The position numbers and the translations under genes are program-made. A stretch of DNA of 64,000 bases from Eledone cirrhosa (taxonomy: Eukaryota), in assembly GCA_964016885.1 (NCBI GenBank), contig OZ024744.1, positions 28,520,001 through 28,584,000 of the forward strand, in the 5' to 3' direction. Below are positions 1 through 64,000 of this stretch, piece after piece (within the stretch, counting starts at the first letter, position 1; each line of letters starts with the position of its first letter). Below the pieces are notes generated by a model. That model was given only the letters and a program-made list of their open reading frames with translations. It was not told where the DNA came from and searched no databases.

Positions 1-1042
1 AATCATAGTTTCTGGCTCTACGAAGCCAGCCAAGATCCACCAGACGTTAATGTTTGGGAGTATATTTTTATTTTTTATTTTTTGTATCCTGTTTCCCATG
101 TATGTAGGGAAAAAGGTGAATGCTTTTGACACCATTGGTGTCACAGAATATTTTGGGGCGAGTGCCCCGCTTTTAAACAGTACGGAAACACTTCCGTACT
201 GTTTTCCTAGTTGGAGAAAATCGATATTTGCTACAATTTCCTTGAAAGTAGCTTCTATATCTGCTTGACTAACAAATATCGGCTTCCTCGTAGAATTGGA
301 CACAGTCCTAAAGGTGACTGATCTTCGAACTGTGTCTTCCTTTATTTCAAGAGGTGAGTTAATTCTAAATCCACCTTTCTATTCGAAAGTTTCAAATGTT
401 CTCCCTTGCTGGAGCATATCTCTTGCATTGGAGATGTCAAGATTTATAAAAACTTGTTTTTTGTTCACTTTTTCAGCGAAAGACATTTTCTTTTTTTGTG
501 GTGTTGCTGCTGTTGTTGTTGTTATCGTTGTTAGCCTCGGTGTTGGATATCTCAGTTCCTTGACGAGGTGAAACTTTATGTGTAGATGTATCTGTGGAGT
601 TGTTGATGTCTTTTTCATGTGTATGTATGTTAATAGGTTTAATTTCTGTGTTTTCATGTGAGTTAGTGTTATTTTTCTCCGCTTCGACGGTAGAAATTGT
701 ACAATTTTCGAGTGGTAACATTTTTTCCTCTTTGTTGACAGTCGTATCTATGACTACATCCATAGTAGCAGAAGCAGATATAACGTTAAAATCTGCCTCT
801 TTCTCTCTATACGTTCTCCAGTGTTCTTGTGTTATTTATGTTTTATAGTTGGCAAAATTTGATATTTTAAAACAATTTTTAAAATAAAATCTTCGCCCAT
901 AAAGGGGCGAAAAATGGGTTTACCACCCAGCTGACAGTTTGGGGGTTAATCTACAAAATAATATGTTTTTTCAAACAATTTGTTCTGTTTTTCGTATATA
1001 AATTTACAAAAAATCTTACCGGCGATGTTCCACGCGTCAGAC
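1..1042 (-). mobile_element. Tx1-clade LINE copy A: 5' UTR and decayed ORF1 (continues off the left edge)
   Basis: Minus-strand translation (…FINLDISNARDMLQQGRTFETFE*KGGF…PNINVWWI) matches the ORF1 at 28898-29851. It has an in-frame stop near 379 and a frameshift near 480. The 5' end abuts the (GA)n(GATA)n tract at 1043-1070. Confidence 0.8.
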
Positions 1043-1070
1043 AGAGAGAGAGAGATAGATAGATAGATAT

Positions 1071-1986
1071 GTTTCTTTATTAGCCACAGGGGCACAAAAG
1101 AAGGGGACAAATACAAAGGGGGTAGTTTACATACAATAAAAACGTGTAAAATATTATCACAAATGCAATTAAAAAAATTAGTCGATTTTCCCCAATAGGG
1201 GGAGACAGTTCATATGGGTAACACATACCCCCGAAAAAATGTGCAACTCTCATCTCCAGGAGTACATAGAGTTTGTACTCCTTTCCTCTCCTCCTCCTTT
1301 TCCTCAACCTACAGGCTGATATAGAGAGAAGGCCCATTCACTCGGGCCATTCTCGCCACTTTCACCCACCTTTCATAAAACTTGCTGGGGTAGAGCACCT
1401 CTCTCTCCATCCTGATTCTTCTTCCAAAGTGGTATTTGAAAAAAAGAATCAGTTGTTGGCCGGAGAGAAATGTGTCTGACCTCAGCTCTTTCAACCTTGT
1501 CCACCATAAAACCTCTTTCGCCATAGCTATCACACAAAGGAAAACCGCCTCTCCTTCGTTTTTGAAGGAGGGTGGCGGTTTGATCATGACATTGGACTCG
1601 GTGGTCAACCGGATTGGTCCCACCCGCGACAATAGTCGTTCTACATAGCCCCACAGGTTGGTGACGCCCAGGCAGTGTATGAATGCGTGCGCGACGGTTT
1701 CTTCGTCTCGCACGCACCTCGGACAGATCTTTTTTTCAGGGTCTCTGTCCAGGCGCCCATGTCTGTAGAGCTTGTCTCGAACTGGTAGAGCTCCTCGGTA
1801 GCACTGCCAGACCAGGGACTTTTGGAAGTTGTCCATCGGTCCCGGGCGGAAGGTCCTACCGAACAGACTGGCCAGTTCATCTTCCTCTACGCCTAGAGTT
1901 TCACCAAGCGTCGTCGCACTTGCTGCGGATCAACCCTCTATAGAATGACGAAGTGGAGTCTCCACTGATCGCCGGGTCCGCCTGCC
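1071..1986 (-). mobile_element. Tx1-clade LINE copy B, 5'-truncated (ORF2 C-terminal zinc-finger region and 3' UTR)
   Basis: ORF 1309-1836 has CPRC…HAFIHC (zf-RVT) and matches the C-terminus of ORF 59468-60511. The 3' end reads AATAAAGAAAC. A 20-bp TSD AGAGATAGATAGATAGATAT lies at 1051-1070 and 1987-2006. Confidence 0.9.
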
Positions 1987-2649
1987 AGAGATAGATAGAT
2001 AGATATACACACACACGTGTGGTTTTGGTCACAATTGGGTTATCATTCGATTTTGAGAACACAGGGAGAGAGAGAAAGAGAGCCGTGTCGGATGCATACC
2101 AAATATTCTTTTCTTAATACTTCATATGCCACGTAATTCCACTATATTTGATTTTAACGAATGAAAAATAAAGACTTATTTCGTAACGTCTCTACGTTTC
2201 CATATTTATTTTATACTAAAATTAACATTTATTTATCTTTCGGAACAAGATATCTAAACTATGATAAAGTAAGGAGTGCGGGACTGCATACGATTTATTT
2301 TTTTAATCCAGTTAGTAAAATAAGTTGGATTACTTTGAATAAATAATGAATGAATATTACATAATTTATGTACTAAATTTCGTAAAAACAAGTATAACGT
2401 TTTATTTAATTAACACAGTTTAACTCTTTTTTAAAAAACTCATTTGTATAAAAATGTTATATAATGATTATAGAACGAAATCACTAACAAATATAATATA
2501 TACAAAGGAAAGGGAAAGGAAAAAAGAAAGAAAAAATACACAAGCACGTAATACCCACATCTTAGACCCCATAGAACAATATGCAGGCGAAAGAATGGAA
2601 AAACGAGATGCTACCAGAGGAAACGATAGCAATATAGCAAGGAGCACTG

Positions 2650-3112
2650 GGTAACCACTAATAATTTTTTAGGCAAGCCAGCACGCTTGCAGCGTTACCT
2701 GGGGTGATGGCAATGCTGAGGTGCTGGAACAATCAAATGCCCTCACGAGCATCACCAGTTACCTACCTCTCTTTGGCGAGCCGCCTGTGAAGATAAGAAC
2801 CTCGTTGTCAGTAGTCCGACTCACCCCAAATCTAGAAGGACATAGGCTGGATAATGTAGTTAGCTGACAACACGGTATTTTAGGATTTTGTTCCGTTCAG
2901 CTGCTGATGCTGTAGTTCTCGCCCTTACCGCTGTATCCAGGATGTGGGAAGAAGAAAAAGGGTCACTAACTGTGACGTCCCAGGTAAGGCACCTGCCTCA
3001 TGACCAGGAGCATGGAGTAACACCGTCAAGTCTTTTCCCATCAATTCTGGACAGCCTAGACGGTTCCAAAATTGAGGGAATGTTTTCCCGGGCCAAAACC
3101 CTCGAGTGGTAA
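2650..3112 (-). mobile_element. CRE-clade non-LTR retrotransposon fragment (restriction-like endonuclease C-terminus), decayed
   Basis: Minus strand reads IPSILEPSRLSRIDGKRLDGVT…CLTWDVTVSD…QHLSIAITPGNAASVL, the EP…RPD…D and QR.S.A…GNA motifs of CRE RLE domains. Confidence 0.75.
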
Positions 3113-3249
3113 TAGGACTGTGTGCATGTGCACGCGCGAGTTTGACGGTGTTCTTAAATTAGAGACATGTGTGTGTGTGTATCCCTTTCGTTCCTTTTCC
3201 AGATACATTCACACAAACACACATTCTGTGATGGACGGGTGAACAGAAG

Positions 3250-3910
3250 TCCCTCAAATTTATATACATGTGATTGGAGTTCTACTGAAGCAGTTAGAGA
3301 AGTTCAAGTATCTTGGAGCTGTGTTCATGAGTGATGGAATACAGGAGGCTGAATTAAGTGCAAGAATTGCAAAAGCTGATGCAGTAATGCACCAGCATCA
3401 GCATTCAGCAATCAGAAGAAAGGGGTAGGTGTAAAAGCCAAACTCGCTGACTTCCCTGTATTCCTGCCAACTCTTACCGAGGATCATGAATCTTGAGTAA
3501 TGACCAAAAGAATATAATTGCAAATAAAAGCGGCAGAAATGGGATTCCTCCGAAGGGTCTTTGAAGTAACGTTACTCGATAAAATGCAAAACTCAGAGAC
3601 CAGAGAGTCACTCCTGGTAGAGCCGCTACTTCTCCAAATTGAGAGATCACAACTCCGATATTATGAGCATGTGGTCAGAATGTCTCAGTAAAGAATCGCT
3701 GGACACATTTTTCAGGCAACACCAACCGGCAAGAGACCCAGAGGTAGACCCTGAGCAGTTGGATAACATCCATGAGCTTGGCTGGTCCCGCTTTGGGATC
3801 CAGCTGGATCAGTTAGAAATGTTTGCTTCTGACAGACTCGCTGGAAGGAGTGTTTGAGAAGGACTCTGCCCCCACGACCCTCTCAGAAATAATTCGACGT
3901 AGAAGAGATA
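3250..3910 (+). mobile_element. RTE-clade LINE 3' fragment, decayed
   Basis: Reads LKQLEKFKYLGAVFMSDG…ELSARIAKA and …AAEMGFLRRV…LLDK. Its 3' part is homologous to the inverted copy at 40386-40675. Confidence 0.75.
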
Positions 3911-3917
3911 TCAATTT

Positions 3918-3958
<41 letters not shown>

Positions 3959-4149
3959 CGTATAATACGAATATGCACACTAAATATGCTAGCAGAAAAC
4001 CGCCTCTGGGTGGTTTTTCTGCTCGTAATTGTAATATTTATTGAAATTCTTTAAAAAACAAAAACAATTTTAAAATCAAATCAGCAATTCGACAAAATAT
4101 TTTATTTCAGAGTATTAACCTTCTGTGGGGTAATTTAAAAAAAAAAAAA

Positions 4150-4960
4150 ATATATATACAATATACAAGTGGAACCCGTTTCTTCTACAGCAACTACAAT
4201 GGTACGCGATGGGGTTCTCCCACAGCCCCGGCGGACAGAATGGAGAAGACGTTTCCCCGGAGGACGGCGAGGGAGATGCGCTGAAAGAGCCACTCCAACT
4301 CGCGGGGCTCACATCTGCGGCTGGCCAGCTCAGCGACGATGGTGGTGAGTTAGGAGGTAGCCCTGGGGCCGAGGACACCAGAAGTCTCCACTGCCAGGAG
4401 TACGACCGCAAATCTGTCGGATAGCGACCGGTATTTGAGCAGTTTGGCCCCCTCAGCCTGACGTGCAGCAGAACCTGGGTCAGTCGCAGACTGCACCAAG
4501 TTGCGGCTGCAGAAAGTGTCAGTGCAAGCCATGCTTAATGACCTCGTTGAGGGCAGCATGGCGTGGAATGCGGCCGGCACTGTGGCGACAGGAAAGCGGG
4601 TGGAGGCCGAAAGAGTCCACGGTGGAACCGCAGCGACATTGGTGTGTCTGGCAGATCCGGAGGCCGAGCCTCAGGGAAACGCCGATTCTCAGGCTATGGT
4701 TGTCTAGCTGTGTGCCAGTGGAGAAGGAGGGAAGGGCACCGAGCCAGGCACCACTGCGAGGTTTGGAGGCCGCACGAAAACAAGGCGGTACCGGTCGAGC
4801 TGGCGCGTGAGCTTGTCTTAAGCCAGACTGCACAGGAAATCCCAAGTGCTTGGGGGGGGGGGGACTTGACGTCAACAGGGGGAGAAGGAGGAGGGACGTC
4901 TACTGGGTAAGTCCCAGCCGGTCCCACGTTTCACAGGCGGCCTCACGTTCTCTGAACACA
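4150..4960 (-). mobile_element. CRE-clade non-LTR retrotransposon 3' fragment (CCHC zinc knuckle and RLE)
   Basis: ORFs 4519-4875 ([15 protein letters not shown]…[15 protein letters not shown]) and 4350-4580 (AVETSGVLGP), followed by EWLFQRISLAVLRGN. The RPD..D segment is deleted relative to the 46465-47390 copy. Confidence 0.85.
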
Positions 4961-6587
4961 GAGGGTTCTGTTGTATATAGTGAAATAGAGAAGCTTTCGT
5001 TAGAGGAAGCCGAGTCGATTATGTATGTTTTAATATTTAAAAGTATAAATATCCAACAACATTAGCTGATAAATAAAGGAAAGCTGAATTGTTCAATATT
5101 TAGAGAAAAGATTTACGGCCAGAGCAATATTTTCATGGATTATTTTTAGGCTAAATGCTTTAGTCACGCATCAGACTATTAAAGCTAAATACTTACCAAT
5201 ATTACTGGTGTCTGAATGAAAATTAAGGGCTCTGCATAATCAGGTTTGGGACCATACTCTTTAAAATGAAAGCGTGGTCGAACGTTTTTAAGAATCACAT
5301 CTGTGATGACATTTCCTTGTTTCTCTCTGCTGCATATAGATGTAGGGTCTGGGTGGGGTAAACAGACACTGACGAGCCAACGAGAGAACATCTACGTGGT
5401 TTCTTGAAGTTCGTGAATTGACAGTGAAATGCCGCTGAAATGAGGAAAATGCTTGTAATCCTAAACATTGGGGAAAATGCTTGTAATCTTAAACAGTGTA
5501 TTTGTAGAAAAAGAAATATGGTGTCAATCAATTGAGTTATTCCCTTCTATGATCACGATTGTACTGAGTAAATACACACACACACGAGTAGAAGCCGTGT
5601 CGGACGCACACAATGTTTTTTCCTTAATACTTCGTATACCAGGTAATTCCACTCATTTTATTATTTTAAGGAATAAAAAAATAAAGACTTATTTCCACAT
5701 TTATTTTATACTAAAATTAACATTTATTTATCTTTCGATGCAAGATATAATTGTAATATTTATTTAAATTCTTCAAAAACAAACAAATTTAAAATCAAAT
5801 CAGTAATTCGACAAAACATTTTTTTTCCTAAATAGAGAACGAAATAATGTATTTTTATCCATTCTGTTAACAACCATTAAAAAGTTCCAGCAACAAAGAT
5901 GTGACGACAATCGAAGTTTTACCAGCTGTGCTGCAGTATATTTTGAAACATTTCACGAAACAACAGTTCTGTAAACTTAAGACGTTACGAAAATGAAAGG
6001 TTTTTCTCTGCAACAACAGAGGCACCAGTGGTAGCAATTTCCTTTCCAGTGAATTCATGTGTGTCTGAGAAAAAAAAAAAATATATATATATATATATAT
6101 ATCAGAATACATAAATACAGTTGAATGTTGTTTTCATTGAAGAGCATAGAACTGCAGAAACAACTACATCACATTTTGAAATAAAAATCTACCTCATTTA
6201 ATCGTTCTATCCAATAATGGAGATTTAATAACTGATTCCAATTTTCTTTTCCAGGTTATGAACTTAAAAACAGATTTACTAAATTAAAAGAATTCGCCAT
6301 GTTTATCAGTACAAGAGGGCAGCAACACTAAACAAAATTACAGTTTTTTAAACCCTTTCGTTAGAGGAATCCGAGTCGATTATGTATGTTTTAATATTTT
6401 AAAGTATAAATATCCAACAACATTAGGTGATATATAAATGAAAGCTGAACTGTTGTTCAATATTTAGAGAAATAGATTCACATATTATTTTAAGGCTAAA
6501 TGTTTAATACTAAAGGCTTAATACTTACCAATATTACTGGTGTCTGAATCAAATTGAAGGTTTCTGCATACTTTGGGTTTGGGATCA

Positions 6588-7552
6588 TCTATATATATAA
6601 AGCTGTGGTTGTCTGTCTGTCTATCGATTTTTGGCACACATCTCCTCTTAGAATCTCTGACAGAATTGCTCCGAAATTGCTATACTTGTACATTGAACCC
6701 TAGCGAAGACATCGGAAAAAAATTATTTCAAATTGACCCACCCTATGTGACGAAATCTAATCTAATGTATCGATTTTTGAGCGTAAGTGACGAGTTATTT
6801 CCCTTTGTTCTGTTTACATTGAGCGTCTTACGTAAAAAATTACGCTGGCTTTCTCAGCGTTTAAAATGACATTAACACAATACACGAACAGTTGTCGAGC
6901 CAGCAAAATATTGACCTGCAAAATTCATCAGTTCGAACACTAAGCTTCCGTTTTGCTTCATTTCCATTTAAAAGCCTTTTAAAACAATATTTTTACTTGA
7001 AAACAAGTCTATTTAAAGACTACGTAAAACAAGCAAATATTTCGTAAAAAAAAGCAAAAATTATATAAGTTTATTTAAAATATATGTATCTGTAAATTTC
7101 GTTAGGCGTGCAGACAGACAGTCGTGCAGACAGACAGTCGTGCAGAGAGGTGATATAGGCGTGCAGACAGACAGTCGTGCAGAGAGGTGATATAGGCGTG
7201 CAGACAGACAGTCGTGCAGAGAGGTGATATAGGCGTGCAGACAGACATAACTGATAATTTGGTTACGCTAATGTTTTTCTCTGCGTTGCAGTGTTTACAT
7301 TTTCGATCTTTGTTAATAAATAACCAGTGCAGTTTTTATCCCCAGCATCCTCTTTTGTTATAACATTCGGGTTATCGTTATGTTTTCTTAACTTCATAAG
7401 GCATATTGTTGGTTGAGGGAATATTAATCAAAAACACCACATGCAAGTCTGCACAGTAGACACTACAGTTTTTAAGCCAAAAAAGAAACTTAACATTGTA
7501 ACTTTAACACAGCTACTGAGCGACGCCGAGCAACGCCGGGCTTTACTGCTAG
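6588..7552 (+). mobile_element. Non-autonomous Helitron (965 bp)
   Basis: Starts A|TCTATATATATAAAG and ends GC-rich GCCGAGCAACGCCGGGC…CTAG|T with no TSD. The paralogous empty site GGGACCA|TACTCTTTAAAATGAAAG is at 5248-5272. Confidence 0.92.
7104..7246 (+). repeat. 37-bp minisatellite inside the Helitron
   Basis: About 3.5 copies of AGGCGTGCAGACAGACAGTCGTGCAGAGAGGTGATAT. Confidence 0.9.
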
Positions 7553-8220
7553 TGTTCTTTAAAATGAAAGACTGTTCGAGTTTTTTTACGAATCACTTTA
7601 TTAAGGTAGGATTCCCAAATTTCTAATTGGACTGGTTCGCCATTAATTTTGACAGGTTCTTGCTGGAAATAATTTGTTTATTATAAAATAGATTTAACTA
7701 AGTAGATACTAATCATTGAAAAGTTTTATATTGACAATAAAAAAAAATTGAATGAACTATATAAAACATTTCATTTCGTATAAACATTTAGAAATATAAA
7801 GAAAGAAAATACAAGAGAAATACTTAGTATATAATGACAAAAATAAATAATATTTTTAAATAACTTACATCGTTAGAAATATTTAAAGATTAGGCAGCCA
7901 CTGGTAAATTAATTAAAGATTCATGAAATAAATATTTAACTTTCACACTATATATAGTGTTGGTGTTAGCTCACTTGAACAGTCTTTTTTTATTTTGAAT
8001 GGTTGTATTAAGAGTTCACCCCTATAACACAAAATGGATTAACTTAACTGGCAGGTTTTCATGCGCATATAAACACACATAATATATATATATATATATA
8101 TATTAGAAAGTGAGGTTTTTTTTACAAAATGAAAAATAACCGAGGTGTCCTACACGAGTGGAAGTATAAAGAAAAAGAGATGAAATCGAAAATGCAACTG
8201 AAGTCTTATTTTAAAAAAAT

Positions 8221-8722
8221 ATATATATATTTATTTGGTTCCTTTACCGGTTTCGCAGTTCTTCTGCTTTTCAAAAGGTGAGTTGAGATGGAGGGTCTGT
8301 GGTTTTTCTCACATCTGGTTGGTCTCTAAATGTTACTTGTTTTATATGGAAAAAGTGGCTCGAAAGCCAGGTTTTTCGAGAAGTAATTTGATTGGTTTGT
8401 CAATAATTATAATAAATTTCGCGCCAGTTCGCGTTACAATAGTTCTTCAAATAAGAGGTACGTCCAATATTCTATCATATATCTCAACACACAACCCAAG
8501 AAATGCGGAAGCTTACAACACTATTCACAATAACATCCCACTACTAAAACAAAACCCAAGAATGAAAAAAGCCCTTGAAACACACAAAATAATCAAAAGC
8601 AAAAGACAACCAAAATCACTGAAAACATTACTCACCAATGCCAAATTACCTACCACAAACCCACAACCAAGTATCAAAAAATGTGGTCGCTCTAATTGTG
8701 GAACCTGCACTCACCTCATTCA
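8221..8722. mobile_element. Penelope-like element fragment: inverted pLTR end (minus) plus plus-strand RT-thumb/linker piece (Neptune-like zinc finger)
   Basis: 8470-8722 reads YISTHNP…KRQPKSLKTLLT…KKCGRSNCGTC. The minus-strand end carries a hammerhead motif, AATAAA and (TA)n. Confidence 0.75.
8241..8278 (-). ncRNA. Minimal type I hammerhead ribozyme, U3-A8 variant
   Basis: Reverse complement reads CCUU-UUGAAAA-GCAG(AAGAA)CUGC-GAAA-CCGG-UA-AAGG. Stems I and II pair, stem III is the palindrome ACCGGU, and the triplet is GUA. Confidence 0.8.
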
Positions 8723-11700
8723 TATATATATTATGTGTGTTTATAGGTGTGTGAAAATAAAGTGATAGTAATAATTGTTTGTGTGTATTCAACTAATTTC
8801 GCCACCTTTAAGCTGGCTGTCGACTTATTTACGAAAATAGTATACGGAGGCAGTTGAAGGAGAATGTACTGTTATTTCTAGCACACAGATATCATTTTTG
8901 TCCACCATGATATCATATAGAGAAAGGGAACCACGGCACTTCACACTGTCTCTAACTAAAGCTTTTCTTGGTTTGTTGTCTGTTGGTCTAATATAGACAG
9001 GTAACTAAACTGTGTCTGATATAGACAGTTAACTAGACTGTGACTGGTGTAGACAGTTAACCTGACTGTGACTGATATAGACAGTTAACTAGACTGTATC
9101 TGTTGTAGAGAGTTAAACTGACTGTGTCTGCTGTAGATAGTTAACTAGACTGTGTCTAATATAGACAGTTAACTAGATTGTTACTGATATAGACAGTTAA
9201 CTAGACTGTATATGTTGTAGACAGTTAACCTGACTGTGTCTGGTGTAGGTAGTTAACTAGACTGTGTCTAATATAGACAGTTAACTACACTGTGTCTGAT
9301 ATAGACAGTTAACTAGATTGTGTCTGATATAGACAGTAAACAAGACTGTGTCTAATGTAGATAGTAAACAAGACTGTGTCTAATGTAGATAGTTAACTAG
9401 ACTGTGTCTGGTGTAGACAGTTAACTACATTGTGTCTAATATAGACAGTTAACCTGACTGTGTCTGGTGGAGATAGTTACCTAGACTGTGTCTAATCAGG
9501 ACAGTTAACGAGATTGTGTCTGATGTAGATAGTTAACTAGACTGTGTCTGATTTAGACAGTTAACTAGACTGTGTCTAATCAGGACAGTTAACGAGGCTG
9601 TGTCTGATATATACAGTTAACTGGACTATGTCTGATATAGACAGTTAACTAGACTGTGTCTAATATAGGTAGTTAACTAAACTGTGTCTGATAGAGACAG
9701 TTAACCTGACTTTGTCTAGTGTAGACAGTCCACGTGACTGTGTCTGATATAGACAGTTAACCTGACTGTGTTTCATGTAGACAGTTAACTAGACTGTGTC
9801 TGATATAGACAGTTAACCTGACTCTGTCTGATGTTGACAGTTGACTAGACTGTGTCTGATATAGACGGTTAGTCTGACTTTGTCTGATAGACACAGTTAA
9901 CTAGACTGTGTATGATTTAGACAGTTAACTAGACTGTGTCTGATATATACAGTTAACTAGACTGTGTCTGATATGGACGGTTAACTAGACTGTGTCTGAT
10001 ATAGACATTAAAGCTGGCTGTTCATGATATAGACAAATAACTAGACTGTGTCTGATATAGACAGTTAACCTAACTGTGTCTGATGTAGATAGTTAACTAG
10101 ACTGTGTCTAATATAGACAGTTAACTAGATTGTGTCTGGTGCAGACAGTTAACTACACTGTGTCTGATATAGACAGTTAACTAGACTGTGTCTGACATAG
10201 ACAGTAAACTAGATTGTGTCTAATGTAGATAGTTAACTAGACTGTGTCTGGTGTAGACAGTTAACTACACTGTGTCTGATATAGACAGGTAACCTAACTG
10301 TTCTTGATATAGACAGTTAACTAGACTGTGTCTGATATGGACATTTAACATGACTGTGTCTGAGAGTTAATTAGAATGTGTCCGGTAGAGAGTTAATTAG
10401 ACTGTGTCTGAAGTAAATAGTAAAATCGACTGTGTCTGATATAGACAGTTAACCTAAATGTGTTTGATGTAGATAGTTAACTAGACTGTGTCTAATATAG
10501 ACAGTTAACTAGATTGTGTCTGGTGTAGACAGTTAACTACACTGTGTCTGATATAGACAGTTAACTAGACTGTGTCTAATGTAGATAGTTAACTAGACTG
10601 TGTCTGATTTAGACAAGTAAATAAGCTTTGTCTGATGTAGACAGTTAAAATGACTGTCTGATGTAGACAGTTAACTAGACTGTGTCTGATATAGACGGTT
10701 AGCCTGACTTTGTCTGATCGACACAGTTAACTAGACCGTGTATAATTTAGACAGTTAACTAGACTGTGTCTGATATGGAGAGTTAACTAGACTGTGTCTA
10801 ATAAGGACAGTTAACAGGACTCTGTCAGATGTAGACAATTAACCTGAGTGTGTATGATATACACAGTTAAATAGACTGTGTCTGATATAGACAGTTAACC
10901 TGACATCTCTGATATAAACAGATAAGAAGACTCTGTCTGATATAGACAGTTATCTAGACTGTGTCTGATTTAGAGAGTTAACTAGATTGTGTCTGATGTA
11001 GACTTTTAACCTGACTGTGTCAGATATAGTCAGTTAACTAGACTGTTTCTGGTGTAGACAGGTAATCTGACTGTGTCTGGTGTAGACAGTTCACGTGACT
11101 GTGTCTGATATAGACAGTTAACAAGGCTGTGTCTGATATAGCAATTTAACCTGACTGTGTCTCATGTAGACAGTTAACTAGACTGTGTCTGATATATACA
11201 GTTAACTAGACTGTGTCTGATATAGACAGTTAACTAGACTGTGTTTGATATAGAGAGTTAAGCTGGCTGTTCCTGATATAGACAGTTAACTGGACGGTGT
11301 CTGATATAGACAGTTAACCTAACTCTGTCTGATGGAGATAGTTAACGAGACTGTGTCTAATATAGACAGGTAACTAGATTGGGTCTGGTGTAGACAGTTA
11401 ACTACACTGTGTCTGATATAGACAGTTAACTAGACTGTGTCTGATATAGTCAGTTAACCTGACTGTGTCTGATGAGACAGTTAACTAGACCATGTCTAAT
11501 CAGGACAGTTAACGAGACTGTGTCTGATATATACAGTTAACTACACTATGTGTGATGTAGACAGTTAACTAGACTGTGTCTGATATGGACAGTTAACCTG
11601 ACTGTGTCTGATATACAGTTAACTAGACTGTATCTAATATAGGTAGTTAACTAAACTGTGTCTGATAGAGACAGTTAACAAGACTGTGACTGCTATAGAC

Positions 11701-12840
11701 AATTAACTAGACTGTGTTTGATATAGACAGTTAACTAGATGGTGTCTTATATAGACAGTTAATTAGACTGTGTCTGATGTAAACAGTAAAATCGACTGTG
11801 TCGGATGTAGATAATTAACTTGACTGTGCCTAATATAGTTAGTTAACTAGACTGTGTCTGATAGAGACAGTTAACAAGACTGTGACTGCTATAGGCAATT
11901 AACTAGACTGTGTCTGATATAGACCGTTAACTAGATGGTGTCTTATATAGACAGTTAATCTGACTGTGTCTGATGCAGATAGTTAATTAGACTGTCTAAT
12001 ATAATCAGGTAACGAGTATGTGACTGATATAGACAGTTAACTAGACTGTGTCTGATGTAGACTGTTAACTAGACTGTGTCTGATATAGACAGTTAAGCTG
12101 GCTGTTCCTGATATAGACGGTTAACTAGACAGTGTCTGATATAGACAGTAAACTACACTGTGTCAAATGTAGATAGTTAACTAGACTGTGTCTCGTGTAG
12201 ACAGTTAACCTGACTGTGTCTGATGTACACAGTTAACTAGACAATGTCTGATGTAGACAGTTAACTAGACTGTGTCTGATATAGACAGTTAACCTGACTG
12301 TTCTTGATATAGACAGTTAACCAGACTGTGTCTGATATGGGCAGTTAAACTGACTGTGTCAGATATAGACAGTTAACTAGACTGTGTCTGATAGACACAG
12401 TTAATTAGACTGTGTCTGATGTAGACACTAAAACTCACTGTGTCTGATGTAGATAGTTAACTAGTCTGTGTCTAATATGTTAACTAGAATGTGCCTGATA
12501 GAGATAGTTAACTAGACTGTGTCTGATATAGACAGTAAACAAGACTGTGACTGCTATAGACAGTTAACTAGTCTTTGTCTAATCAGGACAGTTAACGAGA
12601 CTGTCTTATATAGACAGTTAACTAGACTGTGTCTGATATACACAGTTAAATAGACTGATTATGATGTAGATAGTTAACTAGACTGTGTCTGATATAGACA
12701 GTTAACTAGACTGTGTCTGTTATAGACAGTTAACTAGACTGTGCCTGATATATACAGTTAACTAGAATATGTCTGATAGACACAGTTCATTAGACTGTGT
12801 TTGATGTAAATAGTAAACGCTCTGTGTCTGATGTAGATAG

Positions 12841-13251
12841 ATTTCTTTATTAGCCACAAGGGCGCAACAAGAAAGGGGACAATACTAAGACATGCCGGGG
12901 ATTTTACATACAGTCGTGTAAAAAATATAAAAACAAACAATTTAAACAATCGAAATCCCCAATAGGGGGGAGGCGCCACAAATGGGTTGTTTAATACCCC
13001 GTCGATAGAACAACCCTCAACTCAAGGAGCGCGTTGTGCAAGTGCTCCTTTCTTCCTTTTGCTCTCTTCCTCAACCTACAGGCTTATAAACAGAGAAGGC
13101 CCAATCACTCGGGCCATTTTCGCTTCATTCACCCACCTTTCAGTAAATTTACTGGGGTGCAGTGCCTCTCTCTCCACCCTGATTCTCCTTCTAAAGTGAT
13201 ACTTAAAGAATGGAATCAATTGTTGTCCGGAGAGAAAGGCATCTGTCCTCA
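12841..13251 (-). mobile_element. Tx1-clade LINE copy C, short 5'-truncated insertion in the satellite
   Basis: Homologous to the 3' end of copy D (24990-25400). A 15-bp TSD GTCTGATGTAGATAG lies at 12826-12840 and 13252-13266. Confidence 0.92.
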
Positions 13252-16200
13252 GTCTGATGTAGATAGTTAACTAGACTGTGTCTAATATAGTTAGTTAACT
13301 AGAATGTGTCTGATGGAGACAGTTAACTAGACTGTGTCTGATATAGACAGTAAACAAGACTGTGAAGGCTATAGACAATTAACTAGACTGTGCCTGACAT
13401 AGATAATTACCTTGATGGTGTCTTATATAGACAGTTAAGCTGAATGTTTCTGATGCAGATATTTAATTAGACTGTGTCTAATATAGTCAGGTAACTAGTA
13501 TGTGTCTGATGCAGACATTTAACCTGATTGTGTTTGATATAGAGAGTTAACTCGATTTTGGTTGTTGTAGACAGTTAATTAGCCTGTGTTTGATATAGAC
13601 AGTTAACTAGCCTGTGTTTGATATAGACAGTTAACTAGACTGTGTCTGATATAGACACTAAATCAGACTGTCTGATATAGACTATTAACTAGACTGTGTC
13701 TGACGTAGACAGGTAACTACACTGTGTATGATATAGACAGTTAACAAGACTGTGTCTGTTATAGATAGTTACCCTCACTGAGTCTGATATAGACAGTTAA
13801 CTAGACTGTGTATGATATAGGCAGTTAACTAGACTGTGTCTGATATAGACAGTTAATCTGACTGTGTCTTATAGAAGCAGTTAAGCTGACAGAGTCTGAT
13901 ATAGAGCGTTAATTTGACTGTGTCTGATATAAACAATTAACTAGACTGTGTCTGATAGAGACAGTTAACTAATCTGTGTTGGATATACACAGTTACCTAG
14001 ACTGTGTCTAATATAGTCAGTTAACTATACTGTGTTTGATACAGATAGTTAACAGATAGTAAACTAGACTGCGTATTATATAGACAGTTAACTATACTGT
14101 GTTTGATACAGATAGTTAACTAAACTGTGTCCGATATAGACAGTTAAGCTGACAGAGTCTGATATAGAGTGTTAATTTGTCTGTGTCTGATATAGGCAAT
14201 TAACTAGACTGTGTCTGATGTAGACAGTTAACTAGACTGTGTATGATATAGACAGTTAACCTGACTGTTTGTGGTGTAGACAGTTAACATGACTCTGTCT
14301 GATATAGTCATTTAACTAGTCTGTGTCTGATATAGACAGTTAACAAGACTGGGTCTAATGTGGACAATTAACCTGTCTGTGTCTAATGAAGATAGTTAAC
14401 CTGACTGTGTCTGATATAAACAGTTGTCCTGACTGCGTCTAATATAGACAGAGAACTTAACTGTGTCTGATATAGACAATTAAATAGACTGTATCTGGTA
14501 TAGACAGTTACCTAGACTGTCTCTGATATAGACAGTTAACTATACTGTGTCTGATAGACACAGTCAATCAGTAAAACACACGGTGTCTGATAGAGACAGT
14601 TAACTATACTGTGTCTGATATAGACAGTAAACAAGAATATGACTGCTATAGACATTAACTAGACTGTGTCTGATATAGACAGTTAATTCGATGGTGTTTT
14701 ATATAGACAGTTAATCTGACTGGTCTGATGCAGATGGTTAATTAGACTGTGTCTAATATAGTCAGGTGACTAGTATGTGTCGGATATAGACACTTAACTA
14801 GACTGTGTCGGATTTAGAGAGTTAACTAGACTGTGTCTGATATAGACGGTTAACTAGTCTTTGTCTAATCAGGACAGTTAACGAGACAGTCTGATATAGA
14901 CAGTTAACTAGACTGTGTCTGATATACACAGTTAATTATACTCTGTCTGATGTAGACACTAAAACTCACTGTGTCTGATGTAGATAGTAAACGCTCTGTG
15001 TCTGATGTAGATAGTTAACTAGACTGTGTCTAATATAGTTAGTTAACTAGAATGTGTCTGATGGAGACAGTTAACTAGACTGTGTCTGATATAGACAGTA
15101 AACAAGACAGTGACTACTATAGACAATTAACTAGACTGTGTCTGATATAGATAATTACCTAGATGGTGTCTTATATAGACAGTTAAGCTGAATGTGTCTG
15201 ATGCAGATAGTTAATTAGACTATGTCTAATATAATCAGGTAACTAGTATGTGTCTGATATAGAAAGTTAACTAGACTGTGTTGGATGTAGACAGTTAACT
15301 AGACTGTGTCTGATATAGACAGTTAACCTGACTGTGTCTGGTGTAGACAGTTAACATGACTGTGTCTGATGTACACATTTAACCTGACTGTGTTTGATAT
15401 AGAGAGTTAACTCGATTTTGGTTGTTGTAGACAGTTAATTAGCCTGTGTTTGATATAGACAGTTAACTAGACTGTGTCTGATATAGATAGTTAATTAGAC
15501 TGTGTCTGATATAGACACTAAATCAGACTGTGTTTGATATAGACTATTAACTAGACTGTATCTGATGTAGAGAGGTAACTACACTGTGTATGATATAGAC
15601 AGTTAACAAGACTGTGTCTGTTATAGATAGTTACCCTCACTGAGTCTGATATAGACAGTTAACTAAACTGTGTATGATATAGACAGCTGACTAGACTGTG
15701 TCTACTGTAGACAGTTAACGTGACAGTGTCTGGTGTAGACAGTTAACCTGACTGTGTCTGTATAGACAGTTAACTAGAGATGTGTCTAATATAGACAGTT
15801 AATTACAATGTGTCTGATATAGCCAGTTAACCTGACTGTGTCTGATAGACACAGTTAACTAGACTGTGTCTGATGTAGACAATTAGCAATATATTGTCTG
15901 ATGTAGACATTTCACTAGACTGTGTCTGATATAGACAGTTAACTAGACTGTGTCTGATATAGACAGTTAACATGACTGTGTCTGATATAGACTGATAACT
16001 TGACTGTGTCTGATGTAGACAGTAAAGTAAACTGCTTCTTATATAGTCAGTTAACTAGACTGTGTCTGATATAGACAGTTAACTAGACTGTCTGATATAG
16101 ACAGTTAACTAGAATTGTGTCTGATGTAGACAGGTAATTAGACTGTGTCTGATATAGACAGTTAACTGGACTGTGTCTGATGTAGATAGTTAACTAATCT

Positions 16201-16440
16201 GTGTCTGATGTAGAGAGTAAACCAAACTGCGTCTTATATACACAGTTACCTAGATTGTGTCTGCTATAGACAGTTAAATAAACTGTCTGCTGTAGGCAGT
16301 TAACCTTACTGTGTCTGGTGTAGACCTTTAGCATGACTGTGTCTTTATATAGACAGGTAACTAGACTGTGTCTGATGTAGACAGTAAACTAAACTGCGTC
16401 TTATATAGACAGTTAACTAGACTCTGTCTGATATAGACAG

Positions 16441-18900
16441 TTAACTAGACTGTCTGATATAGACAAGTAACTAGAATTGTGTCTGATGTAGACAGTTAAC
16501 TAGACTGTGTCTGATATAGACAGTCAACTAGACTGTGTCTGATATAAACAGTTAACTAGACTGTGTCAGATATAGACTGATAACTTGACTGTGTCTGATA
16601 TAGACATTTAAGATATAGACAGCTGACTAGACTGTGTTTGATATAGACAGTTAACTAGATTGTGTCTAATATAGACAGCTGACTAGACTGTGTCTGCTGT
16701 AGACAGCTGACTAGACTGTGTCTGGTGTAGAAGTTAACCTGACTGTGTCTATATAGACAGTTAACTAGACTGTGTCTAATATAGACAGTTAACAACAATG
16801 TGACTGATATAGCCAGTTAAACTGACTGGATCTGATAGACACAGTTAACTAGACTGTGTCTGATGTAGACAATTAGCTAGATATTGTCGGATGTAGACAT
16901 TTAACTAGATTGTGTCTTATATAGACAGTTAACATGACTGTGTCTGATATAGGCTGATAATTTGACTCTGTCTGATATAGACAGTTAACTAGACTGTGTC
17001 AGATGTAGATAGTTAACTAGACTATGTCTGATGTAGACAATTAACTAGACTGTGTCTGATATAGACAGTTAACTAGAATGTGTCTGATATAGACAGTTAA
17101 CCTGACTGTGTCTGCTGTAGTCAATTCAGATGACTGTGTCTTATATAGACAGTTAAATAGGATATGTTTGATATAGTCAATTAAAAAGACAGTTAAGTAG
17201 ACAGTGTCTGATATAGAGTTAACTAGACCGTGTCTGATGTAGACACTTAACCAGACTGTGTCTGATATAGACACTTAATCAGACTGTGTCTGGTATAGAC
17301 ACTAAATCAGACTGTGTCTGATATAGAATGTTAACTGGACAGTGTCTGATATAGACAGTTAACTAGACTGTGTCTGATATATATAGTTAACTAGACTGTG
17401 TCTGGTGTAGACAGTTAAATAGAACTTGCCTGATGTAGACAATTAACATGACTGTGTCTGATGTAGACATTTAACCTGACTGTGTCTGATATAGACAGTT
17501 AACATGACTGCCTCTGATATAGACAGTTAACTTGACTGTGTCTGATATAGGCAGTTAACTAGACTGTCTGATATAGACAGTTAACTAGACTGTCTGATAT
17601 AGACAAGTAACTAGAATTGTGTCTGATGTAGACAGTTAACTAGACTGTGTCTGATATAGACAGTTAACTAGACTGTGTCTGATATAAACAGTTAACTAGA
17701 CTGTGTCAGATATAGACTGATAACTTGACTGTGTCTGATATAGACATTTAAGATATAGACAGCTGACTAGACTGTGTCTGATATAGACAGTTAACTAGAC
17801 TGTGTCTGATATAAACAGTTAACTAGACTGTGTCAGATATAGACTGATAACTTGACTGTGTCTGATATAGACATTTAAGATATAGACAGCTGACTAGACT
17901 GTGTCTGATATAGACAGTTAACTAGATTGTGTCTAATATAGACAGCTAACTAGACTGTGTCTGCTGTAGACAGCTGACTAGACTGTGTCTGGTGTAGAAG
18001 TTAACCTGACTGTGTCTATATAGACAGTTAACTAGACTGTGTCTAATATAGACAGTTAACAACAATGTGACTGATATAGCCAGTTAAACTGACTGGATCT
18101 GATAGACACAGTTAACTAGACTGTGTCTGATGTAGACAATTAGCTAGATATTGTCGGATGTAGACATTTAACTAGACTGTGTCTGATATAGACAGTTAAC
18201 TAGATTGTGTCTTATATAGACAGTTAACATGACTGTGTCTGATATAGGCTGATAATTTGACTCTGTCTGATATAGACAGTTAACTAGACTGTGTCTGATA
18301 TAAACAATTAATCAGGACAGTTAACGAGACTGTGTCTGATGTAGATAGTTAACTAGACTATGTCTGATGTAGACAATTAACTAGACTGTGTCTGATATAG
18401 ACAGTTAACTAGAATGTGTCTGATATAGACAGTTAACCTGACTGTGTCTGCTGTAGTCAATTCACATGACTGTGTCTTATATAGACAGTTAAATAGGATA
18501 TGTTTGATATAGTCAATTAAAAAGACAGTTAAGTAGACAGTGTCTGATATAGAGTTAACTAGACCGTGTCTGATGTAGACACTTAACCAGACTGTGTCTG
18601 ATATAGACACTTAATCAGACTGTGTCTGGTATAGACACTAAATCAGACTGTGTCTGATATAGAATGTTAACTGGACAGTGTCTGATATAGACAGTTAACT
18701 AGACTGTGTCTGATATATATAGTTAACTAGACTGTGTCTGGTGTAGACAGTTAAATAGAACTTGCCTGATGTAGACAATTAACATGACTGTGTCTGATGT
18801 AGACATTTAACCTGACTGTGTCTGATATAGACAGTTAACATGACTGCCTCTGATATAGACAGTTAACTTGACTGTGTCTGATATAGACAGTTAACTAGAC
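16441..18900. repeat. Higher-order tandem duplication (~1.1-1.3 kb blocks) within the satellite
   Basis: The same run of variant monomers recurs, e.g. GACATTTAAGATATAGAC and TCAATTAAAAAGACAG. Near-identical spurious ORFs at 17041-17274 and 18377-18610 are offset by 1336 bp. Confidence 0.9.
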
Positions 18901-21900
18901 TGTCTGATATAGACAGTTAACTAGAATTGTGTCTGATGTAGACAGTTAACTAGACAGTGTCTGATATAGACAGTTAACTAGACTGTGTCTAATATAGACA
19001 GCTGACTAGACTGTGTCTGCTGTAGACAGTTAACCTGACTGTGTCTGATGTAGACAGTAAACTAGACTGTGTCTGATATAGACAGTTAACTAGAGTGTGT
19101 CTGATATAGACAGTTAACTAGACTGTGTCTGATATAGACAGTAAACTATACTGTCTCTGGTATAGGCATTTAACTAGTCTGTGTGTGATATAGTCAGTTA
19201 ACTAGACTGTGTCTCATATAGATAGTTAACCTGACTGCGTCTGATGTACACAGTTAACCTGACTGTGTCTGATATAGACAGAGAATCTAACTGTGTCTGA
19301 TATAGCCAGTTGACTTGTCTGTGTCTGATATAGACAATTAATAGGTCTGTGTCTGATATAGACAGTTAACTAGACTGTCTGATGTAGATAGTGAACTAGA
19401 CTGTCTCTCATATAGACAGCTAACCTGAACGTGTCTGATATAGACAGTTCACTAGACTGTGTCTGATATAGACAGTTTACCTCACTATGTCTGATGTACA
19501 CAGTTAACTAGATTGTGTCTGATATAGACAGTTAACTAGACTGTGTCTGATATAGACGGTTAACCAGACTGCATCTGATGTACACAGTTAACCTGACTGT
19601 GTCTGATATAGACATTTAGAGAGTTAACTAGACTCTGTCTGTATAGACAGTTAACTAGACTGTATCTAATATAGACAGTTAACTAGACTTTGTCTGATGT
19701 AGACATTTGACTAGACAGTGTCTGATATAGACAGTTAACCTGACTGTGTCTGATATAGACAGTTAAGTAGACAGTGTCTGATATAGTCAGTTAACTAGAC
19801 TGTGTCTGATATAGACAATTAAACTGACAGCGTCTGATATAGGCAATTAACCTGACTGTGTCTGATATAGACAGTTAACCTGACTGTGCCTGGTATAGAG
19901 AAGTAACCTATCTGATATAGACAGTTGACTTGTCTGTGTCTGATATAGATAGTTAACCTGACTGCGTCTGATGTACACAGTTAACCTGACTGTGTCTGAT
20001 ATAGACAGAGAATCTAACTGTGTCTGATATAGCCAGTTGACTTGTCTGTGTCTGATATAGACAATTAATAGGTCTGTGTCTGATATAGACAGTTAACTAG
20101 ACTGTCTGATGTAGATAGTGAACTAGACTGTCTCTCATATAGGCAGCTAACCTGAACGTGTCTGATATAGACAGTTAACTAGAATGTGTCTGATATAGAC
20201 AGTTAACTAGACTGTGTCTGATGTACATAGTTATCTAGACTATGTCTGATAGAGACAGTTAAACTGACTGTGCCTGATATAGACGGTTAACCTGACTGCG
20301 TCTGATATAGACAGTTAACTAGACTGTGTCTGGTGTAGACATTTAACTAGAGTGTGTCCGATGTAGACAGTTAACTACACTTTGTCTGATGTAGACATTT
20401 AACTAGCCTGTGTCTGATATAGACAGTTAACTAGACTATGTCTGATATAGACAGTTAACTAGACTGTGTCTGGTATAGGCAGTTAACTAGTCTGAGTCTG
20501 ATATAGTCAGTTAACTAGACTGTGTCTGATATAGACAGTTAACCTGACTGCGTTTGATGTAGACAGTTAACCTGGCTGTGTCTGATATAGACAACTAATA
20601 GGTCTGTGTCTGATAGAGACAGTTAACTTGACTGTGTCTGATATAGACAATTAATAGGTCTGTGTCTGATATAGACAGTTAACTAGAATGTCTGATGTAG
20701 ATAGTGAATTAGACTTTCTGTGATGTACATGTCTGATATGACAGTTGAACTGACTGTGCCTGATATAGACAGTTAACTAGACTGTGTCTGATATAGACAG
20801 TTAACTAGACTGTGTCTTATGTAGACAGTAAACTAGACTGTGTCTGATATATACAGTTAACTAGACTGTGTTTTATATAAACATTTAACTCGACTGTGCC
20901 TGATGTAGACAGTTAACTAGACTTTGTCTGATGTAGACATTTAACTAGCCTGTGTCTGATATAGACAATTAACTAGACTCTGTCTGATATAGACAGTTAA
21001 CCTGAATGCGTCTGATGTAGACAGTTAACCTGACTGTGTCTGACATAGACAGGTAAGCTAACTGTGTCTGATATAGACAGTTAACATGACTGTGTCTGAT
21101 ATAGGCAAGTAATAGGTCTGTGTCTGATATAGACAGTTAACTAGACTGTCTGATGTAGATAGTGAACTAGACTGTCTCTGATATAGCGAGTTAATTAGAC
21201 TGTGTCTGCTGTAGACAGTTAACGTGACAGTGTCTGGTGTACACAGTTTACCTGACTTTGTCTGTATAGACAGTTAACTAGACTTTATCTAATATTGACA
21301 TTAAACTAGACTGTGTTTTATCTAGACATTTAAATCGACTGTGTCTGATGTAGACAGTTAGTTAGACTATGTCTGATGTAGACATTGAACTAGACCATGT
21401 CTGATATAGACAGTTAACTTGACAGTGTCTGATATAGACAGTTAACCTGACTGCATCTGATGTAGACAGTTAACCTGACTGTGTCTCATATAGAGAGGTA
21501 AATATGACTGTGTCTCATATAGACAGTTAACTTGACTGTATCTGATATAGACAACTAATAGGTCTGCGTTGATATAGACAGTTAACTAGACTGTGTCTGA
21601 TATAGAAAGTTAACTTGACTGTGTCTGATATAGACAATTAATAGGTCTGCGTTGATATAGACAGTTAACTAGACTGTGTCTGATATAGACAGTTAACTAG
21701 TCTGTGTCTGATATAGTCAGTTAACTAGACTGTGTCTGATATAGACAGTTAACCAGTGCGTCTGATGTAGACAGTTAACCTGACTGTGTCTGATATAGTC
21801 AGGTAACCTAACTGTTTCTGATATAGACAGTTAACTTGACTGTGTCTGATATAGACAATTAATAGGTCTGTGTCTGATATAGACAGTTAACTAATCTCTC

Positions 21901-24900
21901 TGATGTAAATAGTGAACTACACTGTCTCTGATATAGACAGTTAACCTGAACGTGTCTGATATAGACAGTTCAATAGACTGAGTCTGATTTAGAGAGTTAA
22001 CTAGACTGTGTCTGCTGTAGACAGTTAACGTGACAGTGTCTGGTGTACACAGTTTACCTGACATTGTCTGTATAGACAGTTATCTAGACTGTGTCTAATA
22101 TAGACAGTTAACTAGACTGTGTATAAAATAGACAGTTAACTAGACTGTGTTTTATCTAGACAGTTAACCTGACTATGTCTGATGTAGACAGTTAACTAGA
22201 CTTTGTCTGATGTAGACATTTAACTAGACTGTGTCTGATATAGACAGTTAACTAGTCAGTGTCTGATATAGACAGTTAACCTGACTGTGTCTGATATATG
22301 CAATTAACCTGACTATGTCTGATATAGACAGTTAACTAGACTTGGACTGATAGAAACAGTTATCTTGACTGCGTCTGATGTAGACAGTTAACCTGACTGT
22401 GTCTGGTGTAGACAGTTAACTAGATTGTGTCTGATGTAGACAGTTAACTAGAGTGTGTCTGATATAGACAGTTAACTAGACTGTGTCTGATATAGACAGT
22501 TAAATAGACTGGGTCTGATATAGACTGTTAACCAGACTATGTCTGATATAGACAGTTAACTAGACTATCTCTGCTGTAGACACTTAACCTGACTATGTCT
22601 GGTGTAGACAGTTGACCTGACTGTGTCTGATATAGACAATTAACTCGATTTTCTTTGGTGTAGAGAGTTAACAGGCCTGTGTCTGATGTAGATAGCTACC
22701 CTGATTTTTTCAGATGTAGACATTTAACTCGTCTGTGTCTGATGTAGACAGTTAACTAGACTGTGCTTGATGTATACAGTTAACTAGACTGTGTCTTATA
22801 TAGAGAGTCAACTAGACTGTCTGGTGTAGACAGTTAACTAGATTGTGTCAGATATATACAGTTAACTACACTGTGTCTGATGTCAGTTAACTAGATTTTG
22901 TCTGATATAGACAGTTAACTAAACCGTCTCTGATGTAGACAATTAACTAGAATATCTGTGATGCAGAGTGTTAACCTGACTTTGTCTGATATAGACAGTT
23001 AACTTGACTATCTCCGATATAGACAGTTTACCTGACTGTCTGATATAGACAGTTAACTAGACTTTGTCTGATGTAGACAGTAAACTAGACTGTGTCTGAT
23101 ATAGACAGCTAACGAGACTGTGTTGGCTATAGATATATATAGTTAACTAGACTGTGTCTGATATAGACAGTTATCCTGACTGTGTCTGTTATAGACAGTT
23201 AACTAGACTGTGTCTGATGTTGATAGTTATCTAGACTATGTCTGATATAGATAGTTAACTAGACAGTGTCTGATGTAGCCAGTTAATCTGACTGTGTCTG
23301 ATATAGCCAGTTAACGAGACTCTGTCTGATATATACAGTTAACTAGACTGTGTCTGATATAGATATATATATATAGTTAACTATACTGTGTCTGATATAG
23401 ACAGTTAACCTGACTGTGCCTGATATAGACAGTTAACCTGACTGTGTCAGATATAGACAGTTAACTATACGGTGGCTGATATAGACAGATAACTAGATTG
23501 TCTTATGTAGACAGTAAGCTAGACTGTGTCTGATATAGACAGTTAACTAGACAGTGTCTGATATAGACAGTTAACTAGACTGTGTCTGATATAGACAGGT
23601 AACTAACCTGTGTCAGATATAGATAGTAAACTAGACTTTGTCCGATATAGACAGTTAACTAGACTGTGTCAGATATAGATATATATAGTTAACTATACTG
23701 TGTCTGATATAGACAGTTAACCTGACCGTGCCTGATATATAGACAGTTAACCTGACTGTCTCTGATATAGACAGTTAACTATACAGTGTCTGATATAGAC
23801 AGTTAACTAGATTGTCTGATGCAGACAGTAAACTAGTCTGTGTCTGATGTAGGCGGTTAACTAGACTGTGTCTGATATAGACAGTTAACCTGACTTTGTC
23901 TCATATAGAGAGGTAAATATGACTGTGTCTCATATAGACAGTTAACTTGACTGTGTCTGATATAGACAATTAATAGGTCTGCGTTGATATAGACAGTTAA
24001 CTAGACTGTGTCTGGTGTAGACAGTTAACCTGACTGTGTCTGATGTAGACAGTTAACCTGACTGTTTATGATATAGGCAGTTAATTAGACTATATTTGAT
24101 ATAGACACTTAACTCGATTTTATTTGGTGTAGACAGTAAGTAGCCTGTGCCTGATGTAGACATTTCACTAGTATATGTCTGATGCAGACAGTTAACTAGA
24201 CTGTGTCATATATAGAGAGATAACTACACAGTGTCTGATCTATAAATTTAACTAGACTGTGTCAGATATATAAAGTTAACCTGACTGTGCCTGATAGAGA
24301 CAGTTAACGAGAATGTGTCTGATATAGATAGTCAACTAGAGTGTGTCAGATATAGACTGTTATCTAGACTGTGTCTGATGTAGAGAGTTACCTAGACTGT
24401 GTCAGATATAGACTGTTATCTAGACTGTCTGATGTAGAGAGTTACCTAGACTGTGTCAGATATAGACTGTTATCTAGACTGTGTCTGATGTAGAGAGTTA
24501 CCTAGACTGTGTCAGATATAGACAGTTAACCTGACTGTGTCTGATATAGACAGTTAACCTGACTGTGTCTGATGTAAACAGTTAACCTGACTGTGTCTCA
24601 TATAGAGAGGTAAATATAACTGTGTCTGATATAGACAGTTAACTTGACTGTGTCTGATATAGACAACTAGTAGGTCTGTGTCTGATATAGATAGTTAACT
24701 TACCCTGTCTGATATAGACAGGTAATCTGGCTGTGTCTGATATAGACAGTTAACTAGACTGTGTCTGATATAGACAGTTAACCTGACTGTGACTAATGTA
24801 GAAAGTTAACTAGACTGTGTCTGCTATATATAGTTATCTAGACTGTGTCTGATATAGATAGCTAACTTGACTGTGTCCAATGTAGATAATTAACTAGAAT

Positions 24901-25224
24901 GTGTCTAATATAGACAGTTAACTGTGTCTGATATAGACCTTTAACAATACAGTGTCTGATATAGATAGTTAACTAGACTGTCATATATAAATTTCTTTAT
25001 TTGCTACACAGGCGCACAAGAAAAGTGGACAATACAAAGACATGCCGGAGATTTTGCATACACTCGTGTAAAAAATACAAAACAAATAATTATAACAATC
25101 GAAATCTCCAATAAGAGTGAAGCGCCACAAATCGGTTGTGTAATTCCCCGTCGATAGAATAATCCTCAACTTCAGGAGCGTGTTGAGCAAGTGCTCCTTT
25201 CTTCCTTTTGATCTTTTCTTTAAC

Positions 25225-28200
25225 CTACAAGCTTATAAACAGAGAAGGCCCAATCACTAGGGCCATTGTTGCCACATTCACCCACTTTCAGTAAATTTAG
25301 TGGGGTGCAGTACCTCTCTCTCCACCCTGATTCTCCTTCTAAAGTGATACTTAAAGAAGGGAATCAATTGTTATCCGGAGAGAAAAGCATCTGTGCTCAG
25401 TCCTCTCAATCTCGTCAACCATATAACATCTTTCACCATAGTCACTGTACAGAGGAAAATCGCCTCTCTTTCGATTTTGAAAGAGTCTGGCGGTTTAATC
25501 CTTACTATGGACTCGGCAGTCAACTGGATTTGTTCCATACGCGACAGCAGTTGTTCTGCATAGTTCCACAGGTTGGTTACGCCCGGGCAGTGTACAATTG
25601 CGTGCAGGACGTTTTCAATATCCTGCGCGCATCTTGGACACGTCCTCTTGGAAGGATCCCTGCCGGGACGTCCGTGCCTGTAGATCTTTTTGCGAACCTG
25701 TAGAGCTCCTTGGTAGCACTGCCAAGCTAGGGACCTCTGGAAGTTGTCCATGGGTCCCGGGCGGAAAGTCCGACCAAACAGACACGTGAGCTCATCATCT
25801 TCGACGCCCAGTGTCTGTCCGAGCACGACGTCGCCCTTGGAACGTACAATCCCTCTATAGAATGACGAAGTGGAGTCTCCACTGATTGCTGTGCCCGCTT
25901 GCCAGAGGACTATGTGTGCCTGAGCGCATTCAATGTGCCAGCCGCCCATCGTTTTCGGTCTTTTCTGGTCCCAGGATTGCATCTCCGTCAGCGAGACGAG
26001 CTGCGGGAAAGGCTGTCTCACAAACGGTGCCCACACCGGTTGGGGGTCGGTGAGGAGTACCTGGAGATGCCGCAGCCTCAGCGCTTGTTTGCGCATCATC
26101 AGCCGCGGCATTCCGAGCCCTCCGTTGGAAGGGTGCTGAGAGCAGACGGATCTCCCCACCAGCGGAGCCTTCTTCTTCCACAGAAACTGCAAGAGAATGC
26201 GTTCCATCTTGGCGAGCAGTCAAGTGGTAGTAGATGACGGACGCTATGAAAATGTTTGCCACCTCCGCTCGACCTTTCAAGGACAGTTTGCACTCTGCCC
26301 ACTTCTGGGTGAGCGCAAACACCTTGGCCGTAACCTCGTTACAGTTTTTCTCCACTTGGAAGTCTGGACCGAACCAGACCCCGAGCAATTTCACCGGTCC
26401 GTCTGTCCAGCGTCCAGCGACGATGTCCGACGTCATCGGTTTGCCTCTCCACGTACCGTGTTGCAAACCGACAGTCTTGTCCGGGTTTAGTTTTTCTCCC
26501 GTCAGCGTTTCGTATACTTTCAGTAAGTTGCCGATCACCCCGATTTCCGAGGTGCTCAACACCTATTACCGTCATGTCGTCGACATAAGCCGACGCCGCT
26601 TTGTTCAGTCCCGGTTCTAGAGGCATGCCCAGCTACAGCTCCAATTTCGGCATGCCTATGTAAAACTTATAGGGTAGACCATCTAGATCGGGTGAATTGC
26701 GTTTCCTGCAGCGGCCCAGAGCGTCCCGTATCTCAGTGAATGTGATCGGTCTTTCGCAGAACTCGGCGTCCATGCTCGAGAGACGCGGCAGGCCATCGAG
26801 GTATGAACCAAAGTGCATTTCCCTATTCGGTGCACCGTCGTTCTGCTCAAACAGTCGCGCAAAGTGCCGCTGAAAGGCCGCGCACATCTGCCTGGGGTCA
26901 AGTAGCACGCGTCCGTTTTGGTCTTTGAAAGACCGAATCGTGAAGTTGTTGCCACTTTTCGCCTCCGCCACTCGGGCCCAGCTAACAGCTCTTGCTCCCT
27001 CGTTTCCTAGAGCACGTGATTTACTTTTGACCACGCAGCCTTCGTTTTTCGCGTCGAAAAACTGGTCCAGTGCCGTTCTCGATGCTAGCACTCTAGATGC
27101 GTTGCCACTCCTAAACGCCTCTTCTACCTTGTCTACCAGTTCTGTTTCTGGTTTGTTTTTCTCTAAAGCTAATTTTCTGCTAAACACTATCGATTCTACT
27201 CTAATTGCTCTCTTGAGAAAGTACCACCATCTATTGTGGACGATGGCTCCCGTCAACTCTTGCTTAACTAATCTACTTAGTCGTTCACTGTAAGCTTTTC
27301 GTGCCGGCAACATGTTCAGCTTCCAGTATCCGGGTCCTTGTCTATGTATTCTATCACGGTTGATTATGCAGAGGACTAGTTTGTGATCTGAATAGGCAAC
27401 CATGTGAAATTGTGGACAGCTTAACATCTTCTTGTCCTTTAATCTAATGAAAAACCTATCTAGATACGATCTAGATGTCCCGCTGCTGTTTCCCCACTTC
27501 CACTGTGGTGCAGTCGGGAAATCTTGTCGATATCTATCGGGAAGTTTGAATTGGCCGATTAGATTTTTGAGGCTGCTGCACCCCGCTCTACTGGGACATG
27601 CTCCCACATAGTCCCACCGTGCATCTAGGATATCATTCCAGTCCCCCACTAAAAGTAAGGAGCGTGACGTTCCCAGAAAAGACTCTAGACGCTTAAAGAA
27701 GTCTGGCCGCGATTGTGATTGCCCGGTCGGGGCATAAACGGCCACCAGTCTGAAGGCTCCACCTCCAATACTGTTCACTAGGACTACCAGTCTACCCCCA
27801 CGGGTCCAAGTGTACTTACTGTACTTCGAGATTCAGGTTTTTCCGAAACATGACAGTCCCTCCCCTCCACCTCCCGGCTGACAGAGATGCGTAGATCTCA
27901 AAGTCATTGAAGATGGGGGTTAGTAGCTGCCTGTTGTGGATCCTGGACTCGGTGATGGTTATTACATCTTGAATTGGCAGTATCGGTAGAGGGTTGGACG
28001 CCATGCTTTCTAGCATAGTTACGTCACTTTACGGTCTGAGTTCAAATCCCGCCAAGGTTAACTTTGCTTTTCATCCTTACGGGGTCGATAAAATAAAGTA
28101 CCAGTAATGTACTGGGTAATTGCTGGCCTTGTGCCTAAAGTAGAAACAGTTATTACATCTACACCGTATGACCTAAGGTCGTTTAAAGTTGGCTCTGTTT

Positions 28201-28254
28201 CCATGGCATCCGTAGGCCACGAACATTCACGCTTCTAACTCGTAAGTCAGCCAT
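25225..28254 (-). pseudogene. Tx1 ORF2 pseudogene (APE endonuclease, partial RT, zinc finger)
   Basis: Motifs: MADLRVRSVNVRGL, VGDWN, YLDR, SDH, GPGYWKLN, SPDLDGLP, AYVDD, KLLGVWFG, CPRC…HC. It has frameshifts, stops, a SINE insertion and an RT deletion near 26648. Confidence 0.88.
27970..28148 (+). mobile_element. tRNA-derived SINE (MetaSINE-like central domain, octopus-type)
   Basis: B-box-like GAGTTCAAATCCC followed by CTTTGCTTTTCATCCTTACGGGGTCGATAAAAT..GTACCAG. A 12-bp TSD GTTATTACATCT lies at 27958-27969 and 28149-28160. Removing the insert restores NDLRSYGVDVITITE in Tx1 ORF2. Confidence 0.88.
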
Positions 28255-28897
28255 GTTGGTGGAGAAGAGTTGGCGAAAAGGACGAAAAGGTGCACTTACT
28301 TTTCGTTTCCTGGACATCGGGTTGTTCAATCTCCATTTCAGTTCTGGTGGGGTGTTGGGTGGGGTGGGGAAACATTTTAATAAGACGCGGTTAATTAGTT
28401 TTTGACAGGGGTTGCCAACATCGTGCGAAAACTGTTCTTTCAATTTCTGATTGGTTTCTATCGAAACCTTATTAGTTTTAGGTGTGGTTGAGAGTCTGCT
28501 TTAACAAAAGTTTTCCCCTCAGTTTCTACTTTGGGGTCTTGGGAGATGACCTCCATTAGGTTTTTGTTGTTTGTGTTAATTTATGTGTATTGTTGTTTGT
28601 TTGTTTGTTGTTTTGTGGGCATTTGTGTTTGGGGTGGTGTTGGTGTTTGTTTTGCTGGTAGGGGGAGGGGGGGGGGGGGTGATTGTGGTCGTGTTTGTGT
28701 TGTTGTTTGTGTTGGTGGTTGAGTGTTCGTGTTGGTGATTGTTGTTTTTGTGGCTTTGCGGTGTCTCTTTTTTTGTTTTTCTTTATTTCCGAGGCTCTCC
28801 TTCATCTTCACTTGAGGATGGAGAGGTAGCTTCGTCTGGTGATGAATCGTCATCAGGGGCTTGTGGGAGGCGTATTTTGTGTGGTGATGGTGTGTTT

Positions 28898-29851
28898 CTA
28901 TGTGTGATTGTGGTAGTGTTGGATGGAGTGTGATGGGGTGGCACTGTGTTTTTCAGGGGAATTTTTAGTGTTTTTTCTGTTGTTTGTGGTTGAACAGTTA
29001 TTTGTGTGTTTGCTTGTTTTGTGTGTTGTTGTTGTTGTGGTTTTAGTGTTGGTGTTGGTAAAAGTACTTTTTATGGGGGGGGGGGTCGTAAGAGGGGACA
29101 GGAGGCCTTTAAATGTGGCCTCCTGACCTTCTGCCGAAATCTGTACACAGTTTCTTTTGTCTACTGGCACCCTTTCCGGTATCTTGGAAATTCTGTCGGG
29201 TTTCATTTGGACCAAAATTTCCAAGCTTGTGCTGTTCCAGGTGTTTCTTGTGGATTTTTGAATCGACAGTATTGTGTTTTCATCCTCCTCCAAGAACCCT
29301 GCCACAATCCACCAGATGTTAATGTTGGGTGGTATATTGGTAATGTTTATTCTTTGTGTTCTTTTTCCCATGTATGTAGGGAAAAAGGTGTGTGTAGCAG
29401 AGGTGACCGGGGTCACTGAGTATTTTTTCGCAAGGGCCTCACTTTTGAAGAGCACCGAAATGCTTCCATATAATTTAGCCCTTTGCATGAATTGTATGTC
29501 TGGCATTGCCTCTTTCAAGACGATTTCAATTTCGCCTTGAGTAAGGAAAGCCGGTTTTTTTTGTTTGTTCAAAATCGTGCGAAAAGTCACAGTCCTTCGC
29601 ATTGTGTCGGCTTTGATTTGTGGCAGAAAAGTTATGTTAAATCCCCCTTTTCTCTCGAAAGTAATATATTTTTTTCCTTCATTGATCATTTTCTTCGCAT
29701 TGGAAATATCAATATTTGTAAAAGTTCCTTTGTTTATTGTCGCCAAAGATTTGTTATGGTTGCTGCTGTTGTTGTCATTGTTGTCATTGTTGTCGTTGTT
29801 GTTGTTGTTTTTGTTATTCTCAATTGCTTGATTTGTGGTTGTGGAGTTCAT
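28898..29851 (-). pseudogene. Tx1 ORF1 (nucleic-acid-binding), main segment; frameshifted Thr/Pro-rich tail continues to ~28260
   Basis: 317-aa ORF upstream of ORF2, homologous to 1-850 and more distantly to 58175-58849 (RTVT.RT, P.Y.G.K…VPP motifs). Confidence 0.75.
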
Positions 29852-29896
29852 TTGTGAAGTTGTGTTTTTTTCTTGTTCAATATTTTTTTGTGCCGT

Positions 29897-30715
29897 AAAG
29901 CTATACTTTTACAAAATCATCGGCTTTTTCCAAAAGGAGATCCCTGCCCACAGGGGTGCCCCTATTCAATATGTGCCAATTCTGAGAGACAACATTCATC
30001 TGTAGAACAAACGTAGCCCATGTGTCAAGTTTTGTGAAAATCGGTTCCGAACTCCAGAAGTTATGACGTTTTGTTGCATTGCACGGCTTCCAAGAAAGCG
30101 GTTAAAGGAGGTTATCTGCCGGGAGGCCCTATAATCAATCTGGAAAAATAAAAGTGTCCATGACCATCCGGAGTACATAAGTAACCTATGTCTTAAGTTT
30201 GGTGAAAATGCTGTAGAAATGCATATGGTTTACACACACGCGCGCGCGCGCGTTTGTGTGTGTGTATGTATTTTTGTGTGTGTATGTCCGTCGGCGCATA
30301 CGTATGTACTGGCCTAAATCTTCACTATTTACTTTTACTATTTTAATAACCTCTGTCATTTTCGTTTACAATTTTATTTACATCATTCTTAAACGCCGGG
30401 GCTGGAAATCATTCATTTATTTTAAATAGAATATCAGTCTAACGACTCCAAATATTCCATAAACTTGGTCTTGTCTTTGCATGAAATTATTCTTCTGGGT
30501 CCACATTACGACGTATTATCCTCGCTTGTTTTCTGTTCATTGCCAGGGAACGTCTTCACGAACCAAAATATCGTCTTCCTGTTTTCCTTCGGTTGCAATG
30601 TTTCTCGAAATATTGACTTCTGCGTTCGCAGATTGATTCTTTTAGTTTCAGAAGATCCCGTTAGGGGTGAAAGCAGCTATTCTTTGCTTAAACTTTAATC
30701 TGTTCTTATAACAAA
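29897..30715 (-). mobile_element. Partial inverted copy of the Helitron/Naiad-3'UTR composite
   Basis: 29897-30635 is the diverged reverse complement of ~31943-32825. It lacks the CTAG terminus and retains a complete hammerhead at 30628-30703. Confidence 0.8.
30628..30703 (+). ncRNA. Naiad pLTR hammerhead-like motif (CAGAAGA core), copy
   Basis: GCAGATTGA…AGTTT-CAGAAGA-TCCC GTTAG GGGT-GAAA-GCA…TGC-TT-AAACT-TTAATCTGT. Confidence 0.7.
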
Positions 30716-31044
30716 TATATATATCTATCTAATATATATTTGTGAAATGGGTGGTGGTTGAAATTCATATGTGCACGGTTAAATGGTAGTAGACGTGGTC
30801 GGACTGATATGAAGATTTACACACCTATGTAAAGAGTGCCAAGGAAGCAAATAGACGAGGTTTCAAATCTCTAACTTAAAAAAATGTGGTCCCTGGGGCC
30901 CCAAAACTATCGTGTTCGGTGAGTTATTTCCCCCTGTTCTAATACTTTTGTCTTATTTACAATTTCATACAAATAAAGCAGTAAAATCCCGTAGTAAGAC
31001 CTAAACAAATGGTCTGATACACCATGACGCACCGTGCATCACGG

Positions 31045-31160
31045 TGGAGTTGAAAAGCAAACTCAGAACATGGCGTTGTGTGGGGGTGGCTCGAAGCCCA
31101 ATGTTCCAGGGGGAGCAAAAGAAGAAGAAGAAGAAGAAGAAGAAGAAGAAGAAGAAGAAG

Positions 31161-31189
<29 letters not shown>
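31045..31189 (+). mobile_element. Short LINE 3' end (RTE-like) with (GAA)n tail
   Basis: RTWRCVGV-like terminal codons followed by ~30 GAA repeats (31101-31189). Confidence 0.5.
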
Positions 31190-31191
<2 letters not shown>

Positions 31192-31401
31192 GAGCTGGAG
31201 TCCTATCAAATATGTAGGTTGTGTCTAAAATTGAAGGTTTAGTAGAAACAATTCATGAATAGTTTTGTACTTTTCTTTTTGTCATTCATATATAAACAAA
31301 TCTACTATATAAATTGGAAGTGGTCGGACGTTGTATATGTAGGTGTAGTCGGATAAACGTCGAAACGGCTTGGTGGAATGCAGCGAAAATTTACACAGTT
31401 A

Positions 31402-31720
31402 ATTGCCAGAGAACGTCTCTATGAACCACCTAAGAGAACATTAGTCTACGACTTCTTTTATACCATAAAAGTGGTTTTGCCTTTGCGTGTAATTGTTTTT
31501 TCCCCGCTCCAAATAATGACGTATTATATTCGTTTTTTTCCCGTTCTTTGCCAGGGAACGTTTCCACGAACCAAAGTATCGTCTTCCTGTCTTCCTCCGG
31601 TTGCAACGTTTTTTGAAATATTTACTTCTGCGTTCACAGATTGACTTTGTTAGTTTCAGAAGATCTCGTTAATGGCGAAAGCAGCGATTCTTTGCTTAAA
31701 CTTTAATCTGTTATTTCAAT
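31402..31720 (+). mobile_element. Naiad 3' UTR/pLTR fragment with a hammerhead copy (31636-31711, stem II mutated)
   Basis: Matches 52449-52745 and ends in (TA)n. It is flanked by two copies of a ~100-bp Helitron 5' end (31301-31401 and 31732-31840). Confidence 0.85.
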
Positions 31721-31731
31721 ATATATATATA

Positions 31732-32908
<1,177 letters not shown>

Positions 32909-35900
32909 TATATATATAAATGCAAGTTTACGATTCTGTGTGTCCGCCTAAAACTAGCAAACTACCGGACCAAACTCCTCAAAATTACATGTACATATTC
33001 AGTATACACTCGGACAGGTAACGGTCGAAAAAGTTTTACTTTGTAAAGCAAGGAATTCATTTAAATACAATTTATCTTATTTTCTAGTGAATAGCAAAAG
33101 AGATCATCCATTTTGTTTCTTTATATTCTCCAGACTGAAGATAAGACAGTGAGAGATGGGAGAGAGAAAGAGATAGAGTAAGGGATGAGAGAGAAAGAGA
33201 GAGAGTGAGTGGATGGGAGAGAGAGAGTAAGGGGATGTGAGAGAGAAAGAAATAGAGTAAGGGATGAGAGAGAGAGAGTGGGAGATGGGCAAGAGAGAGT
33301 AAGGGGATGTGAGAGAGAAATAAAGAAAGTAAGGAGATGAGAGAGAAAGACGATTAAAGAGAGCGAGGGAAAGTAACCAGCGTTCTTAATTTTTATTTAT
33401 TTATTATTTTTACACACTTTTTAACTCTCCTGCTTCCTTAACGTTATTTATCTTTTCTTTATTTTTGTTCACTATTCCGTAGAGAGAGAGAGGGGGGGGC
33501 GGGGCGTGAGAGAGAAAAAGAGAGGGAGATTAATGAGATCGGAGAGAGAGAGAGCGAAAGTGGCTAGCGTTCATTAACTTTTATTTATTTATTATTTTTA
33601 CCTTAACTCTCCCAATGTTATTTATCTTTTATTTAATTTTTGTTTACTATTGTGTAGAGGATGAGAGAGAGAAAGAAAGAGAGGAGATGAGAAAGAGAAA
33701 AGGAGTGAGGCGGATGGAGAGAAAAAGACAATAAGAAAAGAGAAAAGAGGGAAGAGAGAAAAAAAAGTAAAGAGGCAGGAGAGAGAGAGGGTGATTGGAG
33801 GGATTCTTTAACTAACGTGTGTCCGCGTTTATGTGTATATTTACACACACATATGTGTTATGGCGTTCTTTAACAGACGATATATGTTACCATCAAAGCT
33901 TATTTTCTACATATGTCTAAAGAAATCAGATGCTTTTATAGAAGTATATATGTATGTATTTAACAGACAAAAAAACAAAACGGTATTTTTAAGAGATATT
34001 ATTTGAATATATTATTTTCCGCTGTTATTTGAATTAACACAGAAAATATTCTTTTTTGTAGTGTTTGTCGTTGTTTTTGGATACAATCTGAAATCCCAAT
34101 ATTTTCTACATACGTCTAAAATTAATTACACCTAATATACATTCGTATAAAGAGATCATTTAAAACAACTTTACTGAGTGAACAAAACAGTTGTTTCTAT
34201 TTCGGAAATAGTGTGGTGTGTAATAATTGTTTCTACTTTTGGCATAAGGCCAGCAATTATTCCAGTGCATTACTAGTACTTTATTTTATCGTGTGGTGTG
34301 TAATAATATCACTTCAAATGCCTAGAAAACGTTCCAGATCATTATATGGAAGGTCATCTTCAGAGGCTAAGAGAAAGAAAACACAGCAATCAGAAGAAAG
34401 TGAAGAAGCTCGGCATGCCCGTCTAGCTGCTAACAGAGCCCAAACAGCTTTAGCACGAGCACACCGTTTGGATGAAAGGGAACAAAGTACTGCTGCTACA
34501 CGAGAACAACAAATTAAGGAACAGCAGCAAATCAGATGAAATGCTAATCAAGCACATTGTTCTACTGCCCGAGCAGGAGAACAAGCCACATGTAAAATGA
34601 ACTGGCTGATGGGTGCTTTTTCTTATGACCCTCAAAAAGACCACAGCAGTAATCCACAAATCAACATTGGGAAAATGAACAAATGCTGCCAGTATTGTGG
34701 TGCCAAGAAGTGGGCAGCAGAAACACCAAGTTTATGCTGCTCAAAAGGCAAAGGGAGCCTTAAAACAATACAAGAACCTCCTGAATTTCTGAAGAATCTC
34801 CTCCTTCAGCATACACTAGAATCACGACACTTCAATAAATACATCATAAAATATAATTCTGCCTTTCAAATGACATCTTTTGGAGCTGACAGGAATGTCA
34901 CTGACTTTAGATTCTGTACAACTTATAAAATTCAGGGACAGTGTTACCACTTAATGGGTGGCCTTCTACCACTTTCACAGGAGCCTCACAAATTTGTGCA
35001 GGTTTGCTTCATGGGTGAAAATGAAACACAGGCACAACAAAGATGTACCAATGTCCATGGAGGATTGCAGTTCTAGATAGTCATAAAGTTACAAGAAATG
35101 CTTCACCAACATGCACTGGAGCATATGAACAACACCAGAGATCGTAAAATCATCATTAGGGCAGACAAACGCCCAGCTTCAGAACATGAATGCAGATTCA
35201 ATGCACCTGTCACTGACGAAGTTGCAATCATAATGATTGATGAACAGCATGAACGACGTGACATTGTTTTGCGAAAACGAAGTGGACATTTGGAGTGAAA
35301 CTCATAGAACCTATGATTCACTCCAATATCCGCTCATCTTTTGGAATGGTCAAGATGGATATCATTTTCAGCTGCGGCAGATCAGCCCAGGAACGGGACA
35401 AGAAACTGGCCGATCAATCAGCTGCAAATAATTCTATGCTTATCATTTCATGGTATGTGATCACTTCAACCAAGTTCTGCGATTCAAAGAAGTAACCAGC
35501 CAAAATTGAAACAGATTGGGTTTTCTGCCAAGGAATCAAACTAAGTTGAGGGCAGATAACTACATCCACCTTAGAGATGCCATCAATTCTGATGTTGATC
35601 CAAGAAATATTGGCCAGCCAGTCGTACTACCATCAAGCTTCACGGGAGGACCACGTTACATGCATGAACGTACGCAAGATACAATGGCCTGTATCAGAAC
35701 ATTTGGTCGGCCAGATCTCTTCATTACATTTACATGAAATTCAAACTGGTCAGAAATATCAAATGAATTATTTCAAAATCAAAATCCAAAGGATTGACAT
35801 GACCTCATTGCTCGAGTTTTCCATGAAAAGCCCCAAAAGGTCATCTGGTTCCTAAAAGAAGGAAGAATCTTTGGTGAACTTAGTGCTTGGATGGCCACCA

Positions 35901-38828
35901 TTGAGTGGCAGAACAGAGATCTTCCTCACTCTCACGCACTAATCTGGTGCAAGGAGAAGATAAGACCAGATGATGTTGATAAGATCATTTCAGCAGAGTT
36001 GCCTGATAAAGGTGGTGATCCAGAGATCTTTGAAACCAACAAGTCCAAACTCATTAATGATAAATGTGGAGTCATCAATCCAGCCTCTCCCTGTATGAAA
36101 AATAAAAAATGCAGCAAACATTATCCTAGAGCTTTTATTCGGGAAACTCGGACTGACAATAATGGATACCCCATTTATCGTAGGCGTAGACCAGAACATG
36201 GAGGCAATAATGAAAGCCTAGCAGTTCGAGAAGAGGAGCCGACCATAAACAATCAGTGAGTCTTCCCGCACAACAAATTGTTGTGTAAACTTTTAAAAGC
36301 TCATATCAATGTTGAGTATTGCAGCTCCGTCAAGGCAATCCTATATGTCACAAAATATATCAACAAGGGCAGTGACATGGCTACTTTTATTACTGACAAA
36401 GAACTCCATGATGGTGGGCAGCATGAGGTCAAACGGTATTAAACAGGTCGATACATCTCCAGTAATGAAGCTATCTGGCGAATCTTTGGATTTGATATCC
36501 ACCAACGCCACCCAACAGTGATCAACCTCTCAGTCCATCTGGAAAATGGACAAAGAGTGTACTTCACTGAGGTCACTGCTCATTAGTTGTCACAAGCATA
36601 ACATGAGACTACACTAACCGCTTTCTTTAAACTCTGCCAGAATGATGAATTTGCTCGATCCCTCCTATATGCTGAAGTCCCAACATACTACACCTGGACT
36701 AATTGCAAGACCTGGAATCGAAGAAAGCAGGGTCATTTAGTGGAAGATCATGAAATCAAGTCAAGTGATGCTATTGGGCGTGTTCACAATGTCCATCCCA
36801 ACAACAGAGAATGTTTTTATTTATGGCTACTTCTGCATACTGTTCGAGGACCAACGTCATTTGAGTATCTTAGGTGCTTCAGAGGAAGGGAGTGTGCAAC
36901 ATACCAAGAAGCATGTAAATAGCATGGACTCCTGCATGACAATTGACACTGGAAGAAGTGCCTAGAAGAAGCAGCAATCACTCAAGTAGCCAGTCAACTA
37001 AGACAATTATTTGCTATTATGCTCACAGCATGTGGAATTGATGAAGCTCATCTACTCTGGCAGGAGTACAAAAACAATATGTCGGACGACTATCTACACC
37101 TAGCCCGAAGACATCATGGCAATATTTATATGGAATATGCCCCAGGATTTACAATCAAGCTCTCTGTGACCTGTCCCATCTAGTTCAGGCAATGAATAGC
37201 ACATTAGCTAACTGCGGGATGCCAGAGCCAGATGAAGAAATGGATGTAGCACAATACATTTTTCAGGAGACAAACTACGATATTCAAGCATTTCCTAAGT
37301 TTGTGGATGAAAATGAACCTCGATTGATGGATGACCAGAAATACGCCTACCACAACATCATCGAAAGCATTCAAAATGATAGGAGAGGACTTTTCTTCAT
37401 CGATGCTCCTGCTGGCACAGGCAAGACATTCCTCATAAACCTCCTGCTTGCAAAAGTTCGCCAAAAGCAACATATTGCCCTTGCTTTGGCTTCAAGTAGC
37501 ATTGCAGCAATACTTCTGGATTGAGGCAGAACTGCACACTCCATGTTTAAGCTGCCCATAGATCTCACACGGCATGAACAATCTTTTTGCAACATCAATA
37601 AGAACTCACCCAAGGGCAAGCTTCTGCAAACATGCAAGATGATAATTTGGGATGAACCTACTATGAGCCATAAAGGAGCAATTGAATCTTTGGACCGGAC
37701 GATAAGGGATCTGAGAGAAAATAGTTGCATAATGGGAGGAGTGACAATGGTTCTTGCTGGTCATTTCAGACAAACTCTGCCTGTAATTCTTCGAGGGACT
37801 CGAGCTGAATAGGTCAATGCTTGTCTGAAAACATCCTATCTCTGGCCCAACTTTCAGCTGCTGAGCCTTACAACCAACATGATAGAACACTTAAATGGTG
37901 ACGAAGGTGTCAGTGAGTTTGCCATCCCACTACTTAAATTGGGAAATGGACTTCTTGAAAAGGACTCCAATGACCATATTCAGTTGTCATTTGGCCATAT
38001 CATTGACACATAACAAGAACTGATTGCCAGAGTGTTTCCAAACATTCAGACCAGGCAATGTGATCCGAAATGGTTCTGTGAACGAGCAATCTTAGCACCT
38101 AAAAATGTTGCTGTTAAGGAAATCAACAGAAGGCTGCTGGAGATGTTACCGGGAGAGAAAATATGTTACAAAACAGTTGACACAATCACTTCTCAAGACC
38201 ATGTTGTAAGCTATCCAACTGAATTTTTGAACAATCTTGAACAAGCGGAAATTCCTCCACACAACCTGATACTGAAGCTTGGAGCATCGGTTATGCTACT
38301 TCGCAATCTGGATCCTCCAAAACTTTGTTATGGCACAAGACTCATCATCAAAAATATGATGTCCAATGTTCTAGAAGTTGCAATCATGTCAGGAAAATTT
38401 GCTGGTGACAATTGTTTTATTCCCAGAATACCTCTGAAGCCAACTGATTTGCCATTTAAATTTCAAACACTTCAATTTCCGATCAGACTCAGTTTTTCCA
38501 TGACCATTAATAAATCTCAAGGGTAATCATTGAAAGTCGTTGGGTTGAATCTGGCAGATCCTGTCTTTTCACATGGTCAACTCTATGTTGGCACAACAAG
38601 GGTTGAGAACCCTGATTGTCTCTTCATTGTGGCACCACAGGGCAAAACCAAGAATGTTGTTTATCCAGAGGCTTTGGAATATACAATGTCGTAATTCCTC
38701 ATTCAATGACAATACACACAGATCCTAATTCCTTAGTCATGTAGTTTGCAAGGAATTCTGAAGCCGCAAATTTACTGCATGGTGTTACTTTGGAAAAATA
38801 TGCAGGCATTCCCGGGTACCTCTGCTAT
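32909..38828 (+). mobile_element. Decayed autonomous Helitron
   Basis: Starts directly after the previous CTAG with TATATATATAAATG. It contains the Rep-helicase pseudogene and ends CCCGGGTACCTCTGCTAT, the same terminus as 32891-32908 with CTAG changed to CTAT. Confidence 0.85.
34318..38694 (+). pseudogene. Helitron RepHel pseudogene (HUH endonuclease and PIF1-family SF1 helicase)
   Basis: Motifs in order: CQYCGAKKW..ET..CC..G, YNSAFQMTSFG, YDSLQYPL, LPSSFTGGPRYM, PDLFITFT, EWQNRDLPHSH (HUH), YVTKYINKG, APAGTGKT (Walker A), IWDE, QFPIRLSFSMTINKSQG, SHGQLYV..TRV. Many stops and frameshifts. Confidence 0.95.
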
Positions 38829-40385
38829 ATAAAGTAGTATAAGTGAGGACTTTGTTGCGTAGAAATAACAGCCAAATTTCCTATAAATCCCACCTTACTT
38901 CCATTTACATTAGCATATCTGCCCATTTCCCCATGTTACATTTAGAAACTATAGCGATAAGTAAAAAAAAAAAAAAAAAATAACATCGAAGATGGCGTGC
39001 GGGATTTTAAGACTGAAGTAGAATATTTCGCCGTATATTTTGACTGCAGAAAATAGTCCCAAAACAGAACATATCAATCTCCCGATTGGAACAAAATTAG
39101 TATCGTTCCATAGGCGATGCTCTTTAGATTTTTCCCGTCACTAGAGTGCTTATATGTCCAGCTTGTTCGACTATTTTTCATAGTCAAACACATACGTTCA
39201 AGTAGTTAACATATATAGGAAGTTTAAAATTCGCTCAACACTCCTTAAATTATTAGTTTTTATTATTATAGTTATTTGTATTTTGGAAAATATATTTCCA
39301 AATTTCTAATGCGTCGCTAGCCAGCCTAGAAAGGCGAAGATTATTTTATGTTCATGTACGAAATGCAAAATGAAATTTATATCTCACACTTATGAAGGTT
39401 TGACTGGCTTTATAAGGGACTGCTTGTGATTATAGAGACCACTCAGTCGCTCAAGAACATAATATGACATCCGTTCACAGAACCGAACTTTAATATCATG
39501 AGTTCAACATTAAGCCTCTTCACTGATATTCCTGTATCTACGAAAGGTATCAGAAAAAAATATATATAATGAAGTGTTTATCTCCAGAGATCGAAACCGG
39601 GTTGCAGATTCAGTTCATCTGAAGGACATCTCCCATGTCATTCTGTCTTTGATATTTATCACATAAAAAAAAAACGTAAAAAACATGAAAAAGAAGTAAA
39701 CACAGTAAAAATCTCTGAGACTTATCAATTAAAAAATAAATTCCAGCGGTCTTAACTAAATGGGCTTTCACATCTTATAATCTTATAAAATTCTAAATAT
39801 CTGCATTTCTTGCATTGTTTGTGCAAAGAAATCACCAATTCTAGAGAAAGCGGTTTCCCAAAGGAAGCCAATCTCGTTTTCTGTCTGGTTTTTAAAATAT
39901 ATATACATGATCTACTTTTTAAGTCTTAAAGGAATATTTAAATTCTTCGCTGAGAACATTATCATTAATCTTTCATTTATTTCTAACACCCTAATATATA
40001 CAAACTCAAAAAAAAAAAAAAAAAAAAATAATAATGAAATTAACTAATCCTTATCATCCTCGACTTTACTGCGAAAATCCACATGGCTTACTTAAAATGA
40101 GACCTTAGCAAATTTCCACCCCTACTCCACTCTTTCACTATATTTTCCAACCATTTTTGTTTTGTTTTGTTGTTCTTGTTGTATTTGGCGGGGGAGGGCT
40201 TGCTGATTTGTATGTTGTATTTTGCTTTCTTTTGTTTATGTTTTAACACGCTCCACCCCCACCCCAGGCTTTATTTTTCAAGTGGTTCAACAGACACTTG
40301 TGAAATAAAACCATTTCAACTGGTGTTATTTTGAAAGTTAAGTAAAAATGGCACATAATTCACCTGATGTAGTAATACGTTATGT

Positions 40386-40675
40386 GTTGTTGTTGTTGTT
40401 GTTGTTCGCCTTCGCCTGAGAGGGTCGTGGGAGCAGATCACTCAAACACGCCTTCCAGCGAGTCTGTCAGAAGCAAACATCTCTAACTGATCCAGCTGGA
40501 TTCCAAGCTCATGGATGTTATCCAACCATCTTGCTCAGGGTCTACCCCTGGGTCTCTTGTCGGTTGGTTTTGCCTGTAAAATCTGTCCAGTGATTCTTTC
40601 CTGAGACATTCTAGCCACATGTCCATAGTATCAGAGCTGTGATCTCTCAATTCGGAGAAGTAATGGCTCTACCTT
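40386..40675 (-). mobile_element. RTE-clade LINE 3' end with (AAC)n tail
   Basis: Reverse complement matches 3620-3890; (TTG)n at 40386-40406. Confidence 0.8.
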
Positions 40676-40740
40676 AATAATTTTCATAGTATTGATAATA
40701 ATGTTACAGGATGGATATGGTGCTGTATAGCTGGTATAGT

Positions 40741-40862
40741 CGGTGAATTGGCAAAGTCGTTAAAAATTCGGATAGAATGCTTTGTGTTATTCTTTCTCTC
40801 TTCATTCTGACTTCAAATCATCGGTTCGAAGTCGATATAAAAGTAGCAGTTTAGTACTGGCA
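40741..40862 (+). mobile_element. Degenerate tRNA-SINE
   Basis: GGTGAATTGGCAAAGTCGTTA…CTGACTTCAAAT…GTCGATATAAAAGTAGCAG…TACTGG resembles the SINE at 27970-28148. Confidence 0.55.
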
Positions 40863-40947
40863 ACGAGTCTTCCTCCATGTTTTTCTTACTTCTCTCTCTT
40901 TCGCTCTCACCCTTGTCTATCTCTCCCCCTCTCTCTCTCCCTCTCAC

Positions 40948-41000
<53 letters not shown>

Positions 41001-41730
41001 GTCCTTCCTAGGAAATCGTTTCTTGTATTTAGACAGGTACTGTTACGTTATCTCTGCAGGATATTTATTCTTTCTTCGATGCACAGCCCAGAAGACAATT
41101 TCCCATTTCCGTATGACCTAGATTTGGTCGTAACTGTATCTGTGTAAATACAAGATATGATTTCTTTAATCGATGTCCGCACGCCGCCAAGCACCTATTA
41201 CATAACTACAAGGACCCAGGCTAATTTTCATCCAGAATGGAGCTAGACTATTTTTATGCAGGATGATCTCAATGTCTCCCCCTCATGAGTCTAACTTGAG
41301 TTGTCCCCCTTGTCGACGACGTTGTGCATGACCGGCCAACTTTATATAGACTTCCGTTCTTCGGCTATGAGCCATTACTCGAATTGAAAATCTGCAAGGT
41401 GAAACAAGTGTCCTCGAAAATGGTTTCCTAACTCTTGAGAAATTAACTTTATACCAAACTCGTGTCATGGACTGAGTGCTCTGCTTACTACGGATATAAC
41501 CTCCCAGTGTTCTACCACAATACACGTTTCCAGCACTGAGTAGCAAATTCTATTAAAAAAATATAATGGATGAAGGTGAATAGACTTTTGAAGCTTGGCC
41601 TTAATAGAACATATTTCTCTGATAGCTGATCCAGTCTACAGCTGATTGACTGACCTTTGTCTAGTCTCATCCACAAGTCGATGTTGAACGGTATGTCAAA
41701 TCTATTTATCTATAAAACTGTCTATATTGT

Positions 41731-41794
41731 ATTTTGTCTGAGGAAGGCATAGCATATTGTTAATATGATATCCCTGAAATATATATAGTGAAAT
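41731..41794 (+). ncRNA. Degenerate type I hammerhead with long stem II
   Basis: ATTTTGT-CTGAGGA-AGG…CATATT(GTT)AATATG…CCT-GAAA-TATATA-TA-GTGAAAT, followed by AATAAA. Stem I relies on G-U pairs. Confidence 0.55.
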
Positions 41795-41944
41795 AAATAT
41801 GGTTTTATAAATATAGTTTCCATTTATTTAATATCGTAAATATACTCCAAATACTTGTTGAGTGCTTTTATATCAGTTATAAATATTTACTAGTTGTAAC
41901 CCAACAATTTAAATATAACTTTCCATGTATATATATATATATAT

Positions 41945-42235
41945 ATTTATTAAAATAACAGATTAAAGTTTAAGCAAAGAATCGCTGCTTTCACCCTTAA
42001 CGGGATCTTCAAAGACAGAACCTCCGGTTGCAACGTTTTTTGAAATATCCAGTTCTGCGTTTACAGATTGACTTTGTTAGTTTCAGAAGATCCCGTTAAG
42101 GGTGAAAGCAGCGATTCTTTGCTTAAACTTTAATCTGTTATTTTAATAAATATATGCTCTACGGTTCTTATATATTTGATATATATTTTCCTTATCGAGC
42201 CCTCTTTGGATTTTAGTCTTCAATTTTATTATTAT

Positions 42236-42328
<93 letters not shown>

Positions 42329-43315
42329 TATATATATATATATATTAAAATAACAGAGCAATGAATCGCTGCTTTCACCCTTAACGGGATCTTCTGAAAC
42401 TAACAAAGTCAATCTGTAAACGCAGAAGTGGATATTTCAAAAAACGTTGCAACCGGAGGAAGACAGGAAGACGATACTTTGGTTCGTGGAAACGTTCCCT
42501 GGCAAAGAACGGGAAAAAACGAATATTATACGTCATTAATAGGAGCGGTGAAAAACAATTACACGCAAAGACAGAACCATGTTTATGGTATAAAAGAGAT
42601 CGTAGACTAATGTTCTATTAGGTGGTTCACAGAGATGTTCTCTGGCAATGAACGAAAAAAACGAAGATAATACGTCATATGTGGAGCGTGGAGAACAATT
42701 GCACGCAAAGACAAAACCACGTAAATGGTATAGCAGAAGTCCTAGACTAACATTCTAACTAGGAAACCGAATGAATCTCCGCGTGAGAGTTAAGAACAAA
42801 GTAAATAAATACAATACAGAGGTAATAGAAATTAAATAAATACATACACGCATACAAATACGTACATACACAAGCATACGCGAAAACACTTACCATAGGT
42901 ATACAAAACCACGCACATATAAATATGTGTGTATACAAATAAATAAATAATTAAATAAACGTATATAAATAAATAAATACGTATATAACAAGCACACGCA
43001 CATACCTACATGTAAATACTCAAATGTTCGGAGACGTAAGTCAACCAAAACATGAAGTACACATATACACACATCCTACATACGTACGAACCTGCATACT
43101 CACACAGACGCAAAACTCCCGTATACACATAATCAAACCATATGTACCAGAATATATAAAATTATACGCCATAACATATACAATCAAATATACGTACAAG
43201 AAGGTATACGTACCTTCACAAAACATACAGGTAATATATACTTACCTATGCAAATAAGTAATGGTATAAACAAAACATATACTTAGCTACCATGTCAAGA
43301 CGTCTTGATGTGGTA
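41945..43315. mobile_element. Cluster of Naiad 3' ends in alternating orientation around (TA)n
   Basis: Minus 41945-42010 (partial hammerhead), plus 42021-42238, (TA)n, then minus 42345-43300 (long 3' UTR; hammerhead lacks the 3' strand of stem I). All match 51790-52838. Confidence 0.88.
42063..42138 (+). ncRNA. Naiad pLTR hammerhead-like motif (CAGAAGA core), intact copy
   Basis: ACAGATTGA CTTTGTT AGTTT CAGAAGA TCCC GTTAA GGGT GAAA GCA GCGATTCTT TGC TT AAACT TTAATCTGT. Confidence 0.75.
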
Positions 43316-43492
43316 TATGTATATATGTATAAGGGTGTATGTATATGCATTATTACATATAGCGATTTAAGGATTATTTTCATTGATTTTTCACTCCAGG
43401 AACTTGTTGAGTGCTCTAAATCTGCTATAAGCATTTATACCCTTTTCTAAATATATATTTTTTTATTTATTATTTGTCGTATTCCCAACTTT

Positions 43493-43680
43493 TTATTTTT
43501 ATTTTTATTTTTATTTTTATTTTTATTTTTATTTTTATTTTTATTTTTATTTTTATTTTTATTTTTATTTTTATTTTTATTTTTATTTTTATTATTTTTA
43601 TTTTTATTTTTATTTTTATTTTTATTTTAATTTTTATTTTTATTTTTATTTTTATTTTTATTTTTATTTTTATTTTTATA
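43493..43680. repeat. (TTTTTA)n hexamer microsatellite
   Basis: Read directly from the sequence. Confidence 0.95.
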
Positions 43681-43749
43681 TATATAATATTTTTTTATAT
43701 ATACAATATTTATTTTATATATATATAATAATTTTTTATATATACAATA

Positions 43750-45140
<1,391 letters not shown>

Positions 45141-45239
45141 TATTTTATTTTTCCTTTCCTTCTTCCTTTTCCAGCCTCACTTTCATATAGATTCCATTTT
45201 TGTTTTTAAAATCTAAGGTCAATAAATACGCCAGGATTT

Positions 45240-45300
45240 TTTCATTCTGATGATTGAAAGCAAATTTTTTTTGCTTTTAAGAAACCACAGGTAAATGAAA
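45240..45300 (+). ncRNA. Type I hammerhead, canonical CUGAUGA core, long stem II
   Basis: UUUCAUU-CUGAUGA-UUGAAAGCAAA(loop)UUUGCUUUUAA-GAAA-CC(ACA)GG-UA-AAUGAAA. Stem I is a perfect 7 bp and stem II 11 bp; the triplet is GUA. Confidence 0.82.
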
Positions 45301-45325
45301 TAATTGCCTTATTTTGTTTATTACA

Positions 45326-45394
<69 letters not shown>

Positions 45395-45528
45395 GAAAAT
45401 GTTTAAACGTCGAAACGGCTTGAGCTCTGCTGTCGGGGTTAAACATTTTCCTATTACCCACTCTACTACCCTAAGTATTGAGTACTTTGGTGCGTTATGG
45501 TCCATCTGATTCCTTACCACACTTCCTG

Positions 45529-45570
<42 letters not shown>

Positions 45571-45574
45571 AGTA

Positions 45575-47785
45575 ATAATAATACATTTGAAGACTAAAAT
45601 CCAAAGAGGGCTCGATAAGGATAAATATATATCAAATATATAAGAACCGTACTGCAATTTCGGCTTGTAAACATAAATTGCACAAAACTGTCCTGTATTA
45701 CAGCCCAACATTATACCCTAACGGATAGTACGAACTATACGCCGATTTTTTACGTCTTGATGTGGTAGCTAAGTATATATTATGTTTATACCATTACTTA
45801 TTTCTATAGGTAAGTATATATTACCTGTATGTTTTGTGAAGGTAAGTATATATTACCTCTATGTTTTGTGAAGATACGTATACTTTCTCGTACGTATATT
45901 TGCTTGTATATGTTATAGGCTTATATATTATTTTATATATAGTGGTACATGAGCATATGGTTATGTGTATACGTGAGTTTGGCGTCTGTGTGAGTATGCG
46001 GGTTCGTACGTATGTAGGGTTTGTGTATATGTTTACTTTGTGTTTTGTTTGACGTACGTCTGCGAACTTATGTGTATTTACATGCAGGTATGTGTGTGCG
46101 CGCATTATATGCGTATTTATGTGTGTATATTTATATAAGTTTATATAATTATACGTATACACGCACACACACACACACATATATATATATTTTTTTTTAA
46201 TATATATTTTTATGTGTTTTGCTGTATACGTTCGTATGTGTGCGGGTACAGGCGTTGCGTGGGTTTTGTATGTGCGTGCGTGCTTTTGTGTGTACGTGCG
46301 TGTATTTGTATACCCATGGGGAGTGTTTTCGCGTATGCATGTGTATGCACGTATATGGATGCGAGCATGTATATATTTAATTTCAATTACCTCTGTAATT
46401 TATTTACTTTATTCTTAACTCTGAAGCCGAGAATCATTCGGTTTCCTAATAGAATTATACTCTATTTTTTAATTTTTTTTATTGTAACAAATTTATATAA
46501 ATGGCCGAGATGACATGAAGGTCTAGATAAACTGGAAGTTTCAAGTACATAGAATATTGTAAATAACAAAATATAATTTAGAGATACATCAGATGAAAAA
46601 TGGTATTTAACTAATGTATTGGTACGCGATGGGGCCCACCCACTGCCCCGGTGGACATAATTGAGAAGGCGTTTCCCTGGAGGACGGCAAGTGAGACGCG
46701 CTGGAAAAGCCACTCCAACTCGCGGGGTTCACACCTGCGGCTGGCCAGCTCAGCGCCTATGGTGGTGAGTAAGGAGGTAGCCCTGGGGCCGAGGACACCA
46801 GAAGTCTCCACTGCGGCCGGTATTTGAGGAGTTTGGCCCCCTCAGCCCGACGTGCAGCAGAACCTGGGTCAGTCGCAGACTGCACCAGGTTGCGGCTGCA
46901 GAAAGTGTCGGTGCAAGTGGCATCCCAAAAGAGGAGTTTGCCACCGCGGAACGGGAAGATGGTCATGCGATCTGGCCTTTTGCCGTCCCCTCAATCCAGC
47001 CCCACCGGCTCAAGCTGGGAAGGGAAGCCTGCAGCGTCCAAGCCATGCTTAATGACCTCGTTAAGGGCAGCACGCGTGGAATGCGGCCGGCACTGTGGCG
47101 ACAGGAAAGCAGGTGGAGGCCAAAAGAGTCCACGGTGGAACCGCAGCGACATTGGGGTGGCTGGCAGATCCGGAGGCTGAGCCTCAGGGAAACGCCGATT
47201 TGCAGGCTATGGTTGTCTAGCTGCGTGACAGTGGAGAGGAGGGCAGGGCATGTAGCCAGGCACCACTGTGGGGTTTGGAGCCAAACGAAAACAAGCAAGG
47301 CGGTGCCTGTCGAACTGGCGCGTGAGCCTGTCTGAAGCCAGACTGCACTGGATGGCATCCCAAATGCGTTGGGGGGACTTGACATCAACAGTACGGTTTT
47401 GCCTTTGCGTGTAATTGTTTTCACCGCTCCACATAATGACGTATTATCTTCGTTTTTTTCGTTCATTGGCAGAGAACGTCTCTATGAACCACCTAATAGA
47501 ATATTAGTCTACGACTTCATTTATACCATAAAAGTGGTTTTGTCTTTGCGTGTAATTGTTTTCACTGCACCAAATAATGACGTATTATCTTCGGTTTTTT
47601 TTTCGTTGTTTGCCAGGGAACGTTTCCACGAACCAAAGTATCGCCTTCCTGTCTTCCTTCGGTTGCAACGTTTTTCGAAATATTTACTTCTGCGTTCACA
47701 GATTGACTTTGTTAGTTTCAGAAGATCCCGTTAAGGGTGAAAGCAGCGATTCTTTGCCTAAACTTTAATCTGTTATTTTAATAAA
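45575..47785 (+). mobile_element. 5'-truncated Naiad copy with inverted 3' tip, interrupted by a CRE element
   Basis: 45575-45650 is an inverted extreme 3' end. 45654-45728 encodes the ORF end (AISACKHKLHKT…YPNG*). The 3' UTR runs to ~46455 and resumes at 47391-47785 with a hammerhead copy at 47698-47773 (U16.1 changed to C). Confidence 0.85.
46465..47390 (-). mobile_element. CRE-clade non-LTR retrotransposon 3' fragment
   Basis: CRCG…H..SC zinc knuckle, EPVGLD*GDGKRPD, FWDATCTDTF, ETSGVLGP, WLFQRVSLAVLQGNA. AATAAA and an A-rich tail lie at ~46465-46485. Same family as 4150-4960. Confidence 0.88.
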
Positions 47786-48790
<1,005 letters not shown>

Positions 48791-48803
48791 TGTGTGTGTG
48801 TGT

Positions 48804-48899
<96 letters not shown>

Positions 48900-48968
48900 T
48901 AGTAGTAGTAAGGTGTTCGATGCTGCGACAATGGCCAGCAGCGATGTGTGTCATATGGCTATTAAGAT

Positions 48969-49033
<65 letters not shown>

Positions 49034-49449
49034 TATAGCAGAGTAATTCGATGCCACCCACACCCAGCGCATCAGCAAGGAATCTTACTTCATTAACAAA
49101 TACGGACCCCGTCTAAACACTTCTCCCTAAGACGAACCCACAACATACACACGTCAACATACATACCTACATCAGCACACATCTCTGCCCACATATAAAC
49201 ACAATGAAACACGTAAACACACATGCTCTATGGTGCAATACAAAAAAATATATGTGCATATATATGTATGTATATATGTATATATATATATATATGTAGT
49301 GAATATATGTATGTGTATATATATATAGTGAATATCATTTCACACCTTTTATTGTTAAGATTTTTGATGTTCTATTAAGAGAACCGATTTTACTGAAAAA
49401 ATCGAATAATGTACACCATTTTACCAGGGGAAAAAAATAGTGGTCCACC

Positions 49450-49481
<32 letters not shown>

Positions 49482-49519
49482 AACACATACACACGCGTAC
49501 ATCAACATACAAAGAGACT

Positions 49520-49552
<33 letters not shown>

Positions 49553-49610
49553 GCACTTCTCCGTATAAGAAAAAAGCTGAAAAATATCTTTTGACATGCT
49601 TTTGACACCC

Positions 49611-50042
49611 ATTAGTTTTACGGTAATCCTTAGTTACAGCATTATGTAGTAGTTGATGGTAAGTACTGCGCTCCACTTGATATAGGTTGCCAGTTTTATC
49701 GGAATGGACGTGCATGGCGTTAGAATCCTTAATAGAACGAATTCTATTCTTCAGGTCTTGCTGGAAGGAATTGCTCCTATTCCGAAATTTGATACTCCGA
49801 ATGAGTTCCAAGACATCATTTTCGAAGGGTAGCAATGCTGGGTTCCACGGAGGGTTATTATAGGTTTTAAATCCAAATTTGTCCTGTTTGTTGTCTGTTT
49901 TTCGCGGATTATCGTAATAAAAGGCACGCCAACGCAACCTTTTAATGAACGCGTCTGTTTTCTGTATCAGGAGTTTTAGGTATGTTTTCCTGCTTGGTAC
50001 GGGTATGTTCTTTGTAGAAATATTCAGATGTTGTTTCTGCAT
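49611..50042 (-). CDS. N-terminal ~143 aa of the Penelope-like ORF (inverted)
   Basis: STKNIPVP…LIQKTDAFIKRLRWRAF…FENDV…IKFR…SDKTGNLY…TKDYRKT is the PLE N-terminal region with the DKT (DKG-equivalent) motif. The listed ORF reads on into flanking simple repeats to 49335. Confidence 0.85.
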
Positions 50043-50062
50043 GATGAATATAAGTCAGTAGA

Positions 50063-51766
50063 GTGCTCAACCGAAGGAGCCAAATCAATGAAATCAACGA
50101 TGCTGGGTTTAAAATCACATCTGATCTCAACATCCTGGACCGGACCGAACCTCTGGACCCTATCTCTCCCCACTTTACCCTGAAGGATCACAAATCCAAT
50201 TTTCCGAACAACCCCTCTATTCGGCTTATTAACCCTACGAAGTCCGATTTAGGTAGACTTAGTAAAACGATTCTTGATAGAATTATACCTGAAATTAGAA
50301 GTTTGGCCCCTCTCGCACTGTGGAACAATTCTTTCGCGGTGATTGATTGGTTCAACGGCATATGTAACAAGGAACATTGCCGTTTTATTCAATTCGACAT
50401 CAACAATTACTACTCCTCCATCACTTTACCACTTCTCCTTAGAGCTATCAATTTCGCTAAAACACTCACAGTGGTTAAGGATTTCGAAGTTGCTGTCATC
50501 CTTAATGCCCGAAAGTCGGTGATTAATTTCGACGACTCTATTTGGATTAAAAAATCCAATAGTACCCCATTCGACGTGAGTATGGGCGCCAGTGACTCTG
50601 CGGAGGTTACTGATCTTATTGGCCTTTTCCTTCTTTTCTCTATCAAGGACGAATTCCCCAACGCGGGCGGTGGTTTGTACCGTGACGATGGTCTTTTGAC
50701 CATGACTAAGTGCGGACCTCGTGCTTGCGACAGATTCAGAAAAGAACTCACAGCCTTCTTTAAAGGCTTCAACCTCTCTATACAGGTTGAGGCCAATCTC
50801 TCGGTCGTTAATTACCTCGACGTTACCCTCAATTTACTGAATGGGTTGTATTACCCGTATAGAAAGCCGAATGATACGCTTAATTACATAAGTAAGCATT
50901 CCAACCATCCTGCCAGCATAACCAAGAACCTGGTAAAAAACGTTTCGTTGAGGCTTTCCCGTCTTTCCACCAACGAGCGCATTTTCAACGACCATTCCAC
51001 TTATTACAATGAAGCTCTTGCTCGAAGTGGATTTGTCGATAAGGTAGCATATACAGAGTACGGGAATAGACCTAGAAGAAATAGATCCCGTCGCATTTGT
51101 TGGTTTAACCCACCATATAATATGGAGGTGGCCACACCATTAGCTAAGATCTTTCTTTCCCTTATTACCAAGCATTTCCCCCCTACACATAAATATAGTA
51201 ACATTTTTAATAGAAACACTATTAAAATGTCTTACTCTACGACTCCTAACCTTGCACATAACATCACAGCTTCAAATTTAGCTAAACTACCTAGCCGTAG
51301 GAACACGTGCAACCCTGTAGTTAGTACTAACTGTAATTGTAGGAATCGGGCTGATTGTCCCCTATCCGGGAAATGCCTCTCTAGTAACATTGTCTACAAA
51401 TGTAAGGTTGTAACACCCACGTCCCGTAGGGCCTACATAGGGTTAACCGCCAATAGTTTCAAGCAGCGTCTTTACATGCATACCCATTCTTTTCGTTACC
51501 CTCTAAGAAGGAATATGACGTCACTTTCAGCTTATATCTGGAGTCTAAAAGACAACCACACCCAATATAAGTTACACTGGGAGATCCTAGCTAGGGCTAG
51601 ATCGTATAACGGAAATAAAAGACCATGTGACCTCTGCGCCGCTGAGGCCCTGGAAATACTCTACGCCACAGTCCACATCTTAAACAAAAAATCTGAGGCA
51701 ATTTCGGCTTGTAAACATAAATTGCACAAAACTTTCCTGTATTACAGCCCCTATCCTAACGGATAG
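50063..51766 (+). CDS. Penelope-like reverse transcriptase and GIY-YIG endonuclease (C-terminal ~565 aa, uninterrupted)
   Basis: LKDHK..RLINP, FDINNYYSSI, MGASDS, LYRDDG, YLDVTL, YRKP..SNHP, WFNPPY, CNC…CPL.G.C, IVY…YIG…FKQR..H, CDLC, CKH. Confidence 0.93.
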   Translation: MLNRRSQINEINDAGFKITSDLNILDRTEPLDPISPHFTLKDHKSNFPNNPSIRLINPTKSDLGRLSKTILDRIIPEIRSLAPLALWNNSFAVIDWFNGICNKEHCRFIQFDINNYYSSITLPLLLRAINFAKTLTVVKDFEVAVILNARKSVINFDDSIWIKKSNSTPFDVSMGASDSAEVTDLIGLFLLFSIKDEFPNAGGGLYRDDGLLTMTKCGPRACDRFRKELTAFFKGFNLSIQVEANLSVVNYLDVTLNLLNGLYYPYRKPNDTLNYISKHSNHPASITKNLVKNVSLRLSRLSTNERIFNDHSTYYNEALARSGFVDKVAYTEYGNRPRRNRSRRICWFNPPYNMEVATPLAKIFLSLITKHFPPTHKYSNIFNRNTIKMSYSTTPNLAHNITASNLAKLPSRRNTCNPVVSTNCNCRNRADCPLSGKCLSSNIVYKCKVVTPTSRRAYIGLTANSFKQRLYMHTHSFRYPLRRNMTSLSAYIWSLKDNHTQYKLHWEILARARSYNGNKRPCDLCAAEALEILYATVHILNKKSEAISACKHKLHKTFLYYSPYPNG

Positions 51767-52660
51767 CACGATCTATACGTGGATATTTTACGTCTTGATG
51801 TGGGAGCTAAGTATATGTTTTGTTTATTCCTTTACTTATTTTCATAGGTAAGTATATATTACCCGTATGTTTTGTGAAGATATGTAACCTTCTCGTACGT
51901 ATATTTGACTGTTATGGCGTATAATTTTTACATATTCTGGTATTTAGGGTTTGGTTATGTGTATATGGGAGTTTTGCGTCTGCGTGAGTATGCAGGTTCG
52001 TACGTATGGTGGGTGTGTGTATATGTGTACTTCTTGTTTTAGTTGACTTACGTCTCCGAACCTTCGTGTATTTATTTGTAGGTATGTGTGTGCGCTTGTT
52101 ATATACGTATTTATTTACTTATATACGTTTATATAATTATTTATTTATTTGTACACAAGCATACACACATACACATATTTATATGTGCGTGGTTTTGTAT
52201 ACCTATGGTAAGGTTTTGCGTATGCTTGTGTATGTACGTATCTGTTTGCGTGTATGTATTTATTTGTTTCTATTACTTCTGTATTGTATTTATTTACTTT
52301 GTTCTTAACTCTGTAGCGGAGATTCATTTGGTCTCCTAGTTAGAATTTTAGTCAACAACTTCTGCTATAGCATTTACGTGGTTTTGTCTTTGCGTGCTAT
52401 TGTTCTCCACGCTCCACATATGACTTATTATCTTCGTTTTTTCGTTCATTGCCAGAGAACGTCTCTATGCACCACTTAGAGAACATTAGTCTACGACCTC
52501 TTTTATACCATAAACGCGTAATTGCTTTTCACCGCTCCTATTAATGACGTATTATTCGTTTTTTCCCGTTCTTTGCCAGCGAACGTCACCATGAACCAAA
52601 GTATCGTCTTCCTGTCTTCCTCCGGTTGCAACGTTTTTTGAAATATCCAGTTCTGCGTTT

Positions 52661-52736
52661 ACAGATTGACTTTGTTAGTTTCAGAAGATCCCGTTAAGGG
52701 TGAAAGCAGCGATTCTGTGCTTAAACTTTAATCTGT
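52661..52736 (+). ncRNA. Type I hammerhead-like ribozyme in the Naiad 3' pLTR (atypical core)
   Basis: Stem I AGUUU/AAACU plus distal ACAGAUUGA/UUAAUCUGU with a 7-nt bulge. Core CAGAAGA at 52682-52688; stem II CCC/GGG; GAAA at 52702-52705; stem III AGCA/UGCU. Predicted cut after U52722. Confidence 0.75.
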
Positions 52737-52826
52737 TATTTTAATAAATATTTGCTCTTCGGTTCTTATATATCTGATATATATTTTCCTTATCGAGCCC
52801 TCTTTGGATTTTAGTCTTCAATTTTA

Positions 52827-52899
<73 letters not shown>

Positions 52900-52919
<20 letters not shown>

Positions 52920-53860
52920 GTATGTGTGTGTGTCTGTGTATTACCTATAGGCGCCTACATCTTACCACCGATTTTCATGAAACTTTTCAGGCTCATAGAT
53001 TAGTCATCGGGGAGTGTTTTCTATATATCAGCGTATCGTTTTTTTTTATTCCAGGGTTATTCTGCAGATAAAAATCGATAGGGGTTTCACCGTTTTTAGG
53101 TATCGAAAAATAAGATTTGGGGCTCTAGCTCCCACATTTTGCCACCAATTTCGTTCAAATTTTAAAGCAAAATAGAATTTATCATTGCACATCCTGTAAT
53201 GGCTTTATATTTTGCATTTGTTGTTCAGGGATGGCGTGGCAGCCGCTTAGATATTCAAAAATACCACTTTTAGACTCAAATTTCCACTTTTTCGGCTCTA
53301 GCTCCCACATTAATCAACCTACTTTGTGGCTTTACATTTTGGATTTTTTGTTCAGGAACGGCATGGCAGCCGCTTAAATATTCGAAAATACCACCTTTTC
53401 GCTCAAATTTCCGCCTTTTCGGCTCTAGCTCGCACATTTTTCAACCGATTTCGTTCAAATTCGAAACTTCGGCTCCACCTCACACATAAATCAATTTATT
53501 TGGTTCAACTTTTATACTACGATAGAACCTATCATTGCACATCTTATAGATGGTCAAATGCAAAACGATGGCCACAGACGTCGTCTGAGCTTTTAGTTGT
53601 GTATTTCAGAATTCATCTCTTTCCAATCAAGTAGCGTGAGGAAATTTGGCTTAGTGTTAGAGGTCATTACCTCCCTCCCCCAGCATGCCCCTTCGTCAGT
53701 CACCCTCGTTTCTCAGTGATAGAGGTCATCACCACCCTCCCCAGCATGGCCTGTGCGTGGCCATAGATTAGTCATCGAGAAACAGTCTCTAAGATCAACA
53801 CCTTTTCATCAAAGCAGATATTATTTTACCTACCCAGGCAACGCTGGGTGCTGCTGCTAG
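52900..53860 (+). mobile_element. Non-autonomous Helitron embedded in (TA)n
   Basis: 3' hairpin ACCCAG-GCAACG-CTGGGT, then CTAG|T at 53857-53861. Internal ~130-170-bp repeats carry GGCTCTAGCTCCCACATT. The 5' TC is lost in the TA run. Confidence 0.78.
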
Positions 53861-53941
53861 TATATATATAAAAGTATATTTATATATATAAGTATATATA
53901 TACATATATATTTATATATATAAATATACTTATATATATAC

Positions 53942-54014
<73 letters not shown>

Positions 54015-54052
54015 AGTATATTTATATACATAAATATATATGTATATATATA

Positions 54053-54116
<64 letters not shown>

Positions 54117-54344
54117 TATGTATACGTACATACATATATGTATACAGGCGTACACTAATATGTATATACATACATGCGCACATATATATATATATATATG
54201 TACGTACATATATATATATGTGCGCATGTATGTATGTATATACATACTAGTGTACGTCTGTATACATATATGTGTGTACGTATACATCTTATATTTAATC
54301 AGCCGTGCTATAAGTGAGACATGAAATGTCATTCATTGTTTCCA

Positions 54345-54590
54345 TTTATATATATATATATATATATATATAATAACTAGAAATTGATTAACATATAAAT
54401 ACACATGAATAATTAGATAATATTATAATATTATAATATTATATATAATATTATAATATTATAAGGTATCTATTTTTGAAGTTCTGGTTAACTTTATATA
54501 GTTACCTACCTAGCTATGTGTGGTTACACACTTGTACACATTATCTCCAGTAATTATTCATGTGTATTTATATGTTAATCAATTTCTAGT

Positions 54591-54665
<75 letters not shown>
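54345..54665. repeat. Short element with perfect ~46-bp inverted ends, flanked by (TA)n
   Basis: TAATAACTAGAAATTGATTAACATATAAATACACATGAATAATTA (~54371-54416) and its reverse complement (~54552-54597). Confidence 0.8.
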
Positions 54666-54667
<2 letters not shown>

Positions 54668-55116
54668 TATTATATCATAAATTCATAGAACATATGATAT
54701 ATTGTATATATTGTATTGGATGTCTTAATCAAAGTGAAGCGGGCTCAATACTTTAAATTGCAATATTAAATATTTAAATGGAGTTAGTATTTAGGTATAC
54801 TTAATAAACAGAGGATAAAAGCAGAACGATTAAAAACAGAAATTACTGATGGCGAATCAAAGAACACTTACCAATGATTCTCCATCCTAATTTTCTGTTT
54901 TTATATACATATATATGGGTAATGACCAAGAAACATGTTGATTGTTTCTCGATGACAGTGTTGAAAAAACGGATGACGATTGTTCATCGGCTTTATCAGG
55001 CCTTATATTTACAAACGAATCATGTATTATTATTAGTGTTGGATATAACCCATACGTACATACGTATGTGAACATGGGTGTGTGTGTGTGTATGCGCGTG
55101 TGTGTGTGCACACGTA

Positions 55117-55150
<34 letters not shown>

Positions 55151-55338
55151 CGAGACGGTTTTATTCGTACATGGTCAATAACTAGACGATAAAGTGAAGA
55201 TGCACGAATAAAATCGTCTCTTTCTTTATACTAAAACACCAGGTGATACGGTAGAAAGTTTTACACCTGTTTACTAAAAGGTCGGCAGTTTATTGATCAA
55301 ACAACTTTCATCAACTGAATAATAATAATAATAATAAT

Positions 55339-58300
55339 GATTTTTTTATTGGCCACAAGGGCTGACATCAATAAAAACATTACAGACGGCACAGGACGGT
55401 ACAGGACGGTACGATGTGGGTTTTGTGCGTGTAAATATTTTTATTATTTATATAAGAAAAGAAAAAAAAGATATAGAAACATATATATATATAAAGAATA
55501 AAAATGAAAATTGAAACAATCAAAAATCCCCCAATAGGGGGGAAACCTCCGAGGGTTACTCGTGGCGAAAACCACACAAAAGACTACGGCCACCCTGACC
55601 ACCAGGGCAAGCGCCCTCTCTCAATTTTTCCATTTCTCAAACTACAGGTGTATATTCAGAGTGGTCCCGTTCACTCGAACCATTCTCGCTACATTCACCA
55701 ACCTTTCAACAAACTTGCTAGAAGACAGCACTTGCCTCTCCACCCTGATTTTTCTCTTCAAGAGAAACTTGAAAAAGTTAATCAGGGATTCGCCTAAGAG
55801 GAAAGTGTCTGTCTTTAACCCTTTTAACCTTGTCCACCACACAATTTCTTACGCTATGGCCACCAGGCAGATGAAAACCGCCTGCCCGTCCTCCTCGAAA
55901 GGAAGACGGTGAGACCATCTGCACAATGAACTCAGTCGATAACTGGATCAGTCCTAGACGCGACAGAAACTGATGGACATAGCTCCACAAGTCACCAATG
56001 CTCGGGCACTGAAAGAGTGCGTGCACGGCTGTTTCGTCGCTCTGCGCGCATCTCGGACAGGGTCGGCTGACGGCACTTCCGTTCCTGTACGGCTTATCTC
56101 GAACCGGCAACGCTCCGCGGTAGCACTGCCAGGCCAGGGATTTTTGGAAGTTATCCATAGGCCCCGGGCTGAAAGTTCTCCGGAAGAGAGCAAACAGCTG
56201 ATCATCTTCGACGCCCAGGATCTCTCCGAGAACGTCGTCGCCCTTCCCCTCCACTAGTCCTCTATAGAACGCCAAGGTGGATGTTCCACCGATACTGGGG
56301 CCCAGCTGGCAGAGGGTTGTGAGTGCCTGGAGACATTCCAGTTTCCAAGCGCTATCACTCGGTCTTTTCCTGGCCCGGGACTGCAGCTCCGTCAAGGAGA
56401 CGAGCTGTGGGAAAACGTGCCTGGCGAACGGCGACCACAGCTGTTCACCGTCAGGGAAGCACCAGAGATGTCGCAGCCTCAGCGTATGTTTGCGCATCAT
56501 CAGCCATGGCAACGCCAACTTAACTTTAGGCTTTGCGCGCCGGGAAAGACGCGTTCAGCTTCCGGGTTTGTCTATAAAGTTTGTCTCTGTCGATCTCCCA
56601 AATAACACATTTGTGGTCTGTGTAGTCGAACATTTTTAATTGTGGACAACTTCTACTAGCCTTATCTAGTTCTCTGCAGAATACTCTATCGAGATACGAT
56701 CTGGATGACCCGATGCGGTTTGTCCATGTCCACATTGGCACATTCGGGTAATCCAGTCGATACCTGTCAGACAATTCAAAACGTCTGAGCAGGTTGGTGA
56801 GGCTCTTGCACCCTCCTCCCCTATCCACTAGCCCTACACGATCCCAACGTGCATCCAATATACCATCCAGTCGCCTACTAACACTAAAGAGTGGGACGTT
56901 CCAAGAAAGGTCTCTAGACGTCTGAAGAAATCTGGCCGTCCTGCCCCCGTTGCGGCGTAGACGGCTACTAGCCTGAAAGCATTGCCTTCGCTGCCGGTCA
57001 CGTCCAGCATCACCGACTTACCTTCTGGGTCTAGGAAGATGGCCCGTATCGCGAGATCCAAGCCTCTCCGAAATGGGCGGCGACCCCTCCCCCCGATCCT
57101 GAACGGCTGGGCGATGCGTATACATCGTAGCCGCCGAAGATCGGTGCGAAGGCTTGTGCTTCGGAGATTCTGGTTTCACTGATGGCCACCACACCTATAT
57201 TTAGTGACCTGAGGTCGTTGACCAGGTGACCCTGCTTCCAAGATGACCCCAGGCCACGTGCATTTATACTGCCTATTCTGAGTACGGCCATGTTGGATGA
57301 GAAACGGGGCAAGTAAGAAAGGGTCACTTACCTTGTTCGTGTGGTGAAGGGACAGTAGACCCATCCCTTTCGCTGGTCATGGGTGTTTCCATGAGAATTT
57401 CAGTGTATATCCTCTTGGTAACCGACCCACAGAAGTCTCCAACTGCGTTGGGGAATTTTTGTTTTAAAGGTTTGTACTGTTCTATTGAGATTTCGATGAT
57501 GCTTATGTTTGTCGTGAGAGTTCTTGGTGTTGGTAAGGTGTAGTAGTTTTTTTCTGTGATGTCTGTGTGCTGCTTTATATATTGTATGAGTTCTTATTTT
57601 GCCATGTTTATGGCTGTGTACTTATTGGGGGGAGGGGGATTTTGTTGCTGTTTTCTTCTTGTTGCTGTTTGGTGTGTGTGTTTTGTTTTGTTTGCGTTGT
57701 TGGTGTTTTGGGTGATGCTGGTGGTGGTGTGGTTGTTGTTGGCGATGGTGCTTGTGGTGGTGATGGTGATGGTGATGGTGGTGATGGTGTTGCTGCAAGT
57801 TTCCTTGCTGCCTTTACCCCTTTTTGTATGCCTTGCTTTTGGAGGTTGAATCTAAGGCGTTTTTGTTTTTTGTTTTTTTTTGTGGCAGACCGTTTGCCAC
57901 TTCACTCCCGCCTCAAACCCCATGTCGGATTCTGTGGCATCTGGGAGGGGTATGTGCTCCACGACTGTTGGTGGTGGTACTGGAGCCCTCTTCGGCAATG
58001 TTGTTGCTGGTGTAGCTATTTCAAATGTAGCTATTGGTGTTGCCGCTACTGATGATGCTGCTTTAGTTATCTGTGGCCTTGGTACTGGTGCTACGGACGT
58101 TGCCCTCCTACTCACCGTGGAAGGGGATTCTTCGTTTGTTGCCTGTTCTGCTCTTGGTAGCAGCGGACCAGGTATTAGAAGGAGAGGGGCCTTCTTCGAT
58201 GTCTTCTGCGGGCAAAAGGCCCTAAGGTGACCTTTCGACCCACAGATATAACATTTTGGCCGCTTCCTTCTACACTTATAGGGAGTTGGAGTCCTTCCTT

Positions 58301-59170
58301 GAAGTCTATGATATCGGGGATAGGTTCGATATATTCCTGGTCAGTTTGTATAAGCATTTGCATGCCTATACCTGACCAGTTCTCTCTCCTTGTTTTTTCT
58401 ACTTGCAGCATGGTCGTCCTGTTCTCGATTCCAGCGAGGACAGACGCGGCCAGCCAAGGTATGGGCACGTCGGGTGGGACCTGGGTCACTTTGACCCTCA
58501 CAATTTTCTGTCCGCAGTAGGAGGGCACCAAGACTAACTCCTCACTCTTTAGGGTTTCCAAAGAGTGAGACTTTGCTTCCTGGGAGGTGGCGAAAAGTAC
58601 GTCTACTGTGGCGTACTTTCTGCCTCGGGTAAACTGGGTTTTGCGTGCCCAGACGCACCCCAAGGCCTTTTGGATTTGAGCCTCCGTGGCTCTCTCCACT
58701 CGATGTGAGATTTTGCTTACGGTGCGGTAAGTCACCGTTCGTAGCTGCTGGTCCTTGAAAACATCGGGTGGAGGTTTCAGGGAAACTCTATTTGCGCTGC
58801 TGGTTACCATGGCCCTTGCGACTGCCATCTCCTCCTCTGTGACTAACACTGTCTCGATATTTCGGGCGACACCTGCAAAAGAAGTGGTCCCTTTTTCAGC
58901 AGCACCACTATTGCTGCCGCTACTGGTCTTACTGGTGGTGCTGAGGTCGTTATTACAGGTACCGGTGTCATTGTTGTTGTTTTCGTTGGTACAGTTGTTG
59001 GTGTTGTATTCATTGATACTGTTGCTGCTGTTACTGTTATTGTGGCTGTTGTTATTATTGTTGTTTTTGTTGATACTGTTCCTACTATTATTGTTGTTGT
59101 GGCTGTTGTTATTGTCATTGTTATTGTCGTACTTGACCTTACCGCTGTTATTTTTGTTGTTGCTGTTGTT
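55339..59170 (-). mobile_element. Tx1-clade LINE copy E with ORF1 and internally deleted ORF2
   Basis: ORF1 core at 58175-58849. ORF2 starts at 57291 (MAVLRIGSINARGL); the endonuclease is fused through a short filler near 56513-56528 to the post-RT region (PWLMMR…CPRC). (AAT)n lies on both sides. Confidence 0.9.
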
Positions 59171-59181
59171 ATAATAATAAT

Positions 59182-59224
<43 letters not shown>

Positions 59225-59467
59225 TTTTCTTTATTAACCACAAGGGTTTACATAAAGTAGACATTAAGGACAGTACAGGACAATACAGGACGGTACAAAT
59301 GGGCATTTCTGCGTGTAAAAAAAACAGAGGATGTAATAAAATAGCAAAGAAAAATTCCCCAATAGGGGGGAGACTTCCGAGGGACATTTGTGAAGAAAGC
59401 CCATTAAAAGACCACAGTGACCCTGACCACCAGGGCAAGTGCCCTCTCCCAGTTTTCCACCTTTAAT

Positions 59468-62400
59468 TTACAGACACATACTCAGAGAAAGCCCATTCAT
59501 TCGGGCCATACTTGCTTCTCTCACCCATCTTTCAACAAAATGCTGGGAAGAGAGCACTTCCCTCTCTACCCTGATTTTCTTTTTCAAATGAAATTTGAAA
59601 AAGTTAATCAGGGCATCACCGAAGAGGTAAGTGCTCGTCTTCAGCCCTTTCAAACGTGTCCACCATACTATCTCTTTAGCCATGGCCCCCAGACAGATAA
59701 AAACTGCCTGCCCTTCCCGGCTAAAGGAAGAGGGCGGGGCAATCCTCACGATGGACTCAGCTGATAGCTGGATCCGTCCTACACGTGACAGCAGGTGTTC
59801 GACATAAACCCACAAGTCAGCAATGCTCGGACACTGGACGAGTGAGTGCAGGACGGTTTCGTCGCCCTGTGCGCATCTCGGACATGTCCGGCTGACGGCA
59901 CCTCCATGCCTGTAGAGTTTATCCCGAACTGGCAAGGCTACTCGGTAGCACTGCCAGGCCAGAGATTTCTGGAAGTTGTCCATAGGCCCTGGCCCGAAAG
60001 TTCTTCCGAAGAGATTGGCTAGTTGATTTTCGTCGACGCCTAGAGTTTCCCCAAGTACGTCGTCGCTCTTCCCCTCCACTAATCCTCTATAGAACGCCGA
60101 GGTGGAGTTTTCACCGATCACATTGCCCGATTGGTCGAGGGCTGTGAGCGCCTGAAGACATTCCAGTCTCCAGGCGCTCCCTCTCGGTCTTCGCTTGACC
60201 CAGGACAGCAGCTCCGTCAAGGAAACGAGCTGGGGAAATACGTGTCTAGCAAACGACGACCACACCTGATCATCGTCGAGGAAGAAGTGGAGATGTCGTA
60301 GCCTGAGCGCGTGCCTGCGCATCATCAACCACGGCATGCCCAGCCCTCCATGTAGCGGGTGTTGACAACAGATGGACCGCCTGACCATCGGAGTGCGTCC
60401 CTTCCACAAAAAGCGAAAGAGCAAACGCTCCAGCGCAGTCAGGCGAGGCTTAGGACAAGGTACGACGGTCAGGCGGTAGCAGATGACAGACGCGATGTAC
60501 GCGTTAGCCACCTACGCTAGACCTTTTAGGGATAGCTTCCTCTCCGCCCATTTCTGGGTGAGAGAAGCCACCCTGCTCGTCACCCGTCCCAGTTTTTGTC
60601 CGTCTGGAGGTCCGGACCGAGCCAGACCCTAGCAATTTAACCGGTCCGTCCGTCCAGCGTCCGACGACGCTGTTGGACGGCATGGACCTGCCTCTCCAGC
60701 TGCCGAGCTGCAGGCCCACTGACTTTTCCTGGTTGATCATTGCTCCTGTCACCGCTTCGTATTCTCTTAGTGTAGTGCCGATCGCCTCGATGTGTTTGGC
60801 GTTCGACACCACTACGGTGACATCGTCGGCATATGCTGACACGGATCTTTCGCATCTTAGTTCGCGCGGGACGCCCCTCAACGTCTCCAGTTTGTGCAGT
60901 AATGGCTCGAGAGTCAATACGTACAAGAGGGACGAGAGGGGCATCCTTGGCGGACAGAGCACATGGTGTTTAACGGTTCCGAAAGGTGACCGTTCACTCT
61001 CACCACAGAGCAGATGTCGCTGTGCATGGCAGCGATCCAGCCTCTGAAGACGGGCCCAAAGCCAGCCGCCCTCAGGACTGCCGCTAGGTAACGATGCTCG
61101 ACCTTATCGAAAGCTTTCGACTGATCTAAATTGATCAAAGACCCACCCGTGCCAGATTCCCTAGCTACCCTCTCTACGATGTATCGCATGAGGTGGAGGT
61201 TGTCGTGGATGGATCTGTCGGGAATGGCGCATGTCTGCGCCTCTCACACCAGACCACCAACGACAAGCGCCAACCTCTTTGCTAGCACCTTGGCCAAAAT
61301 CTTGAACTCTGTGTTTAGCAGAGTTATGGGCCTGAAATTATCTATGTTATCCCCCTTGTTCGGATCCTTTCTCAGCAGTGCCACCGCTCCTCGGCTCACA
61401 GAACTGGGAATTCTCCCGTTCTGTTGCCAGTTGCAGTAGACGTCCGCCAAGAGGCCTCCGAACAAGTCTGGCATCTGTACGTAAAGTTCATAGGGCAGAC
61501 CGTCCAAACCAGGCGATTTATCCCTTGTGCAGCCAGTCATTGCCTCCCTTACTTCAGCGGCTGTTATCGGCTTTTCGCAACACTTCGCCTCAGTGGCCGA
61601 GAGCCGCGGCAGTCCGTCGAGGTAGACACTAAAGTCCATCCCTCGACCCGGCCCACCGCTGCCCCCAAACAGCTGAGTGAAGTGTCGCTGAAAAGCTTCA
61701 CACATTTTCCCGGGATCGAGTAGCATGCGCCCGTCGTGGTCCACCAAAGACCGGATCGTGGCTTTGTTGCCACGACGCGCCTCCGCCACTCGGGCCCATT
61801 GAACGGCTTTCGTCCCCTCGTGTCTGAGAGCACGCACCCTAGCTCTGACAACGCAGCCTTCGTGCTTTGCATTGAAGAATTGGTCAAGGGCCAATTTCGC
61901 CGCAAGCACGTCGGTCGCAATGCCTTTGCTAAGCGCCTCGTCTAATTTTCTAACTAGTTCTACCTCTGCTCTATTTTTCGCTATTGCTAAAGCCTTACTA
62001 AACCTAATGGATTCTATTCTAATCGGTCTTTTCAGAGCAAACCACCACTTGTTGTTGACGATGGCCCCCGTCAACGCCCGCTTAACTAGTTCGCTAATCC
62101 GGTCTCTGTAGGCCTTGCGCGCTGGTAAGGACGCGTTTAGCTTCCAGTAGCCGGGTCCTCGTCTATGAAGCCTATCTAAGTCAAGCACACAGGTCACGAA
62201 TTTGTGGTCCGTGTAGCTGACTATCTTGAATTGTGGACAGCCTATGCTAGACCTATCTATTTCCCTACAAAATACTCTATCTAGATATGATCTGGATGAC
62301 CCTATGCGGTTTGTCCAAGTCCACATTGGCACATTCGGGAAATCCAATCGGTATCTGTCAGACAGTTCAAAACGCCTGAGCAGGTTGGTGAGGCTCTTGC

Positions 62401-62884
62401 ACCCTCCACCCCTATCCGCTAATCCCACACAGTCCCAGCGTGCATCTAAGATCCCGTTTCAGTCGCCCACTAACACTAATGAGCGGGACGTTTCAAGAAA
62501 GGTCTCCAGACGCCGGAAGAAATCAGGCCGCCCTGCTCCTGTCGGGGCATAGACGGCCACTAGCCTGAAATCTTGCCCGTCTCCGCTGGTCACGTCCAGC
62601 ACCACCAACTTACCCTCTGGGTCCAGGAAGATGGGCCGTATGGCGAGATCCAAACCTCTCCGAAAAAGCACAGCAACCCCCCCCCCCGATCCAGGACGGC
62701 TGGGAGATGCGTACACATCGTAGCCGCCGAAGATCGGTGCGAAGGCCCGTGCTTCGGAGATTCTGGTCTCGCTGATCGCCACTACATCTATGTTTAGTGA
62801 CCTGAGGTCGTTGAGCAGTTGACCCTGCTTCCATGACGACCCCAAGCCACGCGCATTTATGCTGCCTATTCTGAGTGAAGTCAT
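59468..62884 (-). pseudogene. Tx1 ORF2 pseudogene: APE endonuclease, RT, zinc finger (about 5 frameshifts)
   Basis: SINARGL, ISET, VGD, YLDR, TDH, SPGLDGLP, FRPITLLN, DQSKAFD, VRQGCP, AYADD, CPRC…H…C across ORFs 62459-62884, 61244-62428, 60914-61189, 60504-60962 and 59468-60511. Confidence 0.93.
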
Positions 62885-62919
62885 GTTTAAAATAGAGTGG
62901 AAAAGATGAGAAAGACCAC

Positions 62920-63992
62920 TTACCGTACTTTTCGTAGAGGAGGGATGGTTTTTCCATCCCTTTTCACTTGATCGTCTGGTGAAGGGACCGTTGAATCGTC
63001 CCTTCGGCTGGTCGTCGGCTCTTCTATGAATATGTCCGAATATACTCTTCGGTTGAGTGTCCCTCCTAGGTCTCTGAAATCACCAACTGCGTTGGGGAAT
63101 TTCGTTTTAATGTTTGTGTATTGTTTCTGTGCTATTTTTAGCAGTCTTATGTTAGTTGGCGTTTTGATTGGTGCTGGTATTATGTAGTCGTGTTGTGAAA
63201 TGTCTGTGTGTTCAATTATGTAAGTCATTAGTTTCTTGTTGTGTGTATTTATTGCCGTGCATTTGTTTTTCTGGGGGTGGGGTGTGGTTCTGCTATTTTC
63301 TTGTTGTTGCTGGGTGTGTGTGTTTTGTTGTTGTGTTTGCGATGTTGGTGCTTGTGGTGGTGGTATTGAAGGTGTTGTTGGCGGTGGGGTTGTCGCTGGT
63401 GGTGCTAGTGTGGGTGGTGATGGTGTTGGTGGTGTTACTGCTGTGAGTCTCTTTGCAGTAGCCTTTACCCTTTTTTCATTTCTTTCCTCCCTTTTCAAAT
63501 GCGACGATGCGCTGCTTCTGTGTTTGTGCCTTCTTACGACCTTTTGCCATCCCTCTCCCACCTCACACTCCATGTCTGATTCTGTGAGGTCGGGGAGGGT
63601 TACCAGCTCCACTCTTTCACTTGTTGTTGTTGGTGATGTTTGCACTGGAGTCTCTGTTGCAGTTGCATTTGGTATTGCTGTTGTTGTTGTTAATACTTCC
63701 ACTGCTGCTGCTGTTTTTGATTTCCGTGGCGTGGGTATGGGTGCCACGGACCTATCGTTCCTGGTTGCCGCTTGTCGTGTTGCTGGTAGCCGTTGGGCCG
63801 GTTTCGGAAGGAGGGGGTTTTCTCCTTTCTCAGGGTCTTCTCGTTGCAGAAGGCCCTGAGGTGAGTCTTCGATCCACAGCGAAAGTATTTCGGGCGTTTG
63901 TCCTCAACACTTATGGGCAGTTGAGTGCCGTTATCGAAGTCTATCACATCCGGGATAGCTTCGATGCACTCCTGGTTGGTTTGGATTAACAT
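62920..63992 (-). pseudogene. Tx1 ORF1 C-terminal part (degenerate zinc knuckle and Thr/Pro-rich tail), frameshifted
   Basis: …PKYFRCGSKTHLRAFC is a CCHC knuckle with the first Cys lost. It is homologous to copy E ORF1 (IPD.IDF..G.QLPISVE). Confidence 0.75.
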
Positions 63993-64000
63993 CTCAATGG

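Follow-up and report, generated by a model that had tools for sequence, protein, structure and literature searches.

A hammerhead variant with A at position 4 in the pseudo-LTR of a Hydra-clade Penelope-like element of Eledone cirrhosa

The host is a young Hydra-clade element

The window analyzed here is a 64,000-nt stretch of the Eledone cirrhosa genome (GCA_964016885.1, contig OZ024744.1, positions 28,520,001 to 28,584,000, forward strand), and coordinates are counted from its first letter. The hammerhead-like motif at 52661 belongs to a Penelope-like element (PLE) with the following parts.

49605..50085, minus strand: inverted 5' part of the element, with leader, ATG (50042), RWR (49934-26) and DKT (49700-692)
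50084..51766, plus strand: Hydra-clade ORF, reverse transcriptase (RT) and C-terminal GIY-YIG part
Within this ORF, plus strand: YRDDGL (50678-95), CxCX5C (51332-58), AYIG (51431-42), CxxC (51626-37) and CxH (51710-18)
51767..52676, plus strand: 3' UTR, or upstream part of the pseudo-LTR (pLTR)

About 915 nt separate the stop codon from the hammerhead core. Motif order and a 713-residue open frame in one copy (L128) indicated a single ORF with RT followed by a C-terminal GIY-YIG domain, and contiguous frames of 713 residues were found in many other copies of the family. The protein carries RWR, DKT, CNCRNRADC, CDLC and CKH, and no CCHH was seen by eye. The copies have (TA)n targets and form pLTR tandems, inverted partners and a tail. 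All these features are those of the Hydra clade, and by them the host is a Hydra-clade PLE of a young family, here called the A4 family. The initial annotation had placed it among the Naiads. This label was dropped: the endonuclease is C-terminal, not N-terminal (YRDD at 50678 precedes AYIG at 51431 in one frame), the motif is DKT, not DKA, and RWR and CxCX5C are also Hydra-clade features. Naiads are defined by an N-terminal endonuclease and DKA (PMC8557442). The same annotation had assigned the hammerhead to a PLE pLTR, and there the homologue was indeed found.

The exact 27-mer of the core occurred in 21,667 copies in the 3.0-Gb genome, against 0 for the control, so the motif is not a chance occurrence. 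Among 7,998 candidates scored, the ORF protein had 535 relatives at E ≤ 1e-20. A protein search with the relative P0001 gave 71 matches at 53-57% identity, and the 20 loci examined were of the A4 family as far as they were read. A Pfam search of the ORF gave no match, and no relatives of the element were found in viral contigs. A non-LTR retrozyme was ruled out: such elements consist of short, non-coding units in head-to-tail tandem, each with a hammerhead, and the A4-family copies, truncated and dispersed or paired tail to tail, derive from a coding element. Runs X4 and X5 yielded a single contig each of the A4 family.

The motif is a type I hammerhead variant

The motif was laid out as follows, all on the plus strand.

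52661-69/52728-36: distal helix, 9 bp
52670-76: stem I bulge, 7 nt
52677-81/52723-27: stem I, 5 bp, A/U-rich
52682 and 52683: C3 and A4, read from the sequence; G5 and G8 also lie in the core
52690-92/52698-700: stem II, 3 bp, flanked by U10.1 (52689) and U11.1 (52701)
52705-08/52718-21: stem III, 4-bp hairpin; G12 is 52702
52722: U17, with the cut predicted after U52722
52682..52722: core with stems II and III (C3, A4, G5, G8, U10.1·U11.1, G12, A15.1-U16.1, U17)
52677..52727: short form with the 5-bp stem I only, as expected at the head of a transcript starting at 52677
52661..52736: extended form with bulge and distal helix; the inferred start lies downstream of its 5' strand

The sequence and a pairing check put the stems, the bulge and the core exactly where the initial annotation had drawn them. 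Three helices surround the core and helix I is open, as in type I. C3-G8, G5, A6, A9, G12, A13, A14, A15.1-U16.1 and H17 also agree with the type I core. Position 4, U in the CUGA turn, is A instead, so we file the motif as a hammerhead variant and not as a canonical member. Loop III has 9 nt and is non-palindromic in the A4 family. In fold predictions of the extended form, the distal helix had pair probabilities of 0.72-1.0. In the five plus-strand copies of the window, the drawn fold lay 3.6-11 kcal/mol above the minimum free energy (MFE), and MFE z-scores were only -0.7 to -2.4.

Three of the seven copies in the window keep core and stems

Besides 52661, six further copies had been proposed in the window. 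All were present, and only three of the seven (30628, 42063 and 52661) keep the core and all stems.

30628..30703, plus strand: copy of an older subfamily, core and stems kept (self-match, pairing check, covariance-model match)
31636..31711, plus strand: copy with broken stem II and C11.1, absent from the 28 covariance-model matches
42063..42138, plus strand: intact copy (self-match, pairing check, covariance-model match)
41943..42010, minus strand: inverted partner of the 42063 copy, beginning at G5 and ending at a 52751-type terminus
42338..42417, minus strand: copy lacking 11 nt, including the cut site and the 3' strand of stem I
47698..47773, plus strand: copy with C at 16.1, which breaks the A15.1-U16.1 pair (pairing check)

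These copies are 85-99% identical. Agreement among them is expected from descent and by itself is no sign of function.

Position 4 and the 15.2-16.2 pair set the core apart

The motif had been described as atypical in three respects, namely A4, a U·U mismatch at 10.1/11.1 and a CUU triplet at the cut site. We compared it with hammerheads of relatives in metagenomes. The scan of 78 loci yielded 40 distinct motifs (L273 duplicates L138); L056, which lies inside an ORF, was dropped, leaving 39, and this dropped motif was the sole A4 case among the 40. U·U at 10.1/11.1 was present in 20 of the 39, and U17 in seven. Both also occur together in published Hydra rows, e.g., Hydra-1_aJap and Hydra-1_cRog (Craig et al. 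2021, PMC8557442, File S2), and U·U at this place is known from natural hammerhead variants (PMC3088659). These two features could thus no longer be counted as atypical, and the core is less odd than first claimed. Position 4 was U in 36 of the 39 motifs, C in two and G in one. C15.2-G16.2 was found in 38, against G15.2-C16.2 in the A4 family. On this comparison, only A4 and the G15.2-C16.2 pair stand out in the A4-family core.

That A4 is the family consensus and not decay was borne out by the 21,667 exact copies and by 60 of 60 copies not selected on the core. Copies with another base at position 4 and an intact 5' flank numbered 344 genome-wide; of 30 that were read, 29 were scattered on different backgrounds, as expected of point mutants, and one was unrelated. 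A U4 subfamily was rejected, as its 691 apparent matches were fold-back junctions in 15 of 15 cases read. A search for sister families with another stem II length (13-nt spacer) gave 26 matches, mostly A4-family indels. A motif derived from contig loose ends was searched for sister families as well, with no match.

The 691 fold-back junctions centre on a small palindrome at G5 (window 52680-52686; L031-L045). They recreate a canonical-looking CUGAAGA and would mislead descriptor searches.

Three Hydra-associated hammerheads carry G4 or C4 (L119:2308, L052:2236 and L100:1726), implying that position 4 changed more than once in the clade. The hammerhead in the Hydra pLTR is already known. A family-fixed A4 was not found in the earlier literature as far as its searchable text goes; figures, among them Figure 5 of PMC3088659, lay outside that search, and the main text of PMC3088659, taken without its figures, holds no U4A.

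A clade model and a sister family link the motif to hammerheads

As had been predicted, CUGANGA descriptors miss the A4 motif, and so does Rfam. No hammerhead family was among the 51 Rfam matches at E ≤ 1 in the whole window, nor among the seven at E ≤ 10 in 52600-52800. Canonical hammerheads elsewhere in the window were missed by Rfam too. A covariance model trained on 34 metagenome Hydra hammerheads only, with the A4 family excluded, was run against the window. It matched 52675-52729 at 21.2 bits (E 0.004; these E-values are rough) and five of the seven window copies at E < 0.1. The stems covary across the 34 hammerheads (0 of 500 shuffles), in an alignment that was itself chosen for pairing. 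Within the A4 family, no compensatory stem change was seen, and none for the distal helix in the copies examined.

A second Hydra family in the same genome, family B, has 9,987 core copies and an RT 51% identical to that of the A4 family. Its layout is the same, its core is the canonical CUGAUGA with A17, and a distal helix is absent. Its stem sequences differ from those of the A4 family and still pair, and it has two 3' termini (L304-L363). Family B was the sister of the A4 family in the tree, with weak support (0.65). The two families formed a clade with P0001, P0039 and P0019 at 1.0 in this tree of relatives, which contained no outgroup or published Hydra reference proteins. The match to the clade model and the canonical layout of family B indicate, on homology, that the motif is a type I hammerhead by descent. 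A4 is probably a derived state.

Conservation in the core and stems

Old and young groups were compared in 140 copies, with three marker columns removed; many of the copies had been chosen on part of the motif, and this limits the comparison. Shared differences fell on 0 of 55 core or paired positions and on nine of 103 others (p 0.028). Loops II and III and the 3' flank were unchanged too (0/23). Four copies of the oldest subfamily have changes in common in the bulge, in both loops (II and III) and in the flanks, and nowhere else. Between subfamilies the distal helix was unchanged and the bulge changed. Between the old and young groups, the whole stretch from 52661 to 52745 was conserved except for the bulge, the most variable part of the motif. 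In DNA contigs, no variant of at least 1% was listed at 52682-89 or 52701-04, and several such variants lay in the bulge, loop III and C/G positions, with some in stems. This pattern fits selection on the fold. As the comparison of old and young copies found no change in the loops or the 3' flank either, constraint on a promoter or on protein binding could explain it as well.

Many copies end at A52677

The 5' ends of copies clustered at stem I. Among 90 copies with an exact core, the 5' end fell at 52673-82 in 22 and within the preceding 72 nt in 18, and the other 50 ran further (p 1e-10); as this count required the exact core, ends 3' of it were excluded by design. Genome-wide, the base before A52677 was not T in 2,734 copies and was T in 17,958. 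In 28 of 30 non-T copies that were read, a true junction lay exactly at A52677, so that about 12% of copies end there. The added base was G in 56 of the first 100 among the matches listed (26% expected), and of 56 copies with G that were read, 55 were junctions. The extra G was often present on both partners of tail-to-tail pairs, and also beside (TA)n or unrelated DNA.

52675..52681, plus strand: initiator-like sequence with the inferred capped start at A52677 (from copy ends)

We take the sequence around A52677 to fit the initiator consensus. Of 38 other Hydra hammerheads, 12 have YAGT in the 15 nt immediately 5' of C3, where 3.8 were expected. In family B, 20 of 30 copies ended within about 12 nt 5' of C3, and eight of the 30 exactly at the first base of stem I, four of these eight with G. 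From the inferred start to the element's ATG the distance is 203 nt. In insertions made by L1, the additional G seen at 5' junctions goes back to mRNA capping (PMC11702581), and Penelope has an internal TATA-less promoter (PMC2377424). From the sharp ends, the extra G and the family B pattern, we infer that the capped RNA of the element very probably begins at A52677, the first base of stem I. A literature search for a start site on a PLE hammerhead found nothing relevant in the text that it covered, figures being outside it, and a capped start on stem I was not found in earlier literature.

A start at 52677 would leave the bulge and the distal helix only in the 3' pLTR copy or in read-through RNA. 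The earlier description of a non-minimal hammerhead would then apply to the 3' copy. It would fail for the head copy, whose RNA likely starts downstream of the bulge and of the distal 5' strand, and family B has no such distal helix.

A pyrimidine run is followed by AG twice (52677-78 and 52683-84) in window 52670-52684, where A4 makes a CAG that resembles a splice acceptor.

Two 3' termini lie downstream of the motif

Two 3' termini were found, both on the plus strand.

52751: first 3' terminus and inferred RT start, followed by (TA)n, 29 nt downstream of the predicted cut
52752..52839: PLE "tail", closing at the second 3' terminus, 52839; what follows is (TA)n, or the ORF leader where copies are in tandem

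Among the 381 pieces aligned, the 3' end lay at 52751 in 93 and at 52839 or 52845 in 120; the 52845 ends run into (TA)n. Loose ends in DNA contigs also supported the 52751 terminus. In PAc, the anole PLE, the tail was traced to two RT start sites (Frangieh et al., PMC11167929).

The upstream pLTRs of ORF-selected copies were examined at 20 loci, seven of which had no leader-pLTR junction. Of the 13 junctions left, nine extended past 52677 and none started there. One round of copying from the 3' end of a linear capped RNA cannot yield such pLTRs. The longer copies need a circle, as in the model of Cervera & de la Peña (2014, PMC4209133), a read-through RNA of greater length, or a cDNA that jumps from the cap onto the 3' repeat. 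L202 and L437, both long copies, carry G at the 52676/77 boundary; in the same scan, 94 long copies had T and nine had C. The boundary G hints at a jump, in too few copies to say more.

These ends suggest a possible route of replication. A capped RNA would start at A52677, and its head copy, with only a weak 5-bp stem I, would likely stay mostly uncut. In the tail copy the distal helix would form as well, and this copy would likely cut slowly after U52722, probably helped by the element's protein. Reverse transcription would likely begin at 52751 and 52839, downstream of the motif. cDNAs begun at these sites in the head repeat would run off the cap and give the many short copies ending in G|AGTTT. 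Copies passing 52677 would arise from a cut-and-ligated circle or by a cDNA jump, made at the cap, onto the 3' repeat, and the likely job of the ribozyme would be RNA trimming for this step.

Does the motif cut?

The motif may well cleave measurably after U52722, and we lean slightly towards that expectation. The predicted share of the full hammerhead fold was 0.0015 for the short form, 0.015 for the extended form and 0.0001 for family B. Since the canonical family B scored below the A4 family, this folding test does not separate the two. Copies with a base other than U at position 17 numbered 829, and 30 that were read comprised 11 junctions, several via stem I microhomology, and 19 point variants. 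By this estimate about 300 5' ends fall at the cut site, against about 2,550 at 52677, and A4-family copies showed no pile-up of genomic 5' ends at the predicted cut. Family B showed none either (167 copies; 16 of 30 read were junctions), so the missing pile-up does not single out A4.

The 19 point variants at position 17 (L184-L213) were G in 10, A in six and C in three, on several subfamily backgrounds. G17 would pair with C3; quasi-palindrome correction or an RT error at 52722 is possible.

Published work bears on the expected rate. In a deep scan of a type III hammerhead, single mutants of the CUGA turn had low activity (PMC9901934). A natural U4C viroid variant is slower and viable in vivo, and U10.1-U11.1, which the A4 family shares, is tolerated in natural core variants (Perreault et al. 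2011, PMC3088659). Cleavage by metazoan PLE hammerheads on their own is poor (PMC4209133). The PAc hammerhead depends on protein for cleavage; insertion in vitro proceeds without this hammerhead, and RNA ends at its cut site were not found (PMC11167929). A look for CUU in PMC1636495 gave no passage.

Taken as a whole, the best explanation is that slow, probably protein-assisted cutting of the extended 3' copy serves the jump or circle step, and on this complete reading we are evenly divided. A catalytically dead or near-dead relic, kept as an initiator, an internal promoter and an RT-binding RNA structure, is a real possibility that we nonetheless doubt; A4 would be tolerated or even favoured there, since uncut RNA is the template. 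Such a relic would agree with RT starts that both lie downstream of the cut, with the conservation of 52661 to 52745 outside the bulge, and with the lack of a cut-site pile-up, which, however, is shared by the canonical core of family B. The low activity of CUGA mutants (PMC9901934) and the hammerhead mutants without effect on insertion in vitro (PMC11167929) point the same way, as do Naiads, which proliferate without canonical hammerheads. A dead relic is harder to reconcile with the oldest subfamily, in which C3-G8, G5, A6, A9, G12, A13, A14, A15.1-U16.1 and the three stems persist while the loops change, or with other Hydra families that vary position 4 in otherwise intact motifs. A further reading, close to that of the initial annotation, is an efficient monomer stabilized by tertiary contacts. 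Docking of the bulge with loop II would compensate for A4 and U17 in it, and cleavage of both copies would release unit-length circles. Its 4-bp stem III and stable distal helix would permit a monomeric fold, tertiary contacts are thought to offset natural core variants (PMC3088659), and the upstream pLTRs passing the start fit a circle. We consider it unlikely. Neither the bulge nor the distal helix would be present in the head copy, and thousands of cDNAs extend across an uncut head copy as far as the cap. In addition, no other part of the motif varies as much as the bulge, and family B has no distal helix.

The pile-up at 52677 could also reflect an RT pause, a fold-back or a nuclease cut with untemplated addition rather than a cap, or A4 could be kept as part of a C3-A4-G5 splice acceptor; both appear very unlikely. 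Fold-back junctions also cluster at the small palindrome at G5 (691 copies; 15 of 15 read), and microhomology with the inverted partner could account for some of the Gs at the boundary. Against this, the end is sharp at one base with one G added, even where the neighbour is (TA)n or unrelated DNA, and both tail-to-tail partners show it. It lies at an initiator-like site and recurs at the equivalent base in family B, and YAGT near C3 exceeds expectation in other Hydra hammerheads (12/38 against 3.8). As for splicing, the intron of D. virilis Penelope ends at helix I (PMC4209133), but no recurrent spliced junction was noticed among the A4-family copies read.

A bolder form of the favoured route, which we regard as rather improbable, is that Hydra-clade PLEs in general begin their capped RNA at the first base of stem I. 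The A4 hammerhead would then be a switch, off at the head and on at the tail, and strong-stop-like cDNAs would jump to a 46-nt terminal repeat (52677-52722). If true, PLEs would possess a strand transfer resembling that of LTR elements, which would account for the rebuilding of the pseudo-LTR in each cycle.

Comparison with known systems

The nearest counterparts are the type I hammerheads of the Hydra clade in PMC8557442 (Hydra-1_aJap, Hydra-1_cRog and Penelope-x_HM). They share with the A4 family the pLTR position and sense, a short stem II, U·U at 10.1/11.1, U17 in several rows and (TA)n targets, and Hydra-1_cRog is drawn with a bulged stem I. The Hydra rows of that work all have U4, which their descriptor required, together with C-G at 15.2-16.2 and a loop III of 0-3 nt, whereas the A4 family has A4, G15.2-C16.2 and a 9-nt loop III. 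The 9-bp distal helix and the distance of about 915 nt from stop to core also set the A4 family apart from them.

Poseidon_Ac (PAc) of Anolis likewise has two RT starts downstream of its hammerhead that define the tail, and its uncut RNA is the template, with no RNA ends described at the cut site (PMC11167929). Its protein-dependent cleavage has been shown, and that of the A4 family is predicted. The PAc hammerhead overlaps the start codon, unlike the A4-family ATG at 203 nt past the inferred start, and in the passages of PMC11167929 covered here no capped RNA beginning at stem I is described. Minimal and variant PLE hammerheads, including that of D. virilis Penelope, also lie in the pLTR, and U3-A8 core variants are known among them (PMC4209133). 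They have low activity in vitro, a circle model was proposed for their partial tandems, and RNA processing can alter their helix I. Compared with these minimal motifs, stem III of the A4 family is a real 4-bp hairpin with a non-palindromic loop, and its two forms would arise through the transcription start, not through splicing as in PMC4209133. Naiad PLEs share with the A4 family the (TA)n insertion bias, partial tandems, inverted partners, the tail and a high copy number. They differ in having an N-terminal endonuclease, DKA, IFD and CCHH without canonical hammerheads, where the A4 family has a C-terminal endonuclease, DKT, RWR and CxCX5C.

The wider question is what hammerheads do in PLEs and how pseudo-LTRs are regenerated. 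Tens of thousands of insertions provide fixed coordinates for a likely start (52677), a predicted cut (52722) and likely RT starts (52751 and 52839), and the canonical-core family B in the same genome serves as a control. With these sites and this control, circle and strand transfer become directly testable against each other. If the A4 core cleaves, CUGANGA searches miss the motif in > 20,000 copies, and some "hammerhead-less" PLEs may need re-examination. If it does not, a very successful PLE has dropped catalysis and kept the fold.

Other repeats in the window and the genome

Fragments of more Hydra-like families were found in the same genome (L206, L176 and L318), with 31-44% identity to the A4-family protein. 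One locus (L017) is retrozyme-like: its 316-bp tandem units at 394, 710 and 1026 on the plus strand each contain a hammerhead of the U3-A8 type.

Two other repeat families have canonical type I hammerheads (CUGANGA) in the window, at 45240-45300 (plus) and 44008-44066 (minus) and with a core at 41738 (plus). A hammerhead-like motif with a U3-A8 core at 8238-8281 (minus) overlaps an ORF fragment at 8202-8765 (plus), whose Cys-rich linker is reminiscent of another PLE clade. A long diverged tandem array occupies 8986-24989, with self-match offsets that are multiples of about 28 bp. Broken Pif1-type helicase frames at 34540-38526 (plus), with a PF21530 match, probably represent a Helitron remnant. 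Several copies of one non-LTR element with an endonuclease/exonuclease/phosphatase domain (PF03372), which we take to be L1/Tx1-like, lie at 25371-29908 and 55778-63903 (minus).
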